Origin: Candidatus Vecturithrix sp. | GTDB lineage: Bacteria > Moduliflexota > Moduliflexia > Moduliflexales > Moduliflexaceae | Assembly (NCBI GenBank): GCA_040772385.1 | Contig: JAXGYF010000001.1 | Coordinates: 5,048,545-5,112,544, forward strand | DNA length: 64,000 nucleotides | Direction of reading: 5' to 3' | Part shown: positions 1 through 64,000 of the stretch, one piece after another | Layout of the letters: the number at the start of each line of letters is the position of its first letter | Position numbering within the stretch: the first letter of the stretch is position 1 | Position numbers and translations under genes: made by a program | Notes under the pieces: model-generated | Database searches by the model: none | Seen by the model: only the letters and a program-made list of their open reading frames with translations | Told to the model about the DNA's origin: nothing

Positions 1-1138
1 AGTCATGATACCGCCGTGATAGCCGTCAATTGCGGCCCGCAATGAGGCCAAATCTTTCGCGCTGCGTTGGCGGTACGGATCAGGATACACATCCGGCGGC
101 ACATCATTGACGATCGTGACAGAGCCTTTTTTGAGATTGAAGTTTTTCTGCCCCTCATTCGACATGCAGATTTCGAGCCAGCTTAACGCCAGTTCCGGAT
201 GCGGCGCGCCTTTGGCGAGTGGAAAGCTATCGGCATGACCAAACCACAGATCTTTGGGAATCGCGGTGGCGCTGAAGTCTTTCTCAGGCTCCATCCCAAT
301 TGCCAGGTAATATCCTAACACCCAGTCGCCCATCCAATACATCGCCGCTTGCCCGTCTTTCAGCAACGCGCCGGCTTCATCCCAGCTTTTGGTGGCATGA
401 AAGGGGTAGAAATAGGGAATCAGAGCTTTATATTTTTCCATGGCATCGCGGAAGGTCGGATCTGTTTTGAAATCGATCATTCCGGTATTGGCCTTTTCAT
501 AAAAATCCGGACCGCCAGCAGCAATCAAACACATATCGTAGGGATATGTGGCCCAGACTTTTTCCCGTGTGCCTAAAGAAATCGGAGCGATATCCGGTTT
601 GGCCTCTTTAATTTTTTTACAGGTTTCAAGCAAGGCATCATAGGTTTCCGGCGGAGTCAGTCCGAGTTCTTCAAACAGCGGTTTGTTGTACCACAACCAG
701 TTTGTACGATGCGCATTAATCGGCACAGAATAGACTTTGCCGTCAAATTTCAGGCTTTTGACCCAGGCCGGGTTAATGCGGCTTTCAAAATTGGTTTTTT
801 CCCAGAGATCGTTGATTTCTTCCAGATAGCCGGCATCAATATAACTTTTCTGCTGGTTGCCCTGATGATCCTGGAAAATATCAGGCGGATTGCCGGATTC
901 AAGATTGCCCATCAGCACCGCCAGCATATTGGCTCCACCGCCGCCAGCCACAGGATTTTCAAGAATATTCACATTCGGATGTTTTTCCTTGAATAGTTTA
1001 AAAAGTTCATCAATCGCTTCCTTCTCGCCGCCTGCCGTCCAATAATGGAAGATGATGAACTCGTCGGCCGCAAATAACTGCACGGCTCCTACACACATAA
1101 TTGCCAAAACAAGTCCGAGAATACCAAGCTTTTTCATT
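1..1138 (-). CDS. ABC transporter extracellular solute-binding protein (family 1, sugar-type); C-terminus runs off the window start
   Basis: Manual minus-strand translation from the ATG at 1136-1138 gives MKKLGILGLVLAIMCVGAVQLFAADE..., a signal peptide followed by SBP-like sequence. It is absent from the ORF track because no stop codon falls inside the window. Confidence 0.7.
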
Positions 1139-1354
1139 GCACTCCCTCCTGTTGTGCAGGTTTTTATACTTGCCTGAGCAGCATAGACGCCTGCCTGTTC
1201 TCGTTATAAAGATAATTTGACGCCGATTCTCTCCGAATGAAGAGCGTTGCATATTCTTGACCAGGGAAGGAAAAGTCTGTCAAGAAAATTTTCATTTAAA
1301 AATTCTCCATTTTCACTTGAAGCTCCTATTTTTCAGAAAGATATTTGCCAGTCA

Positions 1355-1389
1355 AAAAAACCGAGTTTTTTGGAAAAACTCGGTTTTTC
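1355..1389. terminator. Palindromic hairpin AAAAACCGAGTTTTTTGGAAAAACTCGGTTTTT (REP-type-1 family, bidirectional terminator-like)
   Basis: Perfect inverted repeat flanked by A and T runs. It is one member of a family of seven such copies in this window. Confidence 0.6.
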
Positions 1390-1392
1390 GTT

Positions 1393-2562
1393 TTATCTCA
1401 TAAAAAAGGGAAAATCCTCGGCCTGTCCGATCTGTTCCTGCCCACGTTTGCGCTGGATTTCGGTTTTGGCAGCCTTTACGGCATCCGTGCCTTCGAAGAG
1501 TTCGATCCAGTGTGAAAAGCTCACCTCTGCGCCCGGTTGGATTCGGGCGACACGTCTGCCTTCACGTTCTATTCTGCGAGGATTCGGTAAATCCGAACAG
1601 GGATTGAAGCCGGCTACATAGCCATCGCGCATTCCGCTGCAGCGTTTCCAGAGGATCGTATAGGGCAGCGTCGCAACCTGGTAACTGACTTTTGCCGCTA
1701 AATTCTCGGCAGCATTAACGAGCAGTTGGTGCGCAAAGCCGTGTTCATCCGGGCAGCCTTGCAACAGAAAGACTTGCTCAATAAATCCGGGCGTGGGGCC
1801 GGGGAAGGTGTTAAGATTTTGAATTCCGGCGGCGGCAAATTGATCGCGCGGCACAAGTTTATCGTAAGTTCCCAGAAATTGCGAACCTGCTTCCAGAAAA
1901 GGGGGGCCAAAATTGGTGTGATACAGCATTTCATATTCTCCGTCCGCGTCGCCGAGATTCGAGAGCGTATCTTCAATGCGAATCCGCGCGCGCCCTTTTT
2001 CCAGAATCAGTTGTGTGTGCAATACGTAATTGACACCGAAGACGATCTGTTCAGGAACGTCGCCCTCGATCATGAGTGTCTCATCCTGACAGCGCAGCGC
2101 AACCCGACTGGCCGGGGTCCAGCCGACTTTGCCGTGCAGGGGCAAGAAAATACGGTCGGTGTTCCCCATGTTATTGATAATTTCATCATCCCCCATAGCT
2201 CCTGACCATTCGATGCCGCAGCGATTGAGAAATTCGTTAAACCCGTAATGGCATCCACGTCCGCCCATTTCCAGCAGATGGATGTACTGCGGATGCACAA
2301 TTTCCCGTACCGGCGACTGCCAGCCAAGCGGATACGGGCCGAAACGTCCGTCAATAATTCCCATGCCGCGAGTAGGGCATACGCGCAGAGTCAGCAGGCC
2401 GTTGGAAATTTCAATCATTTCGACACCCGTCTGGCGTCCGCCGCTCAGCGTCATTTTACGGCAATAGGCTGTGTTGTCAAAGCCGAATTCAGGCCCCGGA
2501 ATGCAGAAATCAGAGGCTGAAAAAGAGGCATTAGTCTCTGTGATGATCCAAATTTTTTCCAT
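1393..2562 (-). CDS. Conserved protein of unknown function (DUF4432 / aldose-epimerase-like fold, frequently sugar-operon associated)
   Basis: 389-aa ORF co-oriented with the GH4 glycosidase and sugar-binding-protein genes. The family call rests on recall only. Confidence 0.35.
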   Translation of the reverse strand: MEKIWIITETNASFSASDFCIPGPEFGFDNTAYCRKMTLSGGRQTGVEMIEISNGLLTLRVCPTRGMGIIDGRFGPYPLGWQSPVREIVHPQYIHLLEMGGRGCHYGFNEFLNRCGIEWSGAMGDDEIINNMGNTDRIFLPLHGKVGWTPASRVALRCQDETLMIEGDVPEQIVFGVNYVLHTQLILEKGRARIRIEDTLSNLGDADGEYEMLYHTNFGPPFLEAGSQFLGTYDKLVPRDQFAAAGIQNLNTFPGPTPGFIEQVFLLQGCPDEHGFAHQLLVNAAENLAAKVSYQVATLPYTILWKRCSGMRDGYVAGFNPCSDLPNPRRIEREGRRVARIQPGAEVSFSHWIELFEGTDAVKAAKTEIQRKRGQEQIGQAEDFPFFMR

Positions 2563-2575
2563 GATGAATACCCTA

Positions 2576-2610
2576 AAAACTGGGTTTCTTCAAGAAACCC
2601 GGTTTTTTTA
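2576..2610. terminator. REP-type-1 hairpin AAAAACTGGGTTTCTTCAAGAAACCCGGTTTTTTT
   Basis: Inverted repeat with a T-tract, same family as 1355-1389. Confidence 0.6.
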
Positions 2611-2612
2611 TT

Positions 2613-3977
2613 TTAGCGAATATATCCAAGATAGTCCTGTTGATATTCAAGAATCGCGTCTAAGGCGGCCTCGGCTGCGGCCACATGATCAACCACCGGA
2701 TCGACTAATAACGCTTGCAAGGCCAATTCGCGCGAACCGGCCAGCACTGCTTCAACAGTCAAATCGTTCACTGCAACCTGATTATTGAGCAATCCCGCAA
2801 ATCCTCTGGGCAATTTCCCAAGTTTAACGCCGTGTACGCCATCTTTATCAACCGTCGCCGGAACTTCAACGACCATTTCGGATGTTAAATTCTCGATCAA
2901 ACCGTTATTGGGAATATTGACTGCCAGTTCTTCTTGATGAGAATCGGTTAAAATGCCCTCGATAATCGGGATTTCGCGCCAGTATTCAATTTCCAGGGTT
3001 CCCTTGATTCTCGATTCCGGCACTTGCTCCAAACACCATTTTTTGTAAAAGTTGTAGAAATCTAAGATGCCTTTGTGATCAACCACCGAATGCGCCCATT
3101 GGATATATTCGCCCACATGGCTGTCAGTGGTAATCGGCAGCAGTCCGAATTTTTCCAGAATCACCTTAAACAATTCGCGTTCGGCCCAGATATGCTGCCG
3201 ACTGGGAAGCCGTTCACCGCTGCCGCGTGCTGCATCCAGCATCTCTTTCATCGCGCCCAGATTTTCATAAGATTGTTCCGGCAGACGCTCAAAATAGGCC
3301 GGAGCTTTGGCGCGGATTTCAGGATACGCGTCTTTGTCTGTATCTTTATAGATCGCTTCGAGCAGCACGCTGAAATGATTCAATCCGCCAGCCTTGATCT
3401 GAAGATTCTTCCAGGGTGTGTTTAAAATTTTCGGCAAGTGTTCCATTAAAGAAACGACTTCATGACACAAGCCAACGACTTTGAGTTCAGGGAATTTACG
3501 TGAAATTGCCAGACAGATACGGGTCATAGGGTTGCTGAGATTGAACAAATAGGCTTCTGGACAAAGTTTCTGAATGTCGCTGCAAATCTCAAGAATCGGG
3601 GGGATAATTCGCAAAGAATGGAATAATCCGCCAGGGCCGCCGTTTTCGCCGTACACCTGATGAATACCGTATTGCAGCGGGATTTTCCAATCCTGTTCCC
3701 ACAATTCATAACGGTTGCCGATTTCAATGGCAAGAATGCAAAAATCCGCTCCTCGCAGTGCTTCCTGCCGCGAAGTCGTCGCAACCAGGGTATATTGAAG
3801 TTGATTGTCTTCCATATATCGCCGGGCAATCCTCTCAACTTTGCTCAGAGCCTGTGGATTAATATCGTGCAGCACGACTGTACTGCCTTGCAACGCTTTG
3901 TTTTTGAAAATATTACCGACTGAACCAAGTCCAAACATTGCGCTTCCTGCGCCAATCAGAACAATTTTATTGCTCAT
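2613..3977 (-). CDS. Glycoside hydrolase family 4 (NAD+/Mn2+-dependent alpha-glucosidase / alpha-galactosidase / 6-phospho-glycosidase type)
   Basis: N-terminal Rossmann motif MSNKIVLIGAGSAMFG and the GH4 GLCHEV Cys-His motif. Start is placed at the ATG 3977-3975, which has an upstream GGGG/AGAGG RBS; the ORF track gives a longer 4010 start. Confidence 0.85.
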   Translation of the reverse strand: MSNKIVLIGAGSAMFGLGSVGNIFKNKALQGSTVVLHDINPQALSKVERIARRYMEDNQLQYTLVATTSRQEALRGADFCILAIEIGNRYELWEQDWKIPLQYGIHQVYGENGGPGGLFHSLRIIPPILEICSDIQKLCPEAYLFNLSNPMTRICLAISRKFPELKVVGLCHEVVSLMEHLPKILNTPWKNLQIKAGGLNHFSVLLEAIYKDTDKDAYPEIRAKAPAYFERLPEQSYENLGAMKEMLDAARGSGERLPSRQHIWAERELFKVILEKFGLLPITTDSHVGEYIQWAHSVVDHKGILDFYNFYKKWCLEQVPESRIKGTLEIEYWREIPIIEGILTDSHQEELAVNIPNNGLIENLTSEMVVEVPATVDKDGVHGVKLGKLPRGFAGLLNNQVAVNDLTVEAVLAGSRELALQALLVDPVVDHVAAAEAALDAILEYQQDYLGYIR

Positions 3978-4106
3978 GATTTTTCCCCTCTTAGAAAGAT
4001 TGTTAAACACTACAACAGATTTGAAAATAGAATGAATGTCTTTACTATAATACTTTGGGACTGAAATTCATATTAACAAAGCGTGTCGGATAATAGTTCC
4101 CCAAAA

Positions 4107-6521
4107 CTAAATTACGTGTTCGGTACGAGCGATAATATCATCTTGCGTATCCGGCGCTAAGGTCGTGAAAAATGCGGAATATCCGGCGACGCGCACGATC
4201 AGATCGCGGTATTGCTCAGGGTGCTTTTTGGCGTCGAGCAGCGTAGCGCGATCCACAATATTATACTGCACGTGCCAGCCTTTTAAATCAGTGAAAAACG
4301 TGTGCAGCATCGCAATGAGCTTTTTCTTCTCCTGCTCTTGTTTGATGGCGGTCGGCGACAATTTCTGATTCAAGAGCACACCGCCTAAAATCTTGTTGGT
4401 CGGGAGTTTGGCAATTGACTTAAAGACCGCTGTAGGGCCGAGTTCATCGGTGCCTGAAGAGGGCGAACTCCCTTCAGCCAGGGGTTGAAAGGCTTTTCTA
4501 CCGTCTGGCGTAGCCGGGACAACCGCTCCGGATGGCACATTCGCGGAAATACTTGAGGTTCCGGCGTAATACCGACAGCCAATCGGGCCGCGTCCGTAGC
4601 GCGTGGTGTGATATTTTTTAAGCTCATTGATATAATCCATGTAGGCTTCACGCAGCAAAATATCCACATAATTCTCATCATTGCCGAATTTGGGCGCGTA
4701 ATTCAGCAGAATTTGCCGCACTCTTTCCCCTTCAGTTTTTTCAAAATTGGTTTCCAGATGGCGCAGGAGTTCCGCTTTAGAAATTTTCTGTTCCTCAAAT
4801 ACCAGCTTTTTGATGGCTGCCAGAGAATTGCCGAGGTTCGCAATGCCGACTTGTAAGCCGGAGATAAAATCATATTTTGACCCGCCTTCTTTGATGGTTT
4901 TGCCTCTTTTTAAACAATCATCCACAAAAGCCGAACAAAGAATATCAGGCACTTCTTCCTCTAGGATCGTATCCACAGCCGTATCAATCGCCACACCGGC
5001 CCGGGCGTAATATTTAACCTGTTGCTGCCAGGCTCGCAACACATCATCAAAGGACTCGAAGTCAGTTAATTTCCCACGTCCTTTCTTAAAGGTATTGCCA
5101 GACATAGTATCTTTCCCGTCATTCAGGGCTGCGAGCAACACACGCATAAAGTTCAAAAAATGCATCCCGGTGCAGCGATAGCCCCATTTACCAGGTACAG
5201 CCACCTCAATACAGCCGATTGCAGAATAATTATACGCATCTTCTTTGTCAACTCCAAGTTTAAGAAAAGAAGGGATCACAATTTCATCATTGTTAAAGGC
5301 CGGCATTCCAAAGCCTTTTTCAATGACTTGCAGACATTCGAGCATAAACTCGTCGCTGATATGCTTATGATAGCGAATTGAGAGATTCGGCTGTGTTAAT
5401 TTCGTTTCGCCTACTGAGCGCAGAATAAGATAACTAAGTTCATTTACTGCGTCTTCACCAGTAACGGTTTGGCCGCCGATGGTCACGTTTTGATATAACG
5501 GACTTCCCGCGGAAAATCGGGTATGGGACCAGGAGCGAATCTTCAAAAAGGAAAGAAGTTTGATCCAGGTATTTTCTAACAATTCCATGACAAAATCATC
5601 CGTGATTTTTTCCTCCTGTTTATCCTGTTTATAGAAAGGATAGAGATATTGATCCATGCGTCCCAGGGAAACGGAATGGCCGTTACTCTCGATTTGCAGC
5701 ACAAGTTGGATAAAATAAGCCAGTTGCAGGGCCTGGTAAAAATCTTGCGGCGGATACTGTGCAATCTGGCGGCAGTTTTCATGAATTCTGATCAATTCGG
5801 CTTTGCGTTCTGAATTGTTCTCCTGTTCACTCATAGAAAGGGCGAGTGCGGCGTAACGATTGATAAAATCGCACAAAGCGCGTAAGCTGATTTCCACGGC
5901 CTGATAAAACTGCGCTTTTTTGAGATCCGCCCAATCCGTCAGGTCGAGTTGTTTACGTTTAAATTCCACTTTATCCAGATACCCCTGGATGCCGAGTTTC
6001 AGGATTTTTTCAAAATTGACCGCAATATGCCCATCGCCTGAGGTTAAATTGCCTTCAGCGCGGATGATGCCGGCCGCATGGATCTCGCGCAGCGTGTCCG
6101 TCATCAGTTCCCGTCCCTTTTCCAGTGTGGTTTTTCCGTGCCAATAGGCGCAAATCTCTTTTAATTCCTCTTTGGTTTCCTCTGAAAGATAAAAGGCATC
6201 GCCGGGACGTTTGTCAAATTCATCCAGTTCTTTGAGAATCCATTCAACCGCATATTCGGGAAAAATCGGCGCGGCTCTCAATTTTGACGATTGATTGCCC
6301 ACAATCAATTCGCCGCCATCAATAAAAACAGTCATTTCCTGCAAGGTTTTTTCCAGCGCGAACGCACGTCTGAGAATGACCGGTTTCGCCGCGTGCTGCT
6401 GGTAAGCTTCAGTATAAAATCGGGCGCGTTCGGTGCAGACCGTGGGTCTGGCGTTTAACACCTGTTCGCGTAGAGTGTGAATACGTGTTGATAAACCTGG
6501 TTTGGTAGCAATGTGTATCAT
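4107..6521 (-). CDS. Glycyl radical enzyme, pyruvate formate-lyase superfamily, dehydratase/lyase clade (CutC / glycerol-dehydratase / HypD-like Cys-x-Glu active site)
   Basis: 804 aa. The C-terminal glycyl radical motif RVAGYSAFF is present. A single catalytic Cys in GCIEVAVPG, rather than the CC pair of PFL, points to the dehydratase/lyase clade. The cognate activase gene lies just upstream. Confidence 0.9.
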   Translation of the reverse strand: MIHIATKPGLSTRIHTLREQVLNARPTVCTERARFYTEAYQQHAAKPVILRRAFALEKTLQEMTVFIDGGELIVGNQSSKLRAAPIFPEYAVEWILKELDEFDKRPGDAFYLSEETKEELKEICAYWHGKTTLEKGRELMTDTLREIHAAGIIRAEGNLTSGDGHIAVNFEKILKLGIQGYLDKVEFKRKQLDLTDWADLKKAQFYQAVEISLRALCDFINRYAALALSMSEQENNSERKAELIRIHENCRQIAQYPPQDFYQALQLAYFIQLVLQIESNGHSVSLGRMDQYLYPFYKQDKQEEKITDDFVMELLENTWIKLLSFLKIRSWSHTRFSAGSPLYQNVTIGGQTVTGEDAVNELSYLILRSVGETKLTQPNLSIRYHKHISDEFMLECLQVIEKGFGMPAFNNDEIVIPSFLKLGVDKEDAYNYSAIGCIEVAVPGKWGYRCTGMHFLNFMRVLLAALNDGKDTMSGNTFKKGRGKLTDFESFDDVLRAWQQQVKYYARAGVAIDTAVDTILEEEVPDILCSAFVDDCLKRGKTIKEGGSKYDFISGLQVGIANLGNSLAAIKKLVFEEQKISKAELLRHLETNFEKTEGERVRQILLNYAPKFGNDENYVDILLREAYMDYINELKKYHTTRYGRGPIGCRYYAGTSSISANVPSGAVVPATPDGRKAFQPLAEGSSPSSGTDELGPTAVFKSIAKLPTNKILGGVLLNQKLSPTAIKQEQEKKKLIAMLHTFFTDLKGWHVQYNIVDRATLLDAKKHPEQYRDLIVRVAGYSAFFTTLAPDTQDDIIARTEHVI

Positions 6522-6554
6522 AATTATCTTCCCTCAATATTTTCCCCTCATCCC

Positions 6555-6800
6555 TCCCAGGAGCTGACAGGAATAGGTATTTTGTGCTGATGCCTCGTCC
6601 GGCCCAGCCATCAATGGCCGGTCTCAAAGCTGAAGCAGGCTGAAGCCCGCTCCCAAATTCCACAGGACGCTTCGGCGTCCTTCAACGTTGAGACTGGCGA
6701 TTGATCGCCAGGAGACAAGGCACACGAGTTTGCCCCTCACGTGATACCTACCCCTGGCAGCCTCCCAGGAGGCAGGGCTGTTAAGTTCTAAGACCTCACC
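6555..6800. repeat. Repeat family A intergenic element (contains near-palindrome CTGGCGATTGATCGCCAGG and GCTGAAGCAGGCTGAAGCCCGCT)
   Basis: Related copies occur at 20725-20885, 31745-31835, 35925-35965 (partial) and 37120-37215. This copy sits between the GRE-activase and GRE genes. Confidence 0.7.
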
Positions 6801-6816
6801 CCCGGCCCCTCCGAGA

Positions 6817-7710
6817 TTATCCTCCTATCATGACAATAAGCCCCTTGTTTTTGGCGTATTCAACGTAAGATTGTATTTCGTCTTCTGACACTGAGGCGGC
6901 CGGAAGGTCGTAGGTTCGGCCTAACAGTGCGTATTTCTGTCGCCCCAGAGCATGATAGGGGATCAAATGAACTTCGTGAATATTGGTCAACGAGGCAGCA
7001 AAGTCAATAATAGCGCACATTTCAGTTTCGCTATGGTTAAATCCAGGAATGACCGGAATGCGAGCGACAACCGGAACCTGCGCTGTTTCCAACTGCTTGA
7101 AATTCGAGATGATCAGGTCTAATCTCCCTCCGGTTGTAGTCTGAAATTTTTCAGGATCAGTATGTTTCAGGTCTGCCAGAAACAGATCGATATATTGGAG
7201 ATGTCTTTCGATCTGTTGCCAGGGCACGTGCAGACAGGTTTCCACGGCAACATGAATATCTAAGTTTTTGAGCTGCGGCAGTAATTCCGATAATATCTCC
7301 GGTTGGGCAAACGGTTCACCCCCGGAAACGGTCACTCCGCCGCCGCTTTTGCTGTAAAACGGAAGGTCTTTGCTGATTTCTGTCAGGATGTCCGTCACGC
7401 TCTTCTCTTCGCCGATCACCGTAATCGCTTTCGATGGACACACATCGTTAAAGGCGAAAGGCTGTTTGAGATGGTCGCGTTGCAGTCTGACCTGTCCATT
7501 ATCATTTATAAACTCCTGAAACTGTGAATGCTGGACGCATTCGAGACAGCCAATACATTTACGCGGTTCGAACATGAGATCATAGCCAAAAGATTGACTT
7601 TCAGGATTACTGCACCAGGAACAGCGCAAAGGACAGCCCTTGAAAAAGATCACCGTGCGAATGCCTGCGCCGTCATGCGTGGAAAAGCGTTGAATATTAA
7701 AAATCATCAA
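6817..7710 (-). CDS. Glycyl-radical enzyme activating enzyme (radical SAM)
   Basis: The CPLRCSWC CX3CX2C motif lies near the N-terminus, and a Gly-rich SAM motif GGGVTVSGGEP is present. The 297-aa size fits a GRE activase. Confidence 0.9.
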   Translation of the reverse strand: MMIFNIQRFSTHDGAGIRTVIFFKGCPLRCSWCSNPESQSFGYDLMFEPRKCIGCLECVQHSQFQEFINDNGQVRLQRDHLKQPFAFNDVCPSKAITVIGEEKSVTDILTEISKDLPFYSKSGGGVTVSGGEPFAQPEILSELLPQLKNLDIHVAVETCLHVPWQQIERHLQYIDLFLADLKHTDPEKFQTTTGGRLDLIISNFKQLETAQVPVVARIPVIPGFNHSETEMCAIIDFAASLTNIHEVHLIPYHALGRQKYALLGRTYDLPAASVSEDEIQSYVEYAKNKGLIVMIGG

Positions 7711-8122
7711 ATGGGGTACTCCATATATTCATCAATGGTGCTCAAACATTTTTTAGTTACCCCCCTCAATCCCACGCAAGTGAGGGAGACCAATCCCTTT
7801 CCCCGCGCTTATAGGGAGAATAAGAGAAGAGCGCAGCATAAGTTATCTGGGGTATTTTCATTTGAAGATTGAAGTGCTTCATTTAAAAGTCAAGGGATTT
7901 TTGATAAAATTTTCATGCTGATTTTTAGGGATATTTTATTTTACGTAATTTCAAAAAATCTCTGCTTCTGAGAAATCCTTTGTACTTACTGAGAAGAAAT
8001 AAGTTGACACTTGCACGCAGATATTTATGATTGTGTTGAGCAGTGATATGCTATGCATATGACGTATTTTAAGTCAGATTGAAATCAACTTCTATATTCC
8101 AAAGACAGGGAGGATAAGTCAC

Positions 8123-9028
8123 ATGAGAGAATTACTTATTCTGTTCGGGGCCTTGATTGGGTGGATACTTGGCTATGTTTTCCAACTCTATATACCCAAA
8201 AAGAGGAGAGAAAAAGGATTGGATCTCCAAAGGGAACTTGAAGAAGCCAAAGAGACGAATCGCCGCCTTGAAGCCCGACTCAGCCAATATCACAACCTGG
8301 AAGAACAACTCAATACTTGCAAAACCCAACGACAGCAGCAAACTGAAGAACTGGAAAATGTTCGCGCGAAACTCACCTCAGCCGAAGCACAGATTGCAAC
8401 CTTACAACAAGGGATAGCTTCCCTGGAGCAGAGAATTGAAACAGAAACACCAGCCTCTCCGGCAGAAGTCTCGCCGGAGATTAAGACGCAAACGCCTCCA
8501 ATAGAAACCTTTTTGGACATTGGAACGACAATTCCCACAATAGTTGAACGAGAAACTCCGCAAGACGTTGAAGTCGAAACGGTCTCTCCCGAAGTTGAAA
8601 TACATGTCCCTGAGAAAGTTCAATCAGAAACTACACCAGCCGAAACCTCGCAAGCGGTTATAGCAGAAACGTTGTTCGAAGACTCATCACCAGCGACAGA
8701 CGTAGAAATACCTTCAGAAGACATTCACCCGGAAAGCGAATCGAAATTATCGCGTTCAACTCCTGAAAAACCGGATAATCTTCGTAAAATTGAAGGAATT
8801 GGCCCCAAAGTTGCTCAACTCCTGAATGAAGCCGGCATTTTGACTTTCGAACAGCTCGCGCAAACCGAAAGCGACCGTCTACGAACTATTCTGGAAGAGG
8901 CCGGAGGTGTCTTTAAAGCCATGGATCCGGCAAGCTGGCCCGAACAAGCAGGTTTAGCTGCGAAAGGTGATTGGGAAGCGTTGAAAATCCTGCAAGACCA
9001 ACTCGACGGCGGACGCTATAAATCCTGA
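8123..9028 (+). CDS. Membrane-anchored coiled-coil protein with a C-terminal helix-hairpin-helix-like domain
   Basis: An N-terminal TM helix is followed by a long acidic coiled-coil and low-complexity region. The C-terminus carries an HhH-like motif, LRKIEGIGPKVAQLLNEAGILTFEQLA. A GGAGG RBS lies upstream. Confidence 0.5.
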   Translation: MRELLILFGALIGWILGYVFQLYIPKKRREKGLDLQRELEEAKETNRRLEARLSQYHNLEEQLNTCKTQRQQQTEELENVRAKLTSAEAQIATLQQGIASLEQRIETETPASPAEVSPEIKTQTPPIETFLDIGTTIPTIVERETPQDVEVETVSPEVEIHVPEKVQSETTPAETSQAVIAETLFEDSSPATDVEIPSEDIHPESESKLSRSTPEKPDNLRKIEGIGPKVAQLLNEAGILTFEQLAQTESDRLRTILEEAGGVFKAMDPASWPEQAGLAAKGDWEALKILQDQLDGGRYKS

Positions 9029-9165
9029 CATAGCCTCTGGAGACCAACTCTTGTGGTGGTGTCTCCTCATGGTTTTTTTATTTCTAAAGAGTTATAGAGA
9101 AATGAAACAGGTATAAACACAACTTTAACATTGTGAGTGTTGGCGCATAAAAAGGAGGGAATACG

Positions 9166-10167
9166 GTGACTATGAAAAAATTCATCAATGATCCGGCGAA
9201 TTTGACACGGGAACTGTTGGAAGGGTATTGCCTGGCTTACCCTGATAAGGTTGCTCTCAAATCGGAAAAGCTCGTGGTACGAGCAACTCCCAAGCCAGAA
9301 GACAAAGTGGCGATTGTGACGCTCGGCGGGGCCGGCCATGAACCGGCGTTGAGCGGATTTGTCGGTGAAGGTATGCTGGATGTGAGTGTGGTCGGCGATA
9401 TCTTTGCCGCCCCTGGACCGCCCAAAGTACTCGAAGCCCTGCGCATGATGAACCGGCCGGCCGGAGTCTTGCTTGTGGTGCTCAACCATGCCGGCGATGT
9501 GATGAGCGCAAATATGGCGATGCAGATGGCAAAAAAAGAGGGATTGAACGTCAAAATGCTTCTCACGCATGAAGATATTGCGCCGGGCCTTGATGCACCG
9601 GCTGAAGATCGCCGCGGACTTGTCGGGTGCGTTCCGTTGTATAAAATCGCCGGAGCCGCAGCAGAGGCTGGAAGATCCCTGGAAGAAGTTTATGCGTTGG
9701 CCGAACGTTTCAATCAGAATATGGCGACCCTGTCCGTGGCATTAAAAACTGCCACTCATCCGGTTTCAGGCGAATATATCTCCACCCTGGAAGAGCATGA
9801 AATGGAAATCGGCATGGGGCAGCATGGCGAAGGCGGCGGCGGACGTATGAATGTCAAAACAGCAGATGAAACCGCTGAAATCATGCTGGAAAAACTGCTC
9901 AAGGCTATTCAGGCCAGACGCGGCGATCAAGTCTTTGTGATGCTGAACGGCAGCGGCGCAACCACCTTAATGGAGATGTTTATTGTCTATCGTCAGGTCA
10001 AACACCTGCTGGATCAGAAAGGCATTGAAGTGGTTGATGCAATGGTGGATGAATATCTGACCGTGCAGGAAATGGCCGGCTTCCAGATGTTCGTGGCTAA
10101 GATGGATGATGAATTGACAGTGTTGTTACAAGCGCCGTGCAATACCCCTTACTGGGTCGTGCGATAG
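9166..10167 (+). CDS. dhaK: Dihydroxyacetone kinase, DhaK subunit (Dak1 domain)
   Basis: A Dak1-like sequence with a GGGH-containing motif (LGGAGHEPALSGFVGEGMLD). It has a GTG start with a strong AAGGAGGG RBS. Confidence 0.8.
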   Translation: MTMKKFINDPANLTRELLEGYCLAYPDKVALKSEKLVVRATPKPEDKVAIVTLGGAGHEPALSGFVGEGMLDVSVVGDIFAAPGPPKVLEALRMMNRPAGVLLVVLNHAGDVMSANMAMQMAKKEGLNVKMLLTHEDIAPGLDAPAEDRRGLVGCVPLYKIAGAAAEAGRSLEEVYALAERFNQNMATLSVALKTATHPVSGEYISTLEEHEMEIGMGQHGEGGGGRMNVKTADETAEIMLEKLLKAIQARRGDQVFVMLNGSGATTLMEMFIVYRQVKHLLDQKGIEVVDAMVDEYLTVQEMAGFQMFVAKMDDELTVLLQAPCNTPYWVVR

Positions 10168-10198
10168 ACACGGATTTGACTCCGTTCAGAGTTCAGGA

Positions 10199-10232
10199 GA
10201 AAAAACCGGGTTTCTCAAAGAAACCCGGTTTG
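10199..10232. terminator. REP-type-1 hairpin AAAAACCGGGTTTCTCAAAGAAACCCGGTTT
   Basis: Same palindromic family as the other six copies. Confidence 0.6.
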
Positions 10233-10314
10233 TAGAGGTTTGACTTTGCTCAGTGTGCGCGGTCTGTCGAGCGGAGTCGAGACCGGAGTAAGTTCAGATC
10301 TGAAAATCTCTTGC

Positions 10315-11019
10315 TCAAGCAGGTAATCTGGTCAACATATTGAGCACCAGAGTTGCTGAGTTTTGAGCGGCGGTGGTCATGCAGGCGTGGTACATGGCAG
10401 GGCTGGCTTCAGCCGTCACCAGATCGGAGATCGAGCGGATAATCACAAAGGGCGTTTGAAAGAGATAACAGGTTTGGGCAATCGCCGCGCCTTCCATTTC
10501 TACAGCCATGACTTCCGGGAATTTCTGGCGAAGCGCACTAATCTGCTCATGCTGGTGGATAAAGGAATCGCCGGAGATAATCTGTCCCTGATGAATGCTG
10601 ATCTGTGCCTGCTCAGGTAACGAGTCGCACGCCAGCGCGACGAAGGTTTTATCCGGAAAGTAGGCGGCCGGCATCCGCGGAATCTGACCGTATTCATATT
10701 GAAAGATGGTGGCGTCCGCATCGTGATGCCGGACTTCCTTTGAGACCACAATATCTCCAACGCGCAGCACTTCCGGCGGAAATCCGCCGGCCACGCCGGT
10801 ATTGATCACCGCGTCCGGGTGGAATTTATCAATGAGCAAGGTCGCGCCTACGGCCGCATTCACTTTGCCAATCCCGCACAACAGCAAGGCAACCTCGTGT
10901 CCGCCCAGCCGACCGGTGTGATAGTGAAGCGGGCCGTATGCGGTCACGTGCTCTGCTTCCAGTCGGTGTTTCAAGTGCTCTAATTCTTCCGCCATGGCGG
11001 CAATCATTCCGATTTTCAT
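10315..11019 (-). CDS. mtnN: 5'-methylthioadenosine / S-adenosylhomocysteine nucleosidase
   Basis: A 234-aa sequence of the PNP_UDP_1 family. Motifs MKIGMIAAMAEE, GIGKVNAA and AVEMEGAAIAQ are typical of MtnN/Pfs. Confidence 0.8.
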   Translation of the reverse strand: MKIGMIAAMAEELEHLKHRLEAEHVTAYGPLHYHTGRLGGHEVALLLCGIGKVNAAVGATLLIDKFHPDAVINTGVAGGFPPEVLRVGDIVVSKEVRHHDADATIFQYEYGQIPRMPAAYFPDKTFVALACDSLPEQAQISIHQGQIISGDSFIHQHEQISALRQKFPEVMAVEMEGAAIAQTCYLFQTPFVIIRSISDLVTAEASPAMYHACMTTAAQNSATLVLNMLTRLPA

Positions 11020-11035
11020 ATTGTGCTTACTCCTA

Positions 11036-11211
11036 TGAAACTACAAGGATTTCTCATAAGCAAGGATGTGTTATCCCTGGTTATGTGAAATCCCTGTAGT
11101 TTCACCTGCCTGGTGAGCATTCCGCTCATGATAACTCCTTTGAAACTACAAGGATTCCTCATAAGCAAGGATTGTTATCCCTGGTTATGGGAAATCCCTG
11201 TAGTTTCACCC
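11036..11211. repeat. Two tandem copies of repeat family B stem-loop element (CTACAAGGATTTCTCATAAGCAAGGAT...CCCTGGTTATGnGAAATCCCTGTAGTTTCAC)
   Basis: Each 65-70-bp copy is internally palindromic. Further copies lie at 17040-17111 and, partially, at 37008-37045. Confidence 0.7.
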
Positions 11212-11448
11212 TGCCGGGTTAAGCATACGCTCATTGATACTGCTCAAGGAATCAACCTGTCATTCTGCCTAATCGTGTCAACAAGAATGTATGCGAAAAT
11301 TATGACGACGCGCCGTGAAAACTTTCTTGACATGCGATGGCTTTTGTTATTCATCATTCGCAGAAGATGACATCATTTGCTTGGCATGGTATCTGTTTGG
11401 CGATGCCGTGATTTATAATCCTTGTTTCCAAAAGAAGAGGAAAGCATC

Positions 11449-12096
11449 ATGAAAACTGTGATTGATATTGAAGATCTAAAGCGGATGGTCAATGGCGCGA
11501 TTGCCCAAATTCGAGCGCAGCATGCGTACCTGTCGTCCTTAGACGCTGCAATTGGCGACGGAGATCACGGTACGACTATTTTGCGCGGCATGAATAATCT
11601 GGCCAATGTGCTGGAAACCACCTCAGCCAGCGATTTGAAAAGCTTGCTCTCTGAACTTGGCTGGTCTTTTTTGGGCGTTGATGGCGGCGCTTCGGGACCC
11701 TTATTGGGCAGTTTCTTGTTGGGAATGTCAGAAGCGGTTGGTGAACAGATGACACTGGATTGTCAGGCTTTTGCCGCGATGTTCGCCGGCGGATTGGCCT
11801 CGATTCAGCAGCAAACCAGAGCCAAAGCGGGCGATAAAACCTTGCTCGACGCGCTTATTCCGGCTGTTGAAGCCCTGCGCAATGCCGCTGCCGATGGTGA
11901 TCGCATTCTTACAGCTTTGCAAAACGCCGTCAACGCCGCCGAAGCAGGCGCAATCGCCACCAAAGAGATGCAGGCGCGGATGGGCAGGGCTAAAAATCTG
12001 GGAGAACGTGCCATCGGACACCAGGACCCCGGAGCAACCTCAATAGTCTTAATTTTCAAGGGTTTTTTGGAAGGATTGTCACAACCACCACAATGA
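11449..12096 (+). CDS. dhaL: Dihydroxyacetone kinase, DhaL subunit (Dak2, ADP-binding)
   Basis: A Dak2-like sequence with DAAIGDGDHGTT and LGVDGGASGPL motifs. The start is placed at the ATG with a GAGGAAAG RBS; the ORF track gives a longer 11422 start. Confidence 0.8.
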   Translation: MKTVIDIEDLKRMVNGAIAQIRAQHAYLSSLDAAIGDGDHGTTILRGMNNLANVLETTSASDLKSLLSELGWSFLGVDGGASGPLLGSFLLGMSEAVGEQMTLDCQAFAAMFAGGLASIQQQTRAKAGDKTLLDALIPAVEALRNAAADGDRILTALQNAVNAAEAGAIATKEMQARMGRAKNLGERAIGHQDPGATSIVLIFKGFLEGLSQPPQ

Positions 12097-13532
12097 TCAT
12101 CAATTCAAGTTTACGAACAAAGATTTCTTTTGCGGTCGGATTGGTTATTTTTATTGTGCTGGGAACAAGCACCTTTGTTCATATTCAACAGTTAGAACGG
12201 GATTATCTGCAAGCGGTTGAATGGCGCGCTGAAGCTCTGTCGCAGGGGATTCTCAACCAGATTATGAACAACCAGGAATATGATCCGAAGTATTATATTC
12301 ATAATCCCGGCCTGTTAGGCGTGTTTTCGTTGCAATGTATGCAATTATATGAGCGCAATAGAGCGCAGAATGTCGCGCATATCAGTATTATTAATGCGGC
12401 CAACGTCATCGCGGCGCATAACGACAGAAACCTCTGGGACACCCCGATAGAGAATGCTCTGCTCCGTGAGAGTCTTGAGCGGCAGGAATTAGTGACTGTC
12501 CTCGCCGGAAATACCTATCATACCCTTGTGCCGATTGTGTGGAATCGAAATATTTATTTGGGAAGCATTGATATTGGGTTTCCCAAGCAGGTCGTTGACC
12601 GCAAAGCGCGGGAATTGATGATGAATTCGGCGATCTTATTCTGTATTTATTTGATTATGGCGGTTTTTGCCAGTTCGACCCTCATGCATATCATGTTGAG
12701 AAATATCAGTCGTATTCGCCAGGGGATCGAAACGCTGTTTCAGGATCCTACCTATACTCTGCCGCCGGTGAAAGGGGAATTCAATGTGATTGTCGAAAAG
12801 ATTAATGAATTAGTTACTAATGTAGCGGCAATGAAAAAATATGAAGACGAGCTGGAGAAACGGGAACGTATGGCGGTGCTAGGCGAGATGGCCCTGGGCG
12901 TGGCGCATGAGATTAAAAATCCTCTCACCTCAATCAAAGGTTTTACCCAGATGTTGCAGCGCACAGCCCCGGACAATGCCAGAACAGTCAAGTACCTGGA
13001 TTTAATCGACGCGGAACTCAATCGGGTCAATAAGCTGCTGAATGAGCTGCTTGTGTATGGAGGCCGGACGTCATTACAATTCACAGAGGCAGATCTGGAA
13101 CAGATTATTTCGGAATTCATTGATAAATTACACATAAACCATCCCCAAATCCGCGTGAAGAAACGTCTGCAAGGACAAAACTTTCGGGTACGGCTTGATA
13201 AGCACAAAATGATTCAGGTCTTTGATAATCTGCTCAATAACGCGGTTGAGGCCCTGAGCGAGAGAGAGAAGCCAGTGATTGGCATTTTTATGCAGGCGCG
13301 AGAAACAGGCGTGACAATTACTTTTATGGATAATGGCTGCGGCATTCAGACCGCCTATCTTGACAAGGTGCTGCATCCCTTTTTCACCACCAAACCAAAC
13401 GGCTATGGCTTCGGATTGGCGATTTCCTATAAAATCCTTGAACAACACGGCGGTAATTTGCAATTGTTTTCGCGTGAGGCGTGCTATACCAAAATTGTCC
13501 TCACGCTGCCAAAATGTCAGGCCCAAAAATGA
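12093..13532 (+). CDS. Sensor histidine kinase (two N-terminal TM segments, HisKA + HATPase_c)
   Basis: The H-box HEIKNPLTSIKGF is followed by N, G1 and G2 boxes (NLLNNAVEA, DNGCGI, GYGFGLAIS). It overlaps the dhaL stop by 4 nt. Confidence 0.8.
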   Translation: MIINSSLRTKISFAVGLVIFIVLGTSTFVHIQQLERDYLQAVEWRAEALSQGILNQIMNNQEYDPKYYIHNPGLLGVFSLQCMQLYERNRAQNVAHISIINAANVIAAHNDRNLWDTPIENALLRESLERQELVTVLAGNTYHTLVPIVWNRNIYLGSIDIGFPKQVVDRKARELMMNSAILFCIYLIMAVFASSTLMHIMLRNISRIRQGIETLFQDPTYTLPPVKGEFNVIVEKINELVTNVAAMKKYEDELEKRERMAVLGEMALGVAHEIKNPLTSIKGFTQMLQRTAPDNARTVKYLDLIDAELNRVNKLLNELLVYGGRTSLQFTEADLEQIISEFIDKLHINHPQIRVKKRLQGQNFRVRLDKHKMIQVFDNLLNNAVEALSEREKPVIGIFMQARETGVTITFMDNGCGIQTAYLDKVLHPFFTTKPNGYGFGLAISYKILEQHGGNLQLFSREACYTKIVLTLPKCQAQK

Positions 13533-13616
13533 TCCTACGTGAGTTGTGTCATGACACTTCGACTCCGCTCAGTGTCCGGAGCGGGGGTCGAGACATAAAT
13601 CATTCAGGATGTCTAT

Positions 13617-14957
13617 ATGAAATATAAACTGCTGATTACAGATGACGAACAGAGCGTCAGAATTTTCTTAAAAGATCTGTTTCTTGAGGAAGGATTTGAT
13701 GTCTGTGAAGCCAAAGATGGCAAAGAAACCCTTGAGGCCGTCAGAAATGACGCGCCGCATATTATTATTCTTGATCTTAAACTTCCGGATTTGAATGGCC
13801 TGGAGTTGATTTCACAGATCAAAAAAGAGCAGCCGCTTGCCGAAATCATCATTATTACAGCCCTGGGCACAGTCGAAAATGCGGTGAAAGCGATCAAATT
13901 CGGCGCGTATGATTTTATCACCAAGCCTTTTGATATCGAAACGATTCTGATCGTGGTCAAACGCGCGGTGGAATATATCACTGTCAGCCGCGAGAATATT
14001 GCGTTAAAGCAGTTACAAAAAAATAAAATCTATTTTGAGGAATTTATTGGGGAATCCGAAGAGATTCGCACTATTAAAAATCTGATTGTCAAACTCGCGC
14101 ACACGGACGTGCCTATTCTGATTACGGGGGAAACCGGGACAGGGAAAAATATTTTAGCCCAGCAGATTCATTTTACCTTATCGGCCCATGAAACGCCGCT
14201 GGCCTATATCAATTGCCCCGGGATTCCCGATTCGCTGTTTGAATCGGAATTTTTCGGACATGAAAAAGGGGCCTTTACCGGCGCAAATACCCAGAAAAAA
14301 GGACGTATTGAGGAAGCGCGCGACGGCACGTTGATTCTTGATGAAATCTCAGAGCTGCCCCTGAGCATTCAAGCCAAACTCTTAGATTTTCTACAAACCA
14401 GGAATTTTTACCGGGTCGGAAGTAATCACCAGATTTCGCTCAAAACCCGGGTTGTTGCTCTTTCGAATAAAAATCTTCAGGCCGAGATCGAACAAGGACG
14501 ATTTCGAAAAGACTTGTTGTATCGTTTGAATGTGATCCATCTGCACATCCCCCCGCTGCGGGAGAGAACTGAGGACATCATGCTGTTCGTCGAATATTTT
14601 TTGAAAACTTTCCGCAAACGGTATGCCAGGAACATCAGCGGAATTTCGGATTCCTGTCGACAGCTTCTGTTGAATTATCCCTGGCCGGGCAATGTGCGTG
14701 AATTGAAAAATGTGCTGGAACGCGCCTGCATTGTGTGCGAACATCCGATCATTGATGAACATGCCATCATTTTTGAAACCTCGCATCAGCAGTCAGCACC
14801 AAAAGATTTGAAGAACTTGATGAACGCTTATGAAAAACGTCTGCTGATTCAAGCCCTGGCCCGACATAATGGCAACCGGGTGAAAACCTCGGAAGAATTG
14901 CAGATTTCTCTGCGAAATTTGCACTATAAATTGAGTAAGTATCAGATTAGCGGCTAG
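13617..14957 (+). CDS. Sigma-54-dependent response regulator (REC + AAA+ sigma-54 activator + Fis-type HTH), NtrC family
   Basis: A REC domain with a DLKLPD phospho-acceptor region is followed by Walker A GETGTGKN and a GAFTGA-like segment. The C-terminal HTH region matches the NtrC-family layout. Confidence 0.85.
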   Translation: MKYKLLITDDEQSVRIFLKDLFLEEGFDVCEAKDGKETLEAVRNDAPHIIILDLKLPDLNGLELISQIKKEQPLAEIIIITALGTVENAVKAIKFGAYDFITKPFDIETILIVVKRAVEYITVSRENIALKQLQKNKIYFEEFIGESEEIRTIKNLIVKLAHTDVPILITGETGTGKNILAQQIHFTLSAHETPLAYINCPGIPDSLFESEFFGHEKGAFTGANTQKKGRIEEARDGTLILDEISELPLSIQAKLLDFLQTRNFYRVGSNHQISLKTRVVALSNKNLQAEIEQGRFRKDLLYRLNVIHLHIPPLRERTEDIMLFVEYFLKTFRKRYARNISGISDSCRQLLLNYPWPGNVRELKNVLERACIVCEHPIIDEHAIIFETSHQQSAPKDLKNLMNAYEKRLLIQALARHNGNRVKTSEELQISLRNLHYKLSKYQISG

Positions 14958-14990
14958 TGCAAGTTTTTGCACGTCATGGTGCAAGATTTT
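14947..14990 (+). promoter_or_regulatory. Candidate enhancer (UAS) for the sigma-54 regulator: TGCAAG / TTGCAC...GTGCAA half-site palindromes
   Basis: TGCAAGTTTTTGCACGTCATGGTGCAAG lies about 120 bp upstream of the -24/-12 element. This arm pattern is typical of NtrC-family activator sites. Confidence 0.4.
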
Positions 14991-15107
14991 TCGTGATGAT
15001 TTCCAGACAACGAATCTTTCGGAAAAAATCATGTTGCATCCATTTTTCTTGACAATAAGGGGAAATATTCCACATCAATAATCGTTATTTGTGCTACGGA
15101 GTTCCTG

Positions 15108-15123
15108 TTGGCATAATGTTTGC
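15108..15123 (+). promoter_or_regulatory. Sigma-54 (-24/-12) promoter TGGCATAATGTTTGCT upstream of the lactate permease gene
   Basis: GG and GC fall at the canonical spacing of TGGCAC-N5-TTGCW. The site is about 110 bp upstream of the ATG at 15232, and the adjacent gene encodes a sigma-54 activator. Confidence 0.55.
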
Positions 15124-15152
15124 TTTCTGTCATAACGTTGTGTCATAAAACA

Positions 15153-15187
15153 AGAAACCAGGTTTTTTTGAAAAAACCTGGTTTCTC
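15153..15187. repeat. REP-type-1 hairpin AAGAAACCAGGTTTTTTTGAAAAAACCTGGTTTCTC, here in a 5' leader
   Basis: Palindrome of the same family, located between the sigma-54 promoter and the lactate permease start. Confidence 0.55.
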
Positions 15188-15231
15188 CTTTGATTTGTCC
15201 TGCTCACAAGATAAACAAAAAATAAAGGAGG

Positions 15232-16932
15232 ATGGGTATGCCATTAGGAGTTCTTGCAATTATCGCTGCGATCCCCATTGTGTTAGTACTGGTATTGATG
15301 GTAGGGCTGCGTTGGCCTTCGACCAAAGCGATGCCGTTGGCGTGGGTCGTCACTGGGTTACTTGGCATGGTGATCTGGAAAATGTCACCTGGGTTTATTT
15401 TGGCTTCCACTTTAAGTGGGTTTGGGAGTGCAATCAATGTGTTAGTAATTGTTTTTGGCGCGGTGTTGATTTTATACACCTTGCGGGAAAGTGGTGCAAT
15501 GGATACCATCAGTTACGGGTTTCTGCATCTTTCTCGCGATCGCAGAGTTCAGGCGATTATCATTGCATTTATGTTCGGCGCGTTTATCGAAGGCGCGGCC
15601 GGGTTCGGTACTCCTGCGGCGTTGGCTGCGCCGCTGCTCCTCGGACTTGGTTTTCCGGCCATGGCTGCCGTCTGTCTGGCTCTGATCTGCAACTCTGTGC
15701 CTGTAACGTTCGGGGCGGTCGGCACGCCGATCTGGTTCGGCTTGACTCCTATAGAACCCTCGATTGAAGAGGCTATTGCTCAGGGAACGGCCAACGGCTT
15801 TACGACCTTTGACGGGTTTCTAAGAAACGTGTCTGTGTGGTCTGCGCTGATTCATGGGCTTGTTGCAATCGTTCTGCCGTTGTTTCTTGTCTGCTTTATG
15901 ACCCGTTTTTTTGGCAAGAATAAACTCTGGAGCGAAGGTCTGGGGGCCTGGCAATTCTCGCTATTTGCCTCAGTCTCATTTATTATTCCTTATTTTCTCA
16001 TGGCCGTGTTATTTGGTTCTGAATTTCCTTCCTTGATCGGCGGCTTGATCGGATTGGGAATCACCATGACCGGGGCGAAAAAGAAATGGTTTACGCCAAA
16101 GCGGGTCTGGGATTTTGCGGAACGATCGCAATGGGAAAAAGAGTGGGTCGGGGAAGTCGAACCCGGTTCGACAACCATCACGCCCAAAATGAGCCAGTTA
16201 GCCGCCTGGACGCCTTACATTTTGATTGCCATTCTCCTGGTACTCACCCGTGTGAATTTCCTGCCCTTCAAAGCATGGCTGAATACCTGGGGCAAAATCT
16301 CTTTCACTCATATTCTGGGGTATGAAACGGTGAATTTCAGTATGACTCCTCTCTATCTGCCAGGAACAATTCCGTTTACGCTGATCGCGATCATCACAAT
16401 TTTCCTGCATAAAATTCCGGCGGAGAAAGTTAAAATAGCCTGGACACAATCCTTTCAACGATTGAAAAGCCCAACGATTGCATTGTTATTTGCTGTCGCC
16501 ATGGTGGAAATTTTAAAACAATCAGGCGTCAATCCGGCCGGATATAAATCCATGCCATTGACGATGGCGTTGGCAGTGGCGGCCATTGTTGGCAAAACCT
16601 GGCCGTTCTTTGCCGCCTATGTCGGTTCTTTAGGGGCCTTTATTGCCGGCAGCAATACCGTCTCGAATCTGTTGTTTTCAAGTTTTCAATATGGACTGGC
16701 GTCCACCGTGGGCATCAGCCGCGAAATTATCGTGGCCTTACAAGCTGTGGGCGGCGCAATGGGTAATATGATCTGCGTGCACAATGTGGTGGCAGCGTTA
16801 GCAACGGTAGGTCTGGTCGGGATCGAAGGGCTTATCATTCGCCGTACCCTCGTTCCGATGATTTTATACGGCATTCTGGCCGGCACGCTTGGTTTGCTCT
16901 TCTCGTATGTCTTTTTTATTGGAATATTTTAA
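15232..16932 (+). CDS. L-lactate permease (LctP/LldP family)
   Basis: A 566-aa polytopic membrane protein whose N-terminal third (MGMPLGVLAIIAAIPIVLVL... through GFGTPAALAAPLLLGLGF) fits the lactate permease family. The internal ORF at 15120-15767 is an overlapping artefact. Confidence 0.8.
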   Translation: MGMPLGVLAIIAAIPIVLVLVLMVGLRWPSTKAMPLAWVVTGLLGMVIWKMSPGFILASTLSGFGSAINVLVIVFGAVLILYTLRESGAMDTISYGFLHLSRDRRVQAIIIAFMFGAFIEGAAGFGTPAALAAPLLLGLGFPAMAAVCLALICNSVPVTFGAVGTPIWFGLTPIEPSIEEAIAQGTANGFTTFDGFLRNVSVWSALIHGLVAIVLPLFLVCFMTRFFGKNKLWSEGLGAWQFSLFASVSFIIPYFLMAVLFGSEFPSLIGGLIGLGITMTGAKKKWFTPKRVWDFAERSQWEKEWVGEVEPGSTTITPKMSQLAAWTPYILIAILLVLTRVNFLPFKAWLNTWGKISFTHILGYETVNFSMTPLYLPGTIPFTLIAIITIFLHKIPAEKVKIAWTQSFQRLKSPTIALLFAVAMVEILKQSGVNPAGYKSMPLTMALAVAAIVGKTWPFFAAYVGSLGAFIAGSNTVSNLLFSSFQYGLASTVGISREIIVALQAVGGAMGNMICVHNVVAALATVGLVGIEGLIIRRTLVPMILYGILAGTLGLLFSYVFFIGIF

Positions 16933-16946
16933 TGTGATTTTTGGGT

Positions 16947-16978
16947 AAAAACCGAGTTTTTTCAAAAAACTCGGTTTT
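16947..16978. terminator. REP-type-1 hairpin AAAACCGAGTTTTTTCAAAAAACTCGGTTTT
   Basis: Palindrome directly after the lactate permease stop codon. Confidence 0.6.
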
Positions 16979-16989
16979 ATACGTATCAA

Positions 16990-17017
16990 TGACAATTTTA
17001 TTTTATGAGAATTGTCA
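16990..17017. promoter_or_regulatory. Operator-like palindrome TGACAATT-N12-AATTGTCA upstream of etfB
   Basis: Perfect 8-bp inverted arms in the etfB leader, adjacent to a family B repeat. Confidence 0.3.
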
Positions 17018-17039
17018 TGAGTTTACGATCGCCCGACAT

Positions 17040-17111
17040 CATGAAACTACAGGGATTTCACATAAGCACGGATAACACACTCTTGCTTATGAGTGTGATC
17101 CTTGTAGTTTC
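17040..17111. repeat. Repeat family B stem-loop element
   Basis: GAAACTACAGGGATTTCACATAAGCACGGATAACAC...CTTGTAGTTTCAC, ending just before the etfB start codon. Confidence 0.65.
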
Positions 17112-17126
17112 ACAGGAGAAAACTTT

Positions 17127-17930
17127 ATGAAAATAATTGTTCCGATTAAACAAGTTCCGGAAACCAGCAATGTGAAAATGGATGAAACCACCGGAACCAT
17201 GATTCGTGAAGGTGTTGAAAGTATTATCAACCCTCTCGATCTGTATGCAATTGAAATCGGCATCCAACTGCGCGAGGAATATGGCGGATCCCTCACGGCA
17301 ATCTCGATGGGGCCGCCAAGCTGCAAAAAAGCTTTAAAGGAAGCCATTGCCATGGGCTGCGACGACGCGATCCAGATCAGCCATAAAGCCTTTGCCGGCG
17401 CGGATACCTGGGCGACATCCTATGTGCTGTCGGAAACCATTAAACGCCAGATCGGGCAATTCGATCTAATCCTGTGCGGAGAACGGGCGACCGATGGCGA
17501 TACCGGACAGGTTGGCCCCGGAATTGCGTCATTCCTCGATTTGCCGCTCGCCACATATATCAGTAAAATTTATGCGATTGAAAACGGCAGTCATTTTCGC
17601 GTGAATCGCCTGATAGAAGGCGGCTACGAAGTCTTGTCGCTGCCTTTCCCGGCTCTGCTGACCGTCGTCAAAGAAATCAGCTTTCCGCGCCTGCCCACGC
17701 TGCGCGGCAAACAGAAAGCCAAAACCGTGGATATCCCTGTCATCACGCCGGACGTGATTGGGGCAAAACCGGAGTGTATCGGCCTAAATGGGTCGCCCAC
17801 GCAAGTCGTCAAGATTTTTCGCCCGCAAGTGTCCAGACAGGGAGAAAAATACGTGATCAAAGAAGAAGCTGATCTTGAAAACGCCGTCAATAAACTCGTG
17901 GATTTCTTGCAGCAAAAATTATTGATATAG
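17127..17930 (+). CDS. etfB: Electron transfer flavoprotein beta subunit (EtfB / LctB-like)
   Basis: MKIIVPIKQVPET... with a conserved AMP-binding region. It pairs with the etfA gene immediately downstream. Confidence 0.85.
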   Translation: MKIIVPIKQVPETSNVKMDETTGTMIREGVESIINPLDLYAIEIGIQLREEYGGSLTAISMGPPSCKKALKEAIAMGCDDAIQISHKAFAGADTWATSYVLSETIKRQIGQFDLILCGERATDGDTGQVGPGIASFLDLPLATYISKIYAIENGSHFRVNRLIEGGYEVLSLPFPALLTVVKEISFPRLPTLRGKQKAKTVDIPVITPDVIGAKPECIGLNGSPTQVVKIFRPQVSRQGEKYVIKEEADLENAVNKLVDFLQQKLLI

Positions 17931-18123
17931 TCTTTTGTCATGTCTTAAATGACGGGTTCGTACCGCGGACATCCTTGTCCGCAATGCCCGGACAGGGATG
18001 TCCGGGGTACATAACAACCCATCACTGTCAACTTGACAAAATAGCAGATACAATCAGAGCTTATGCAGCTTACTCAGATGAAACCATTCCGGTTACTCTG
18101 CGGACCGTTTATCTGGAAACGCT

Positions 18124-19146
18124 GTGAAACTTCTGGTTTTGAATATGGATTATCAAGGTGTATGGACATTATCAGAACAGAAAAACGGAATGATCCACTC
18201 TGTTTCTTACGAACTGTTGAACCGGGGGAAAGCCCTGGCGAAAAAGCTAGACGTTCCGTTAAGCACGGTGTTATTCGGGCATAATATCGCTGAAAGCGAA
18301 CTTCAGGAAGTGATCTATCGCGGCGCAGACCAGATCTACCTGGTCAATTATCCGATCTTCGCTCATTTTTTAGCTGAACCGTATCAAAAAGCATTGAAAT
18401 TTTTGATCAATCGATTTCGCCCTGAAATTATGATTGCGGCCGCGACAACCACCGGGCGCACGGTGATGCCCTATGTCGCCACGCAGATGTTCGCCGGATT
18501 AACGGCTGACTGCACGCTGCTGGATATTGAAGAAGGTACGCGCAACTTATTGCAGACCCGGCCCGCCATCGGCGGCAATATTTTAGCCACCATTAAAACG
18601 CCAAACGCGCGGCCACAAATGGCGACCGTGCGCCCCCGATCAATGAAACCGGCTGAACGCGACGTCTCGCGCACCGGTAAAATTATTCCGGTCGAACTCC
18701 CTGCCGACTGCCTGCAATCGCGTGTCACCTTTGAAGAATTTGTAGCAGACGCCTCGCTATGCACGCCGCTCCAGGATGCCGACATTATTGTGTCGGGAGG
18801 TCGCGGACTGGCCAAAGGCGAGAATTTTGCCCTCATTCGCAAACTCGCCAGGATGATCGGAGCGGAAATCGGCGCATCTCGTGACGCCGTTGATCGCGGA
18901 TGGATTGAATATCCGCATCAAATCGGTCTCAGCGGCAAAACCGTGTCGCCCAAATTGTATCTGACCTGCGGGATCTCCGGATCAATCCAGCATATTGCCG
19001 GAATGCAGACTTCTGAAACGATTGTCGCGATCAATAAAGATCCGGATGCCCAGATTTTCAAGCTTGCTGATTTTGGGATTGTCGGCGATTTATTCGAAGT
19101 TGTGCCTGCTCTTATTCGCAAACTTGAGGAAAGAACCGTATCATAA
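18124..19146 (+). CDS. etfA: Electron transfer flavoprotein alpha subunit (EtfA / LctC-like)
   Basis: C-terminal FAD-binding signature SGGRGLAKGENF...AEIGASRDAVDRGW...LYLTCGISGSIQHIAGM. The start could instead be the Met at 18145. Confidence 0.85.
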   Translation: MKLLVLNMDYQGVWTLSEQKNGMIHSVSYELLNRGKALAKKLDVPLSTVLFGHNIAESELQEVIYRGADQIYLVNYPIFAHFLAEPYQKALKFLINRFRPEIMIAAATTTGRTVMPYVATQMFAGLTADCTLLDIEEGTRNLLQTRPAIGGNILATIKTPNARPQMATVRPRSMKPAERDVSRTGKIIPVELPADCLQSRVTFEEFVADASLCTPLQDADIIVSGGRGLAKGENFALIRKLARMIGAEIGASRDAVDRGWIEYPHQIGLSGKTVSPKLYLTCGISGSIQHIAGMQTSETIVAINKDPDAQIFKLADFGIVGDLFEVVPALIRKLEERTVS

Positions 19147-19254
19147 AGTACGTAAAGGACTGGAAGTGCTTGAAGTGTAAGATTCCGTTTGACCTGCTTT
19201 CAAGTGTGGCGCGGCAATGCACTTCACTTACTTTCATTCACTTTTCACGCAGTT

Positions 19255-20682
19255 ATGACAAGAGCATATAACACAGTGACTCCGGCAATCGTCGCGGAAT
19301 TGAGGCGGATTGTCGGCGACCGCAATGTGCTGTTCGGCGATCCTGACCAATTAGAAGCGTATGGTCACGACGAAGTGGCTGATCCGCATTATGCCCATGC
19401 GCCTGAAGCGGTCGTAAAACCGGTGACGGCGGAAGAGATTTCCCGAATTATGCAATTAGCCAACCGGGAATTGATTCCGGTCACGCCGCGAGGGGCGGGC
19501 AGCGGACTCTCGTGCGGGGCTGTTCCGATCCATGGGGGCATTGTGCTCTCGGTGGAACGCATGAATAATGTGTTGGAGATCGATCCTGGTAATATGATGA
19601 TTACCGTCGAATCCGGGATTGTGACCAACCAAATCAATACCATCCTGGAAGAATATGGCCTGTTTTATGCCGGGTATCCGATGAGCCTGGAAACCTGCTT
19701 TATCGGTGGTAATGTCGCCGAAAATGCCGGCGGCGGAAAAGCCATTAAATACGGCGTCACCGATCGCTATGTGCATGGCCTGGAAGTCGTGCTGCCAACC
19801 GGCGAGATCATTGAATTAGGGGGAAAGCGGGTTAAGGATGTCACAGGCTATGATCTGCTGCACCTCATGGTGGGGTCTGAGGGCACGCTGGGAATTTTTA
19901 CCAAAGTCACACTGAAACTCCTGCCCCTTCCAAAAGCCAAAGTTGACTTGCTGGTGCTCTTCAAGACCGTCCAGGAGGCCATTGATATGGTGCCGGTTAT
20001 CATGACAGAAACCGGCATTATTCCGACCGCCATCGAATTTATGGATAAATTGTCTGCGCAAACCTCTTGCCAATATCTCAATGAACAATTTGCGTATCAA
20101 GAAGCCGGGGCCATGCTCTTAATCGAGCTGGATGGCACGAATGATGAGATTGTGGAACAGCAATACGAAGTTATTGGCGACACCTGCTTGAAGCGCGGGG
20201 CAATAGAGGTGTATGTGGCAGATAATTACACGACTCAGGAACGGGTTTGGAAAGTTCGCAGAAATATTGCCGAGGCCTTTAAAGTCTATAGCCCGGTGCA
20301 GAGCCTTGAAGATATTGTTGTGCCTTTCGCCCAAATCCCGGACTTAATCAGAGAAATTGATCTGCTCTCAAAGAAATATGGAGTGATTATACCAAGTTAC
20401 GGTCATGCCGGCGATGGCAACCTGCACTCGACCCCGATTAAGCCCCCTGAAATGACGATGGAACAATGGTACGAGATTTTGCCGAGCATTCTGGAAGACC
20501 TCTATATCAGTACCGCCAAATTGGGAGGGACAATCAGCGGCGAACACGGAATCGGGTCAAAACGCAAAGGGTTTATGAAGCTCGTCATGCAGCCGGAGGT
20601 GATTGATGTCATGAAACGGCTGAAGGTCACGTTTGATCCAAACAATGTCTTAAACCCGGGGAAAATTTTCCCTGAGAATTAA
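19255..20682 (+). CDS. FAD-dependent lactate dehydrogenase (GlcD / FAD-linked oxidase family; LctD-like partner of EtfAB)
   Basis: An FAD_binding_4 N-domain (RGAGSGLSCGAVP) precedes an FAD-linked oxidase C-domain. The gene lies downstream of etfBA and upstream of larA. The start is ambiguous between 19189 and 19255. Confidence 0.75.
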   Translation: MTRAYNTVTPAIVAELRRIVGDRNVLFGDPDQLEAYGHDEVADPHYAHAPEAVVKPVTAEEISRIMQLANRELIPVTPRGAGSGLSCGAVPIHGGIVLSVERMNNVLEIDPGNMMITVESGIVTNQINTILEEYGLFYAGYPMSLETCFIGGNVAENAGGGKAIKYGVTDRYVHGLEVVLPTGEIIELGGKRVKDVTGYDLLHLMVGSEGTLGIFTKVTLKLLPLPKAKVDLLVLFKTVQEAIDMVPVIMTETGIIPTAIEFMDKLSAQTSCQYLNEQFAYQEAGAMLLIELDGTNDEIVEQQYEVIGDTCLKRGAIEVYVADNYTTQERVWKVRRNIAEAFKVYSPVQSLEDIVVPFAQIPDLIREIDLLSKKYGVIIPSYGHAGDGNLHSTPIKPPEMTMEQWYEILPSILEDLYISTAKLGGTISGEHGIGSKRKGFMKLVMQPEVIDVMKRLKVTFDPNNVLNPGKIFPEN

Positions 20683-20724
20683 TTGAATCATCTGATGTAC
20701 TCCACCCCGGCCCCTCTCCAAAGG

Positions 20725-20885
20725 AGATCTGACAAGGGTAGGTATTTGATGCTGACGCCTCGTCCGCCCAGCCATTAATGGCCGGTCTCAAGGCCGAAGC
20801 AGGCTGAAGCCCGCTGCTGAATTCCGAAGGGCGCTTCAGCGTCCTTCGGCTTTGAGACTGGCGATTGATCGCCAGGACGGGTCTT
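20725..20885. repeat. Repeat family A intergenic element
   Basis: Near-identical to the 6560-6715 copy: CCTCGTCCGCCCAGCCATTAATGGCCGGTCTCAAGGCCGAAGCAGGCTGAAGCCCGCT...CTGGCGATTGATCGCCAGG. Confidence 0.7.
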
Positions 20886-20923
20886 TTGGGGAGGAGTTGG
20901 AGAGGGGATGCGTAATATGAATT

Positions 20924-22192
20924 ATGAAAGTAGATCTTAAATACGGCAAACAGGGATTGACTGTTGAATTTCCTGATGAACATGTGACCGTAATCGAACC
21001 GGAATTTGTCGCCGGTCTTGCGGATGAAAAATCCGCGTTTTTTGAGGCGTTGCGCCAGCCAATCGGCTCGAAGCCGCTCAAAGATCTGATTAAGCCGGAG
21101 GATACGATTGCAATCGTGTTCTCTGATTTGACGCGGCCGGTTCCGAATACACGGATTATTCCATGGTTATTGGAAGAATTAGCGTTTCATCCCAAAGAAC
21201 GCATCACGCTGATCAACGCTACCGGAATGCACCGGATTAATACGGAAGACGAACTGATCAGCATGCTGACGAAAGATGTGGTACAACAGTACCGGATTAT
21301 CAATCACGTTTCCACAGAGAAGGAAACGCTGACCTCTCTGGGGACAGATTCGTTTGGCGGCCCAATTTATGTCAATTCAGAGTATTATCGCGCCGATGTC
21401 AAAATTTTGACCGGCTTTATTGAACCGCACTTCTTTGCAGGCTTTTCAGGCGGGCCAAAAGCGGTGCTGCCGGGCGTGGCCGGCGCAGAAACCGTCATGT
21501 ACAACCATAACGCGCGCATGATCGGCGATCCAAAGGCCACGTGGGGCATTACCAAAGGAAATCCGCTCTGGGAAGAGATTCATGAAGTCGCTGTCATGAC
21601 CCACCCCACCTTTCTGATCAATGTCACTCTCAATAAAGATCGCGCGATCACCGGGATTTTTGCGGGCGACCTGGATCAAGCTCATGCGCAGGGCGTAGAA
21701 TTCGTCAGAAAAACTGCTATGCAGCCGGTCGAACACGCGTTTGATATTGTAGTCACCACCAATTCCGGTTATCCCTTAGATATTAATCTGTATCAAACCG
21801 TGAAAGGCATGTCTGCGGCCCGAAAAATCGTCAAAAAGGGCGGGAGCATTATCGCGGTGTCCGAATGTTGGGATGGGATTCCGGAACATGGCAACTATAA
21901 GAAAATTTTACATGAAGCGACCTCGCTTCAGAATATCCTGGATACAATTCATGCGCCCGGATACTCGCAATTCGATCAGTGGGAAGCGCAAATCCAGGCC
22001 ATGATTCAGCTCTGGGCCGATGTGTACCTCTATTCTTCGCTGTCTGAAGATGAAGTGAAAAAAACGCATATTACCCCAATTCCGAGCATTGAAGCGTGTG
22101 TTGCAGAATTGCAGCACAAATACGGTCCAAACGCCTTAATTGCCGTCCTGCCCGAAGGCCCGCAAACTATCCCGTATCTGCTTGAGAATTGA
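20924..22192 (+). CDS. larA: Nickel-pincer-dependent lactate racemase (LarA family, DUF2088)
   Basis: A 422-aa LarA-like sequence in the same orientation directly downstream of the EtfAB-LDH genes, matching the A. woodii lctF position. Confidence 0.8.
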   Translation: MKVDLKYGKQGLTVEFPDEHVTVIEPEFVAGLADEKSAFFEALRQPIGSKPLKDLIKPEDTIAIVFSDLTRPVPNTRIIPWLLEELAFHPKERITLINATGMHRINTEDELISMLTKDVVQQYRIINHVSTEKETLTSLGTDSFGGPIYVNSEYYRADVKILTGFIEPHFFAGFSGGPKAVLPGVAGAETVMYNHNARMIGDPKATWGITKGNPLWEEIHEVAVMTHPTFLINVTLNKDRAITGIFAGDLDQAHAQGVEFVRKTAMQPVEHAFDIVVTTNSGYPLDINLYQTVKGMSAARKIVKKGGSIIAVSECWDGIPEHGNYKKILHEATSLQNILDTIHAPGYSQFDQWEAQIQAMIQLWADVYLYSSLSEDEVKKTHITPIPSIEACVAELQHKYGPNALIAVLPEGPQTIPYLLEN

Positions 22193-22198
22193 GAATGA

Positions 22199-22236
22199 CG
22201 AAAAACCGGATTTCTTCAAGAAACCCGGTTTTTTTA
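22199..22236. terminator. REP-type-1 hairpin GAAAAACCGGATTTCTTCAAGAAACCCGGTTTTTTT
   Basis: Palindrome after the larA stop codon. Confidence 0.6.
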
Positions 22237-22368
22237 TAGGCTATTCTCTTATTCTTCACTTTTTCTGCTTGCCAAAAAATGCGCTATCGTATAGGGCGTT
22301 TTCACAACAACGCTTATGGCCTTGTCTGTCGTTCATCATTCTCAAAGAAGGCAGAAGGAGGGGAAAAC

Positions 22369-23523
22369 ATGAAACCTGTTGTCAGAGTATGCCTCAGTGT
22401 TTTGGTATGTTGGGGGTTAATCGTCAATACGGCCCATGCGGAAGATTCATCACGCAAATTGGGAGTGGACAAACGCCATGTGCTTGCCCAAGACATCCAA
22501 TTTTCGCCTTCAAATGAGGTGTTTCACTGGAAAATGGTGACACCCTGGTCAAGAGAGCTGCTTTTCTATGATATTGCCGCGCACTTCTGCGACAGCGTGC
22601 GTCTGGCTTCGGCCGGTCGTTTGGATATTCGGCCATTTTCAGCTGACGAGTTAGTCCCTGCCATGCAAACGTTCGATGCGGTCAGCCAGGGAATTGTCGA
22701 AGTCGGGCATGATTTTCCGGGCTACTGGAAGGAGAAAAATGAAGCCTTTGTAGCCTTTGCCTCTGTGCCTTTTGGGCTGGATGCCGAGGGGTATAACATC
22801 TGGCTCTATGAAAAAGGCGGACTTGAAATGCTGCAAGAGCTGTACGGCCGCTTCAATCTGTACGCCTTGCCCGGAGGGCAGGTCGGACAGGAAATGGGGC
22901 TGTTTTCCAACAAACGCGCCACGAAAATGGAAGATTTCGCCGGGATGCGCGTACGCACGGTTGGCTGGTATATGGAGATTCTTCACACCCTGGGCGCACT
23001 GGTCAGCCCGCTGCCCGGCGGCCAGGTCTATCTGGCCCTGGAACGCAACATGATTGACGCGGCAGAATTTTCGTCCCCGGCGATGAATTATGCCATGCGA
23101 TTTGACGCCGTGACAAAGTACAGCTTGCAGCCCGGCGTACACCAGCCGGGACTGCAGTGCAATCTCTTTTTCAACCAGGAGGCCTGGGACACGCTGCCGG
23201 AAGACCTGAAATGGATCGTAGATATTGCCGCGCGCGAAACCCAGCTTTGGAGCTACACCTGGGTCAATAACCTGAATGCCGAAGCCATTCGCAGATTTCA
23301 AGAACATATTGAAATCGTCATGATGGATCAAGCCACGCTGATTTCATTTCGAAAAATAACAAAACAGTACCTCGACGATTTGAAACAGCAAGATCCGGAT
23401 GTCAAGAAGGTGCTGGATTCTCAGGAAGCATTTCTCGAAGAGTATGCAGTGTGGCGCAACGCCAGAAGCGGCGCAGCCCCCTGGCCGTATAAAACCTATA
23501 TCTCCGGCAGAACCACAGAATAA
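22369..23523 (+). CDS. TRAP transporter substrate-binding protein (DctP family), orphan with no DctQM permease genes adjacent
   Basis: Signal peptide MKPVVRVCLSVLVCWGLIVNTAHA followed by a DctP-like fold. The ATG at 22369 has a GAAGGAGGGG RBS; the ORF track gives a longer 22279 start. Confidence 0.65.
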   Translation: MKPVVRVCLSVLVCWGLIVNTAHAEDSSRKLGVDKRHVLAQDIQFSPSNEVFHWKMVTPWSRELLFYDIAAHFCDSVRLASAGRLDIRPFSADELVPAMQTFDAVSQGIVEVGHDFPGYWKEKNEAFVAFASVPFGLDAEGYNIWLYEKGGLEMLQELYGRFNLYALPGGQVGQEMGLFSNKRATKMEDFAGMRVRTVGWYMEILHTLGALVSPLPGGQVYLALERNMIDAAEFSSPAMNYAMRFDAVTKYSLQPGVHQPGLQCNLFFNQEAWDTLPEDLKWIVDIAARETQLWSYTWVNNLNAEAIRRFQEHIEIVMMDQATLISFRKITKQYLDDLKQQDPDVKKVLDSQEAFLEEYAVWRNARSGAAPWPYKTYISGRTTE

Positions 23524-23705
23524 GCCGTTCGTCGTTCGCGCTTGAGCGCGTTCTTCCGCCTGAAGGCGGAACTACAAACGGAATAGGCCGTTCGTCGTTC
23601 GCGCTTGAGCGCGTTCTTCCGCCTGAAGGCGGAACTACAAACGGAATAGGCCGTTCGTCGTTCGCGCTTCAGCACGTTCTTCCGCCTGAAGGCGGAACGA
23701 CGAGC
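23523..23705. repeat. Three head-to-tail copies of a ~61-bp double-hairpin unit (repeat family C: GTTCGCGCTTGAGCGCGTTCTTCCGCCTGAAGGCGGAAC)
   Basis: Direct tandem repeats with no unique spacers. Each unit has two GC-rich stem-loops. They lie between the convergent TRAP-binding-protein and DeoR genes, and a fourth copy is at 29495-29560. Confidence 0.8.
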
Positions 23706-23714
23706 GTTGTGGTC

Positions 23715-24542
23715 TTAGGCCATTTGTACCTCTATCCCCAGCCTTTGCAGCGTCGCCTGGGCTTCTTCAGATAGCTCGTTATCGGTGATGACCATGTCAA
23801 AATCCTGCAAATCGGCAAAATAGGCCACCTTGACTTTGCCGAATTTGGTGGAGTCAACCACAAGAATTTTCGTTTTTGCCGATTGCAGTACGGCTTTTTT
23901 GGTGTCAATCTCATACGGATTCGCGCAGGTCACGCCTAAGGTCTCGCTGACGCCGGCTGCAGAAATAAAGGCTTTATCCGCTCGAATTTTTCGGATTAAA
24001 TTGATCCCGTCCGAACTTTCGAACATGAGGGTATTTTCGTGGAAATAGCCTCCGGCAAAAATCGGACGACAGTTCTTTTTGCGGTAAATATCCACTAAAA
24101 TGTTAAGCGCGTAACACAAGATAGTGACCGGGAAATCTTCGCGGATAAATTGGGAAATATTTTCTGTCGTTGAGCCGACATCAAGAATAATCGTATCATT
24201 TGGTTCAATCAGGGCGGCCGCTTTTTTCGCGATCTTGACTTTTTCTCGGGTGCGTTTGGTTTCTTCATTAGAGATAAAATATTTATCTTCATCCTCTTCA
24301 GATCCGTTCTCACTTTTTAGAATCGCTCCTCCAGAGATGAGTTCGATAATGTTGTCATCCGATAGCAGCGACAAATCTCGACGGATCGTCATTTCAGACA
24401 CGGCAAACTGTCTGGTGAGTTCTTTAATGCTCACCGCATTTTTCATTTTTAACAGATTAATAATCTGCTTAATCCTCTGGTTTTTATCGAATTGGTGCAC
24501 AGATTTTTTTACACAGGTGTTCATAAGTAACGACATTATCAA
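23715..24542 (-). CDS. DeoR/GlpR-family transcriptional regulator
   Basis: An N-terminal HTH with ...VSIKELTRQFAVSEMTIRRDL is followed by a DeoR C-terminal sugar-phosphate-binding domain. It is divergent from the ABC transporter operon. Confidence 0.8.
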   Translation of the reverse strand: MIMSLLMNTCVKKSVHQFDKNQRIKQIINLLKMKNAVSIKELTRQFAVSEMTIRRDLSLLSDDNIIELISGGAILKSENGSEEDEDKYFISNEETKRTREKVKIAKKAAALIEPNDTIILDVGSTTENISQFIREDFPVTILCYALNILVDIYRKKNCRPIFAGGYFHENTLMFESSDGINLIRKIRADKAFISAAGVSETLGVTCANPYEIDTKKAVLQSAKTKILVVDSTKFGKVKVAYFADLQDFDMVITDNELSEEAQATLQRLGIEVQMA

Positions 24543-24803
24543 AATCGTTGATATAATCTCGACGGAAATTGTTACATATTTACCATGTTAAATCTAACAA
24601 AGAGACTTGTCAAGAAGTTAATAGATCTTTCCCCTGATAGAAGGAAAAATTTCATCAAATAAAAGGGAATGTAAAAAATATTTCTCAACAAGAATTCTTC
24701 TTGACATAGATAAATTCATTTCTTATGGTGTTAAAGGATTATCAAGAACTGTGACGATAATCTCAAACCAATCATTTTAACCTTAAAGAAAGGAGTCACC
24801 ATT

Positions 24804-25763
24804 ATGCAGAAAAAATTAGGGATAATCAGTGTATTCATGGTCTTGACTGTCACTCTTTTAGGTCTTGAAGGCGCGCTTGCCCAGGAAAAAATTTTGCTGG
24901 GCTTTTCACATGTCGCCATGAACTGCCCGTATTACCTGGCGATGGAACAGGCGGCAAAGGATACGGCGGCGGCTCGCGGCGCAGACATTATTGTATTGAA
25001 TGCGGAAGAAGATATTTCGAAACAAATCGCTGACATTAACAGTCTTTTTGTGAAGGGGATCAAAGGGTTGATCGTGAATTCCACGACAGAATACGGAACG
25101 ATGCCTGTGATTAAAATTGCGAATGGGATGGGGATTCCGGTTGTGGCAATTGATCGCCCGTTGTATGGCGATTATCTGGCGTATGTGGGAATCGATCAGT
25201 GGAAAGCCGGAGAATTACAAGGGGAATATATCACGAAAGAACTTTTGCCCGATGGCGGCAATATTGTGCTGATTATCGGCGACCCCGGATGCCCGGCCTC
25301 AATCGGTCGCGGAAACGGCATGAAGAGCATCCTGGATAAACCTGAAAACGCTGGTAAATATAAAATCCTGGCAACCTATAAAGCCAGTTACAACATGATG
25401 CTGGGGATGCAGAAGATGGAAGAAGCGATCGCGGCGTTTAAGGATGAAATTGATCTTGTGTATTGCGCGAATGATTCGATGGCCTTAGGGGCATTGGAAG
25501 CATTGCGTCAGGCTAAAATGACAGATGTGCTGGTATGTGGAGTTGATGGCCAGAAAGAAGCGTATGAAGAGATCCTTAAAGGCGACCAATATAAATCAAC
25601 CGTGATTAATAATCCGACGGAGATTACCATAAAAGCCGTCAATCTGTTGATAGATTATCTTGAAAAAGGCGAAGAACCAGCAGAACGCGATGTCATTACC
25701 GGAACAATTCTCGTGACGCCTGAGAATGTGAAAGAATACTACGATCAGAATTCGGTGTTCTAA
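24804..25763 (+). CDS. Sugar ABC transporter periplasmic binding protein (RbsB / Peripla_BP_4 family)
   Basis: A signal peptide precedes a ribose-binding-protein-like sequence. It is the first gene of a binding-protein, permease, ATPase, permease operon. Confidence 0.85.
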   Translation: MQKKLGIISVFMVLTVTLLGLEGALAQEKILLGFSHVAMNCPYYLAMEQAAKDTAAARGADIIVLNAEEDISKQIADINSLFVKGIKGLIVNSTTEYGTMPVIKIANGMGIPVVAIDRPLYGDYLAYVGIDQWKAGELQGEYITKELLPDGGNIVLIIGDPGCPASIGRGNGMKSILDKPENAGKYKILATYKASYNMMLGMQKMEEAIAAFKDEIDLVYCANDSMALGALEALRQAKMTDVLVCGVDGQKEAYEEILKGDQYKSTVINNPTEITIKAVNLLIDYLEKGEEPAERDVITGTILVTPENVKEYYDQNSVF

Positions 25764-25778
25764 GCGTATTGGCTTTCA

Positions 25779-25900
25779 TGAGAGAACCCGTTTAAGCTTT
25801 AGTAACTACTTCGCGTTGACGCAAAGGCTCCTTTGCGCTCCTGTTTCAGTTGTATACTTATTTACGAAATCATGTAGTAGTTACTTAAACGGGTTCTCTT
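25779..25900. other. Long intercistronic inverted repeat (~28-bp arms AGAGAACCCGTTTAAGCTTTAGTAACTACT / AGTAGTTACTTAAACGGGTTCTCT around a ~60-bp loop)
   Basis: A perfect long hairpin between the binding-protein and permease genes. It probably acts as an mRNA-stabilising or attenuating stem-loop. Confidence 0.6.
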
Positions 25901-25957
25901 TTCATTTTCGGTTGTTCTGCTTCTCACTTAGAAGTCTTGTAATCATGGGAGACGCCT

Positions 25958-26965
25958 ATGTCGCACAAAATCATTCCCATAATATCGAATTACGGCTTAT
26001 TTTTCATTTTACTTCTACTGATTATCTTTTCATCAATTCTGTCGCCGCTCTTTTTCTCGTACCTGAACATTACGAATTTACTCATCCAATCGAGCTTTAC
26101 CGGAATTTTGGCTATTGGAATGACATTTGTGATTCTCACCGCCGGCATCGATCTGTCCGTCGGAGCGATTGTCGGATTTTCTTCGATTCTGTTTGCGTCG
26201 TTGTTACATGGGGCGATCTTTACCTTCATGCCGGATACGATTTTTATATATGAGGGCGCTCCGAAATTAACCCCGGTCTTCCCCATGCCGTTCAATTTTG
26301 TGTTTGTGCTGTGTATTGGCGTATTGATTGGTTTTCTCAGCGGCTTGATGTCATATAAATTGGGCATCCATTCTTTTATTATCACCCTGGCGGTCATGAT
26401 TTTTACACGAGGATTGGCGATTTCTTACACTCACGGTCAACCGCTGTTTGGCATGCCTGAGTATATCAATTTTCTGGCGTATGGACAATTTCTGCGTATT
26501 CCGATGCCAGTGATTGTCTGGATTATTGCGTCGCTTTTTTCCTTTTTGCTCTTGAAGTACACACGTTTTGGGCGGGGAATTTATGCGGTCGGCGGCGGAG
26601 AGGAAGCCGCGCGGTTATCCGGGATCAATCCGGGACTGTACCGTATCTTTCCTTTCATGGCTTCGGGGTTTTTTGCAGCCCTGGTGGGTGTCATGATGTC
26701 GGGACGCATGGCCTGTGGGGACCCTAAAATTGCTGAAGGATGGGAATTAGATGCGATTGCGGCGGTGGTGATTGGCGGCACCAGTCTGTTTGGCGGCAGA
26801 GGCGGGATTGGAGAAACGGTGGTCGGCGTGCTGATCATGGGCTTGATTATTAATATGATGAATTTATTGGAAATTTCCGCCTATCCCCAACAAATGGTCA
26901 AGGGCGTCATTATCATTCTGGCCCTCGCCTCGCAAAATTTTATGATGAAGAGGAGCTATACATGA
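25958..26965 (+). CDS. Sugar ABC transporter permease (RbsC/BPD_transp_2 family)
   Basis: A polytopic membrane protein with a GIDLSVGAIVG motif. Confidence 0.85.
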   Translation: MSHKIIPIISNYGLFFILLLLIIFSSILSPLFFSYLNITNLLIQSSFTGILAIGMTFVILTAGIDLSVGAIVGFSSILFASLLHGAIFTFMPDTIFIYEGAPKLTPVFPMPFNFVFVLCIGVLIGFLSGLMSYKLGIHSFIITLAVMIFTRGLAISYTHGQPLFGMPEYINFLAYGQFLRIPMPVIVWIIASLFSFLLLKYTRFGRGIYAVGGGEEAARLSGINPGLYRIFPFMASGFFAALVGVMMSGRMACGDPKIAEGWELDAIAAVVIGGTSLFGGRGGIGETVVGVLIMGLIINMMNLLEISAYPQQMVKGVIIILALASQNFMMKRSYT

Positions 26966-28488
26966 GCCAACCGGGAGAATCCGAAACCTTATTATTAGAA
27001 GTGAAAAACATCGAAAAGACGTATCCGGGCGTGCGTGCGCTGGATAATGTGAATTTTGATGTGCGCCGCGGAGAAGTTCACTGCCTGGCTGGCGAAAACG
27101 GGGCCGGAAAATCCACGTTGATCGAAATTATCGGCGGCACGCATAAAGCGGATCAGGGCGCAATTTTACTTAATGGCGTTCCTGTCGAGTTTGCCAGCCC
27201 GAAGCATGCTCAGGAACATGGGATTGCTGTCTTACATCAGGAATTACCGGTGCTTCCCTATCTGACAGTCGCAGAAAATATTTTCCTCGCCCGGCAGCCG
27301 CGAACGAAATTGAAAACCGTGAATTATGCCGAGATGAACCGGCAGGCCAAACAGTGGTTGGATATGATCGCCGCTGATATTCATCCAAAAACCCTGTTAG
27401 GAAAGCTGCCAGTGGCAAAACAACAGATCGTGAGCATTGCTAAAGCTCTTTCCCTTGAAGCAAAGGTCATTATTCTAGATGAACCCTCGGCTGTGTTGAC
27501 CAATGTGGAACTGAAACGATTATTTGAAATTATTCAGGACTTAAAAAAAGAAGATCGCGGCATCGTGTATATTTCCCATCGTCTGGAAGAAATCTTCGAA
27601 ATCGGCGATCGTGTTACGGTGTTACGCAATGGGGGGCTGGTTGGGACCAAAGATATACGCGAGACCACCAAAGAATTGTTGATCAAAATGATGGTGGGCA
27701 AAGACATTGCTGAAAATGAATGGCTGGCGCATGAGACGGTGGTCAAATCTCGATTGCAGAAGAGTTTTTCCGTCAAAGGACTGACGCGCCAGGGCGTGCT
27801 TCAAAATATTTCTTTTGACGTGCATGCCGGAGAAATTCTCGGTATTTTCGGACTGGTCGGGTCAGGCCGAACGGAATTGGCCCGTGCGATTATCGGAGCA
27901 GACCCGCTTGACGCCGGGGAAATCTTTGTACAGCAGAAAAAGGTTCAGATTCGTTCCCCGAAAGAAGCCATTCGATCCGGAATTTGCCTGGCACCCGAAG
28001 ATCGCAAATCGCAAGGCTTATTGTTAGGAAAATCAGTGCAAGAAAATATCACGCTGCCCAATTTGAAAAAACTTAAAGGCATATTCATGCTGAGTTATAA
28101 CAAAATCACGGCATACGCCACTGACTTTGTCCGTAAACTGAATGTCGCCACTCCCTCAGTTCATCAAAAAGTCCGCTTGTTAAGCGGGGGCAACCAACAA
28201 AAAGTCGTTCTGGCCAAATGGCTTGGCATGAATTCACAGGTCTTTATTTTTGACGAACCCACCAGGGGCATTGATGTTGGCGCAAAAGAGGAAATTCGCA
28301 CTTTGATCCGGCAATTAGCGCAAGAAGGAAAGGCGATTATCCTGATCTCCTCGGAATTGCCTGAAATCATGAGTATGGGGGATCGGATCATCGTGATGCA
28401 CAAAGGCGCGGTTACCGGAGAGTTGTTGCGCGAACACGCGACCAAAGAAAAATTACTTGCCTATTCGATGGGGGTGACGCCAGCATGA
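26962..28488 (+). CDS. Sugar ABC transporter ATP-binding protein with duplicated nucleotide-binding domains (RbsA-like)
   Basis: Two Walker A motifs (GENGAGKST and GLVGSGRTE) and two ABC signatures (LSGGNQQK and one in the N-terminal domain). Confidence 0.9.
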   Translation: MSQPGESETLLLEVKNIEKTYPGVRALDNVNFDVRRGEVHCLAGENGAGKSTLIEIIGGTHKADQGAILLNGVPVEFASPKHAQEHGIAVLHQELPVLPYLTVAENIFLARQPRTKLKTVNYAEMNRQAKQWLDMIAADIHPKTLLGKLPVAKQQIVSIAKALSLEAKVIILDEPSAVLTNVELKRLFEIIQDLKKEDRGIVYISHRLEEIFEIGDRVTVLRNGGLVGTKDIRETTKELLIKMMVGKDIAENEWLAHETVVKSRLQKSFSVKGLTRQGVLQNISFDVHAGEILGIFGLVGSGRTELARAIIGADPLDAGEIFVQQKKVQIRSPKEAIRSGICLAPEDRKSQGLLLGKSVQENITLPNLKKLKGIFMLSYNKITAYATDFVRKLNVATPSVHQKVRLLSGGNQQKVVLAKWLGMNSQVFIFDEPTRGIDVGAKEEIRTLIRQLAQEGKAIILISSELPEIMSMGDRIIVMHKGAVTGELLREHATKEKLLAYSMGVTPA

Positions 28489-29486
28489 AGCACGCACGTA
28501 CCAGTCAGAAAAGTTATCGGCTTAGCTCTGTAAAAACCGCGCTCGGCCCTTATGTGGTGCTGATGCTCTTGATCATCATCGCCTCGATTCTTGCGCCCGG
28601 ATTTTTAACAGTGCAAAATGTGTTGAATTTACTCAGAAGTTTTTCCTTTCTCGGATTTATCAGTATTGGTATGACCTTTGTGATCCTCTCGGCCGGCATT
28701 GATTTATCCGTCGCTTCGGTTCTTGCGCTGTGTGGGGTCGTAACCGCTCTCCTCCAGCATTGGGGCATCTATTTAGGCTATACCGACGAGCTTTCCTTTA
28801 TCTATCCTGTGCCCTTGATTTTTTTTACTGTGCTCGTCATCGGCGCGGCGCTCGGCTTTATAAACGGACTGGTTATCGCAAAATTGAAAATTGCTGATTT
28901 TGCGGCGACTTTGGGTATGATGGTCTTTGCCAGAGGATTGGCATTTGCTATCAGCGGGGGGCGGACGATCTTTGGCGTGAGTGAAGCAACGCTCTTTATG
29001 GGACGGGGCACAATCGGAAACATCCCCTTTGTCGCACTTTTGTGGATTGCGGCGATTCTGATCAGCGGGTTTGTCCTGAAATACACAATTTTCGGAAAAA
29101 ACCTCTATGCCAGCGGAGAAAATCCTGAAGCAGCCAGACTGTCAGGAATCAATCCTGATTTTTATAAAATCGCAGTCTATACGATCTCCGGATTTTTGGC
29201 CGCCCTGGCCGGAATCTGCATGACCGGACGTTTGAACGTCGGCGAACCCCGAGTCGCACAGGGCTGGGAATTGGATGCGATTGCAGCGGTCGTGATTGGC
29301 GGCACATCTTTTGCCGGAGGAGAGGGAGGAATCGTCAAAACCATTGTCGGCGTTATGATTATCGCCTTGATCCGAAACATCCTGAGTTTACTCGGTATTC
29401 TGCCGGAACCTCAGCAGATGATCATGGGTGTTGTGTTGTTAGGGGCTGTGATCCTCCAACACTGGAGCGCCAAAAGAGAGGTATAA
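28485..29486 (+). CDS. Sugar ABC transporter permease (second RbsC-like subunit)
   Basis: Paralog of the 25958-26965 permease, with GIDLSVASVLA and GWELDAIAAVVIGGTS motifs. Confidence 0.85.
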   Translation: MKHARTSQKSYRLSSVKTALGPYVVLMLLIIIASILAPGFLTVQNVLNLLRSFSFLGFISIGMTFVILSAGIDLSVASVLALCGVVTALLQHWGIYLGYTDELSFIYPVPLIFFTVLVIGAALGFINGLVIAKLKIADFAATLGMMVFARGLAFAISGGRTIFGVSEATLFMGRGTIGNIPFVALLWIAAILISGFVLKYTIFGKNLYASGENPEAARLSGINPDFYKIAVYTISGFLAALAGICMTGRLNVGEPRVAQGWELDAIAAVVIGGTSFAGGEGGIVKTIVGVMIIALIRNILSLLGILPEPQQMIMGVVLLGAVILQHWSAKREV

Positions 29487-29494
29487 TATGAACT

Positions 29495-29560
29495 TCTATG
29501 CTCGTAGTTCGCGCTTTAGCGCGTTCTTCCGCCTGAAGGCGGAACTACGAACTCATCTAC
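29495..29560. repeat. Single copy of the repeat family C double-hairpin element
   Basis: CGTAGTTCGCGCTTTAGCGCGTTCTTCCGCCTGAAGGCGGAACTACG. Confidence 0.7.
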
Positions 29561-29587
29561 GCTAACTTACCAGGAACTCTATTCATT

Positions 29588-30355
29588 ATGAACACATACG
29601 ACACACAGAAAAGATTTACAGAAAAAGTGGCCATTATTACCGGAGCCGGACTGGGGATGGGACGCCAGACAGCGTTGGATATGGCAGCAGAAGGGGCTAA
29701 CATTGCTGCGGTTGATATTCTTGAAGACCATATTGGCTCGCTACAGCAAGAGATCGAAACAGGCGGCGGGCAATGCCTTGCCATCCGCTGTGATATTGCC
29801 GACCGGCAGCAAGTGGAGGCGATGGTCAAAAAAACCTTCAAAACTTTCGGGCGGATTGATATTCTGATTAACAACGCCGGGTTGCTGATTCCGGGTACAA
29901 TTGAGGAAACCACGGATGAATTGATTGATAAAACCCTGGCTATTAATGTCAAAGGCGTGTTATATGCCATCCGGGCCGTGACGCCGATTATGAAAGCCCA
30001 GAAATATGGCCGAATCGTGAATGTTGCTTCCATCACAGGGAAACGGGGAGATAACTCTACGATCTTTGTCTATGGCGCATCCAAAGGTGCGGTGATCTCG
30101 CTTACCCGTTCGACCGCCAGACAACTAGGGCCTTTTGGCATTACCTGCAACGCCATCGCGCCCCATGCTGTCATGACAGAGATGATGAAATATTGGGATG
30201 AAGACAAAAAAGCGCGCATGGCGGAATCCATCCCGCTCAAACGCCTGGGCACCGTCGCAGATATGTCCAATCTGATGAGGTTTCTGGCGTCCGATGAAGC
30301 CTCGTTTATTACCGGAGAAACGATAAATATTAACGGCGGTTATTATATGGATTGA
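29588..30355 (+). CDS. Short-chain dehydrogenase/reductase (SDR) family oxidoreductase
   Basis: TGAGLGMG cofactor-binding motif, NNAG, and the catalytic YGASK Tyr-x3-Lys. The protein is 255 aa. Confidence 0.85.
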   Translation: MNTYDTQKRFTEKVAIITGAGLGMGRQTALDMAAEGANIAAVDILEDHIGSLQQEIETGGGQCLAIRCDIADRQQVEAMVKKTFKTFGRIDILINNAGLLIPGTIEETTDELIDKTLAINVKGVLYAIRAVTPIMKAQKYGRIVNVASITGKRGDNSTIFVYGASKGAVISLTRSTARQLGPFGITCNAIAPHAVMTEMMKYWDEDKKARMAESIPLKRLGTVADMSNLMRFLASDEASFITGETININGGYYMD

Positions 30356-30401
30356 CAAATTTATGTTGTTCTTGATAGTGGTGAATTGTAGAAAAAACCG
30401 A

Positions 30402-30427
30402 GTTTTTTCAAAAAACTCGGTTTTTAA
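30402..30427. terminator. REP-type-1 hairpin AAAAACCGAGTTTTTTCAAAAAACTCGGTTTTT
   Basis: Palindrome after the SDR gene. Confidence 0.6.
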
Positions 30428-30457
30428 GAGAATACGCAACATCTACAAGGAGGAACT

Positions 30458-30769
30458 ATGGCAGAGAAAAATACAGAGGCATTAGGAATGATCGAAACGC
30501 GAGGGTTCGCCGCTATGGTGGAAGCTGCTGATGCAATGGTGAAAGCGGCAAAGGTGGACCTGGTGGGCTATGAAAAAATCGGCGGCGGCTATGTGACGGC
30601 TATTATCAGAGGCGATGTCGCGGCTGTGAGAGCCGCTGTTGACGCAGGAGCCCGCGCGGCCGAACGTGTCGGAGAAATCGTATCCACCCATGTTATTCCC
30701 CGGCCTCACGGTAATGTGGATTGTGCGCTGCCGCTTGGCCGCAAGCCTGAAGAAGGGAAAGAGTTATGA
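30458..30769 (+). CDS. BMC shell protein, BMC-H (PduA/EutM-like hexamer)
   Basis: Canonical BMC domain: [58 protein letters not shown]. Confidence 0.9.
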
Positions 30770-31398
30770 ATATTGACGTAAGAACCTATATTTTTTTAGA
30801 TTCATTGCAATTACAAATGGCCTCGTTTCTTGCGACGATTTCACGCGGCTATTATCCGGTGGCGGATCAGGCCTGCTGCATCATTGAAATCGCTCCTGGC
30901 ATTGAAATTAACCGCTTAACGGATATTGCCTTAAAAGCGACCAATGTTGCGCCCGGCTTGCAGGTGGTCGAACGCGCCTTTGGACTGCTGGAAGTTCATT
31001 CGGATGAACAAGGCGATGCGCGTCAGGCCGGCGAAGCTATTTTGCAAGAAATCGGGAAAACCGAAGCCGATCGTCTCAAACCGCGCATTTTGACCAGCCA
31101 ATTGATTCGCCATGTTACCGATCATCACGCTCAATTGATTAACCGGACGCGCTATGGCAACATGGTGCTGCGCGGCGACACCTTATATATTCTGGAAGTC
31201 GAACCCGCTGGCTACGCGTATTACGCCGCGAATGAAGCAGAAAAGGCGTCGCATATCAACATTATCAATGTCCAGGGGTTCGGAAAATACGGTCGTGTGT
31301 ATATTGCCGGTGACGAGGCTGAGGTGATTGAAAGTCAGACAATCGTCGAGGCTCGTTTAGAGGGCCTGACAGGTCGAACAGTTTCATCTTCTGATTAA
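30766..31398 (+). CDS. Probable tandem-BMC-domain shell protein (BMC-T)
   Basis: A 210-aa protein with two BMC-like halves ([22 protein letters not shown]... and [31 protein letters not shown]...). The call rests on manual pattern matching alone. Confidence 0.55.
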
Positions 31399-31409
31399 CA
31401 AGTGAGGAT

Positions 31410-31715
31410 ATGAACATGGCAGAACAACAGACAGATGCTTTAGGCATGATTGAGACCCGCGGATTTGCGGCCATGGTGGAAGCCGCTGATGCAATGGTCA
31501 AGGCCGCAAAAGTCGAACTGATTGGATATGAACAGATTGGCGGCGGTTATGTGACCGCCATCGTGCGCGGTGATGTGGCGGCCGTACGCGCTGCCGTTGA
31601 CGCTGGTGCGCGCGCGGCAGAACGGATCGGCGAAATCGTCTCAACGCATGTTATTCCACGGCCCCATACAAATGTGGACAACGCCCTGCCGCTCGGGCGC
31701 CAGGCGCAAGAATAA
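31410..31715 (+). CDS. BMC shell protein, BMC-H (second paralog)
   Basis: Near-identical core to the 30458 gene: [58 protein letters not shown]. Confidence 0.9.
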
Positions 31716-31744
31716 CAAGGCTTAAGCCTTGACATCAATGTCAA

Positions 31745-31835
31745 GGCTCAAAGCAAAAGCAGGCTAAAGCCAGCTAGAGTGCGCTTTAGCGTACTTCAGC
31801 TTTGAGCCTGGCGATTGATCGCCAGGCTTAAGTCT
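31745..31835. repeat. Repeat family A element (partial) plus a CTTAAGCCTTGACATCAATGTCAAGGCTCAAAG hairpin, inside the BMC operon
   Basis: Contains AAGCAGGCTAAAGCCAGCT...CTGGCGATTGATCGCCAGGC. Confidence 0.6.
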
Positions 31836-31847
31836 GAAAGGAAAACC

Positions 31848-32153
31848 ATGGTACTGGCACGTGTCGTAGGGACGGTCGTCTCAACGCATAAAAGCAAAAA
31901 AATTGAAGGGATCACATTTTTACTCCTGGAACACCTGGACCCATCTACCATGCAAGGGAAAAATAGTTACATCGTGGCCATGGATGCGGTTGGAGCAGGA
32001 ACAGGGGAAGTCGTGTTTTACGTTAGCGGGAGCAGCGCACGCATGACGCCCGTCACTGAAGGAAAACCGGCGGACGCCTCAATTATCGCTATTGTTGATA
32101 GCATTGAAAAAGACGGGCAGTATGTGTATCAGAAAGCCAGGGAGGAGCGATGA
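31848..32153 (+). CDS. BMC vertex protein, BMC-P (EutN/CcmL family), paralog 1
   Basis: MVLARVVGTVVSTHK... is typical of EutN_CcmL. Start is placed at the ATG with an AAGGAAAACC RBS. Confidence 0.85.
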   Translation: MVLARVVGTVVSTHKSKKIEGITFLLLEHLDPSTMQGKNSYIVAMDAVGAGTGEVVFYVSGSSARMTPVTEGKPADASIIAIVDSIEKDGQYVYQKAREER

Positions 32154-32437
32154 TTCTTGCAATGGTTGTGGGGACAGTTGTCAGCCGTGAACGCGCTGAT
32201 GGTCTCGAGGCCCCTACCTATCTCTTAGTCGAACGCTGCGATCAGCAAGGAACCGGCAAACGCGATTTTCTGGTCGCTCTGGATTTAATTGGGGCCGGAT
32301 ACGGGGAAGTTGTGCTCCTGAGTCAGGGCAGTGCGGCCCGTCAAACACCGACTACCGATGATCGCCCGATTGATGCAGCCATCGTCGGCCTTGTTGATCT
32401 GATCGATCAAGAAAACAAGGTACTCTACCGGAAATAG
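32150..32437 (+). CDS. BMC vertex protein, BMC-P, paralog 2
   Basis: MILAMVVGTVVSRER...ALDLIGAGYGEVVLLSQGSAAR. Confidence 0.85.
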   Translation: MILAMVVGTVVSRERADGLEAPTYLLVERCDQQGTGKRDFLVALDLIGAGYGEVVLLSQGSAARQTPTTDDRPIDAAIVGLVDLIDQENKVLYRK

Positions 32438-32490
32438 GCGTACCACACGCAGGAATGAACATTTCATTTATGTAGGAGAAGAAAAGGATT

Positions 32491-33912
32491 GTGGAAACGC
32501 TTGAACAAAATATTCGCGTTTTAGTTGAACAAGTCTTACAAGAGATCCATCCGCACAGTGTGCAATCCGAACCACCCTCTGAAAGCGGAATTGGGGTGTT
32601 TGCAGACATCAACAGCGCCATTGCTGCGGCTCGTATTGCCCACAACGAGTTGATGAAGCTGACGCTGGAAACCCGAAAAGCTCTCATTCAGAACATGCGA
32701 CAGACCATTCTGGATCACAATGAAGTGCTCTCAAAAAAGGCGGTCGAAGAAACAGGGCTGGGACGTTGGCAAAATAAACTCGCCAAGCACGAATTGGTCG
32801 CCCTGAAAACTCCGGGCGTGGAAGATCTGGAGCCGGTGTCATATACCGATGATCACGGCCTGACCCTGGTTGAACGCGCGCCTTATGGCGTCATCGGCGC
32901 GATTACGCCCAGTACGAACCCTTCTTCGAGCATTGTGAATAACAGCATCGGGATGATTGCGGCCGGAAATGCGGTCGTCTTCAATCCTCATCCTGCCGCC
33001 AAAACGATTTCAGCCATGACTATCTCTCTGCTAAACGAGGCGATTGTTCGGGCTGGCGGACCGCGTAACCTCCTTACGGCGATTGCAGCGCCAACTATTG
33101 AATCAGCGCAAGCCCTGATGAAACATCCCTATGTTGATTTGTTAGTGGTGACAGGCGGACCGGCGGTGGTGCGCGTGGCGATGAACAGCGGCAAAAAAGT
33201 CATTGCCGCGGGGCCGGGGAATCCGCCCTGCGTGGTGGATGAAACCGCAGATATCGAGAAAGCCGGCAAAGATATTGTGGATGGGGCCAGTTTCGACAAT
33301 AACATTGTGTGTATCTGTGAAAAAGAAGTATTGGTCGTAGCCTCGGTTGCCGACCGCTTAAAAACCGTGATGAAAATGCACGGCGCGTATGAACTGAATG
33401 AAGAGCAGATCGCGCAGATCACGAAATTAGTGATTGCTGAGCCTGGCGGTCCGGGCAGAGAAGGTGTTCCAAATAAAAAATATGTTGGCAAAACCCCAGA
33501 ATATATTGCAAAAGAGATCGGATTAAAGATTCCTGAGTCTATAAAACTCCTGCTGTGTGAAGTCGGACGCGAACATCCGCTGGTCTGGACCGAACAACTC
33601 ATGCCCGTCTTACCGCTTGTCCGCATGAGAAGCGTTGATGACGCCATTGAGTTAGCGGTTGAGTGCGAACATGGATTCCGGCATACCGCAATCATGCACT
33701 CCCTGAACATTAAAAAACTCTCGAGAATGGCGCGGATGATGAATTGTTCAATCTTTGTCAAAAACGGTCCCTGTTATGCAGGTCTGGGGCATGGCGGGGC
33801 TGGATTTACCTCGTTTACCATTGCCAGCCCCACGGGCGAAGGCTTAACCCGCGCTCGCACCTTTACGCGCGAACGACGCTGTACGCTGGTTGATTATTTT
33901 CGAATTGTCTGA
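32491..33912 (+). CDS. CoA-acylating aldehyde dehydrogenase (PduP/EutE-like) with an N-terminal encapsulation-peptide-like amphipathic helix
   Basis: The N-terminus LEQNIRVLVEQVLQEI is followed by an ALDH fold with a catalytic Cys in NNIVCICEKEV. Its position among shell genes supports the call. Confidence 0.85.
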   Translation: METLEQNIRVLVEQVLQEIHPHSVQSEPPSESGIGVFADINSAIAAARIAHNELMKLTLETRKALIQNMRQTILDHNEVLSKKAVEETGLGRWQNKLAKHELVALKTPGVEDLEPVSYTDDHGLTLVERAPYGVIGAITPSTNPSSSIVNNSIGMIAAGNAVVFNPHPAAKTISAMTISLLNEAIVRAGGPRNLLTAIAAPTIESAQALMKHPYVDLLVVTGGPAVVRVAMNSGKKVIAAGPGNPPCVVDETADIEKAGKDIVDGASFDNNIVCICEKEVLVVASVADRLKTVMKMHGAYELNEEQIAQITKLVIAEPGGPGREGVPNKKYVGKTPEYIAKEIGLKIPESIKLLLCEVGREHPLVWTEQLMPVLPLVRMRSVDDAIELAVECEHGFRHTAIMHSLNIKKLSRMARMMNCSIFVKNGPCYAGLGHGGAGFTSFTIASPTGEGLTRARTFTRERRCTLVDYFRIV

Positions 33913-33974
33913 ATAGAACACAGATTAGACTGATTGATCAGTCTCATCAGTCCAATCAGTGTTCTATTCCCCCT

Positions 33975-34253
33975 ATGAAATTAGGAAAAGTGATCGGACG
34001 AGTGGTCTGCACTCAAAAGTTAGAATATTTTGACGGCCTGAAATTGCTGCTGGTGCAGCCGCTCGATGAACAGCAGCGCGCCGCCGGCGATGCCCTGGTT
34101 GCGGTTGATACGGTTCAAGCCGGCGAGCAGGATCTGGTATTTTATGAAACCAGCAAAGAAGCCGGCTGGGCTTTGCCGGCATGGTACACCCCGGCTGATG
34201 CTGCCATTATGGGTATTATCGATCACCTGGAAGCAGGAGGAACGCCGTCATGA
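33975..34253 (+). CDS. BMC vertex protein, BMC-P, paralog 3
   Basis: MKLGKVIGRVVCTQK...AVDTVQAGEQDLVFY. Confidence 0.85.
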   Translation: MKLGKVIGRVVCTQKLEYFDGLKLLLVQPLDEQQRAAGDALVAVDTVQAGEQDLVFYETSKEAGWALPAWYTPADAAIMGIIDHLEAGGTPS

Positions 34254-34519
34254 TCCTGGGAAAAGTCGTTGGCAATGTGGTATCAACCGTCAAATGTCCT
34301 GATTATGATGGGTATAAATTACTGATTGTCCAGCCTGTTGATCCTGCCGGAGCGCCCAGCGGCAAGTCTCTGCTGGCGGTGGATGCCGCGCAGGCCGGCA
34401 TTGGGGATACGGTGCTGGTGATTGATGAAGGCGGCTCTGGCAGAGCCGTTTTGGAGGCTTCTGACAAACGCACGATCCGCACTGTCATTGCTGGCATTGT
34501 GGATGAAGTGTCTGTTTGA
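34250..34519 (+). CDS. BMC vertex protein, BMC-P, paralog 4
   Basis: MILGKVVGNVVSTVK...AVDAAQAGIGDTVLV. Confidence 0.85.
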   Translation: MILGKVVGNVVSTVKCPDYDGYKLLIVQPVDPAGAPSGKSLLAVDAAQAGIGDTVLVIDEGGSGRAVLEASDKRTIRTVIAGIVDEVSV

Positions 34520-35142
34520 ATATCATGGCAGAACAATCTCTTGAAAAACTTGTTGAAAATATTGTCAGAGAAATGTTGACCCGACAGGCGTCAGCCTCCT
34601 CTGATCCTGCGTCGTCTCAAGCAGAGGTGTCCCAGGCCAAAACGGTGAACGAGAAAGACCAGGTGCGGCGCGTGGCGATTGGCTCGGATCATGGTGGATT
34701 TGAGGCCAAAGAAACGCTGAAGATCTATTTACAGGGCCTGGGGTATCAGATCATGGATGTGGGCACGTATTCCAAAGAGAGCGTTGATTACCCTGATATT
34801 GCCGTGAAAGTCGCCCGGAAAGTTACCAGCGGCGATTGTGAGCGCGGCATTATGATTGACGGCGCGGGCATCGGATCGTCCATGGTGTGCAACAAAGTGT
34901 GCGGCATCCGCGCGGCCTTGTGTTATGATCTGCGCACGGTGGTCAACAGCCGGGAACATAACAACGCCAATGTCTTAACCTTAGGCGGCCCGCTGCACAG
35001 CGCGGATCAATTGTGCGAAATGGCAAAGGTCTGGCTGGAAACCAGATTTGGCGGAGGAAGACACTGGCCCAGAATCAATAAGATGATGGCTATTGAACGA
35101 AGGGAACGCCCTTACGAGGAACGAAAACATGGATCAGAATGA
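34516..35142 (+). CDS. rpiB: Ribose-5-phosphate isomerase B (RpiB/LacAB family) with a ~60-aa N-terminal extension (amphipathic helix plus Ser/Ala-rich linker)
   Basis: Core [14 protein letters not shown]...[26 protein letters not shown] matches RpiB. The extension [28 protein letters not shown] looks like an encapsulation peptide. Confidence 0.8.
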
Positions 35143-35917
35143 ACTCATTGAAAAAATTACCAAAGAAGTGATGCAACGTTTACAGGCCGAACTCAGCCGG
35201 CAGGGGATGGGAACCGCCGTGCCGGCGGCCGGCGGCGTTCAGCTTTCAGCGGCTGAACTGGCAAAATATATTGATCACACCCTCTTAAAACCGGATGCCC
35301 TGCAAGGTGCGATTGATAAGGTTTGTGAAGAGGCGATTCAATATAAATTCAAATCCGTCTGCGTCAATTCAACCTGGGTGCCTTATGTGGCGAAAAAGCT
35401 GCAACGTACCGGCGTGCTGGTGTGCTCGGTGGTCGGATTTCCATTGGGCGCGATGGAGAGCCGCGCGAAAGCTTTTGAGACGCGTCAGGCGATTGAAAAC
35501 GGCGCGCGGGAGATTGACATGGTCATCAATGTCGGCGCGTTAAAATCCGGAGATTTGAAAACCGTGGAAGAAGACATTCGCGCCGTGCGGCGGGCTACGC
35601 GCGGCACCACCATTCTGAAAGTGATTCTTGAAACCTGCCTGTTGAAGGATGAGGGAAAAGTGATTGCCTGCGAGCTTGCCAAAAAAGTCGGCGCAGATTT
35701 TGTGAAAACCAGTACCGGATTTGCCGGCGGCGGTGCGACCGTGGAAGATGTGACCTTAATGCGGCGGGTTGTCGGCCCGAATATCGGCGTCAAAGCCAGC
35801 GGCGGTGTGCGCGACTACGAGACAGCTATTGCCATGATTGCCGCCGGCGCGACCCGGCTCGGCACGTCGTCCGGCGTCGCCATTGTCACCGGCGCACAGG
35901 GGAAAGGCGCGTATTAA
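35129..35917 (+). CDS. deoC: Deoxyribose-phosphate aldolase (DERA) with an N-terminal encapsulation-peptide-like extension
   Basis: The DeoC core ([25 protein letters not shown], Schiff-base Lys in DFVKTSTGF) is preceded by [19 protein letters not shown]. Start is placed at the ATG with a GAGGAA RBS; the ORF track gives a longer 35093 start. Confidence 0.85.
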
Positions 35918-36021
35918 GGGCGTATTAAGTCCGCCCAGCCATCAATCGCCAGGAGACCGGGTACACGAGGTTGTCCTTCAAGTTATCCCTCCCCCTGTCA
36001 GCGCAGGGAGTTTATGTCCCT

Positions 36022-37008
36022 TTATTTATCGAGCGGACTCTTGACCGCGAGTGCGCCTGTTTGCATGACATGCGTGTAGATCATGGTGGTTGATACCTCT
36101 TCATGTCCGAGTAACTCCTGGACGATATGGATGTCATAGCCGTCTTCCAGCAGATGCGTGGCAAAACTGTGGCGGAACGCATGGCAGGTGACGCGTTTGG
36201 AAAGACCTGCGGCGCGGGCAGCCTGTTTGACAGCGCGCTGGAATCCTTCCCCGCTGGCATGATCGCGATAGGCCTTTCCGGATTGGGGATCGGTCGAAAG
36301 GGTTGCTGAGGGAAATACGTATTGCCAGATCCAGGCGGTTTCGGCGTGAGGATATTTTCGGGCCAGAGCAAAGGGCAAAGGCGTCCTGCCATGGCCAGCT
36401 TTCAGGTCATCTTCATGTAAGCGTTTGACCCTGGCAAGGTGATGCTGCAAAGGTTCTTGTAACACATCCGGCAGCATAGTGCGTCGGTCTTTCATCCCTT
36501 TACCGGAGCGGACGGTGATCTCACGCCGGGCAAAATCGAGGTCCTTGATGCGTAAGCACAGACATTCCATCATACGCAAACCGCTGCCATACAGCACCTG
36601 AGCCATGAGTTGATAGGTGCTTGAAAGCTGGTTGAGCACCCGTTGCACCTCTTCTCTGGTCAAGACGGTCGGAATATAGCTGGACTCTTTGGCTCGCTGA
36701 ACATGAATTTTGCCGGGCAGATCGATATTCAGGACTTTGCGATAGAGCAGAATGAGCGCGCAGAGCGCCTGACGCTGGGTCGTCGCCGTGACATGGCGTT
36801 TTACAGCTAAATGAGTGAGAAAGGCCTCGATCTCTGTTGTCCTCATCGTTGCCGGATGACGATAGCCATGAAAGCGTAGATATTGACGAATCCAGTCGAG
36901 ATACACTTCCTCCGTCCGCGGCGAATAGTGCTTGAAACGTATGGTTTTCCGGACTTGATCCAGCAGTTTGTTCAGTTCATCTGTTGATAACGTTCGTGTG
37001 CGATTCAT
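36022..37008 (-). CDS. intI: Integron integrase (IntI, tyrosine recombinase with the integron-specific additional domain)
   Basis: The IntI-specific insertion [24 protein letters not shown] aligns, by recall, to IntI1 [20 protein letters not shown]. Catalytic motifs [39 protein letters not shown] and a C-terminal AVKSPLD are present. Confidence 0.85.
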
Positions 37009-37215
37009 AAGAAACTACAAGGATTTCTCATAAGAAAAGGATTTCATTCAATCGTTCCAGAATCACAACAACGAATTCGTTCGTTTCTCAATTTGTTGTT
37101 GTGCTGGACAAGATTTCCTGGTGATCAATCGCCAGTCTCACAGCGGAAGGACGCTGAAGCGCCCTCCGGAATTCAGCAACGGGTTTCAACCTGCTTCAGC
37201 TTTGAGATCGGTCAT
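37008..37215. repeat. Inter-intI spacer with a partial family B repeat (37008-37045), hairpin CACAACAACGAATTCGTTCG...GTTGTTGTG, and a family A repeat (37120-37215)
   Basis: Direct sequence comparison with the other copies of families A and B. Confidence 0.6.
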
Positions 37216-37269
37216 TGGGTTGGATAGGCTTCCAGTAAGAAATTCTTGGCATTTCCTGACATCCACCAG

Positions 37270-38253
37270 TCAGCCTCTCCCATCCAGCGGACTTTTTATT
37301 TGTTGTCCGATCTTGTTCAACACATGCGAATAGATCATTGTGGTTTCCACATCCTTATGGCCTAACAGTTCCTGGACTGTTCGGATATCATAGCCGTCTT
37401 CCAGGAGATGCGTGGCAAAGCTGTGGCGCAGGGTACGACAATCGGCCGGTTTTGTGACCCCGGCAATATTTGCTGCTTCCTTGACCGCGCGTTGGAGCGT
37501 TGACTCATCGAGATGATGTCGCCGGGTTATGCCTGAGCGGGGATCCGCAGAGAGCTTACTGGCCGGGAAGACATATTGCCAGTTCCAATTTTTGTTGTCC
37601 GATTGATATTGCTGGGCCAGAATTGGCGGCAGGTAGACCGTGCCGCAGCCTTGCTTCAGATCGTATTCATGCAAAGCTCTGTCATAGCTCAGTTGCAACT
37701 TGATCAGCGGTTCCAGGCTGTGAGGCAGCACGGTGACATGATCTTCGTGTCCCTCGATGGTTCGTACCTGAATCTGGCTCTGCTTGAAATTCAGGTCATT
37801 CACGCGAAGTCGGAGACATTCCAGTACCTGGAGCCCGGCGCCATAGAGGAGGCGAATTGGAAGCTGATAGGCCGGAACGACCGCATTCAGGATGCGGTAC
37901 ACCTCATCTTTGGAGAGGATGTTTGGGAGATGCTGAGGGCATTTAGCGTACAAACGGTTGAGGTGTTCGGCGGTCTCTTCCATCTGAAGCACCTCGCGAT
38001 ACAAAAAACTCAGGGCACTCAGGGCTTGATTTTGGGTTGAGGCAGCCACGCCATCGTTGGCGGCCAGGTGAGTTAGAAAGGTCTTCACTTCTGCCACGCC
38101 CATATTTTGCGGATGCCGCTTCTCATGAAACAGAATAAAGCGTCGAATCCACTGAATGTAGGTCTTTTCGGTCCGTTTGGCGTACTCCAGCGTTTGGAGG
38201 AGATCGCTGACCTGATCAAGCAATTTTTTTTGCTGAGGCGGGTGGAGTGCCAT
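37270..38253 (-). CDS. intI: Integron integrase (second IntI paralog, tandem with the first)
   Basis: Carries the same additional domain ([25 protein letters not shown]) and catalytic region ([37 protein letters not shown]...IKSPLDG). The ORF track extends to 38322; the Met at 38253 gives a typical IntI length. Confidence 0.8.
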
Positions 38254-38473
38254 GGTATTCTTTCCCCCTACATCAAGGTTCTTTAGTAGAATTTCACCAG
38301 GACATGCCTTTTTGCTTGACAAAAATTGAAAAAACCCGAAGATTTTTTTACACCTGCATAACTACAAGAACAGAGGAATACGTAAGAATTTTCAGTGGAG
38401 ATGTTTTTGTCAAGTATTTTCTTCCGGGAAACTCTCTTTTCGTGTATGAACGCGAGGGGGGGGCATCAGAGTG

Positions 38474-38849
38474 TATGAAAACCCGATCGACATTGAAGCG
38501 AGGGCAACGAGGCACGCTCAAACTGGCTCAGCACTATGGCGACCAGTTATTATATGTGCGGTACCGGTATGATCCGGTTCGGAAGAAACGTTTAAAAACC
38601 GTTGAACTGATTATTGAGGAAACTGATTGGGAGCCTGCTGAACAGTTTGCGCCGGATCAGATTGTTGGGGTTCAGGTTGCCATGGAAGAGACCGCTCTTC
38701 AGAAAGCGATTAGAAAGGCCGGAGGGGTCTGGAACCGACGTCGGAAAGTGTGGGAGGTTCGATACGATCGAGTGTGTGAGTTAGATTTGGAAACTCGAAT
38801 GGTTGCCGAAGTTGAAGAGATGTATGCAGCGGTGCAGGGGGTTGAGTAG
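38474..38849 (+). CDS. Hypothetical protein, first ORF downstream of the intI upstream region (possible cassette)
   Basis: An ORF with no recognisable domains. The start at the MKTRSTLKRGQRG Met is inferred, and the track ORF begins earlier at 38247. Confidence 0.3.
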
Positions 38850-38924
38850 GCTGCGGCGGATGCACTGTTGTTTTTTCTAGGCGACACAAGTTTCGTCTCA
38901 GAAACAAGACGAGAGAGAGGTTCT

Positions 38925-39100
38925 GAAATGTTTCGTATATACGAAACAAGTTTATTATATGCGAAACATGTTGCGTATATAATAAACCGGAGCACATGGC
39001 TGGCGGAAAAGTTTCGTATATACGTAACTTTTTTTGTGTCGTATATACGTAACAAATTTCGTATATACGTAACATGTTACGTATATACGAAACGGTTTCG
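38925..39100. repeat. Array of ~6 copies of a perfect 16-bp palindrome TTTCGTATATACGAAA (variants GTTACGTATATACGTAAC, TGTCGTATATACGTAAC) within ~180 bp
   Basis: Copies at about 38931, 38962 (degenerate), 39011, 39037, 39056 and 39077, with irregular 5-15-bp spacing, lying immediately left of the IS91-like element end. Confidence 0.8.
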
Positions 39101-39266
39101 GCCGCAAGTACGCAGCCTAATTCCTGTTGAACAAAGCCGCAGGGCGGCAGAAGAGTTTCGTGCTCCTCCCCACCATTTTTCTCTTGCCATGATCTGAACA
39201 GGTGTCATCCTCCTCCATGATGTATTCATCCTGCGTATGAACCTCATTCATCATGGAGGAGATACG

Positions 39267-40133
39267 ATGACCGCTCTGAGACACCGTTTCATTGAAGACC
39301 TGCAATTGCAGGGGAAGTCCGACCGGACGCAACAGGCCTACGTCCGCGCCGTGCGGATGCTGGCCGACCACTTCCACACCCCGCCGGATCAGCTCACCGA
39401 CGAGCAGATTCGGCAGTATTTCCTGTACGTCAAGAACACTCGACACTGGTCGTTTTCGACCATGAAACAGGCCCTGTGCGCTATCAAGACCTTGTATACG
39501 CAGACGCTGCACCGGGACTGGGGCATTCTGGACGTGATTCGTCCGCCGACATCGCAGACGCTGCCCGATGTCCTGACCCACGACGAGGTGCAGCGGCTGC
39601 TTCAGGCGGTGCGTCTGCCGCACTATCGGCTGTGCTTGACCACGATCTACTCGTGCGGATTACGCCTGACCGAAGGCGCCCAACTCCGGGTCACGGACAT
39701 TGACAGTGCCCGGATGCTCGTGCATGTGCGCCACGGGAAAGGGGACAAAGACCGCTATGTGCCGTTACCCCAACGTACCCTGGAGCTGCTGCGCCAGTAT
39801 TGGCTGACGCACCGCCATCCGGTGTGGCTGTTTCCGGCTGGCGGCGCTGGGCCGGTGCAGCGCCAGCCTGCTTCCGCCCCTCTCTCCGTCAGCACGCTGC
39901 AAAAAGCCTGTCGTCTCGCGAAGCAGGAGGCCGGGATCACCAAAACCGTCTCGGTCCACAGTCTGCGCCATGCCTATGCCACCCATCTGCTGGAAGCCGG
40001 CGTGAGCCTGCGCATGATTCAAGCCTATCTCGGACATACCTCTCCCCAGACCACGGCTCGTTACACGCATCTGACCTCCCAGGCGCAGACCAGCGCGGGC
40101 GTCGTCATTGACACCCTGATGCAGGATCTCTAA
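39267..40133 (+). CDS. Tyrosine recombinase (phage-integrase family) encoded upstream of the IS91-family transposase
   Basis: C-terminal catalytic region HSLRHAYATHLLEAGVSLRMIQAYLGHTSPQTTARYTHL. Such upstream recombinase genes occur in a subset of IS91-family members. Confidence 0.8.
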   Translation: MTALRHRFIEDLQLQGKSDRTQQAYVRAVRMLADHFHTPPDQLTDEQIRQYFLYVKNTRHWSFSTMKQALCAIKTLYTQTLHRDWGILDVIRPPTSQTLPDVLTHDEVQRLLQAVRLPHYRLCLTTIYSCGLRLTEGAQLRVTDIDSARMLVHVRHGKGDKDRYVPLPQRTLELLRQYWLTHRHPVWLFPAGGAGPVQRQPASAPLSVSTLQKACRLAKQEAGITKTVSVHSLRHAYATHLLEAGVSLRMIQAYLGHTSPQTTARYTHLTSQAQTSAGVVIDTLMQDL

Positions 40134-40154
40134 GCCCCTCATCGGAGGCCCGAG

Positions 40155-41291
40155 ATGCTGGAATTGGCTGACATCTTCCAGGCCTACGGTCCCGCGTATG
40201 AGGCGAAATACGGCGACCGCATGCCGCCCAGCCATCACGACGCGCTGTGGGACATCGCCCACTGCCGCACGCCCCTGATGGGGGGCGAGGTGTTCTGGTG
40301 TGCCCAGTGCCAGGACTTTGTCTACAGTTATCATTCCTGCGGCAACCGCCATTGTCCCAAATGCGGCGGTGACCGGGCCGACGCCTGGCGCGACGCCCAA
40401 CTCAAGAAGCTGCTCCCCGTGCCGTATTTTCTCGTGACGTTCACTCTGCCCCATTCCCTCAACGCCATCGCCCGTTCCCATCAACACGTGATCGATGACC
40501 TGCTCTTCAAAACGTCCGCGGATGCACTCCACACGCTCGCCTTGAATCCGGAGTGGCTCGGCGGCACGATTGGCATGGTGGGCGTCCTCCACACCTGGGA
40601 TCGGGCGATGGGCTATCACGTGCATGTCCATTATCTTGTGCCGGCCGGGGGGATCGATCCGGGCACCGGGGCCTGGATCCCCTCCCATCCGAAATTTCTC
40701 GTGCCCGCCTCGGCCCTGCGCGAGGTCTTCCGGGCCAAATTTCGCGACGCCCTGTACGCCGCCGATTCAGCCCTCTTCGCCCAGGTCCCGCCGGAGACCT
40801 GGAGCAAACAGTGGGTCGTGCACTGCAAGGCCGTCGGAGACGGACGCACGGCCCTGAAATACCTGGCCCCCTACGTCGCCCGCGTGGCCCTCTCGAATCG
40901 GCGACTGGTGACACTCGATGAGGGACAGGTCACGTTCCGCTATAAGCCCCACACGAGGCCCTGGACGACCATGACGCTCGACGTGATGAGCTTCATGCAG
41001 CGCTTCTTACAACACGTCCTGCCCAAAGGCTTCCAGAAAATCCGGTACACCGGCTTCCTGCACCCCAACGCCCGCACCATGTTCACGGCCCTACAAGCGC
41101 AGCTCGTCGCAGAGGCCGCCTCCGAGCGTCTGCCAGAGGTGCTGGCCGCCACGTTCGGCCTGGAGATCGGCAACGGGACGCCCAACGACGACCCGCCTGA
41201 CGACCCCCCGCGCGGTTGTCCGCACTGCGGTGGTCCGCTGGCCTTCGTCGGTCGCTTCCCTCGCGCCCCCCATCGACGAGGTCCTCCATGA
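40155..41291 (+). CDS. IS91-family transposase (N-terminal Zn-binding domain plus Y2 HUH transposase domain)
   Basis: CxxC...CxxC zinc-binding region (WCAQCQD...CGNRHCPKCG), an HUH-like HVHVHYLVP, and the catalytic Tyr region KYLAPYVARVALSNRRL. Confidence 0.8.
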   Translation: MLELADIFQAYGPAYEAKYGDRMPPSHHDALWDIAHCRTPLMGGEVFWCAQCQDFVYSYHSCGNRHCPKCGGDRADAWRDAQLKKLLPVPYFLVTFTLPHSLNAIARSHQHVIDDLLFKTSADALHTLALNPEWLGGTIGMVGVLHTWDRAMGYHVHVHYLVPAGGIDPGTGAWIPSHPKFLVPASALREVFRAKFRDALYAADSALFAQVPPETWSKQWVVHCKAVGDGRTALKYLAPYVARVALSNRRLVTLDEGQVTFRYKPHTRPWTTMTLDVMSFMQRFLQHVLPKGFQKIRYTGFLHPNARTMFTALQAQLVAEAASERLPEVLAATFGLEIGNGTPNDDPPDDPPRGCPHCGGPLAFVGRFPRAPHRRGPP

Positions 41292-41708
41292 CACGACGAA
41301 TACAACAGCGGACGATTGCCCCACCACGACGGGTTCGGAAAGTCTCCATTTTTCGGCGCACCGTCCCCGTCTGCCCATCGCCCAATGATCGCCTCATCTC
41401 TGTCCGATCACCAGGTGTTCACGGCCTCAACCTTCCATCATGGAGGTACTTGTCGCGAACAACGAAGAGGCATCTTCCCCCATCTGTGCCCCGCACACCG
41501 TCTCCACACTCACGTCATTTCGGAGCAAAATCCAAATAAGACCTTCTGAGAATTTTTTCCTTGACATGATGGGAAATCGCCCCCATATAACGAGGGGTGG
41601 GCTTGTTCAACAGAGATTATGTGCCGGATACTCGTCACATGAATCTTTAATCCGTTAGAACCTCCTTATAATAAGAGAAATTTACTCAATAAATCATAAG
41701 ATTATGTT

Positions 41709-44114
41709 ATGAATATACCACCAAGATTACAACATAGAATTGTTGATTTTCTTATATCTCTTCCGAGTATTCATGATAATAATAGTCAACGATCATTAAT
41801 CTACCAAGCCGGTCTAGATACAGAGTTACAAGGTCAGATTTCATTTGATAAACCAGCTATGCAGTTTGCCCTCTTCCTTGTGTCAACCTTAATAAAATAT
41901 GGTAAACTTAGTGATGGGCGATACGCTATTGAAGCTATTTTGGAGGCAGCAAAGAATTTTGTAGGACAAGATAGGAAAATATATTGTGAAACATTGATAA
42001 ATGAACTGCATGATTATACAATTGAAAAAGCTGATACACCATTATCAGATGATATCCCATTTTTAAAAAAGAGAAATTCTATAGTAGATGCTAAATACGA
42101 TCCCAAATTAGTCACAGAAATAAGGATAACTCCACCTGACTTGACTAATCAACAACAGTTACAAAATACTGGTGATAATTCTTTTGAGATAGATGCTTTT
42201 AAATCAAAGCTCTTAGATTATGAATTGAGTCAGTTAGGCTTACCTTCCTTGATTTTCCATCGGAACAATTTAGAAAGTGAGGGATTGCAGCTTATTCGTG
42301 AGGGTATTCTGCCTGTCATTTTGATTCAAGGTCTCCCTGGCTATGGAAAGACTGTATTGCTTGGTGAACTTGCCAAAAAGATTGGCCATGAATTTCAATA
42401 TACTTTGGTGTTAAATTTTTCTGGTCCAGCTTCTATAGAACCTTCTTATGTCATCGAAGAAATAAATACATTTCTCAATAAACTTGGCCGTGGTATTGAT
42501 ACAGAAATACTCAGAAAACAGAGTACTCAACGCTCTCTTCAAATTCTTATTCCTCAGATGATGGATCTACATCTTCTTCTACTTTTAGACGCAGTAGATG
42601 GTGTACCTCCTGGACAAATTGAAACATTTTTGCAATTCTTAACGGCAACCCCTAAAAATCGACTCATTATGACCGCTCGTTATAGAATCGTAAATAGGTC
42701 GAATGCTCATATATTACATGTGCCTCCATTATCGAACAAAGAAACTGCCGATTTTGTTGAACAGTATACTAAATCAATGAAGATCGGGGTTAATATAAAG
42801 GATTTATTGGAAAAACTCCCCAACAACATTAAAGAACATCCTCAAGCATTAAGCATGATTTTAGCAAATTTAGTTGATATTCCATTTGAACTTTTAGTAA
42901 TGCAAAGCTTCCATGACGATACATTAATCCTTCAACAGTTGGCTAAAAACATCCTTCTTGCTATAGATAAGGAAGTGTTGACTTGTTTAGTATTTATGAT
43001 AGTATTAGATGATCTTGACTTTATGGATACCCTTAAAATTTTAGAAATAAATCCTCCTAAAGGTCTGGTGAATTCTATTAATCTGTTATTGGAAAAGTCT
43101 TTGATTTATCGCCATGAAAATTCTTATCGTGTGCCTTCAATTATACATGAAGGGGTATTAAATTTAATTCCTGATATTGCAGAGACTATTCTAAATCAAA
43201 TAGGTTATATCTTAGAATTAAAAATCAACAGAATGCATTTACAAAGGGTATCAGATCATTTTGATAATCTTATTCCCATAGTTGTTACTATTATTCATCA
43301 TTTTTATCAAATGCGATCTTATGAATGGGTAACTAAACTTGTTATTGATGAATTCTTAGAATTTATCAATATGCGGGGTTTTTGGAAAGAATATTGGCTC
43401 ATTTTACGAATATCTTTTGATGCTGCAAAAAGAATAAACCAATTAAATATCTTTTCCAAAATAGGGTTTAGGATTGCTCGTAAATCTTTACAAATCCACG
43501 ATATTGATACTGGGAGTCAGGTATTAAGTGATGTGGAACGAGTTATTGGTGTTGATGGTAATACAATGGAGCATGCAGAATTTTGGAGTCATAAAGCTCT
43601 TTTCACCGAATTAACTGGATATACGGAGAATGCCAAAGAAGAACTACTGAAAAGTCTCCAAATTCGAGAATCGCTCTATGATGCTGAAGGTATTGCTGTT
43701 ATCCAAAAACTTTTAGGTAATATTCATTTGCGTTTAAAAGAATCAGATATAGCACGTCAATATTATGAGTCAGCATTGATATCTATCAATGAAAATACTT
43801 CCCAATTCAAACATATTATCGAAGTGGAAACGAGTCTCGCTTTGTGTGATCTGATAGATAATAAATTGGAATCGGCTGAATCCACACTTAGAAAAGTTAT
43901 TCAAAATTGTAAGAGTAAAGGCTATTTAGCTGGACTATCAAGAGCTTACTACAATTTGGCTTTAGTACTTGATCGTCAAAAACGTGTTGCTGAAGCTTTT
44001 TATTATGCTGAAATTGCTTCTAAGGAAGCTTTAAAAACAGATAAAGATATTATACTCGGTTCAGGAATACTTATGTGGCGATTAAAAAATTTAAAAGGAA
44101 CCTCTTGTAAATAA
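41709..44114 (+). CDS. STAND-class NTPase (NB-ARC-like P-loop) with an N-terminal alpha-helical adaptor/effector-associated-like domain and C-terminal TPR-like repeats
   Basis: Walker A LIQGLPGYGKTVLLGELAKK, Walker B HLLLLLDAVDG, a helical C-terminal half with TPR-like periodicity, and a 100-aa N-terminal helical domain. AT-rich at ~36% GC. Confidence 0.65.
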   Translation: MNIPPRLQHRIVDFLISLPSIHDNNSQRSLIYQAGLDTELQGQISFDKPAMQFALFLVSTLIKYGKLSDGRYAIEAILEAAKNFVGQDRKIYCETLINELHDYTIEKADTPLSDDIPFLKKRNSIVDAKYDPKLVTEIRITPPDLTNQQQLQNTGDNSFEIDAFKSKLLDYELSQLGLPSLIFHRNNLESEGLQLIREGILPVILIQGLPGYGKTVLLGELAKKIGHEFQYTLVLNFSGPASIEPSYVIEEINTFLNKLGRGIDTEILRKQSTQRSLQILIPQMMDLHLLLLLDAVDGVPPGQIETFLQFLTATPKNRLIMTARYRIVNRSNAHILHVPPLSNKETADFVEQYTKSMKIGVNIKDLLEKLPNNIKEHPQALSMILANLVDIPFELLVMQSFHDDTLILQQLAKNILLAIDKEVLTCLVFMIVLDDLDFMDTLKILEINPPKGLVNSINLLLEKSLIYRHENSYRVPSIIHEGVLNLIPDIAETILNQIGYILELKINRMHLQRVSDHFDNLIPIVVTIIHHFYQMRSYEWVTKLVIDEFLEFINMRGFWKEYWLILRISFDAAKRINQLNIFSKIGFRIARKSLQIHDIDTGSQVLSDVERVIGVDGNTMEHAEFWSHKALFTELTGYTENAKEELLKSLQIRESLYDAEGIAVIQKLLGNIHLRLKESDIARQYYESALISINENTSQFKHIIEVETSLALCDLIDNKLESAESTLRKVIQNCKSKGYLAGLSRAYYNLALVLDRQKRVAEAFYYAEIASKEALKTDKDIILGSGILMWRLKNLKGTSCK

Positions 44115-44123
44115 GGAGTATGT

Positions 44124-44342
44124 ATGTGGTTTCAAGAAAGTAGTGAGATTATCACTCGATTATTCAGTTTATCAATTTTGTACTATGAGGCTAGTGGTGA
44201 CGCTAATTGTAATTGGCGAGAATTGGACAAGCAACTCACAATAGAAAAAGAATTTCTTTTATCAAATGGTCATGATTTGATAGGAATAGATGCTATTTTT
44301 GAAGAAGTCAACATGATTATTGGGTTTATCCTAAGTAAATAA
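44124..44342 (+). CDS. Small hypothetical protein (72 aa) immediately downstream of the STAND NTPase
   Basis: An ORF tightly coupled to the STAND gene, starting 10 nt after its stop with a GGAG RBS. Confidence 0.35.
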   Translation: MWFQESSEIITRLFSLSILYYEASGDANCNWRELDKQLTIEKEFLLSNGHDLIGIDAIFEEVNMIIGFILSK

Positions 44343-44449
44343 ACTATAGCATTATTCATTCCCGTTGATCGTAACCCTGACAGGGTTCCAAACCCTGTCA
44401 GGGTTGTAAATGATCAATGTCGATGCATAATGCTATATTACGCTGAGAT

Positions 44450-46405
44450 ATGTGGAAAGAAGAGACGATAAATAAGCTTAAAATTCTTTTAGATGTTGCG
44501 AGAAGGGAGGTTCCTTATTATACAAGTATATTACCTCCAGTATCCATTCAATTACCGGATGATATTTTTGGTTACCTTAAAAATTTTCCTCTCCTTTCTC
44601 GTCAAATTTTGCAAACTCAAAAAGCACTATTATGTTCTTCACATGGAGATATATCTTCTTGGCGCAAAATACGAACCACAGGGACTACAGGTGAACCGGT
44701 AGAAGTTATTTTAAATAAAGAGACTTGGACACTTGAAAGTGAGTTGTTTGCCTCACATATAGATCGTTATTTACAACGCCTTGATTGGCATCAAAAAAAG
44801 ATATTTTATTTAAATCTACATCCTAGTGCAAGCTCCCGAACTCTTCCTTCTAAATGGCATGATGAAGCACAAATGATAAAATGGAATCTAATTCGAATTT
44901 GGCAATTATCTGATGAAAAATTTATGAATTCCATTGAATGCCTTAATGAAAGTATTATTACTACCATGGCTTCTGTCGTAGAACTCATTTGCTCTCGCAT
45001 ATTAAAATCAGGCATCATAAACAAAATTCATCCTTCCCTTATTGTTTTATCAGGAGAAACTATCCTTCCAGAGACAAGAATGCTTATAAACGAGGTGTTT
45101 AAATGTCCTGTTACCTCTCTCTATACAATGGCTGAGGTTGGAATTATTGGATCAGAACAAATAGATCCAAATGTTTATCAAGTAGAAGAATCTGCTGTAA
45201 TAGTAGAAATTGTTGACGAAAACGGTAATCGAGTTCCTCAAGGAATTGAAGGAGAGATTATTATTACCCCTTTAAACAATGTGGTAATGCCACTTATTCG
45301 GTATCGTACTGGAGATCGGGGTTATTGGGTTGACATTGATTCGTCTCCTCCAATTTTTAGATTAGTTGAGGCTCGCCGTTCCTATCACTTGATTACAGAA
45401 AATAATGCTTCGATGAACGTTGTTAGATTTACAAAGATGTTAGCTTCTCTCAATGTTGATCGTTATCGGATGGATCAGAAACAGGATGGGACTGTTATTT
45501 TCTCTTATTATTCTCAAAAGAGCGCATTTAGTGAAATGGACTATTCCCTTGTTAAATCAGTAATTCGTGGTGCCTTTGGTCCTGAAGTCAGGATAGAGTT
45601 TTATCAGGTTGAAGATCGTAACACTCTTAGTCAAGCTCCAGATCAGATTCAACCATCACGAGAATATATTACTTCTCCTAACGCGGAACCATTAGACCCG
45701 AGTTTAGTAAAATTAGCTTCTTGGCTTCGTCAACAATTATTTGATGAGATCCAGATAGATGCCGCTATTCTTACGGGCTCTGCCCTTGATCATAGGACAA
45801 CAACTCGTTTTAGCGATATTGACTTAGTAGTTTTAGTTCAGAATAATCCAATGGACTCTTATTGGATTAAGGTATCACGTAACCTTATATCTCATATTCC
45901 ACAGCTTTCCATAAATTTTGACTATATACGTGGTCTTTCATATCGCTCACCATTGCTTGCTTGTCGTTTATTATGTGAACAAATCCCAGTAATTGGTAAA
46001 GTAGATGAATATATTCTGCCATGGCCTAAACTGGAAAATTTACGACTTCAAGGATTATATTGGTCTCAAGATACTATCGGAACACTTTGGTTAAGGCTTG
46101 TAAATTTAAAAGTATTAAGTATGGATCCAATACGTGAGGCATGGATAGCTACAAAGCTTATTCTGGAGGCTCTTCGTTACCGTTATCTTGTTCGAAGTGA
46201 GCACGAGACATCATCTGTTTGCATATTAAATAAGCTAGAGAAAGATATTGAAATTCCGGATTTATGGAAAAGAGACTTATTTGACATGTTTAATGTTGCA
46301 AGAGAACATCTCCCTCCACCTCTCATTAATAGTAATATAGTTGAACATTATTTACAATTAGCTTTGTCATATATTCGTTTTATTCAGATTGACTTAATGC
46401 GATGA
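44450..46405 (+). CDS. Fusion protein: PaaK/F390-synthetase-like adenylate-forming enzyme (N-terminal ~430 aa) plus minimal Pol-beta-type nucleotidyltransferase domain (possibly followed by a HEPN-like helical region)
   Basis: ANL motifs IRTTGTTGEPVEV and IRYRTGDRGYW. A C-terminal GSALDHRTTTRFSDIDLVVLV minimal nucleotidyltransferase signature. The tail carries an RYLVRSEH R-x(4-6)-H-like motif. Confidence 0.6.
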   Translation: MWKEETINKLKILLDVARREVPYYTSILPPVSIQLPDDIFGYLKNFPLLSRQILQTQKALLCSSHGDISSWRKIRTTGTTGEPVEVILNKETWTLESELFASHIDRYLQRLDWHQKKIFYLNLHPSASSRTLPSKWHDEAQMIKWNLIRIWQLSDEKFMNSIECLNESIITTMASVVELICSRILKSGIINKIHPSLIVLSGETILPETRMLINEVFKCPVTSLYTMAEVGIIGSEQIDPNVYQVEESAVIVEIVDENGNRVPQGIEGEIIITPLNNVVMPLIRYRTGDRGYWVDIDSSPPIFRLVEARRSYHLITENNASMNVVRFTKMLASLNVDRYRMDQKQDGTVIFSYYSQKSAFSEMDYSLVKSVIRGAFGPEVRIEFYQVEDRNTLSQAPDQIQPSREYITSPNAEPLDPSLVKLASWLRQQLFDEIQIDAAILTGSALDHRTTTRFSDIDLVVLVQNNPMDSYWIKVSRNLISHIPQLSINFDYIRGLSYRSPLLACRLLCEQIPVIGKVDEYILPWPKLENLRLQGLYWSQDTIGTLWLRLVNLKVLSMDPIREAWIATKLILEALRYRYLVRSEHETSSVCILNKLEKDIEIPDLWKRDLFDMFNVAREHLPPPLINSNIVEHYLQLALSYIRFIQIDLMR

Positions 46406-46422
46406 GGTAAAGCAGAGAAAGG

Positions 46423-46534
46423 TTCTAACGATCTGCTTGCACCGGAGCGCAAAGGGCGGGCGGAAAAATGGGTTGCTGAATGTCGGGCTTGGGTGCCGCC
46501 CGCCCTTTCCGCCCGGTGAAGCAGGGCGTTCGGC
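46423..46534 (+). other. attC-like cassette recombination site (~110 bp): TTCTAAC ... GGGCGGGCGG ... CCGCCCGCCC ... GCAGGGCGTTCGGCG
   Basis: An imperfect inverted repeat with an RYYYAAC-like 5' end and a GTTCGGC 3' end. It sits immediately after the stop of the 44450-46405 gene. The same architecture recurs at 55512-55621, 59898-60008 and 61102-61215, and the 3' end alone matches at 63986-63992. Confidence 0.55.
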
Positions 46535-46564
46535 GTGTACGCTTTGTAGAAAAGGAACAAATCT

Positions 46565-47389
46565 ATGGATGCTAATAATGAAAAAATACAAGGCGAAGTT
46601 AAATGGTATGATCCTCATAAAGGATATGGGGTGCTTGTTGATGATAATCAAAATGAATATTTTATTCACCATACAAATCTAAGCTTTGAACAAAAACAAC
46701 TATTTGCCTTTGAGCGAGTCGCATTTCTCTTAAAACCACGACAACATGGTAAAGAAGGTCTTGAAGCATATGAGATAGATATACTCCCTCCATCCCCTGT
46801 CGAAGAAAACGATGAGCACTCGATTCGGGTTCAGGATATTCTACGCAAAATGCAAGGGTGGTTTAGAATGCGTGCTTCATTTCAACGAGAATATGCTGAA
46901 CAAAAAGCTAAATGGAATGTTTGGGATGATATGGCTGATGAATATATCGAATTTCAAGAACCATTGATACATATTCAGAATACATTTAATTTAGAAATGA
47001 TTCCTGCCCATCCTGACATAATCGCTAAAGCCTTTACTCCTGGGAATGATATGCCAGTTGGGGCGTTTACACGAGCAGTAGATATTGATGATTATGAAAG
47101 ACGTAGAGGAGTTTACGCCTGTATGGGAAATGATGAATTGATTCTTATTGTTCATGCGTTCTATAAAAGTCGTAAGACTCGCATAGATTGCTGGAGGGCT
47201 AAAATATTTCGTCGCAGAGATGGAAAGATTATCTCAATGCCTGATAAAGGAACATACACAGGACATTTCAAAAGAAATATCTGGAGAGAGCGGTTTGATT
47301 ATTTTTTACAGGATATTCAGCATATGATGGCAATAGCGACACGAAACAGAATGAGTACAAACGATATGGATATAAATGATCTTTTTTAA
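46565..47389 (+). CDS. Cold-shock-domain protein with a C-terminal extension of unknown function (274 aa)
   Basis: The N-terminal GEVKWYDPHKGYGVLVDDNQNEYFIHHTNL matches CspA-type RNP1/RNP2 motifs. The remaining ~200 aa are unassigned. Confidence 0.6.
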   Translation: MDANNEKIQGEVKWYDPHKGYGVLVDDNQNEYFIHHTNLSFEQKQLFAFERVAFLLKPRQHGKEGLEAYEIDILPPSPVEENDEHSIRVQDILRKMQGWFRMRASFQREYAEQKAKWNVWDDMADEYIEFQEPLIHIQNTFNLEMIPAHPDIIAKAFTPGNDMPVGAFTRAVDIDDYERRRGVYACMGNDELILIVHAFYKSRKTRIDCWRAKIFRRRDGKIISMPDKGTYTGHFKRNIWRERFDYFLQDIQHMMAIATRNRMSTNDMDINDLF

Positions 47390-47556
47390 GAATTTTGAAT
47401 TATGGATACTGCTCGCTTTATTATACGATGCAAAATATGTCCACCTGTGCAAAGCTAAATTTATAAAAATTTATAGACAAAGATCATCTGGGTATGAGAA
47501 TACGGTTGAGACGGGAAAATTGTCAAGAAGAATCCTAACGCCAGAGGAGGTCTCTC

Positions 47557-49088
47557 ATGAACGCCTATAAAATTCGTATCAATATTGAAATCACGCCAAC
47601 CACCGACACACCACATTCCTGCCCTACTCACCGTGACGATGGGGGGCTTGAGGTCGTCATTCCAGAAACGGAGGCGAGCAGCATCGATCTCTGTGAGCGA
47701 CGCCTTCTGGAGACCAGCCATCCGGCGATTCGTGACGCCCTGGCCCGCCATTTGAGTGCCTTGTCAAAAAAAAAGCCTTGGCCCACGGAACTGACACAAT
47801 GATTCGTGACAAGGCGTATCCATATTGGGTTGATGGGGAAGTTGGTCGCTTCGAATTTACGACCCATCAGGTGTGTGATGGCGAGCGGACGCTGTATGAC
47901 ACCGCCTCCGAGTTCTTTCCTCAACGAGGACGATGGGAATGGTACAAGACAAGCGGGTTCAAAGAAGTGGCCTATATCCATGGTGTGACGGAAGCCTCCT
48001 ACCGGAAAACCAGTCGGTGGCTCAATCGTGTGCGCGATCAGTCGGAGCGCGAGGGCACCCCGGCGCGCAGTCTTCAAGCCCAGGCGGAAGGGGAAGGCAT
48101 CAGACTGTGAGAGACGCTTGACCGCAAAGCGAGTCAAATTTTGGCGATCTCTCATGTCTCCGAGTCCAATGGCCGAATGAGTGTGCCGGACGTCCTGCCC
48201 CCGTCCTCGTCGCCAACGATCCCCCAGGTTCGAGTGGACGCGGCGATTGAGAGGTGTCAGCACCGCATGAAGACGCCTCAGAACCTCTGGAGCAATCCAG
48301 TGCCTTACGAAATGCCGGAACTGACCGTGAACCTGTCGGTGGATGATGTAGGCGTGAAACGGCAAAAGGCTGAACGGGGCTCGTCAGCGCCCCCTCCATC
48401 TCCCCCTGGTCAAGGGAACAAGACACGCACGTATGCTCACACGACCGTGGTGCATCTTGAGCGACAAGGACAGACCTATGTGCTGGCAGGCCATGGCATG
48501 ACCGCTGTCTTTCGCGTGGTGCTGGCATTTTTACTCTCAAATAATCTGAAGGCGTGCCATCTTCAATTTTTTACCGATGGGTATGGGGTGTTACATGAGG
48601 CCATTCGTCGCAGCTTTTCGTGGTGTTCGACGATGGTCATTGTGGTGGATTGGTATCATGTTCTCAGGAAGTGCCAGGTGCAACTCAGTCTGGCGTTCAC
48701 AGGGCGAGAGCGTCGCAATGCCGTCTTGAAGGAGGTATTGCCTCTCTTGTGGCATGGACTGGTTGATCACGCCATTCGCGTTCTCACCTCACTCGATATG
48801 AAGCAGGTCAAAGATCCCAACGCTCTCGCCAGATTAGTCGGCTATTTTGAGCGTAATCGTGCGCATATCCCCTGTTATGCCGTCAGGAAAGAACTTGGCT
48901 TACGAAATTCCAGTCAGATTGGCGAAAAAATGAATGACTTGCTGGTGTCAGAGCGTCAAAAGCATCACGGGATGAGTTGGTCGATTGCCGGCTCTGTTGG
49001 CCTGGCAGCTCTTGCTGCCCTGGGAAGGAACAAGGAATATGCCCAATGGTTTGACGAAGGGGATATTCCGTTTAAGCTTGTCGCATAG
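47557..49088 (+). pseudogene. IS transposase remnant split over three reading frames (47557-47802, 47778-48110, 48141-49088); family uncertain, possibly ISKra4/ISAzo13-like
   Basis: Three consecutive ORFs in different frames, GC-rich at ~58% within an AT-rich array. The family assignment is from recall and is weak. Confidence 0.4.
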
Positions 49089-49091
49089 GCA

Positions 49092-49281
49092 TACAGGAGC
49101 TTTGCACAGGTGGAAATTTATCTTTGTGAAGCAACTTACGGAGAAATTCTTGAAGAAGGAAAAGATGGATTAATTGCTCTTCGTGAGAATCAAAAATTAT
49201 TCATATTAGGCAAGCCTGGTTCGGGTAAAACCACTTTTCTCAAATATATCGTGATAGAGGCAATTGATAACTTACCATTCG
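49092..49281 (+). pseudogene. N-terminal fragment of a NACHT/STAND NTPase gene (Walker A FILGKPGSGKTTFLKYI), truncated on both sides by IS insertions
   Basis: Manual translation gives ...EILEEGKDGLIALRENQKLFILGKPGSGKTTFLKYIVIEAIDNLPFA, stopping at the IS1634-like element boundary. Confidence 0.55.
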
Positions 49282-51300
49282 CTTAATAAAATCTAATAAT
49301 GGTGAATTTCAAGATTTTGATACAAAACATCATCCAATCCTAATCTGTTCAAGATCTCTTTTTGGAGTTCTGATAGAGGCGTAAGATGACGGATTATGTG
49401 ATCCTTCAGATGAATAATTGTCAGGGTAATCCCCTCAAATGCCTTCAGCAACCGTTCGCTGGTCGGCCTGTTAGTGGTCTTTCGTATATTCTCAGGATGC
49501 AATCCTGGGAAAGCCTTCTTTTCCCGCTCTAATGAACGTCTTACAACAAACTCGATACGCGTTAACGTTCGAACTCCCAATGTCAATAAGTGGTTTAAGC
49601 CTTTGACTTGATCCGGTTCCGTCACATACATCGGAGCAATATTCAAACGGTTTTTGAGACGATCGAAGAGCCGTTCAATTCGACATTCTTGCCGGTATAA
49701 TCGTACCGCATCTTCCAAACATCACCTGTCACCGGACGTATCAGTCACGTAGGCTCTCCACCCGAACGGCTCCTTGACGTGCTCAATCTTCGCGGCATCC
49801 CGGGTAACAGCCGTGATGTGATAGCGAATGCTTTCGACCACCTCTTGTTGACGATTCGCCCCTCCTCGGCCTCGGCCCCTGTATTTCGTTGTACGCTCAA
49901 CTTCGCGTTCATACTCAACACGAAGCAGACCGTCAACCCGATGCTGCTTCTCAATCGCCTCAATGGCAGCCTTCAAACTCTGCTCATCGGTTATCTGTTT
50001 TTTCCCTCGGCCACGCGGCGGGGTAAGGGCATACAGTTTCTGCTCGGCCTGGTCCAAACGGGTATCGAACCCACGTTCCTGCTGCCCGGCATGATTGAAG
50101 GACTTGACGACCAACACCCGTTCAGTCCATTCAAGCGTCTGGCCGTTGACCACCCCGGAGCACCGACGTTCAACCTCATACCCTGCGGCCACGATGGCCT
50201 CTTCACCGTTGGCATCTGTGACCACCACAGGTTGAAGGGCTTTCTCCTTTTCCAGGGCAATACCGTCTCGAACCCACTCTGCCATCACTTCCGGCGTCTT
50301 CCCGGTTTGAGGCAGAGGGCAAAGATAATGACCGCCCAGCCCTTTAATATGCAAACGCGTCTCAATGGCACTGAGCTTGCAATCGCCAACATAGAGAACG
50401 CCCTGTCTCTCAAGGACGGCATGAATGCGATTAATCACCGGAACATATAAGCCGTCATCCGCACGCTCGCCTGACACGACATCGGTCGCTAGCGGCATAC
50501 CAAGCGGATCAAGTGCCCCTGTCATGAGCTTGATGTGAGGTAAACTCGGGTCGTCTTTACTATGACCGAATTGAAAAAGACCTCCCTCCCTCACCTCATG
50601 GTAGCCCGAAACCGTCGTCGCGTCACACCTAACGACATCCGTTTCTAAATCATAGGCACGGATGCTCTTCTGATTTAGCTCGGCCTCGATCGGTTCCCAA
50701 TACGACGGCTTGCTCAAGTTCTTCAGCAAAATACCCAGGCGGTCATCCGTAAAATCAAGCTCCCTGACAGTTTGGCCACTCACCGTGCTCAACGTCTGCT
50801 CCAGGTTCTTCACATACTGCCTGACGACGACTTTTCGATGATCGCCCTCAGAAAGAATATAGGCTAACCAGATCACCGCTGTCCAGCCCCAGCTTAATTC
50901 ACGCTGTTTCCAATGGACCGGAATATGGTTGTCGAGAACCTCAGGTAAGCCCATCTGAACCAGCACTCCAATGATTAACACAATATCATCGACCCGCTCT
51001 GAGCGAATCTCGAAGTCTTTTCTTGACTCAACGTGCTCTTTTGTTAACATACGCCTCTATACCTCCTGTGATTTTTTTCTATCATCGCCTCACAGAGGGG
51101 CATATTGCGCAAATTAAATTTTACCTGTCAAAATAAAGCGAATGATGAGTGATAATAATATTGATAAGAAGTTAACTCAAATTCCTATTTTTGTGCCTTT
51201 AAGAAGCTTTGCTGAGTCAGGCTTATCCCTATTTGAATTCATTGTTCGCCAGTTTAAAATTTGTAATTTCCCTGATGCTGGCCCTTTTATTGAAACGATC
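49282..51300 (-). mobile_element. IS1634/IS4-like insertion sequence inserted in the NACHT gene; its transposase reading frame carries an in-frame TGA
   Basis: ORFs 49722-51050 and 49293-49718 are in the same frame, separated by the TGA at 49722-49724. Together they give a ~585-aa DDE transposase-like protein (C-terminal ...GWRAYVTD and ...YRQECRIERLFDRLK). The element boundaries are approximate. Confidence 0.55.
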
Positions 51301-52274
51301 TTGAGAAAAAGAGGTAATTTTAAGCTAACACCTCAGGTTTTCGCTCGACTGAAAGAGAACAATTTACCTAAGAAATATCTGAGTAAATTAAAAAATTTGG
51401 AAAATAAAGAATTCTCTACTGAAGAAGAGCTTTTTACTAATGTCCAAACATTTGTAGATGATAATAAAATTTTTGAAGAATATAAGGCATTATTTTTGCG
51501 ATACGCAAAAAACGAAAAGTGGAAAACTATTATTTTATGTGATGGATTAGATGAAGTTCCTAAAAAAGAAGACAAACGACAGAAAATTATTCAAGAATTA
51601 ATTGATTTCAGTAATGAATTTGAGGAAAGTCAGTTTGTTATCACATGTCGTATTGCTGCCTCAGAATATCATTTTGAAGGTTTTACCTATGTTGAAATTG
51701 CAGATTTTGATGAAAAACAAATTGCCTCTTTTATTAGGAATTGGTTTATGAATAGTTCTTCATTGGCGAACAATTTTCTCGAAGAGTTTGGGAAAATTGG
51801 TAATGAACGACTTCGTGATCTTGCTAGAACCCCTCTGATTCTTACACTTTTATGTATTTCTTATGAGAACACTCTTGAACTACCAATTCGACGCTCAGAA
51901 ATTTATAAAGAGGCTCTTGATGCATTATTGGTGAGATGGAGTGCTACTCGGGGAATTAAACGAGATGAAATATATAACCATTTATCTCTTGGCAGAAAAC
52001 AACAAATGTTTGCCCGTATTGCTGCGGAGACTTTCCAAAAGAGTCAGTATCTCATTAAACAAGAAGTTCTGGAAGAAAAAATTATTAAGTATTTAAGAAA
52101 TTTACCGCAAGTAAGTATGGATGAAGAGATTAATGGAACAGCAATTCTTAAAGCTATTGAATCCCAACATGGGATTTTTGTTGAGAGAGCCCAGGGCATT
52201 TACTCATTTTCTCATCTAACCTTTCAAGAATATTATGCCGCAAAATATATTTATGAACACCTTGATAAAGATAT
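51142..52274 (+). pseudogene. C-terminal fragment of the NACHT NTPase gene (Walker B ILCDGLDEV, TCR sensor, TPLILTLLC), truncated at its 3' side by IS91-family copy 2
   Basis: The 51142-52341 ORF lacks a Walker A motif. Its last residues (...LNKAAGRQKSFASLPTIFLLP) are encoded by the IS91-like left end. Confidence 0.6.
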
Positions 52275-52415
52275 GTTGAACAAAGCCGCAGGGCGGCAGA
52301 AGAGTTTCGCGTCCCTCCCCACCATTTTTCTCTTGCCATGATCTGAGGCGGTGTCATCCTGCTCCATGATGTATTCATGAGATCTCTGAACCTCTTTCAT
52401 CATGGAGGCCCTCCT

Positions 52416-53282
52416 ATGACCGCTCTCAGACACCGATTCATCGAAGACCTGCAGTTGCAAGGCACGTCTGACCGGACGCAACAGGCGTACGTCCGCGCGG
52501 TGCGGATGCTCGCCGAACACTTTCACACCCCGCCGGATCAGCTCACGGACGAGCAGATTCGGCAGTATGTCCTGTACGTCAAAAACACCCGACACTGGTC
52601 GTGTTCGACCATGAAACAGGCCCTCTGCGCCATCAAAACCTTCTACACCCAGACCGTACACCGGGAGTGGGGTCTGCTGGACGTGATTCGCCCGCCAAAA
52701 TCGCAGACCCTGCCCGATGTCCTGACCCACGACGAGGCGCAACGACTGCTTCAGGCGGTGCGCCTGCCGCACTACCGGCTGTGCTTGACGACCATCTACT
52801 CGTGTGGCTTGCGCCTGACTGAAGGCGCCCAGCTCCGGGTGACAGACATCGACAGCGCCCGGATGCTCGTGCATGTCCGCCGCGGCAAAGGGGACAAAGA
52901 CCGGTATGTGCCCCTCCCACAGCGCACCCTGGAACTCCTGCGCCAGTATTGGCTCACGCACCGCCATCCAATCTGGCTCTTTCCGGCCGGTGGGGCCGGC
53001 CCGGTGCAGCGTCACCCCGCCTCGACGCCCATCTCCGTGAGCACGCTGCAAAAAGCCTGTCGCCTCGCGAAGCAGGAGGCGGGCATCACCACACGGGTGT
53101 CGGTCCACAGTCTGCGCCATGCCTACGCCACCCATCTGCTGGAAGCCGGGGTCAGCCTGCGGATGATTCAAGCGTATTTGGGACATACGTCGCCCCAAAT
53201 CACGGCCCGTTACACCCATCTCACCTCCCAGGCCCAGACCAGCGCGGGCGCCGTCATTGACGAGCTGATGCAGGATCTGTAA
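52416..53282 (+). CDS. Tyrosine recombinase of IS91-family copy 2
   Basis: Paralog of the 39267-40133 gene. Confidence 0.8.
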   Translation: MTALRHRFIEDLQLQGTSDRTQQAYVRAVRMLAEHFHTPPDQLTDEQIRQYVLYVKNTRHWSCSTMKQALCAIKTFYTQTVHREWGLLDVIRPPKSQTLPDVLTHDEAQRLLQAVRLPHYRLCLTTIYSCGLRLTEGAQLRVTDIDSARMLVHVRRGKGDKDRYVPLPQRTLELLRQYWLTHRHPIWLFPAGGAGPVQRHPASTPISVSTLQKACRLAKQEAGITTRVSVHSLRHAYATHLLEAGVSLRMIQAYLGHTSPQITARYTHLTSQAQTSAGAVIDELMQDL

Positions 53283-53309
53283 CCCTCCACACATCTTAGG
53301 AGGCAACGG

Positions 53310-54446
53310 ATGCTGGAATTGGCCGACATCTTTCAGGAATATGGCCCTGCGTATGAGGCGACGTACGGCGACCGCATGCTGCCCAGCCACCGGGATGCGC
53401 TGTGGGATATCGCCCACTGCCGCACGCCTCTGATGGGGGGCGAGGTGTTCTGGTGCGAGCACTGCCAGGATGTTGTGTACAGCTACCACTCCTGCGGCAA
53501 CCGCCATTGTCCGAAATGCGGCGGCGACCGGGCCGATGCCTGGCGCGACGCCCAACTCAAGAAGCTGCTGCCCGTCCCCTATTTTCTCGTGACCGTCACC
53601 TTGCCCCATGCCCTGAATCCGATGGCGCGATCGCACCAGCAGCTCGTCTATGATCTGCTGTTCAAAACATCGGCGGACGCGCTCCAGACCCTGGCCCTGA
53701 ATCCAGAGTGGCTCGGCGGCACGATTGGCCTGGTGGGCGTCTTACACACCTGGGATCGGGCGATGGGGTATCACGTGCATGTCCACTATCTTGTCCCAGC
53801 CGGCGGGATCGATCCGGACACCGGAGCATGGATGCCGTCGCATCCGAAATTCTTGGTCCCCGCTTCGGCCCTGCGGGAGGTCTTCCGGGCGAAATTCCGC
53901 GACGCTCTGCACGCCGCCGATCCGGCCCTCTTCGCGCAGGTCCCACCCGAGACCTGGAGCAAACAGTGGGTGGTGCACGGCAAGGCCGTCGGAGACGGAC
54001 GCACCGCCCTGACATATCTGGCCCCCTACATTGCCCGCGTCGCCCTGTCCAATCGGAGACTGGTCGCCCTGGAAGCCGGGCACGTCACGTTCCGCTATAC
54101 GCCGCGCACGAAGCCCTGGAGGACCATGACGCTCGACGTCATGCGCTTCATGCAGCGCTTCTTACAGCATGTGTTGCCCAAAGGCTTCCCAAAAATCCGG
54201 TATACCGGCTTCCTGCACCCCAACGCCCGGACCACGCTGGCGGCCCTCCAGGAGCAGCTCGCCACAGAGGCCGCTGACGAACGCCTGCCAGCGGCGTTGG
54301 CGGCCACCTTCGGTCTGCAGATTGGCGCCAGCGCGTCCGACGACGCCCCCCCTGACGAGACGCCACGCTGTTGTCCGCACTGCGGCGGGCCGCTGGCCTT
54401 CATCGGCCGCTTCCCGCGATCCCCTCATCGCCGAGGTCCCCCATGA
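53310..54446 (+). CDS. IS91-family transposase, copy 2
   Basis: Paralog of the 40155-41291 gene. Confidence 0.8.
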   Translation: MLELADIFQEYGPAYEATYGDRMLPSHRDALWDIAHCRTPLMGGEVFWCEHCQDVVYSYHSCGNRHCPKCGGDRADAWRDAQLKKLLPVPYFLVTVTLPHALNPMARSHQQLVYDLLFKTSADALQTLALNPEWLGGTIGLVGVLHTWDRAMGYHVHVHYLVPAGGIDPDTGAWMPSHPKFLVPASALREVFRAKFRDALHAADPALFAQVPPETWSKQWVVHGKAVGDGRTALTYLAPYIARVALSNRRLVALEAGHVTFRYTPRTKPWRTMTLDVMRFMQRFLQHVLPKGFPKIRYTGFLHPNARTTLAALQEQLATEAADERLPAALAATFGLQIGASASDDAPPDETPRCCPHCGGPLAFIGRFPRSPHRRGPP

Positions 54447-54829
54447 CACCACGAGCCCGACACCTCACCGTCATCTTCCCACAACCGGTTCGGAAAATCC
54501 TCTTTTTCCGGCGCATCGTCCTCGTCTGCCCATCGCCCGGAAATCGCCTCATGGCGGTGCGAATACACCATACTCACGGCCTCGATATTCCCTTCTGGCG
54601 GCACTCGCCGCGCGCATGCAAGGGGCACATTCCGCCATTCCCGAGGATTTTTCAGCCTCCACAGCCTGGTCATTTCGGAGCAAAATCCAAAGAACACATT
54701 CTCCATATTTTTTCCTTGACATGTCGGCAGATCGCCCCCATACAAAGAGGGGTGGGCTTGTTCAACAGAGATTATGTGCCGGATTCTCGTCACATGAATC
54801 TTTAATCCGTTAGCAGGGAAAAGGTGAGA

Positions 54830-55060
54830 AGGAAGACGAGCACGCACGACACATGCAACACAAACGTCGCGAAACAAAAAACTTGACACCCGAAGATCGA
54901 AGAGAGAACATGTAAGCAAGAGACAACGACACAAAGAAACACCCAATACACAAACAGGCAAGCAAGAAACACACAAGGAAGGAAGAAACAAACAAACAAG
55001 TAAGTAAGTAAGCAAGCAAGAAAGCAACCAACAAACAAACAAGCAACAAGCAACAAGAGA
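54830..55060. repeat. AC-rich low-complexity / microsatellite-like tract (CAAACAAG, AAGCAAGC, AAGTAAGT units)
   Basis: About 230 bp of strand-asymmetric A+C-rich simple sequence, immediately right of IS91-family copy 2 and upstream of hicB. Confidence 0.7.
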
Positions 55061-55069
55061 GGAGAACGA

Positions 55070-55273
55070 ATGAAATTACGAATTCTACTTGAGCCAAGTG
55101 ATGAAGGAGGCTATACGGTCATTGTGCCCGCTCTTCCTGGATGTATCAGCGAAGGAGATAGCCGAGAAGAGGCGTTGAGAAATATTCAGGAAGCGATCAC
55201 CTTATATCTTGAACCGATCGAAGATGATCTGGACTTTATGCCACAGGCTGAACTCTTGGAGCTTGCCGTATGA
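55070..55273 (+). CDS. hicB: HicB-family antitoxin (UPF0150)
   Basis: MKLRILLEPSDEGGYTVIVPALPGCISEGDSREEALRNIQEAITLYLE. Confidence 0.8.
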   Translation: MKLRILLEPSDEGGYTVIVPALPGCISEGDSREEALRNIQEAITLYLEPIEDDLDFMPQAELLELAV

Positions 55274-55497
55274 GTAAAGTACCGAGTGTGAATTATGAGC
55301 AAGTGATTCGGGCGTTGCGTCGAGATGGATGGGTCGTTGTTCGGCAGCATGGCAGCCATATTCGCCTACAAAAACAATTACCCGCAGAAACGTTAAAATT
55401 AACAGTTCCGGCTCACCGCCCGATTAAACGAACGACCTTAGCGCATATTTTGAAACAAGCCAGATTATCGGTGGAACGGTTCAAGAAGCTCTTATAA
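55270..55497 (+). CDS. hicA: HicA-family mRNA interferase toxin (YcfA-like)
   Basis: ...VIRALRRDGWVVVRQHGSHIRL..., overlapping the hicB stop by 4 nt. Confidence 0.8.
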   Translation: MSKVPSVNYEQVIRALRRDGWVVVRQHGSHIRLQKQLPAETLKLTVPAHRPIKRTTLAHILKQARLSVERFKKLL

Positions 55498-55511
55498 TGA
55501 GCGAAGAGCAG

Positions 55512-55621
55512 ATCTAACAATGGCTTGCAGGTGACGCGGGAAGGCGGGCGGAAAAATTGGTTGCTATCATTCAAGCTTAGTTGCGCCCGCCTTCCCGCGC
55601 CCCTGAAGCGGGGCGTTCGAT
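55512..55621 (+). other. attC-like site (ATCTAAC ... GACGCGGGAAGGCGGGCGG ... GCCCGCCTTCCCGCG ... GGGGCGTTCGAT)
   Basis: A perfect RYYYAAC 5' core and the cognate GTTCGAT at the 3' end. Nested inverted repeats. It begins 15 nt after the hicA stop. Confidence 0.6.
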
Positions 55622-55778
55622 TTCCCCATGTATAGTTCAAGCCAAATCGTCATCATTATAAAATCATATCGGCATGACAAACAAAGTTGACAAATTTCTT
55701 GATGCCTGTATAGTGAAATTAATTTGTTTGCTGATAATGCAAAAATGAATCAGGTGGCATATAGGTGAATGTAAGAAT

Positions 55779-56087
55779 ATGAATATACTACAACAAATAC
55801 CTTGGCTTGAGATAGGGCTATATTTTAGCATGATAATGGGTATGGCCGCCAAATATCTCTATGATGAACTTAGTTTAGTCAAAAGAAAAAAGTTCAGGTT
55901 CCGTAAGTGGCAATTTCTTCGACCTATTATCATTTCTCCAATTGTGTTTGGGGTAATTTATGGTCTTACTGATGAGACTACTTCTCCTATACTCCTATTC
56001 ATGTTTTCTTTTCAAAATGGTTTCTTTTGGCAAACAATTTTAAATAAACCTGAAACAAGAGATTCAAGTAACTTTGATGCTTTCTAA
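55779..56087 (+). CDS. Small integral membrane protein (3 predicted TM helices)
   Basis: Hydrophobic segments LEIGLYFSMIMGMAAKYLY, IISPIVFGVIYGL and ILLFMFSFQNGFFW. It overlaps the start of the next gene. Confidence 0.45.
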   Translation: MNILQQIPWLEIGLYFSMIMGMAAKYLYDELSLVKRKKFRFRKWQFLRPIIISPIVFGVIYGLTDETTSPILLFMFSFQNGFFWQTILNKPETRDSSNFDAF

Positions 56088-56109
56088 AACTTCTATGAGG
56101 GTGAATACA

Positions 56110-56988
56110 ATGCCAATAATTCCAATACCTTATCATTTCAGTACAACAATCACACAAAAGGATCTATTCATTAACCGGAAAAATGATATTGGTAAAATTG
56201 TTCGAGCATTATCTGGATTTCAGATGAACAACATTTCTGTCATTGGCGAAAGGAAAATAGGAAAATCTTCGTTGCTTTATTATATTTCGAAGTATGAAGA
56301 ATTGCCAGATATAAAGACAGTATTCTTCGATTTTCAAAATAAAGCTGAAGCAAAGATTTTTTATGAACAAATTTGCTCAGAACAAATTACGGATTCTTCA
56401 CAAAAAATAGCGTATTTTCTTGATGAACTTGAATCCGCCTCAAGCTTCGGAGAAACTTTTTTTAAAAAGTTACGCTCTGTTGCCAATAAACCTAATATTG
56501 CGTTAGTTACAGCATCAAGAGCCCCACTATCTACAATTTGTCCCGAGTTTTCTGATGATTCCTCTCCCTTTTATAATATTTTTGTTCCACAAAGTTTAAC
56601 GAATTTTTCTAAGGAGGATACTATCGAACTAATAACAGAAACACCAAAAAGAGTGGGATTGAAACTAAAGCCCGAACAATTTTTTACTCATGACGAAATT
56701 AGATTAATTGTTAAACTCTCAAATTGCCACCCATGGAAGATTCAACTCTACAGCTACTATTTCTTTGAAGCAAAAGTCAACAATATCATCGAAAAAAATG
56801 AAGTTAAGCTGCAAATTAGAGAGGCTTTAAAAATGCAAAGTGGGCAAAAAGAATTGCTGCCCGTCTTAAATTCAGATATTGATATTAGAGAAGTTCTGTC
56901 TACAGATGTTAGCCCTTTGATAAAAAATCTTTTCCAGTTTTTGATCGAAATAGCAACTGAATATGCCACGAAAAAATATATCGGCTAA
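56110..56988 (+). CDS. P-loop ATPase of the Arch_ATPase / AAA-like family
   Basis: FINRKNDIGKIVRAL...VIGERKIGKSSLLYYI (Walker A) and IAYFLDELE (Walker B). The start could be the upstream Met at 56074. Confidence 0.5.
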   Translation: MPIIPIPYHFSTTITQKDLFINRKNDIGKIVRALSGFQMNNISVIGERKIGKSSLLYYISKYEELPDIKTVFFDFQNKAEAKIFYEQICSEQITDSSQKIAYFLDELESASSFGETFFKKLRSVANKPNIALVTASRAPLSTICPEFSDDSSPFYNIFVPQSLTNFSKEDTIELITETPKRVGLKLKPEQFFTHDEIRLIVKLSNCHPWKIQLYSYYFFEAKVNNIIEKNEVKLQIREALKMQSGQKELLPVLNSDIDIREVLSTDVSPLIKNLFQFLIEIATEYATKKYIG

Positions 56989-57022
56989 ACTTCCTTATAT
57001 GTTAAACATATTCAATCCATAA

Positions 57023-57233
57023 TTGTGATGTGAAGGCACATCGTGGAGTGTTTTGGTGAAAGCACTCCATAAAAATTGAAAAAGGATGTACTGCAATCAC
57101 ATCGTAGCCTATTATGATCCTGTTTTTTCGTAATATGGCGTTTTTTCAGATAAGCTGCTGATACGCCGACTCTACGAAGTGCTTGCACGAATGTAGTAAA
57201 TCATCCTAAGCTACGATGTGCCTTCACATCACA
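57023..57233. repeat. MITE-like ~210-bp element bounded by perfect 20-bp terminal inverted repeats GTGATGTGAAGGCACATCGT / ACGATGTGCCTTCACATCAC
   Basis: A perfect 20-bp inverted repeat at 57023-57042 and 57214-57233. A third partial copy, CACATCGTAGC, lies inside. Confidence 0.55.
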
Positions 57234-57254
57234 CATAATAATATTCATATAATT

Positions 57255-58835
57255 ATGATCTCGTTAAATAAAGTACTAGAGCTTCTTGGAATTATCAAGC
57301 AATTGCGTTCATGTGAAACATTAGCGGAAATTGCTAAACAAGAGGATAATTTACAGAAAGCAAGTGTAGGGTTACTATTCAAGAAAGAACTAAATACATT
57401 ACGAAAGATTGTTGCCGATATTAACAAGTTTTTGACAGTCAGCAACAAGATTGAGAAGCATGAGCTATTAGAAGAAATAGTTGCTTTAATCGAAGGAACT
57501 GAATATTATCTAAACCCTAAGTTGGCTGGTGTAATTTATGGACTGATTTATCTTGTAATTTTTGTTGTATTGGCTAGTATAACTATAACTCCATTTCAAG
57601 CGATTATTATCGTTTTTTCATTAGGAGTTTTATCCTATTTTTCGATGGGATTCATTTATACGCTTTACATATTCCCCTTCTATAATAAAAGCTTATCTTT
57701 GATCTTGAAGGAAGAAGAATTACTTATTGCTTCTTTAAATATCAAACACATCCCGAACAATTATATAGTAGGACCTCCTATTCGGCCTGGAAAACATAAT
57801 CTGTTCGTTGGGAGGGAGTTAATTTTTAGGAGGATTTTGGGGTTATTAGAGAATCAATTTGATAAACCATCTATTATTCTACACGGGCAACGAAGAATGG
57901 GCAAAACCTCAATACTATATCACATAGAAGACTATTTCAAAAACTCCTCTACTAAATTTAATATTATCACAATATTGGCCGATATGCAATCTGTTACGCA
58001 AGTCAAAAATGTAGGTGAGTTTCTTTATAATGTCTGTCGAATAATTCGAAATACAGTAAGTAAATATGGAGTAATGGTAGAACTCCCCACTGTTGAATCT
58101 TTTGAAAAACGACCGTTTCTTAGATTTGACGAGTTTTTGGATGAATTAACTAAGCTCATATCTCCGTATAGTTACATCTTTTTAATGTTAGATGAATTCG
58201 AGGAAATAGAGTATAAAATAAAGCAAGGTATCTTTCAAAAAAATCTGCTGGAAGAATTTCGAAGTATAATGCAACATCGAGAAAAGCTGTTCCTAATTTT
58301 TTCAGGTTCACATGCTTTGAATGAGATGTGCAAAGATTTTTGGTCTCCATTTTTCCACATAGCAGAGCCTATTAAAATAGGGTATTTATCTGACGAAGCT
58401 GCAACAAGACTGATAACCACTCCATGGGAGAATTTTCCCATTAGCTATGAGTTAGCCGCAGTGAAGGAAATTATGCGAATTACCGGCAATCAACCGATGC
58501 TAATTCAGGTTATTTGTCGTACACTCATAGATCAAATGAATGAACAGTTGGATTCACAACAAATTCTTCCATATAAGTTTCCAAAACTTAGAATCCAAAA
58601 TGTACATGAGGCGATTGGGCAAAGTCTGACTGGAAGTTATTATTTTGAGGCAATGTGGAACAGTTTGGAGAAATCAGAGCAAATGCTATTAACAAATATG
58701 GCAAGAGGGAAGGAAGAGACATCTCAGAATATTGACGATGATGTAGTACATTCGCTTCAAAAAAAGGAATTGCTGACCAATGATAATAAATACAGAATTC
58801 CCTTGTTGCATGATTGGATTCGAGAGAATAAATAG
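57255..58835 (+). CDS. Membrane-anchored P-loop ATPase (N-terminal TM helices plus Arch_ATPase/AAA-like domain)
   Basis: LFVGRELIFRRILGLLE...ILHGQRRMGKTSILYHI (Walker A), IFLMLDEFEE (Walker B), and TM helices at about residues 90-150. Confidence 0.5.
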   Translation: MISLNKVLELLGIIKQLRSCETLAEIAKQEDNLQKASVGLLFKKELNTLRKIVADINKFLTVSNKIEKHELLEEIVALIEGTEYYLNPKLAGVIYGLIYLVIFVVLASITITPFQAIIIVFSLGVLSYFSMGFIYTLYIFPFYNKSLSLILKEEELLIASLNIKHIPNNYIVGPPIRPGKHNLFVGRELIFRRILGLLENQFDKPSIILHGQRRMGKTSILYHIEDYFKNSSTKFNIITILADMQSVTQVKNVGEFLYNVCRIIRNTVSKYGVMVELPTVESFEKRPFLRFDEFLDELTKLISPYSYIFLMLDEFEEIEYKIKQGIFQKNLLEEFRSIMQHREKLFLIFSGSHALNEMCKDFWSPFFHIAEPIKIGYLSDEAATRLITTPWENFPISYELAAVKEIMRITGNQPMLIQVICRTLIDQMNEQLDSQQILPYKFPKLRIQNVHEAIGQSLTGSYYFEAMWNSLEKSEQMLLTNMARGKEETSQNIDDDVVHSLQKKELLTNDNKYRIPLLHDWIRENK

Positions 58836-58853
58836 ATAATCATAGACTAAGAA

Positions 58854-58995
58854 ATCGAACAAAGCAATGCACGTGACTTCGGCCCGCTGTCGCCAATTTC
58901 CGCATACGCCTCTCGCATAACAGTTTGGTGGCAGCATCAAATGCGTTGCCCGTCGTGAGGAGCGGGCCAAAGCCACGTGATTGCAGGCGTTAGGC
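58854..58995 (+). other. attC-like site of a second type (ATCGAAC ... CACGTGACTTCGGCCCGCT ... AGCGGGCCAAAGCCACGTG ... GCGTTAGGC)
   Basis: It ends in a perfect GTTRRRY core, GTTAGGC, with an 18-bp inverted repeat inside. It starts 19 nt after the stop of the 539-aa gene. Confidence 0.5.
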
Positions 58996-59052
58996 CAGTC
59001 AAATGGACTGTAATGAAATAATCGCAAGAAAAAGAGATGAGCTACGAGTACC

Positions 59053-59430
59053 TTGAAAAGAGACAACAATATCATGCATAAGTACACATCACGCTCAGCA
59101 ATACAACATCGTGCCATTCAGGCATGTCTCTTCTCGCTTTTTCTTGGCGTGGTCACAGGACTTGTCGTGGGCGGTATCATGATGTCGATTGCTTGGGAAC
59201 ATAATCCTCAAGGAGAGTTTCATGGATATGGAACGATTCATTGGGGACATTGGTTCTTACTTGGGTTTTTATGGTTCATTCCCACCTGTGTTGTGGCCAC
59301 CCTGCTGTATGCATGTTTTGCTGTAGGAACTGTGTTTGTTATCTCACGTGGTCGAAGGGGTTTTTCGTACCTGTGTGAGGAATCACAACATCAAGAACAT
59401 GAGAAGAAAAGAAAACTTGACGGGATATAA
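59053..59430 (+). CDS. Small integral membrane protein (cassette ORF)
   Basis: Three hydrophobic helices; GC about 42%. Confidence 0.4.
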   Translation: MKRDNNIMHKYTSRSAIQHRAIQACLFSLFLGVVTGLVVGGIMMSIAWEHNPQGEFHGYGTIHWGHWFLLGFLWFIPTCVVATLLYACFAVGTVFVISRGRRGFSYLCEESQHQEHEKKRKLDGI

Positions 59431-59515
59431 ATGTTGCTATATGCATCGGTTCTTGGGCGATAAAGGCGTAGAACATCCCTAAAAATGGCGGTGTACGCGT
59501 ACACAAAAAGAGGCT

Positions 59516-59875
59516 ATGGCAACCTATAAAGACCAACTTCTCAAGGCATTATCCGAAAGTGGGTGGGAACAACTTGAGGTGAACGAGGAGGGGATCGACT
59601 GGTGGGGCGATGAAATGTGGAAGATGCGATCAATTCGAGAACAGTGGGGGATGGAACTCTATCTCACATTTCTTGTTGATCCTCTCTGGGAGGGACCACG
59701 AAAAAAGAGCCAAGGGATTTGGGCAATTCTGGCAACATCCGAATTCCCGACCGATTGGCGGCAACCTCATGGCAAAATTGCGACACTCTCTATGGCAAAA
59801 CGAAAATTTGGACCAAAACTAAACGCATTTATTCGTGATATTCATGCCTACAGGATTGCACAACAGAGGGTATAA
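59516..59875 (+). CDS. Hypothetical protein (cassette ORF)
   Basis: An ORF with an AGAGG RBS that ends 22 nt before an attC-like site. Confidence 0.4.
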   Translation: MATYKDQLLKALSESGWEQLEVNEEGIDWWGDEMWKMRSIREQWGMELYLTFLVDPLWEGPRKKSQGIWAILATSEFPTDWRQPHGKIATLSMAKRKFGPKLNAFIRDIHAYRIAQQRV

Positions 59876-59897
59876 GCATTTTAGAATCAAAGGGTTG

Positions 59898-60008
59898 GCC
59901 TAACACTCGCTTGCAGGGGACGCACAACAGCGGGCGGGGAAAATGGGTTGCCAGATGTCAAGCGCGGCTGCGCCCGCTGTTGTGCGCCCCTGAAGCGGGG
60001 CGTTCGGC
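59898..60008 (+). other. attC-like site (GCCTAAC ... CGCACAACAGCGGGCGG ... GCGCCCGCTGTTGTGCG ... GGGGCGTTCGGC)
   Basis: A perfect RYYYAAC and a GTTCGGC end, with the same architecture and length as 55512-55621. Confidence 0.6.
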
Positions 60009-60044
60009 GTCTTTTATAGCAACGTCAAATAACATAGGTAACAT

Positions 60045-61094
60045 ATGAGAATATTTGGCATTGACGATGATGGAACATTCAAAGAATATGGAGAAATACC
60101 ATTCCAACAGGAACATACAGAAGCTCTACTTGAGAGTTGGTTAGAAGCCAATCCCCAAAATATTCTTGAAGACGGTAATTTGCTCATTATTGGGCGACAA
60201 GTGACCACAAATTTAGGTAGTGTCATTGATTTGCTCGGTATTGACCGACAAGGCGATCTCGTCGTCCTTGAATTAAAACGGGATCGAACCCCGCGAGAAA
60301 CGCTTGCGCAAGTTTTAGAGTATGCCTCTTTTGTAGAAGAACTCGGAGCTGAACAATTAGAAACCATTCTACGAAACTATCTCAACGACGAATCTATCAG
60401 TTTAGCCGAATACCATCAACAGTATTTCACCATTGCCCCAGAAGAAGCGGTCGTCTTGAACAATGATCAGCGATTAGTCATTGTCGGTCAGCGTATCACC
60501 GAAGACATCCTGCAAACAGCCCTATTTTTACGGAAAAAAGGCCTACGTGTCACCTGTTTAGAATTCTCATTTTTCAAAACAGCCGAAGGGCTGAAACTTC
60601 TCTCATATGATATTGTGGTTGGCAGAGAGACTTACAACGTCAAACAAATTGCGTCAGGAGCCTTACCAATCATCTCACGGGAGGCATTTCTGGCCTCTTT
60701 AGATGATACCGGACGAGAGGTCTTTCAAACGATTTTAACCTATGCTGATGAGGAAGCCTTACCCATTCATTGGGGGAGTAAGGGATTTTCGCTCAATGTT
60801 GATAAGCATGGGATGCATGTGGCTATTTGCTTTGGCTATCCTCCGCATTCCGTCTATAAACAATCATTATATACAGCGCTTGTTGGACGAGGCGGGTTAC
60901 TCAGTAAACTCACTATCCCTGAAGAACAGATCACGCAATTATGGCAAAAAGCGGAATCTACCGGGTTATTTCAACGTGCTGGAAAAGAATTAAAATGTGT
61001 ACTTGACAAAGAGTTCTCACACGAGCAAATCAAGGTCATCGTAGCATGGCTGAAAGATGTTGTCGCAATGGTTCAACAATATGAGACGAAGTGA
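60045..61094 (+). CDS. PD-(D/E)xK nuclease-superfamily protein (NucS/DUF91-like N-terminal domain) with a C-terminal extension
   Basis: GSVIDLLGIDRQGDLVVLELKRDRTPRETLAQVLEYASF contains the D...E-L-K catalytic triad typical of restriction-endonuclease-like folds. Confidence 0.5.
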   Translation: MRIFGIDDDGTFKEYGEIPFQQEHTEALLESWLEANPQNILEDGNLLIIGRQVTTNLGSVIDLLGIDRQGDLVVLELKRDRTPRETLAQVLEYASFVEELGAEQLETILRNYLNDESISLAEYHQQYFTIAPEEAVVLNNDQRLVIVGQRITEDILQTALFLRKKGLRVTCLEFSFFKTAEGLKLLSYDIVVGRETYNVKQIASGALPIISREAFLASLDDTGREVFQTILTYADEEALPIHWGSKGFSLNVDKHGMHVAICFGYPPHSVYKQSLYTALVGRGGLLSKLTIPEEQITQLWQKAESTGLFQRAGKELKCVLDKEFSHEQIKVIVAWLKDVVAMVQQYETK

Positions 61095-61101
61095 TAAGAA
61101 C

Positions 61102-61215
61102 GCCGAACAAGGCGTTTGCAGCGGACTCCGGGAAGGCGGGCGGAAAAATTGGTTGCTCTTTCCCGAAGTTTGGTTGCGCCCGCCTTCCCGAAGCCGCTGA
61201 AACGCGGTCATTAGT
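61102..61215 (+). other. attC-like site (GCCGAAC ... GCGTTTGCAGCGGACTCCGGGAAGGCGGGCGG ... CCGCCCGCCTTCCCGAAGCCGCTGAAACGC), 3' core degenerate or disrupted
   Basis: The 5' half is typical of the family. A 3' GTTCGGC-like core is not found, and the sequence runs into the GC-rich block. Confidence 0.45.
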
Positions 61216-61995
61216 GTGCCAAGCGAAGCTTGGTGTATCTTGCAGGGTGCAAGTCCCTGCCGGGACCCACCCGTAGCGAGTGTTGCGTCATGGGCGGACA
61301 TGAGAGTGGTGATGGTATGCAGGTCTTTGAGGCACGGAAGGGGACACCCGGACACAGACGACTCCTGAAACCTCAAGACCTCTCATGGAACACGCATGAC
61401 GAAGCGTCCACAGCGAATCGTGCAGGCCGTAGGGGAGACCGTGACTCCCTGAACGTTGACATCGCTCCGAACTCGCTCTTTCAGTCGTCGAGGGAGGTCA
61501 CGCAGACCGACGACTCTCTCAAGCATCCGTGAGGAGAGCATGGCCACCGCTGAGGCGACCCGTGAGTGCAAGGATGTGGCGGGCTGGCGGAGTTCACTGG
61601 AAACGGTGGCATGGATGAAGAGATACAGACAAGCACGTGGGAAGCCCCGGAGATTGTCTCACATTCCAACGTGAGAACAGACGTGGAGTCCCCTCACCGG
61701 GAAAGCGTCTGCTCCGAGGTGGCGGATGCCCTCGTCGTACTCCGAGGAGGAGAAAGACCGCTCCATGGGAAAGGGGGGCACGGGAGGACGTAGCCGTACA
61801 GGAAACGTCTGCCGGACATGCAGGGTCGGAGACCAGGAGCCAACCTCACTGCGGGGAAGAGCACATCAGGAAATGAAGTGACTTGTCTGACACGGAAGCG
61901 AGTCCAACCGAGGAGCCTTGTGAGGGAACACTTCACGCAGGGATCTGTGCGGGGGGAGCCGGGTGACCGGCTTTCCTACCGCGTCGCCCTCTTTT
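61216..61995 (+). other. GC-rich (~58%) ~780-bp segment without a credible ORF, wedged after an attC-like site; candidate ORF-less group II (class C-attC-like) intron or other structured RNA / foreign fragment
   Basis: Only short overlapping ORFs on both strands. The 5' end begins GTGTGCC..., and a GNRA-capped hairpin GAGCCGGGUGACCGGCUUUC lies near the 3' end. The composition is discordant with the flanking ~38% GC cassettes. Confidence 0.3.
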
Positions 61996-62038
61996 AGGAT
62001 ATTAACATGGATTTAAGAATCAGGAGATCGAGATAATC

Positions 62039-63457
62039 ATGAGTAAGCTTTTGAGAGTATGGATGTACATCAAAACAAGGAAACTGAGATCGGTTGTCAT
62101 TCTTTTCTTTCTGTGTATTCTTTTCGGCTCGACGTACTTCTCTTTCGAATATGGATACATGTTTCACCCTCCAACAGCCAGGATTCCTCTTGGAAGCCAT
62201 TTTCCAGATCTGCCTCCCGATGAACGGCATCATTACCTTGAGTTTTTCGTTGATCATGACGAGCCCTCTAGGGGGACATTTATGGGATTTTTTCGGCTCA
62301 GTCCGAATTTTCAAAAAGGCTCGGAAGTGATTTTCTATCTCACAGACGGTCAGCAGGAAAAGGTTGGCCTTTCACCATGGGACGAATATTTTGAAGGAAA
62401 ACTTGAAGGGCTCTCTTACGTCACCATCTGCCGACGAGGGCATTATCCGATATTGTTTCCTGAGGTGTTCGATGCCGAGGGAAAGCCAGATTTGAAGGAG
62501 GCACTTCAGCTCTATGGAACATCCCAACAAATTGAAGACATTGAAACTGTGCGCTTGGCGATGCTTGCCAAAGGACTCATTCCTCCTCATGGAAAAATTA
62601 TGCTCTACGGAACCTCTGGAGGAGGGATTCTTATCGAGCAATATCTCGCGAAATATGGGAGAAACGTCTCACGCGCTTTGATCGAAGCCTCATACGGTGG
62701 CGATGTCTTCAGAAAACGAAAAGGCTCATATGACGACTGGCTCCTAGACAGGATGGCAACGCACTCTCCAGAGACATTGGCAAAACTCACTGAAATCGTT
62801 GAGTCGGGAGATGTGGATCGAACACAATTTTCCTTCCTGCTTCAGCGGCCATGTTATTTTTCGTTTCAAGGTGAACAATTCGTTCTGGACCTCATTGACG
62901 ATGTGCACTCCGGAGGAAAATGGGCATACTGGAAAGCGTTATGTCATCCTGGCTACAATTTCACGGTTGTTGATTTCATGATGCAGCTTCCCATTGAATT
63001 GGCCGTGAAGGTCAGATGCTATGAAATACTGGGAGAACGTATTGTTGAATACCGGAAGAGGACGTCGAAGCGAATCAATTTGATGTATGAATGGGCACAG
63101 CATACGATTTCTGATTTCATCACGGCGAGGGAAATGGGAGCAATCAGCGCTGTGAATCTTGGAATTGAGGGGCAGCGACAGGCGTTCACAGGGGAAATTG
63201 TCTTCATGGCCGCCGATGGCGACCACGTGTTCCCAAGTGAAGCCGTTCAATTGTCCGCCATGGAATACCCGACATCCCGTTTCGCCCTTTTTCATGATAC
63301 TCACATCTTTGGAGTGGAGGACAACCAACAGTATTATCGTGATGTCCGCCGAACGTTCTTCGAGCATGGACTACACTCACCTGAATTCGACACGGTGATG
63401 TCTGATGGACGTCAATTGAACAGGGAAGAGAGTCGAACACATGATGGCAGCTCTTAA
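62039..63457 (+). CDS. Alpha/beta-hydrolase-fold protein with N-terminal TM/signal anchor (GxSxG nucleophile elbow GTSGG)
   Basis: IMLYGTSGGGILIEQY and an N-terminal hydrophobic segment VVILFFLCILFGSTYF. Confidence 0.45.
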   Translation: MSKLLRVWMYIKTRKLRSVVILFFLCILFGSTYFSFEYGYMFHPPTARIPLGSHFPDLPPDERHHYLEFFVDHDEPSRGTFMGFFRLSPNFQKGSEVIFYLTDGQQEKVGLSPWDEYFEGKLEGLSYVTICRRGHYPILFPEVFDAEGKPDLKEALQLYGTSQQIEDIETVRLAMLAKGLIPPHGKIMLYGTSGGGILIEQYLAKYGRNVSRALIEASYGGDVFRKRKGSYDDWLLDRMATHSPETLAKLTEIVESGDVDRTQFSFLLQRPCYFSFQGEQFVLDLIDDVHSGGKWAYWKALCHPGYNFTVVDFMMQLPIELAVKVRCYEILGERIVEYRKRTSKRINLMYEWAQHTISDFITAREMGAISAVNLGIEGQRQAFTGEIVFMAADGDHVFPSEAVQLSAMEYPTSRFALFHDTHIFGVEDNQQYYRDVRRTFFEHGLHSPEFDTVMSDGRQLNREESRTHDGSS

Positions 63458-63513
63458 CGACCGTTGGCATGGGCTGGAGTCAGCCTTGTTTTCAACACCG
63501 AGTATGAAAAGTC

Positions 63514-63735
63514 ATGTGTCGTGATAAAACCATTCAGTACGAGATCTTTGAACAAATGGCACACAACTCAACGAAGTTGAATCTCCCTGAAGAAGATGAG
63601 AGGAAAGACTTGATAGACACGAAAAAGAAGAAAGACATGCTCATGGGTGATCCCCAGAGTTATTCCGGGAATCATGGAAAATGGAACGAATTTATCATCA
63701 GTTGGAGGATGTCACTGAAACAAACGTTAAGTTGA
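63514..63735 (+). CDS. Small hypothetical protein (cassette ORF)
   Basis: ORF only. Confidence 0.25.
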   Translation: MCRDKTIQYEIFEQMAHNSTKLNLPEEDERKDLIDTKKKKDMLMGDPQSYSGNHGKWNEFIISWRMSLKQTLS

Positions 63736-63899
63736 ATCGAGAAGCATGGGATCTGTGGTGGAACCAGGAACAACAAGAATGTGATTCAATACCGTAAAAG
63801 CTGGGAACAGGAGAGGATGAACACTTAAATGTTGGTATTTAAAAAGAATTGGGGGCTAACAATGGCTTGGAGGACGATTTCAAGCCCGCTGGCGTCAAT

Positions 63900-63992
63900 T
63901 CACGAAATGAGCATGTCTTAAGGCTCAGAGGAATTTCAGGCGTGGTCGGCGTCGGTCAGGGCGGGCTTCAAACGCCTCAAGCCGGGCGTTCG
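63900..63992 (+). other. Probable attC-like site at the window edge (…CAGGGCGGGCTTCAAACGCCTCAAGCCGGGCGTTCGGCG)
   Basis: Shares the GGGCGTTCGGCG 3' end and the GGGCGGGC motif of the other sites. Its 5' boundary is unclear. Confidence 0.4.
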
Positions 63993-64000
63993 GCGTAAAA

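Follow-up and report, generated by a model that had tools for sequence, protein, structure and literature searches.

A STAND NTPase, a small conserved protein and a PaaK-nucleotidyltransferase fusion as a candidate three-gene conflict module in an integron cassette

Three adjacent genes in a 64,000-nucleotide stretch of DNA from Candidatus Vecturithrix sp. (the window, by which we mean the whole stretch analysed) very probably form a genuine co-functional conflict module, as judged from comparison of their sequences with those of related loci. The genes encode a STAND NTPase (g1), a small conserved protein (g2) and a fusion of a PaaK-type adenylate-forming enzyme with a nucleotidyltransferase (g3), and together they are apparently a conserved bacterial immune-type module that has so far gone undescribed. 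From domain content and genomic context we infer an activity in defence. An earlier note on this DNA had proposed a four-gene conflict module; the STAND protein, the 72-aa ORF and the PaaK-MNT fusion held together, and the fourth gene, encoding a cold-shock domain (CSD) fusion protein (g4), had to be excluded.

Genetic organization of the locus

Examination of the window placed the four co-directional ORFs exactly at the coordinates given to them earlier, amid the following features.

36022-37008 and 37270-38322: two integron integrases (IntI)
39126-41658, + strand: IS91-family element, tyrosine recombinase and Y2 transposase
41709-44114, + strand: g1, STAND NTPase, 801 aa (ORF list)
44124-44342, + strand: g2, small conserved protein, 72 aa (ORF list)
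44345-44437: near-perfect hairpin of ~93 nt filling the g2-g3 spacer (RNA fold)
44450-46405, + strand: g3, bifunctional enzyme, PaaK-nucleotidyltransferase fusion, 651 aa (ORF list)
46418-46539, + strand: attC site (covariance model, 120 bits)
46565-47389, + strand: g4, CSD-fusion protein, 274 aa, outside the system (ORF list)
52275-54813: second IS91-family copy, a direct repeat of that at 39126-41658

The description of the genes as AT-rich was correct, the GC content being 0.34 across 41659-46417 and 0.37 in the g4 stretch versus 0.48 in the host region. Both integrases scored above the TIGR02249 threshold, in keeping with the integron context claimed before, and the two flanking IS91-family copies were likewise found to carry Y2_Tnp and Zn_Tnp_IS91 domains (Pfam E values of 6.6e-55 and 5e-27, respectively, for the upstream copy). 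The copies are 87-89% identical and in direct orientation, and the GC content of the IS91 copy is 0.61. The upstream element ends at 41658, 50 nt before the g1 start codon; it is a boundary lying outside the system, and it masks the 5' junction of the cassette (the previous attC or attI).

We scored attC sites with a covariance model built on the window's own attC family, which comprises four strong sites (46418, 55507, 59893 and 61097; 109-130 bits) and two weak ones (58856 and 63856). The site at 46418-46539 is a long imperfect hairpin with compensatory changes in 15 of 38 pairs, bordered by CTAAC...GTTCGG cores. With an attC at the 3' end and integron integrases nearby, the features that mark an integron cassette, the best explanation of g1-g3 (41709-46405) closed by this site is a single cassette. 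It spans ~4.8 kb and holds three genes, compared to the usual single promoterless ORF of integron cassettes, and many other STAND genes are found in the cassette array of the window.

The spacer hairpin has a folding energy of -53.8 kcal/mol (z = -9.95 versus shuffles), and its core, AACCCTGWCAGGGTT, occurs once in the window. A search of Rfam with the hairpin returned no match, and the orthologous loci do not have it, their g2-g3 gap being tens of bases or less. It may be a MITE-like insert or an RNA structure. Together with the IS91 copy 50 nt upstream of g1, this hairpin within the operon could impair expression of the present copy.

The STAND NTPase

The domains and motifs of g1 are as follows.

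41727-42008 (aa 7-100): EAD8 adaptor domain (Pfam)
42291-42860 (aa ~195-384): NB-ARC/NACHT-like ATPase (Pfam)
42330-42353 (aa 208-215): Walker A, GLPGYGKT
42576-42599 (aa 290-297): Walker B, LLLLDAVD
~43506-44018 (aa ~600-770): TPR sensor region

Both NB-ARC (8e-7) and NACHT (2.5e-6) matched above the gathering score, and the C-terminal region matched TPR_12 (4.3e-9) and several other TPR families, so that with its Walker motifs g1 is the STAND NTPase with a TPR region that had been proposed. The N-terminal helical domain, previously termed adaptor-like, proved to be Pfam EAD8 (E 1.3e-22, covering 94 of 96 model positions). EAD8 is placed among those EADs that 'primarily recruit other effectors' (PMC7159879). 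Pfam revealed no enzymatic effector at the g1 N-terminus, the position being held by the adaptor instead. Of 75 close EAD8 relatives from elsewhere, 10 carry TIR, and many other fusion partners occur; a tblastn search of the 64-kb window revealed no second EAD8 protein, and the proposed effector acting in trans was thus not seen there.

The small protein

The g2 product contains the motif F-L-L-S-N-G-H-D-L...F, with SNGHD encoded at nt 44262-44276, and searches with g2 against Pfam, NCBIfam, PADLOC and the PDB gave no match. In 10 other loci a homologous small ORF of 69-165 aa lies at the corresponding place, with F-x-x-[SA]-x-G-[HY]-D as the common motif. The 72-aa ORF, counted earlier as a member of the module, is therefore a genuine conserved third gene. 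In two lineages (L085/P0158 and L102/P0131) the STAND protein itself carries the motif as a C-terminal fusion, and P0027 possibly represents a fusion of the small protein to the g3 N-terminus. We propose for g2 the role of a docking subunit at the STAND C-terminus. The invariant residues of the family are limited to G49 and D51, and no invariant Tyr, Ser or Lys was found that would mark the small protein as a target of modification.

The bifunctional enzyme

The product of g3 comprises two enzymes, both predicted and intact-looking, one PaaK-type and the other an MNT/ANT-type adenylyltransferase.

44450-45634 (aa 1-~395): PaaK-type adenylate-forming (ANL) enzyme, complete
44675-44698: TTGTTGEP
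45302-45322: YRTGDRG
45701-46402 (aa ~418-651, after a linker): MNT-type nucleotidyltransferase and HEPN-fold helical domain
45773-45790: TGSALD
45812-45826: SDIDL

The fusion is real, the TTGTTGEP and GS...SDIDL motifs lying in one uninterrupted ORF. The earlier concern that it might be an artefact of a frameshift or of two genes is answered by some 50 homologs of 620-660 aa with the same fusion. The family has ~50 full-length members in several phyla, with Streptomyces, Micromonospora and Saccharopolyspora among the genera represented.

The PaaK half has the full N- and C-subdomain fold (Foldseek match to 2y27, E 2.5e-18; profile matches to 9s3l and 4r1l, ~1e-25). Residues G78, E229, T273, D289 and R309 are invariant in the family. 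The lysines K144 and K329 are invariant but are not at the end of the C-subdomain, where the canonical ANL A10 lysine was not evident in the family alignment, and the ligase chemistry of g3 may therefore be atypical. As a true phenylacetate-CoA ligase g3 was rejected: it scored far under the equivalog cut-offs (31.8 bits versus 646 for TIGR02155; 107 versus 300 for DVU_1553), and paa or biosynthetic genes were found neither near g3 nor conserved around the trio loci.

In the second half the pattern GS-x(9-13)-DxD is present, and the MNT assignment made earlier stands, with the refinement that the nucleotidyltransferase is fused to a HEPN-fold, putatively substrate-binding domain in which no conserved Rx4-6H RNase motif was found. 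The arrangement is the two-domain, nucleotidyltransferase plus helical fold of ANT enzymes, the nearest structures being those of ANT(3'')(9)/AadA-type and protein-AMPylating adenylyltransferases. Pfam Adenyl_transf matched 3 of 17 family members at E values of 0.023 or weaker, and the third nucleotidyltransferase carboxylate is replaced in actinobacterial members.

Conservation of the three genes

The earlier note had made its proposal depend on the genes recurring together in other genomes. Genes of the g1 to g3 types were together in all 14 independent loci inspected (L001, L002, L084-L088, L091-L093, L095, the P0032 contig, L101 and L102), with an ortholog of the STAND core and TPR region directly upstream of the PaaK-nucleotidyltransferase gene each time. 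The two genes frequently overlap, and the small motif protein is encoded between them or fused to the STAND C-terminus. Over ~620 aa (g1 residues ~170-800), g1 is 27-40% identical to the STAND proteins adjoining every PaaK-nucleotidyltransferase homolog. Near generic PaaK-family genes, a STAND, TIR or nucleotidyltransferase match was obtained in none of 80 loci. Neighbors of the related loci include integrases, a toxin-antitoxin pair, Cas1, TIR-TPR, DUF4062 and Mu-like genes; no phage-borne copies of the system were found.

The STAND N-terminus, by comparison, varies. Among 38 representatives of the clade it is TIR_2 in 25, Guanylate_cyc in two, PNP_UDP_1 in two and SIR2_2 in one, the TIR catalytic Glu being kept in eight aligned N-termini. 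L102 has a DUF676 plus cyclase N-terminus and still has the PaaK-nucleotidyltransferase gene downstream. EAD8 at this position is unique to the window's copy within the clade. The variable part of the system is the STAND N-terminus alone; what stays constant is the STAND core, the TPR region, g2 and g3.

The role of g3

Since only the N-terminal output is swapped, with TIR or other effectors in relatives where g1 has EAD8, we take g2 and g3 to be on the constant, sensor side. It is by this argument, logical in kind, that we infer a place for g3 on the input or regulatory side of the system rather than as an effector, an assignment we make tentatively. Regulatory nucleotidyltransferases have precedents in the AMPylation of HepT by MntA (PMC13000451) and in HalB of Hailong, a negative regulator (PMC13434031).

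It is unlikely that g3 is instead an effector, or a second effector, with the STAND protein acting via g2 to activate the nucleotidyltransferase and ligase for modification of essential targets. Growth arrest would then follow from AMPylation or nucleotidylation of host or phage proteins, tRNA or RNA 3' ends, in the manner of DrrA/GlnE-type AMPylators or nucleotidyltransferase toxins. However, nearly all orthologous STAND proteins already bear a catalytic effector (TIR with the conserved Glu, SIR2, PNP or cyclase), and a second obligatory one would be unusual. Furthermore, fusions of the g2 motif to the STAND protein are at its C-terminus, where the sensor lies, and not at its effector end, and g3, itself lacking EAD8, cannot be recruited by the adaptor.

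Rather improbable, too, is a Thoeris- or CBASS-like role in which g3 produces or modifies a second messenger derived from nucleotides and this messenger activates downstream effectors; it might be a modified TIR product or a conjugate resembling an acyl- or aminoacyl-adenylate. TIR is indeed the commonest partner, and there are PaaK-family enzymes that do without CoA in condensing acyl-adenylates (matches to NatL2, AjiA1 and ClxA). PADLOC models of CBASS oligonucleotide cyclases gave weak matches to the L002 homolog (E 2e-4) and to g3 (0.04), and the nucleotidyltransferase region weakly matched NCBIfam CBASS_cyclase_b (0.012). In structure, however, this region is ANT/MNT-like and not CD-NTase-like (CdnE probability 0.63, E 0.07), and the operon has no conserved candidate for a signal-receptor effector. 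Because g3 is kept when TIR is swapped for cyclase, SIR2, PNP or EAD8, it does not depend on a TIR product.

We consider it very improbable that the system is non-immune, with the STAND protein an AfsR/MalT-like signal-transduction or transcription-type regulator of a PaaK-type biosynthetic or catabolic enzyme. NB-ARC and TPR do occur together in SARP/AfsR and MalT regulators, g1 weakly matched AfsR, and the family has members in the three actinobacterial genera named above; but g1 has no DNA-binding domain, the N-termini of the clade (TIR, SIR2, PNP, cyclase and EAD8) are typical of conflict-system effectors or adaptors, the trio lacks conserved biosynthetic or paa neighbors, and the loci are mobile or integron-associated.

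The cold-shock domain gene

The CSD ascribed to g4 was detected at aa 9-69, just over the Pfam threshold (E 1.7e-6). The module had been said to end at an attC-like site; no such site was detectable after g4 (47389), and the attC is located between g3 and g4, so the four genes are not one unit. Homologs of g4 were absent from 18 related loci. A database of 5.8 billion clusters yielded one homolog (49% identity). Next to that homolog are a RidA-like gene and one for a TPR/DUF4177 protein; STAND and PaaK genes are both lacking there. Almost certainly, g4 is a separate, near-orphan cassette gene unrelated to g1-g3. That it is the nucleic-acid-binding component of a four-gene system is scarcely credible: it is co-directional with g1-g3, AT-rich like them, and 159 nt downstream, some retron systems have CSD effectors, and g4 weakly matches NCBIfam retron Se72 (E 6.6e-4), but a high-scoring attC divides it from g3 and its only relative is in an unrelated context.

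Relation to described systems

The earlier note knew of no described system with its combination of genes; the PADLOC system models did not match the trio, nor was it described in the searchable literature. The nearest relatives in plan are Avs/AVAST, bNACHT and TIR-NLR proteins, which share the tripartite order of N-terminal output, STAND P-loop ATPase and C-terminal TPR sensor. Avs/NLR-like sensors also share with this clade the modular swapping of N-terminal effectors and a location in mobile or defence-rich regions. However, described Avs and bNACHT are essentially single-protein sensors, whereas this clade is obligatorily tied to the small protein and the PaaK-nucleotidyltransferase, and the window's copy differs further in having an adaptor and no effector. 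None of the PADLOC Avs or NLR models matched g1, the best match being mad8 (E 0.025).

The EAD-coupled NTP-dependent conflict systems (Kaur, Burroughs, Iyer and Aravind, 2020/2021) have the same EAD8 N-terminus on a STAND NTPase. In those papers EAD1, 2, 7 and 8 displace TIR and other effectors at STAND N-termini, which is exactly the swap seen at g1. The papers make no mention of PaaK, CoA ligases, adenylating enzymes or MNT, and the cognate EAD8-tagged effector of such systems is not in the present window.

The remaining comparisons concern g3. Type VII HepT/MntA and fused MNT-HEPN systems differ in that the HEPN-fold domain of g3 is without the conserved Rx4-6H, and the nucleotidyltransferase has a 400-aa PaaK-type enzyme as its fusion partner and lies within a STAND operon rather than belonging to a two-gene toxin-antitoxin pair. 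ANT(3'')(9)/AadA, AAD(9), ANT(4'), DrrA and GlnE are 10-15% identical to the g3 nucleotidyltransferase, which has no resistance-gene context. With the PaaK family (PaaK1/2, BT_0428, NatL2/AjiA1/ClxA and F390 synthetase) g3 has in common the P-loop-like TTGTTGEP, YTxAE, YRTGD and the hinge Arg, but identity is ~15-20%, and the nucleotidyltransferase fusion, the lack of paa or biosynthetic context and the C-terminal catalytic Lys that is not evident set g3 apart. The likeness to HalB of Hailong (HalA/HalB) is at the level of fold alone; the partner proteins differ, a HalA-like channel is absent, and the trio operon has no conserved membrane protein.

Proposed mechanism

These considerations suggest, with moderate confidence for the mechanism as a whole, that g1-g3 make up an NLR-like (STAND) system of three components, serving in conflict or defence. 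The small protein would dock g3 onto the TPR end of the STAND protein. There g3 would consume ATP either to make a ligand or to attach or preserve a covalent mark (AMP or acyl) on g2, on the STAND protein or on an infection-derived molecule, although any specific chemistry assigned to g3 is doubtful. The state of this mark or ligand would gate STAND oligomerisation. In the window's copy, the activated EAD8 domains would then recruit EAD8-tagged effectors, such as EAD8-TIR proteins, whose genes would lie in other parts of the genome.

Open reading frames and domain content

ORF calling recovered the four ORFs of the proposed module at exactly the coordinates the earlier note had reported, and its description of their domains and context was also right.

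41709-44114, plus strand: g1, STAND NTPase, 801 aa
44124-44342, plus strand: g2, small protein, 72 aa
44450-46405, plus strand: g3, PaaK-nucleotidyltransferase (PaaK-NTase) fusion, 651 aa
46565-47389, plus strand: g4, cold-shock-domain (CSD) fusion, 274 aa

The AT-rich character described for this block was borne out, with a GC content of 0.34 for 41659-46417 and 0.37 around g4, versus 0.48 in the host-like left part of the window and 0.61 in the adjacent IS91 copy. Pfam placed effector-associated domain 8 (EAD8) at residues 7-100 of g1 (E 1.3e-22), NB-ARC and NACHT matches over residues 195-384, and TPRs over residues ~600-770; the Walker A and Walker B motifs read GLPGYGKT and LLLLDAVD. Residues 1-295 of g3 were matched by PaaK-type ligases (NCBIfam DVU_1553 family, 7e-31; PaaK, 5e-8), and residues 433-508 gave a weak Pol-beta-type nucleotidyltransferase match in Pfam/NCBIfam. 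A cold-shock domain occupies residues 9-69 of g4, and the remaining ~200 residues were without a match in Pfam or NCBIfam.

No match to g2 was found in Pfam, NCBIfam, or PADLOC, and the lone ankyrin-like match in a search of Pfam and PDB (E 0.013) was taken as chance. An acyl carrier or ubiquitin-like protein was considered for g2 and rejected, as the protein has neither a conserved Ser in a DSL-type motif nor a conserved C-terminal Gly. The g2-g3 spacer is filled by a near-perfect inverted repeat of ~93 nt (44345-44437; RNA fold -53.8 kcal/mol, z -9.95) that occurs once in the window and is missing from orthologous operons. A MITE-like insertion is one possibility, a processing or attenuation structure another. 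This copy of the genes has a large hairpin inside the operon as well as an IS91 element 50 nt away.

The PaaK-nucleotidyltransferase fusion family

A word-indexed homolog search with g3 returned ~50 full-length homologs, mostly 620-660 aa, with 33-52% identity and at least 87% of g3 covered. They came from metagenomes and from genomes of Streptomyces, Micromonospora, and Saccharopolyspora, and below them the matches fell sharply to ordinary PaaK-like proteins of 440-480 aa with ~26% identity. In an alignment of 39 family members each half has invariant positions, among them G78 of the TTGTTGEP loop, E229, D289, and R309 in the ligase and G443, S444, S455, D456, and D458 in the transferase. The earlier note had raised the concern that a stop or frameshift might have made one gene out of two; some 50 collinear homologs argue against such an artefact, and the concern is unfounded.

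The AlphaFold model of g3 was confident (pLDDT 90.4, pTM 0.87). Residues 1 to ~395 form a complete PaaK-type enzyme of the adenylate-forming ANL superfamily, with a Foldseek match to PaaK1 (2y27; E 2.5e-18) and further Foldseek or profile matches to BT_0428 and to the CoA-independent condensing enzymes NatL2, AjiA1, and ClxA. A conserved C-terminal lysine of the A10 type was not evident in the family alignment or the model. The C-terminal half (residues 418-651), modelled alone, reached a pLDDT of 94.5 and matched AadA (Foldseek E 5e-5, TM 0.60-0.64). These structural matches make the C-terminal half a minimal Pol-beta nucleotidyltransferase (MNT) domain joined to a HEPN-fold domain. In the latter, the family alignment keeps only R576 and Y577 and not the Rx4-6H motif of HEPN proteins, for want of which an RNase toxin was rejected. 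A lid that binds substrate, as in ANT enzymes, is the probable role of this helical domain. In most family members the two active sites that use ATP look intact.

A conserved neighbourhood of STAND, small protein, and PaaK-NTase

We inspected the gene neighbourhoods of all related loci that could be retrieved (L001, L002 with its duplicate L003, L084-L088, L091-L093, L095, the P0032 contig, and L101, with L102 reached from the STAND side). The gene directly upstream of the PaaK-NTase gene was an ortholog of g1 residues ~170-800 in 14/14 loci, with 27-40% identity over ~620 residues, and neighbouring STAND and PaaK-NTase genes often overlap by a few bases. Between the two lies a small ORF of 69-165 aa that shares with g2 the motif F-x-x-[SAT]-x-G-[HYL]-D-[LIVF]-x(5-6)-F, of which G49 and D51 are invariant. 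In two unrelated members, P0158 at L085 (Saccharopolyspora) and P0131 at L102, the STAND protein carries this motif as a C-terminal fusion, and the homolog P0027 may have it joined to the enzyme's N-terminus.

As a negative control we reused 80 generic PaaK-family loci from a genome-collection scan in which the full-length g3 alignment had keyed on the generic PaaK motif MPLIRYxTGD. None of these loci held a PaaK-NTase fusion, and STAND, TIR, or NTase matches near the PaaK-family gene were found in 0/80. A scan of IMG/VR returned no viral copy.

Conservation of gene neighbourhood had been the check set for the STAND, PaaK-MNT, and CSD genes, and the first two occur together in all 14 inspected loci. 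The novel STAND-associated module is in that sense real, and very probably a co-functional conflict module. Several other genes adjoin orthologous trios (L101 7835-9022; L084 10021-10776; L085 1-58; P0032 contig). They encode an adenosine deaminase, whose gene overlaps the PaaK-NTase gene at its end, an MBL hydrolase resembling Apyc1, proteins of the TIR-TPR and DUF4062 types, and Cas1. Such neighbours are consistent with defence-island locations.

The integron array and the module boundary

The integron cassette context and the flanking IS91-family copies noticed earlier are both present. Two tandem minus-strand genes (36022-37008 and 37270-38322) exceed the 265-bit cut-off of the NCBIfam integron-integrase model TIGR02249, scoring 440 and 406 bits. 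Having two intI copies is unusual; they share a stretch of 107 nt (repeat D10) at 79% identity. A family of ~120-nt sites on the plus strand (46418, 55507, 59893, and 61097, with weaker copies at 58856 and 63856), each just 3' of an ORF, folds as a long imperfect hairpin between CTAAC...GTTCGG cores, with compensatory changes in 15 of 38 pairs among the only four copies compared. These are attC recombination sites. The other features of this part of the window are as follows.

39126-41658: first IS91-family element (tyrosine recombinase and Y2 transposase)
49110-49286 and 51142-52341: NACHT-type NTPase gene, split by an IS4-like element
49293-51050, minus strand: the IS4-like element, with DDE_Tnp_1/DUF4277 ORFs on the minus strand
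52275-54813: second IS91-family element (same gene content), 87-89% identical to the first
55507-63992: continuing cassette array
56074-56988 and 57216-58835: nSTAND2/AAA-type NTPase ORFs, in the array
60045-61094: NucS-C-like nuclease, in the array
62039-63457: 472-aa ORF without an assigned family, in the array

The earlier note had the module ending at an attC-like site, at 47389. The site (46418-46539, 120 bits) lies instead between g3 and g4, and none was detectable 3' of g4, so that by integron logic g1-g2-g3 would be one cassette and g4 the next. The first IS91 copy stops 50 nt 5' of the g1 start codon, and the 5' junction of the cassette is therefore lost. Directly after g4 is a GC-rich (0.53) insert at 47450-49100, whose 81- and 315-aa ORFs lack a Pfam match; it is probably another mobile element at the place expected for the attC of g4.

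No homolog of g4 was found in the related loci. Among 5.8 billion protein clusters g4 had a single homolog (49% identity, 241 aa), which adjoins a TPR/DUF4177 protein and a RidA-like gene. This leaves g1-g2-g3 as the unit, with g4 a near-orphan passenger cassette outside it. The four-gene boundary including the CSD gene was thus drawn wrongly, and a module with g4 as a component is now scarcely credible.

The cassette context as such is ordinary, and the integron here is a reservoir of STAND-type conflict genes. The 3' end of the split NACHT gene adjoins the second IS91 copy. Between an intI-proximal ORF without a family match (38247-38849) and the left end of the first IS91 copy, at least six palindromic units of the type TTTCGTATATACG(A/T)AAC lie at 38928-39095 and may be a binding-site array or a feature of the attI region. 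An Rfam scan of 38.3-49.2 kb gave just spurious, sub-threshold miRNA-type matches on palindromes, and the counts from promoter and terminator scans did not exceed those from shuffled sequence. Gene content suggests that the host is an anaerobe with a 7.3-Mb replicon. At 23515-23703 are three GC-rich, hairpin-like repeats of 63 nt in tandem, with a fourth copy dispersed at 29488-29550, and other REP-like dispersed repeats, direct and inverted, are found in the host-like part (6602-6713, 20766-20877, 31778-31826, and 37116-37227).

Variation at the STAND N-terminus

A word-indexed search with g1 returned g1 itself only. Exhaustive HMMER searching recovered ~50 STAND-core orthologs at E<=1e-30, none with EAD8, together with more than 100 relatives in EAD8 only (45-63% identity over residues 1-105). 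Pfam found TIR_2 in 25 of 38 STAND-core representatives, Guanylate_cyc in 2, PNP_UDP_1 in 2, and SIR2_2 in 1. Where an orthologous STAND protein with a complete N-terminus stands beside a g3 homolog, that N-terminus is always TIR_2, save at L102, where DUF676 and a cyclase domain are found and the PaaK-NTase gene is still downstream. The TIR catalytic Glu is kept in 8/8 aligned N-termini. These comparisons make the N-terminus the variable, output end of the STAND protein. The closest STAND orthologs of g1, P0124 and P0135, have short (~90 aa) coiled-coil-like N-termini that are neither TIR nor EAD8, and these may be other adaptor-type variants.

EAD8 has been placed with EADs that "primarily recruit other effectors" (Kaur et al., PMC7159879), and EAD1, 2, 7, and 8 have been described as displacing TIR and other effectors at STAND N-termini (Kaur et al., PMC7159879; PMC8195603). 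The partners of the EAD8-only relatives are very diverse and span 104 Pfam families; TIR is present in 10/75, and other STAND/TPR proteins are among them. No second EAD8 was found within the 64-kb window. An EAD8 N-terminus in a TIR-bearing clade, with no second EAD8 in the window, suggests that the window copy is an adaptor-type variant of the TIR-STAND family whose effector, if any, is encoded elsewhere. The exchange of EAD8 for TIR within a single orthologous clade offers a clean case from nature of an effector outsourced to a partner recruited in trans, and makes the EAD adaptor hypothesis directly testable.

A possible role for the enzyme

The STAND core, TPRs, small protein, and PaaK-NTase are constant, and the N-terminal output varies. 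Fusions of the small protein to the STAND sensor end recur, and catalytic signatures are conserved in both halves of g3. Action of g3 on the input or regulatory side is a possibility we put forward tentatively. There, g2 would dock g3 at the TPR end of g1, and g3 would spend ATP on installing or maintaining an AMP or acyl group as a covalent mark, or on producing a ligand. The state of the mark or ligand would govern STAND oligomerisation, and the EAD8 array would then recruit EAD8-tagged effectors. Regulatory nucleotidyltransferases have precedents in MntA, which AMPylates HepT (PMC13000451), and in Hailong HalB, which makes a product that holds the effector in the off state (PMC13434031). 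Any particular chemistry for g3 is at best a doubtful choice.

The earlier note had seen the enzyme as an effector or signalling component; its novel STAND-associated module stands, its CSD member does not, and a place for the enzyme on the regulatory or input side is likelier than an effector role. That g3 is itself the effector is unlikely, since orthologs already carry built-in effectors and the g2 fusions sit at the sensor end of the STAND protein. A g3 that makes or tailors the signal is more doubtful again, as there is no conserved receptor and g3 is retained in systems without TIR. A non-immune regulator seems very improbable for this set of genes.

Returning to the input side, a fuller and somewhat more speculative form of that reading is that g3 and g2 might be an enzymatic input layer of an NLR-like receptor. 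Instead of binding a phage protein directly, the TPR sensor would read a covalent mark (AMP or acyl) or a ligand made by the enzyme, and infection would be reported by its presence or loss. The interchangeable outputs (TIR, SIR2, PNP, cyclase, or EAD8-recruited in trans) would plug onto the same input. If true, such a "guard with an enzymatic bait" logic has not so far been described in the STAND immunity of prokaryotes.

Novelty and significance

The g1 STAND protein itself belongs to the broad NLR-like/Avs-type class and to EAD-coupled systems. PADLOC v2 gave domain-level matches only, for the window proteins and the TIR-bearing orthologs alike. PaaK, CoA ligases, and adenylating enzymes are not mentioned in the EAD papers (PMC7159879, PMC8195603), a 2026 STAND survey, or a 2025 survey of TIR systems. 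Full-text searches of a literature library, itself incomplete so that a prior description is possible, returned nothing relevant on an obligatory STAND, PaaK-NTase, and small-protein partnership. What we have not found elsewhere is this obligatory partnership of a STAND protein with a PaaK-NTase fusion and a small protein, in a small family of ~50 representatives.

STAND/NLR-type receptors are central to the innate immunity of bacteria, plants, and animals. The characterised bacterial receptors of this type are, to our knowledge, single proteins, and they bind to phage proteins directly. For NLR-like immunity, a clade always tied to a small adaptor and a two-headed modifying enzyme that consumes ATP would bring in a new principle of regulation, perhaps gating by a covalent mark or a ligand, perhaps a new signal. 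A previously unnoticed family of PaaK-nucleotidyltransferase fusions would also gain a first biological role.

Follow-up and report, generated by a model that had tools for sequence, protein, structure and literature searches.

What is a protein that joins two ATP-using enzymes in one chain doing directly behind the gene of an NLR-like receptor, and does it belong to that receptor at all? In the 64,000-nucleotide stretch of Candidatus Vecturithrix sp. DNA analysed here (the window), gene 3 (44450..46405, + strand) encodes 651 amino acids, and its preliminary description as a single polypeptide fusing an ANL-superfamily adenylating enzyme to a nucleotidyltransferase (NTase) was borne out by the open reading frame found at exactly these coordinates. 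The architecture is common to about 50 full-length homologues (636-658 aa, 33-52% identity), so the fusion is neither a chance product nor an assembly artefact. Moreover, the AlphaFold2 model of the protein is confident over both halves (pLDDT 90.4, pTM 0.87). We are almost certain that gene 3 is a real, conserved two-enzyme protein. The joining of a PaaK-type ANL domain to an AadA-type NTase is a new domain combination, with both ATP-using sites in one chain, and it brings together two distinct chemistries of the form "X + ATP gives X-AMP". The preliminary description as a whole was upheld in part: the fused ligase and NTase stand, but the HEPN-like tail and the view of gene 3 as a free-standing enzyme do not.

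The fusion family is rare, being found in Actinomycetota, in a lineage encoding Por_Secre_tail proteins and in the genome of the window. A metagenome scan returned only five loci, a search of viral contigs gave no relatives, and sequenced plasmids and phages gave matches to the ANL part only, none of them over at least 80% of the query. When a genome collection was scanned with the generic PaaK peptide MPL[IL]RYx[TI]GD, ordinary PaaK-like genes were among the matches listed. The one match there that appeared to extend into the NTase (L012) was rejected: it is a stand-alone CapK-like ligase of 491 aa, has an intact A10 motif and lies among glycosyltransferase genes in a cluster. The homologues in Streptomyces make the family experimentally tractable.

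The N-terminal half comprises an adenylate-forming core of PaaK type (residues 1-295, 44450..45334, +) and a small ANL C-terminal subdomain (residues 300-390, 45347..45619, +) containing the hinge residue R309 and K329. It thus ends near residue 390 and not at residue 430, as first described, and is followed by a linker between the two enzymes (residues ~395-415, 45632..45694, +) that is variable, lies in unconserved columns and is modelled with a pLDDT of 52-63. The ANL fold is present, and four motifs are found in the 39 aligned family sequences. The A3 P-loop, [ST][ST]G[ST][ST]G-x-P, is present as the expected TTGTTGEP at residues 76-83 (G78 in 39/39, T76 and P83 in 38/39 each), the A5 motif Y-x-x-x-E has Y225 in 38/39 and E229 in 39/39, the A7 motif Y-[RK]-T-G-D has Y285 and D289 in 39/39, and the A8 hinge R309 is found in all 39. 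The pentapeptide YRTGD does lie at residues 285-289, but it had been labelled A8; in the usual (Marahiel) numbering it is motif A7. Placement in the PaaK/CapK/LuxE branch agrees with the PaaK/CapK motifs and the ANL fold, the PaaK comparison being an alignment to 2y27, but curated family thresholds are not reached: gene 3 scores 23 bits against 29.9 for Pfam AMP-binding, 31.8 against 646.3 for the NCBIfam PaaK equivalog TIGR02155, and 107 against 300 for the DVU_1553 family. The ANL half therefore represents a divergent clade and not a PaaK orthologue.

Alignment with stand-alone PaaK/CapK-like relatives, which are located in polysaccharide clusters, shows that the canonical A10 catalytic Lys is missing at the end of the subdomain: the relatives all keep the A10 motif and end in [SGN]GK[FYL][RK], and in the fusion family this place is taken by a variable linker, without G[KR] in the A10-equivalent segment of 36 of the 39 members. 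K144, part of a family-specific K144-W-N146 motif in the ANL core, and K329 are the sole invariant lysines of the ANL part across these 39 sequences, and K329 may be a substitute for the lost A10 Lys. Since the canonical Lys is gone, the ANL half could instead be a non-catalytic domain that binds a ligand or serves as a scaffold, leaving the NTase as the sole catalytic centre. The homologous site is indeed empty in the fusion and filled in every stand-alone relative, and in ClxA and NatL2, the closest structural relatives, the A10 Lys is described as crucial for phosphate recognition (PMC12519233). We hold such a loss of catalysis to be unlikely, though compatible with the input-side role proposed below. 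The preliminary description had itself named an inactive ligase lacking the catalytic Lys as evidence that would count against it; the A10 Lys is absent, whereas A3, A5, A7 and A8 are retained. An ANL domain devoid of the textbook catalytic Lys but keeping every other active-site motif is a useful test case for the ANL mechanism.

The C-terminal half starts with a Pol-beta-fold NTase domain (residues 419-515, 45704..45994, +) whose metal site reads L-T-G443-S444-x11-D456-I-D458-L and conforms to the definition used here, h-G-[GS]-x9-13-D-h-[DE]-h. The signature first reported as GS-x9-DhD is thus real and invariant, but its spacer is x11, within the accepted x9-13. G443, S444, S455, D456 and D458 are found in all 39 aligned sequences, and D491, the candidate third carboxylate, is Asp in 29 of them and Ser, Thr or Gln in the other 10. 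The assignment of this region to the NTase fold was confirmed by profile searches: Pfam Polbeta matches gene 3 with E=9.5e-5 and 20 of 24 family members (best 3.5e-8), and NTP_transf_2 matches 8 of the 24; weak profile matches also point to MNT/MntA and ANT(4') structures. A helical bundle (residues 528-650, 46031..46399, +) follows, and R506, E510, K569, R576, Y577, E619 and P622-P623 are invariant or nearly so in the NTase and tail. In the model comparison, the alpha/beta domain and the helical, substrate-binding-type domain align jointly with AadA, as a single enzyme of two domains, the bundle completing an AadA/KNTase-like layout. The C-terminal part of gene 3 is a complete AadA-like two-domain O-nucleotidyltransferase.

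This result bears on the idea that gene 3 derives from an MNT-HEPN pair and acts as a free-standing enzyme with a HEPN-like tail, performing tandem adenylation or nucleotidylation of a protein or nucleic acid. The GS...DxD site, the weak matches to MntA and MNT structures and the all-helical nature of the tail speak for such a descent. However, the HEPN motif Rx4-6H occurs at no position in more than 3 of the 39 family sequences, Pfam, NCBIfam and PADLOC give no HEPN match in gene 3, and no HEPN partner gene is present. The MntA model NF047752 reaches 16.7 bits against a cut-off of 60 and covers residues 433-472 only, and the NTase and its tail together match AadA as a single enzyme. Furthermore, the gene is free-standing in none of the 14 loci described below, so that this explanation is largely refuted and very improbable.

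The GS...DxD site also gives weak matches to CBASS cyclase models (NCBIfam E=0.012, PADLOC E=0.04; 2e-4 for P0028). Membership in the CD-NTases or CBASS cyclases was set aside, the matches being marginal and local and AadA being structurally the better fit. They also speak for a signal synthase in which, by a logic resembling that of CD-NTase/SMODS systems, the enzyme would make a diffusible acyl-adenylate-derived conjugate or a nucleotide messenger that activates the receptor or a distant effector. Two ATP-using sites per chain would suit such a synthase, as would the resemblance of both halves to small-molecule-modifying enzymes above all others (PaaK, the ClxA amide/ester ligase and AadA, by structure comparison; PMC12519233). 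We rate it slightly below the already unlikely loss of ligase activity.

Gene 1 (41709..44114, +; 801 aa) encodes a STAND (NLR-like) NTPase with the full layout of this class: an EAD8 head (residues 7-100, 41727..42008, +; Pfam E=1.3e-22), an NB-ARC/NACHT P-loop NTPase (residues ~195-384, 42291..42860, +; NB-ARC 8e-7, NACHT 2.5e-6) and C-terminal TPR-type repeats (residues ~607-790, 43527..44078, +; TPR_12 4e-9). No second EAD8 copy was found within the 64-kb window. The core of gene 1, which runs from residue 173 to the C-terminus, has its orthologues in the STANDs that precede the fusion homologues, with 37% identity over 618 aa to that of locus L083 and 28% over 603 aa to that of a Streptomyces locus, and the Walker A sequence GLPGxGKT is invariant among these orthologues. 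Their heads differ, being TIR_2 in most, EAD8 in the window, EAD7 in L094 and absent in L095; the papers on EADs regard TIR and EADs as alternatives at the effector slot (PMC7159879, PMC8195603). Between genes 1 and 3, gene 2 (44124..44342, +) encodes a 72-aa protein modelled as a three-helix bundle (pLDDT 81.5; helices 7-25, 31-47 and 52-71), for which 21 homologues only were found, all unnamed. A conserved loop/N-cap motif between helices 2 and 3, F44-x-x-[ST]-[NST]-G49-[HLY]-D51-[LIV], occurs at the matching position in every locus examined.

The spacer between genes 2 and 3 (44343..44449, +) is occupied by one long, near-perfect hairpin (~44345..44437) containing the tandem palindromes AACCCTGACAGGGTT and AACCCTGTCAGGGTT, which within the window are confined to the spacer. 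Its RNA fold has an energy of -53.8 kcal/mol (z=-9.95 against shuffles), Rfam gave no match above noise, and promoter and terminator scans found sites no more numerous than in shuffled sequence. At other loci with coordinates the gap ranges from overlapping starts to ~80 nt, with 163 nt in L094, and the hairpin probably represents a palindromic insertion peculiar to the window locus.

The order STAND, small protein, fusion is kept in 14 of the 14 loci examined, in Actinomycetota (Streptomyces, Micromonospora, Saccharopolyspora), in one genome with Por_Secre_tail neighbour genes and in metagenomes. The STAND cores diverge in step with the enzyme, and while the STAND head is interchangeable (TIR, EAD8, EAD7 or none), the STAND core remains linked to the small protein and to the enzyme. 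These data leave little of the view that gene 3 is an ordinary secondary-metabolite or antibiotic-modifying enzyme that happens to lie next to a STAND. Relatives of each half do act in natural-product biosynthesis and aminoglycoside resistance, and the polysaccharide clusters around the stand-alone ANL relatives would agree with such a role. But the same three-gene order recurs across distant lineages, the genes overlap or are tightly spaced, gene fusions join parts of the cassette, no biosynthetic genes are conserved around it across the loci, and the C-terminal NTase module is almost never seen outside the fusion. Coincidence is thus contradicted by the conserved context and is the least credible of the explanations considered; it is very likely that gene 3 is a dedicated component of the STAND cassette.

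Which side of the receptor does the enzyme serve? In L088 the small protein is fused to the C-terminus of the STAND, and in P0027/L097 to the N-terminus of the enzyme; each of these fusions comes from a single contig or cluster and may be a frameshift or gene-calling artefact. We propose that gene 2 acts as an adaptor linking the C-terminus of the STAND with the N-terminus of the enzyme. By attaching the enzyme to the receptor at its C-terminal (sensor) end, such an adaptor would place it on the input side of the switch and not in the killing module. The enzyme is the best conserved of the three, with a mean column identity of 51% compared with 38% (STAND) and 35% (small protein), which fits a fixed chemistry and not a diversifying receptor or effector. 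The likeness of both its halves to enzymes acting on small molecules also favours the input-side explanation.

The opposite arrangement would make the fusion a second toxic or antiviral effector, switched on by the activated STAND. Its target for nucleotidylation or acylation might, for instance, be a macromolecule of the host or of a phage (tRNA, protein) or else an essential metabolite. Pol-beta NTases are known as toxins or effectors from other conflict systems, the effector heads listed in PMC8195603 include an NTase domain, and the NTase site of the family is invariant. In addition, a stand-alone NTase module adjoins a CHAT-like fragment in L096, so that the module is able to work outside the cassette, and a CHAT gene lies 3' of the fusion in L095. 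However, the STAND N-terminus is already a dedicated and variable effector slot (TIR/EAD), whereas the enzyme never varies and is the most conserved component, unlike typical fast-evolving effectors; and where the small protein is fused to the STAND, it is joined at the C-terminal end and not at the head. An output effector consequently seems unlikely.

We put at about even chances the whole explanation in which a three-gene STAND conflict or immune cassette has gene 3 as its constant enzymatic subunit, with a role on the input side, and input-side gating by itself at even chances or slightly less. In this gating scheme, whose substrate, acceptor and direction of regulation we infer, the ANL site would adenylate a carboxylate using ATP, K329 perhaps replacing the lost A10 Lys, and the NTase site would transfer an NMP to a hydroxyl. 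The acceptor could be a small ligand at the sensor, or the adaptor or the STAND itself. For the adaptor this is weakened by the fact that F44, G49 and D51 are its only invariant residues, with no Ser, Thr or Tyr among them. The replacement of D491 in 10 of the 39 family sequences likewise counts against the scheme. The presence or absence of the covalent mark or product would then decide whether the STAND oligomerises and its head fires, the head being a TIR NADase in most lineages; the EAD8 of the window should recruit an effector encoded elsewhere. The most specific form of this scheme, in which a tethered bifunctional ATP-using enzyme with a non-canonical catalytic K329 controls the receptor, either by an acyl or nucleotidyl mark on adaptor or receptor or by turning an infection-derived metabolite into an activating ligand, we regard as less likely than not.

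The three-gene cassette is rare and apparently undescribed. In PADLOC the STAND gave only TIR-domain-level or marginal matches and the enzyme and small protein none, none of the NCBIfam system models recognises either gene 1 or gene 3, and neither library assigns the cassette to a named system (Avs1-5, bNACHT, EruA and others). The STAND surveys searched make no mention of a PaaK-NTase enzyme with a three-helix adaptor. The immune role of the cassette is argued by analogy, because no defence-system library recognises it.

STAND/NLR-type receptors are central to the innate immunity of bacteria, plants and animals, and characterised bacterial STANDs sense invader proteins directly. Like other conflict systems of this kind, the locus in the window is part of an island that is rich in mobile elements and contains further STAND genes. 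Compared with PaaK/CapK-type ligases, including the CoA-independent amide/ester ligases ClxA, NatL2 and AjiA1, gene 3 lacks the A10 Lys and an N-terminal extension of the PF27533 type, its invariant K144-W-N and K329 are specific to the fusion family, it is covalently joined to an NTase, and its context is a STAND cassette and not catabolism or biosynthesis. Compared with AadA and two-domain ANT/KNTase-type enzymes, it shows only 13% identity and matches no resistance-family model; its NTase sits behind an ANL domain, outside any resistance cassette, and its candidate third carboxylate is variable. With the MntA-HepT type VII toxin-antitoxin system it shares a metal site like that of minimal NTases, along with the weak MntA matches, and, by analogy, covalent nucleotidylation might restrain a dangerous partner here too; but the cassette has no HEPN toxin, Rx4-6H motif or separate small MNT, and the partner is a STAND NTPase with a three-helix protein. 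Finally, the P-loop NTPase, the C-terminal TPR and the N-terminal TIR/EAD slot are those of the Avs, bNACHT, TIR-STAND and EAD-coupled systems (the last from Kaur et al. 2020/2021; PMC7159879, PMC8195603), and none of the described STAND systems that we found has a constant PaaK-NTase enzyme and a three-helix adaptor. A STAND clade always accompanied by an adenylating/nucleotidylating enzyme and an adaptor suggests another input logic, such as gating by an enzyme, metabolite sensing or a guard on a modification state, which, if true, would be a new coupling of small-molecule or post-translational chemistry to NLR-type sensing.

The main finding of this study is the gene context of the ANL-nucleotidyltransferase fusion. 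Directly upstream of its ORF (44450..46405, + strand), which is open for 651 codons as first described, lie the gene of an 801-aa STAND NTPase of EAD8-NB-ARC/NACHT-TPR architecture (41709..44114) and, between the two, a small ORF of 72 aa (44124..44342). The order STAND, small ORF, fusion, on one strand and with tight or overlapping spacing, was found in 14 of 14 loci, namely the window and all homologue loci that extend far enough upstream (L001, L082, L083/84, L085/86, L087, L088, a JGI contig, L090, L091, L092, L094, L095 and L097). That the fusion is a metabolic enzyme placed beside the STAND gene by coincidence is essentially excluded.

The STAND cores are orthologous and their divergence parallels that of the enzyme: the window core shares 37% identity over 618 aa with that of L083 (enzyme, 39%) and 28% over 603 aa with that of Streptomyces (enzyme, 33%). 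Only the N-terminal head changes, being mostly TIR_2, EAD8 in the window, EAD7 in L094 and missing in L095. TIR and EADs have been described as alternative occupants of the effector slot in such NTPases (PMC7159879, PMC8195603). STAND core, small protein and enzyme form a constant trio with a swappable effector head, in which the enzyme is the best-conserved part (mean column identity of 51%, versus 38% for the STAND and 35% for the small protein). No second EAD8 copy was found within the 64-kb window, therefore the effector recruited by the EAD8 head is possibly encoded elsewhere. The genes just 3′ of the cassette vary among genomes: a CHAT protease gene follows the headless-STAND cassette of L095 (5213..5992), an MBL-fold protein matching Anti-Pycsar Apyc1 is encoded on the opposite strand in L082 (12021..12776), and a second small TIR protein in L085 (12406..12915).

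The single-polypeptide fusion is not an artefact, as a search of 5.8 billion proteins returned about 50 homologues over the full length (636-658 aa, 33-52% identity). Their sources are Streptomyces, Micromonospora, Saccharopolyspora and numerous metagenomes, and their annotation goes no further than "phenylacetate-CoA ligase family" or "hypothetical"; no full-length fusion turned up among the viral contigs or the sequenced phages and plasmids of the collections searched. Both ANL motifs quoted in the preliminary description are present, TTGTTGEP at residues 76-83 and YRTGD at residues 285-289, the latter having been labelled A8 where we take the usual ANL numbering to make it A7. The ANL part, previously extended to 430 aa, stops near residue 390. 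In searches with sequence models, residues 6-295 fell among the PaaK-like ligases (E=7e-31 for the NCBIfam DVU_1553 family, about 5e-8 for PaaK and 4e-5 for Pfam AMP-binding), every score lying under its curated cut-off.

The canonical catalytic lysine is missing from this half, a feature named beforehand as the mark of an inactive ligase, but G78 (A3), E229 (A5), Y285 and D289 (A7) and R309 (A8 hinge) are invariant in 39 sequences. Stand-alone relatives all end in [SGN]-G-K-[FYL]-[RK] directly after the last cap-subdomain strand, whereas the fusion family has a variable, disordered linker there. In ClxA and NatL2 the canonical lysine is reported to be crucial for phosphate recognition (PMC12519233). 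The sole invariant lysines of the ANL half are K144, part of a K-W-N motif specific to the family, and K329 of the cap subdomain; either is a candidate replacement for the missing one. A catalytically dead ANL half, to which the missing lysine points, is unlikely. The two nucleotide-binding sites of the enzyme are intact.

The C-terminal half had been described as an MNT-type nucleotidyltransferase with a possible HEPN-like tail. The nucleotidyltransferase assignment holds: Pfam Polbeta gives a weak match to residues 433-508 (E=9.5e-5) but hits 20 of 24 family members (best 3.5e-8), and NTP_transf_2 matches 8 of 24. The metal-site motif is present as G443-S444-x11-D456-I-D458, with a spacer of 11 residues rather than 9, and D491, the candidate third carboxylate, is Asp in 29/39 sequences. 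The HEPN-like tail was not borne out, Rx4-6H occurring in at most 3 of 39 sequences at any position, so that no such motif is conserved, and the MntA model reaching 16.7 bits where its cut-off is 60; a toxin-antitoxin reading of the MNT-HEPN type is essentially excluded. The tail is the second domain of an ANT/KNTase-type enzyme. When 1.84 billion cluster representatives were searched exhaustively with a profile of this C-terminal module, no more than 77 proteins reached E<=1e-3 (54 reached <=1e-30). Nearly all were the roughly 640-aa fusion or its fragments; the others were a few distant stand-alone proteins of 240 aa, made up of NTase and tail, and a single truncated fusion, likewise distant. 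This truncated fusion (P0176, 439 aa, E=1.6e-6 to the profile), a PaaK-NTase protein with a divergent metal site (LFGS...VDVDLLVV), suggests that fusions of this kind are older or more widespread than the core family. In L096 (1..1480), a closer stand-alone copy of 253 aa (37% identity to enzyme residues 419-642) is preceded by a fragment with VVFNSCYS, resembling a CHAT-type catalytic motif, and no ANL domain was found upstream of it.

The small protein belongs to a rare family of its own (21 matches, none named) with the motif F-x-x-[ST]-[NST]-G-[HLY]-D-[LIV], in which F44, G49 and D51 are invariant. Its model is a bundle of three helices (pLDDT 81.5) in which the loop between helices 2 and 3 carries the motif, and the fold search returned generic bundles only, with no carrier-protein or ubiquitin-like fold. 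In Saccharopolyspora (L088) it extends the C-terminus of a STAND, 959 aa in all, and in a two-gene cassette (P0027/L097) the N-terminus of a 783-aa enzyme, which suggests that it links the C-terminus of the STAND to the N-terminus of the enzyme. The enzyme would then be placed at the STAND's sensor end and work on the input side, where it would use ATP to adenylate a carboxylate, to nucleotidylate a hydroxyl, or both, on a bound small ligand or on the adaptor/STAND; this modification could gate STAND oligomerisation and hence firing of the head. That the enzyme is instead an output-side effector seems improbable, and a synthase of a diffusible signal slightly more so.

The cassette, with all three genes intact, lies in a low-GC patch (33-35%, versus about 48-50% in the flanks) within a mobile-element-rich region at 36-64 kb, holding tyrosine recombinases, two similar recombinase and IS91-type units, a truncated NACHT gene and two nSTAND2 genes; ordinary metabolism genes fill 1-36 kb. 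The two units (39237..41291 and 52377..54446), each a tyrosine recombinase (298/301 aa) with an IS91-type Y2 transposase (378 aa in both), share one orientation and bracket about 11 kb holding the cassette, which suggests a composite-transposon-like arrangement. The 399-aa NACHT fragment (51142..52341; NCBIfam EruA-like, E=6.6e-11, positions 60-310 of a 1318-position model) appears truncated at the start of the second unit. Further conflict-system content of the island is a second low-GC patch (33%, 56074..58835), with two adjacent ORFs matching Novel STAND NTPase 2 and AAA domains, followed by a NucS-like ORF (60045..61094).

The 107-nt spacer between genes 2 and 3 (44343..44449) folds into a single near-perfect hairpin (about 93 nt, -53.8 kcal/mol, z=-9.95) with tandem palindromes AACCCTGACAGGGTT and AACCCTGTCAGGGTT. 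At the other loci with gene coordinates, this gap varies between overlapping starts and about 80 nt, apart from L094 with 163 nt. The hairpin looks like a palindromic insertion, and could affect coupling of the two genes. Immediately 3′ of the fusion, in the otherwise low-GC island, a long G+C-rich hairpin (46406..46564; AAAGGGCGGGCGG...CCGCCCGCCCTTT; -71.4 kcal/mol, z=-4.08), matched in Rfam only by a sub-threshold CRISPR-DR23 (22.5 bits versus 45), may act as a terminator or mark the end of a repeat element. Directly downstream, a 274-aa protein (46565..47389) carries at its N-terminus a cold-shock domain (Pfam CSD, 1.7e-6), which the retron Se72 effector and PADLOC CSD_V models also matched weakly; its C-terminal part, about 200 aa long, is uncharacterised. 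The protein is not conserved beside the cassette at the homologue loci.

The architecture had been thought undescribed, and full-text literature searches indeed found neither a PaaK/ANL-NTase fusion nor such a STAND accessory, while one JGI automatic annotation (P0042) names both enzyme domains. No PADLOC or NCBIfam model recognises the cassette. Each enzyme half belongs to a known superfamily, yet lies outside its named families, whether the PaaK equivalog, MntA or the resistance ANTs, and the architecture of the cassette is that of STAND/NLR-like conflict systems.

Follow-up and report, generated by a model that had tools for sequence, protein, structure and literature searches.

Candidatus Vecturithrix is a filamentous anaerobe of the KSB3/Modulibacteria, and the stretch of its DNA analysed here (64 kb in length, hereafter the window) contains an AT-rich island of about 11 kb that is rich in STAND genes. 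The affiliation agrees with proteins that fall into common clusters (>=90%) with those of Ca. Vecturithrix granuli and Vecturithrix sp. In this island lies a NACHT-type ATPase gene that is broken into two pieces and bordered by insertion sequences (IS). From left to right, the locus consists of a full-length ISLre2/ISKra4-like element with a DDE transposase of the UPF0236 type (47440-49114, 1,675 bp, plus strand), NACHT fragment A (49115-49270, plus strand), a complete IS1634-family element (49271-51149, 1,879 bp, minus strand) that splits the gene, NACHT fragment B (51150-52273, +/-4, plus strand), and the second of two IS91-family copies (52274-54813, about 2.54 kb, plus strand). IS DNA accounts for 83% of the interval 47440-54813. 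Base composition sets the components apart: the two NACHT fragments have a GC content of 32-33% and the neighbouring island genes of 33-37%, as against 50-62% in the IS elements and 49% in the core genome. The DNA outside the outer elements is not derived from the NACHT gene. On the left, 50 bp of AT-rich intergenic DNA (47390-47439) separate the left element from a cold-shock-domain gene (46565-47389); on the right, 256 bp of low-complexity, A/C-rich DNA containing degenerate repeats of the AAGC/AAGCAAC type (54814-55069) extend from the right end of the IS91-family element to hicB and mark the rearranged 3' side of the locus. Scans of the window against Rfam and for tRNAs were empty.

Fragment A (GC 33%) corresponds approximately to residues 102-153 of a full-length homolog and fragment B (GC 32%) to residues 154-524. 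The former contains a Walker A motif, GKPGSGKT (49209-49232, plus strand), which fits the pattern GxxxxGK[ST] and is embedded in FILGKPGSGKTTF, encoded at 49200-49238 within an open frame that spans 49089-49283. Fragment B carries, all on the plus strand, the Walker B motif IILCDGLDEV (51529-51558) with the NACHT signature DGLDE at 51541-51555, the VITCR, sensor-1-like TCR motif in VITCRIAA (51637-51660), a GxP-type motif, ARTPLILTLL (51823-51852), and the winged-helix His motif SFSHLTFQEYY (52204-52236). A Walker B signature of the form D[GAS]hDE distinguishes NACHT from other STAND modules (bioRxiv 10.1101/2022.07.19.500537). The window remnant thus shares with the bacterial NACHT/STAND NTPases (bNACHT, PF05729) the Walker A sequence GKPGSGKT and the Walker B sequence DGLDE, as well as the sensor-1-like TCR, GxP and winged-helix His motifs. 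It differs from them in that only an internal portion of some 424 of about 763 codons is present, split in two, so that no working member of the family is encoded, and in that its nearest full-length relative is just 68% identical to it. The tripartite architecture of an N-terminal effector or adaptor, a NACHT module and a C-terminal sensor is incomplete, with the winged-helix motif present and both outer regions missing.

The two pieces derive from one NACHT/STAND gene, as the initial annotation had proposed; it had named as the refuting outcome a failure of the fragments to align to one contiguous homolog, and when this test was run the fragments did align, to the 763-aa protein P0002. This homolog matches both pieces, over residues 102-152 and 154-523, with 68% identity. 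In tblastn searches its residues 102-152 map to 49113-49265 (E = 1e-16) and its residues 154-523 to 51154-52263 (E = 5e-169), the second match being collinear with and adjacent to the first, and the pieces are likewise collinear and adjacent on a further homolog, P0003. Similarly, a family HMM built from 110 homologs finds only these two pieces in the window, at HMM positions 96-145 and 143-448. The joined protein scores 59.0 bits against the Pfam NACHT model, well above the gathering score of 26.7, whereas the separate pieces reach 17.8 bits (fragment A, below the cut-off) and 32.2 bits (fragment B). Neither a stop nor a frameshift interrupts the 424 remaining codons, which span approximately codons 102-527, equal to about 55% of the gene of some 763 codons and to roughly half the family profile. 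The outer parts of the gene, corresponding to residues 1-101 and 524-763 of the homolog (some 101 codons at the N-terminal and 240 at the C-terminal end), were not found by tblastn in the 64-kb window, nor did the window yield any match to the family profile at positions 1-95 and 449-698. A protein search with the N- and C-terminal parts of the homolog alone returned one unrelated weak match and did not recover P0002 itself, so that it carries no weight as evidence of absence. The locus, judged from its sequence, is a non-functional remnant of a NACHT-type ATPase gene rather than a complete family member; it is an ordinary transposon-wrecked pseudogene and not a new system.

The element between the fragments provides the clearest evidence of how the gene was split. 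IS1634-family elements (ISfinder) have terminal inverted repeats and generate a short target duplication of 5-6 bp. Indeed, the last 6 bp of fragment A (TGATAA, 49265-49270) and the first 6 bp of fragment B (51150-51155) are the two copies of a perfect 6-bp target site duplication (TSD). The element entered the codon for Asn153, duplicated TGATAA and parted Walker A from Walker B. Its excision in silico restores the frame without a gap, yielding EAIDNNIDKK, which equals in length the AAIGDKIDKK of the homolog, and the predicted empty-site sequence reads GAGGCAATTGATAATAATATTGATAAGAAG. The earlier proposal that the Walker A fragment is cut on its right by an IS1634-like element therefore holds as a simple insertion; NACHT DNA restarts at 51150, however, and not after about 51300 as had been suggested. 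The assignment to the IS1634 family is based on the size of about 1.9 kb, on terminal inverted repeats that begin with C and are imperfect (14 of the first 17 positions match; CTYAYCATTCGCTTWAT), on a 6-bp TSD in two independent copies, and on an equivalog match across both halves of the transposase (NCBIfam NF033559; 191.3 bits over profile positions 1-366 and 77 bits over 373-482, cut-off 100). The element departs from the family in having a transposase gene divided by an in-frame TGA (49722-49724) into ORFs of 442 and 141 aa, the halves being collinear across it. The second copy (L002), at another site, is 99.84% identical, shares the ends and the TGA, and is flanked by a TSD of its own, TAATGA. 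As this stop is present in two copies at different sites, the element must have moved despite the split, or in trans. This spread of an IS1634 lineage in spite of an in-frame stop may be of modest interest to IS specialists. Recoding of TGA as a cause of the in-frame stops was considered and rejected, since TGA terminates 15 of the 41 long ORFs in the window.

The left element was initially regarded as a frameshifted IS remnant, a view that we do not share: it is full length, has perfect 17-bp terminal inverted repeats (TCCACCTGTGCAAAGCT, 47440-47456 and 49098-49114), and what looked like a frameshift is the two-ORF organisation native to its subgroup. An A9 run (47766-47774) lies at the frame change between orfA (47557-47802) and orfB (47778-49088), and a split at such an A-run is common to all close relatives of the element. 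Its single lesion is an in-frame TGA in orfB (48108-48110), where intact relatives have Leu, Gln or Met, and its conceptual 510-aa protein is collinear with the 500-530-aa proteins of these relatives. The element resembles the ISLre2 and ISKra4 families in its size of about 1.7 kb, its terminal inverted repeats, the 8-bp TSD seen in relatives, the occurrence of PF06782 on some of these, and weak matches of the C-terminal catalytic part to both NCBIfam models. Its scores, however, lie far below the family cut-offs (ISKra4 NF033572, 54.7 bits against 205; ISLre2 NF033529, 37.1 bits against 200), its subgroup has two ORFs split at an A8/A9 run where a single fused protein of about 505 aa is encoded in more distant relatives, and the copy in the window carries a nonsense codon and lacks a proper TSD. 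The most fitting description is that of a related DDE element of the UPF0236 type that belongs to neither ISKra4 nor ISLre2. A tblastn search of plasmids with its transposase gave distant C-terminal matches only. The subgroup, with its conserved A-run and two-ORF transposase, is a side observation that may be of modest interest to those who study IS elements.

The left element has flanks (AAATATGT and AAATTTAT) that match at 6 of 8 positions, while its relatives are bordered by perfect 8-bp TSDs. When the DNA of 47390-47439 is joined directly to position 49115, an in-frame TGA can be read at the junction, and deletion of the element consequently restores no ORF. The adjoining cold-shock-domain ORF was also considered as the original N-terminus of the NACHT protein; this idea was discarded, as the ORF has its own stop codon and the conserved pre-NACHT region (homolog residues ~60-101, common to P0002, P0005 and P0018) is missing.

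To the right, the remnant abuts an element with neither inverted repeats nor a TSD, whose ends were defined by alignment of its two copies in the window (copy 1 at 39125-41658; 84% identical to copy 2), the left boundary of copy 2 being uncertain within 52274-52278. Its two ORFs are intact and encode a tyrosine recombinase (52377-53282) and an HUH Y2 transposase (53310-54446), with clear matches to NCBIfam NF033538 (364 bits, cut-off 125), Pfam Y2_Tnp (E = 2.7e-52) and Zn_Tnp_IS91 (E = 3.1e-26). Members of the IS91 family generate no TSD, possess distinct ter and ori ends bearing subterminal palindromes, and use a GTTC/CTTG-type tetranucleotide target beside oriIS, CTGN sites being listed among their rare targets (PMC13181058). 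In agreement with the IS91/IS801/IS1294/ISCR group, the window element combines an HUH Y2 transposase with a Zn-binding N-terminus, lacks inverted repeats and TSD, has at its left, terIS-like end a subterminal hairpin (GCCGCAGGGCGGC, 52285-52297) beside GTTC on the bottom strand, and shows in copy 1 a 5'-GTTC flank on the ori-like side. It differs from that group in that an upstream tyrosine-recombinase ORF replaces orf121, that the oriIS-like right end of copy 2 is flanked on the bottom strand by the non-canonical 5'-CTGC, and that the two window copies are just 84% identical to each other.

The annotated ORFs of the locus appear to be chimeras with both starts and ends in IS sequence. The 58-aa ORF with Walker A begins at a GTG within the left element's right-hand inverted repeat and takes its last 5 codons and stop from the IS1634 element. 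The 399-aa ORF (P0001; 51142-52341, plus strand) has its first 2.7 codons (ATGATGAG) from the IS1634 end and its last ~21 codons and stop from IS91 copy 2, close to the 20 codons that had been attributed to the left end of this element beforehand. These remnants would be unable to work as a NACHT switch, because P-loop and Walker B lie on different ORFs and the N- and C-terminal domains are gone. A promoter scan around the fragments revealed no enrichment of promoter-like sites, with 8 found and 6.1 expected.

Relatives of the gene are numerous. Among the candidates scored, 2,363 database relatives were obtained at E <= 1e-5, and an alignment-based scan of genome contigs yielded 138 relatives, of which the best 80 loci show at most 56% identity and stem mostly from filamentous cyanobacteria, but also from Chloroflexota, Acidobacteriota, Thiotrichaceae and Ca. 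Moduliflexus. An insert of about 75 aa between Walker A and Walker B (approximately 51313-51528) is common to the window, P0002 and P0003 only, a sub-lineage that is thereby set apart from the other relatives. Apart from an EAD8 domain, the neighbours of the remnant in the island have no counterparts at the P0002 locus, and none were seen at the best 80 of the 138 relatives' loci. A scan of metagenome contigs with the reconstructed protein detected no strain variant or empty site, and neither did a scan of genome contigs, using the window core with the termini of P0002 as query, detect a relative or an insertion-free variant. The PADLOC defence models gave no match beyond a weak, P-loop-level one to mad8 (E = 8e-5 for the joined fragment, 2e-8 for P0002). 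Any antiphage function of the window gene is accordingly putative and derives from its family membership.

Several features of the remnant bear on the age of its inactivation. Substitutions in the surviving codons show no excess when compared with P0002 and P0003, using 11 outgroups, and hence no signal of relaxed constraint. Because the 424 codons have accumulated no stop or frameshift and no acceleration of the substitution rate, the inactivation looks recent, and the 99.84% identity between the IS1634 copies lends further support; judging by these codons, the gene was probably inactivated recently.

A gene of about 763 codons would once have sat in the 33%-GC, STAND-rich island. At its 5' break, near codon 102, it borders directly on the right inverted repeat of the complete ISLre2/ISKra4-like element, and at its 3' break (about codons 524-528) on the terIS-like end of the IS91-family element. 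Both outer breaks may have started as insertions into the gene, after which a second event would have removed or displaced its outer parts: on the left an adjacent deletion mediated by the IS, or else recombination of two IS copies, and on the right either a deletion or a one-ended IS91 transposition that carried left-flanking DNA away from the 3' part of the gene. As these outer parts are missing from the 64 kb, the outer breaks would have needed deletion, recombination or one-ended IS91 transposition besides insertion. In addition, the left flank of the left IS is unrelated DNA, which argues against a decayed TSD, even though the flanks match at 6 of 8 positions. Removal of all three elements in silico, which had been put forward as a way to reconstruct the ancestral ORF, succeeds only in part: taking out the IS1634 element rebuilds the frame, whereas taking out the outer two leaves the gene unrebuilt between flanks that are not NACHT. 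We therefore consider it very likely that the locus is an internal NACHT remnant produced by one IS1634 insertion and two outer breaks that required second events, with a recent inactivation in a dispensable island.

Several other readings have to be weighed against this one. The initial annotation envisaged three independent insertions, which is correct for the middle, simple one but understates the history, which calls for no fewer than two additional deletions or rearrangements. In its full form, this reading holds that three simple insertions hit one intact defence gene whose loss was neutral or advantageous. Three different IS families do border or interrupt the gene over some 1.3 kb of ancestral sequence, the middle one by a clean insertion, and bacterial NACHT proteins can be both antiphage and costly, at least by family-level inference (bioRxiv 10.1101/2022.07.19.500537); under uniform insertion over the window such clustering is unusual (p about 0.006-0.02). 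It becomes unremarkable (p about 0.04-0.3), however, if IS elements prefer the AT-rich island of about 11 kb, hits after the first are neutral by default, and the surviving codons do not evolve faster. Moreover, the left IS lacks its 8-bp TSD, the gene is not restored when the outer two elements are removed, its outer parts are absent from the 64 kb, and the contig scans offer no insertion-free allele for comparison, so that we regard this reading as improbable. The simplest explanation of the pile-up is that IS elements accumulated in an island that is AT-rich and dispensable, and in a gene that was already dead. Such packing of several IS families into a short AT-rich accessory region is shared with the IS accumulation and nesting known from dispensable islands of IS-rich genomes, from which the locus differs in no distinctive way; the genome of Thiohalocapsa PB-PSB1, for example, is heavily loaded with 606 IS, including IS91, IS1634 and ISKra4 types (PMC9296519). 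Rather unlikely, albeit worth considering, is an import by one-ended (read-through) rolling-circle transposition, in which the IS91-family element first entered the NACHT gene at a different site, then missed its terIS and carried the left-flanking NACHT fragment with the IS1634 element, and possibly more, to the present position, leaving the 3' part behind. One-ended events account for 1-14% of transpositions in IS91/IS1294 (PMC13181058), and the remnant abuts the terIS-like end, with its hairpin and GTTC, i.e. the side that is co-mobilised in such events (PMC13181058), while the ori-side flank is unrelated DNA starting with a CTGN-type tetranucleotide and copy 2 retains intact ORFs for transposase and recombinase. 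Yet the fragments, with about 33% GC, resemble the island genes on both sides, as would be expected of resident and imported DNA alike, a transduced segment has no recognisable left boundary, and a plain deletion is equally parsimonious.

A broader version of this import, in which the IS91 element picked up the NACHT core by one-ended transposition and such elements shuffle STAND/NLR modules in filamentous bacteria, seems very improbable to us; if true, transposons would drive the emergence of new receptor architectures, and the chimeric ORFs seen here would be an intermediate. An assembly artefact would imply that the outer junctions were mis-joined through multi-copy IS and that the gene ends really adjoin IS. 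Each of the three IS types occurs in several copies or has near-identical relatives in public assemblies, and repeats of 1.7-2.5 kb are classic mis-join points, but the assembly is a single sequence of 7.29 Mb, presumably from long reads, which normally span 2.5-kb repeats; IS91 copies 1 and 2, at just 84% identity, are not confusable, and each IS sequence runs uninterrupted between its own two ends. We thus find an artefact hardly credible. Finally, the 399-aa chimeric ORF could be imagined as an expressed neo-gene, for example a P-loop-less decoy or dominant-negative partner of the island's STAND paralogues, given that it is intact, receives an ATG from the IS1634 end, was reported as a protein by the gene caller and has several intact STAND genes nearby. 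It lacks, however, Walker A and both terminal domains, its 3' end is arbitrary IS91 sequence, promoter-like sites are not enriched around the fragments, and no homolog of such truncated architecture was seen, full-length relatives measuring 640-770 aa; of all readings it strikes us as the least probable.

We thus return to the internal remnant left by one simple insertion and two composite breaks, which has practical consequences. The 58-aa and 399-aa ORFs should be marked in annotations as pseudogene fragments with IS-derived starts and stops, and a gene that appears "cut" by IS on both sides should not be read as the result of simple insertions unless its outer parts have been found. The locus matters little in itself, but it illustrates clearly how an accessory immune-type gene is taken apart by IS elements.

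Judged by their sequence, two low-GC pieces on the forward strand, 49115-49270 and 51150-52273, are the remains of one NACHT gene. The first lies in a frame (49089-49283) that reads AYRSFAQVEIYLCEATYGEILEEGKDGLIALRENQKLFILGKPGSGKTTFLKYIVIEAIDNLPFA* and carries a NACHT motif, the second in an ORF (51142-52341) with the stretches IILCDGLDEV, VITCRIAA, ARTPLILTLL and SFSHLTFQEYY; the initial annotation had described these motifs correctly, and its coordinates are refined here. Pfam NACHT is matched below threshold by the first piece (profile positions 3-23) and above threshold by the second (positions 83-166). A protein search with the concatenated pieces returned a homolog of 763 aa (P0002; 68% identity, 97% query coverage) and a further one, P0003, at 67% identity. 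When P0002 was compared with the window by tblastn, its residues 102-152 fell on 49113-49265 and residues 154-523 on 51154-52263, collinear and adjacent, i.e. both fragments align to one contiguous homolog, in agreement with the proposal that a single gene had been cut. Likewise, a family profile of 698 positions, derived from 110 full-length relatives, matched the six-frame translation of the whole window at these two pieces only (positions 96-145 and 143-448). With Pfam NACHT the joined protein reaches 59 bits; it possesses, as DGLDE, the Walker B signature D[GAS]hDE, which sets NACHT apart from other STAND modules (bioRxiv 10.1101/2022.07.19.500537). Its nucleotide-binding domain contains, between Walker A and Walker B, an insert of ~75 aa rich in Lys, Glu and Leu (51313-51528) that is present only in the window gene, P0002 and P0003, and not in other relatives (e.g. 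P0005 and P0018).

The two pieces are separated by an IS1634-family element (49271-51149, reverse strand, 1,879 bp) with an NCBIfam transposase match. Its termini are the imperfect inverted repeats CTTACCATTCGCTTAAT and CTCATCATTCGCTTTAT, and it is bracketed by TGATAA (49265-49270, repeated at 51150-51155). Removal of the element and one TGATAA in silico joins the NACHT frames exactly, giving ...YIVIEAIDNNIDKKLTQIPIF..., equal in length to ...YIVLAAIGDKIDKKLTQIPIF... of P0002. A public contig (L002, from SRR27558887) harbours a 99.84%-identical copy, with identical ends and length, in another gene and with its own 6-bp duplication, TAATGA. That this element cuts the NACHT gene is borne out by the TGATAA duplication and the frame-restoring excision; the event is a proven simple insertion of recent date. 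The transposase match runs collinearly across an in-frame TGA (49722-49724), which occurs at the corresponding position in the second copy (L002:1903-1905). As the two copies occupy different sites, this stop is older than their last transpositions, and transposition took place either in trans or with read-through of the TGA. The cluster of this transposase (at least 90%) includes further 442-aa ORFs.

On its left the gene borders an ISLre2/ISKra4-like element (47440-49114, 1,675 bp), which the initial annotation took for a frameshifted remnant. It is instead a full element with perfect 17-bp inverted repeats TCCACCTGTGCAAAGCT (47440-47456 and 49098-49114), and the conceptual product of its ORF region (47557-49088), 510 aa, can be aligned over its whole length with intact relatives (500-530 aa). 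Between orfA (81 aa) and orfB, an A9 run (47766-47774) marks the change of frame. In gene calls, all of its closest relatives (64-78% identity) appear as ~431-aa ORFs, in keeping with such a split; in the three checked at the DNA level (L003:1259-2796, L004:111-1647 and L005:1256-2793) an orfA of 78-81 aa is followed by an orfB of ~431 aa, split at A8, and ~15 further clusters have the ~431-aa ORF length. Since the two-ORF split is common to close relatives, the "frameshift" is the native layout of this subgroup. The conserved A8/A9 arrangement suggests transcriptional slippage or programmed frameshifting, and the orfA/orfB split in the left element is possibly bridged by slippage. Within the subgroup the frame offset varies (-1 in the window, L003 and L005; +1 in L004), and in more distant relatives the two parts are fused into a single protein (500-530 aa) that has SKKKA where the A run lies. 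Only one lesion is real, a TGA (48108-48110) in place of the Leu, Gln, Met, Ile or Arg codon of relatives; in this genome TGA serves as a normal stop codon. The family match is weak (ISKra4, 54.7 bits versus an NCBIfam cut-off of 205). In two relatives the 8-bp target duplications are perfect (AATTTTTC and AAATATTC), and the flanks in the window, AAATATGT and AAATTTAT, agree at only 6 of 8 positions. The left flank is a 50-bp tail behind a cold-shock-domain gene, devoid of NACHT codons, and joining 47439 to 49115 in silico creates an in-frame TGA.

To the right lies IS91-family copy 2 (52274-54813, bounded by alignment with copy 1 at 39125-41658, 84% identity), whose tyrosine recombinase and IS91-family HUH transposase genes are both intact. 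Its left end has a hairpin beside GTTC on the bottom strand, as described for the terIS ends of IS801 and IS1294, and supplies, as initially annotated, the end of the 399-aa ORF (IS91 sequence accounts for its stop and for the ~21 codons before it). IS91-family elements make no target duplication, and their one-ended transposition mobilises terIS-adjacent DNA in 1-14% of events (PMC13181058). Right of 54813 follow 256 bp of A/C-rich low-complexity DNA and then hicB and hicA, none of it NACHT sequence; these 256 bp (54814-55069), directly behind the ori-like end, hold degenerate AAGT, AAGCAAC and AAGCAAGCAAGA repeats. Both IS91 copies have an upstream tyrosine-recombinase ORF and a GC content of 61-62%, far higher than core (49%) and island (33%); being only 84% identical, they represent distinct lineages and not recent duplicates. 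About 30 bp left of copy 1, downstream of a tyrosine integrase gene (37270-38322, reverse strand), lies a dense inverted-repeat array of GTTTCGTATATACGAAAC-like units (38930-39093), possibly binding sites for a recombinase or regulator.

Neither tblastn nor the family profile detected residues 1-101 and 524-763 of P0002 anywhere in the 64-kb window. Residues ~60-101 form a pre-NACHT stretch conserved in distant relatives, so their absence is a real loss and not N-terminal domain variation. Three insertions had been proposed as the cause of the disruption; the middle one is clean, but the missing ends call for more, and a minimum history would comprise three insertions and two further events removing or displacing the gene ends, with deletion, IS-IS recombination and one-ended IS91 transposition as candidates. 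The locus is an ordinary IS-wrecked pseudogene.

Proteins of the window share clusters at >=90% identity with proteins of Candidatus Vecturithrix granuli / Vecturithrix sp. Candidatus Vecturithrix is a filamentous, fermentative member of KSB3/Modulibacteria with a genome above 7 Mb and ~50% GC (PMC4312070). The core of the window has ~49% GC, and an island from ~41.7 to 59 kb has 32-37%, interrupted by GC-rich blocks. A survey of 41709-47389 and 55070-61094 revealed an EAD8-NB-ARC/NACHT-TPR protein (41709-44114, 801 aa), a PaaK-like adenylating enzyme fused to a Pol-beta/MntA-like nucleotidyltransferase (651 aa), a cold-shock-domain protein (274 aa), HicBA, two nSTAND2-like ATPases and a NucS-like protein assigned by PADLOC to the candidate defence family PDC-S11 (E 5.5e-41). 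Of the island proteins, the cluster look-up recovered those of 801 and 651 aa, each a singleton at 90% identity. For the NACHT gene PADLOC returned nothing specific, and no relative's locus showed synteny with the island; family and neighbourhood suggest a possible defence role for the gene. Among the best 80 of 138 relatives' loci, filamentous cyanobacteria predominate, with Chloroflexota, Acidobacteriota, Thiotrichaceae and Ca. Moduliflexus also present, in line with a report that NACHT proteins are enriched in multicellular bacteria (bioRxiv 10.1101/2022.07.19.500537).

Several other repeats occur in the window. A GC-rich repeat of ~115 nt is present in four copies (46415-46540, 55503-55625, 59890-60010 and 61095-61215), three of which begin within ~10 nt past the stop of a forward-strand gene; it folds into a long hairpin of ~36 pairs, with compensatory changes at 13 pairs across the copies, followed by a small CTGAAG-loop hairpin. 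It has no Rfam match; possible identities are a REP/MITE-like element and a structured 3' RNA. Units of 63 nt (three in tandem at 23515-23703, a fourth dispersed at 29488-29550) form the paired hairpins GCGCTTGAGCGC and CCGCCTGAAGGCGG, with a CTGAAG-type loop as in the ~115-nt repeat. Possible regulator binding sites are a dispersed ~100-nt repeat in both orientations, ending ...GAGACTGGCGATTGATCGCCAGG (6602-6713, 20766-20877, 31778-31826 and 37116-37227), and a separate ~45-nt repeat, TGAAACTACAAGGATTTCTCATAAGCAAGGAT (near 11024, 11129, 17030 and 36998), which partly forms inverted pairs around a gene cluster for a sigma-54 regulator and lactate utilisation.

An insertion-free NACHT variant was not found in the protein, genome-contig and metagenome-contig collections searched; identity to the closest protein is 68%, and among loci of species-representative genomes it reaches at most 56% (best 80 of 138 relatives). 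From the pile-up of insertions the initial annotation had hypothesised relaxed or positive selection for loss of the gene. The three junctions fall within 1.3 kb, which is unlikely under insertion uniform over the window (p ~0.006-0.02) but not if insertions prefer the ~11-kb AT-rich island (p ~0.04-0.3). The 424 surviving NACHT codons contain no stop or frameshift, and relative-rate tests with 11 outgroups gave no excess of unique changes in the window lineage over P0002 or P0003. Together with the near-identical IS1634 copy and the perfect duplication, this argues for recent inactivation. Once a first insertion had killed the NACHT gene, later ones would have been cost-free; the evidence points to a gene long under constraint that was inactivated recently.
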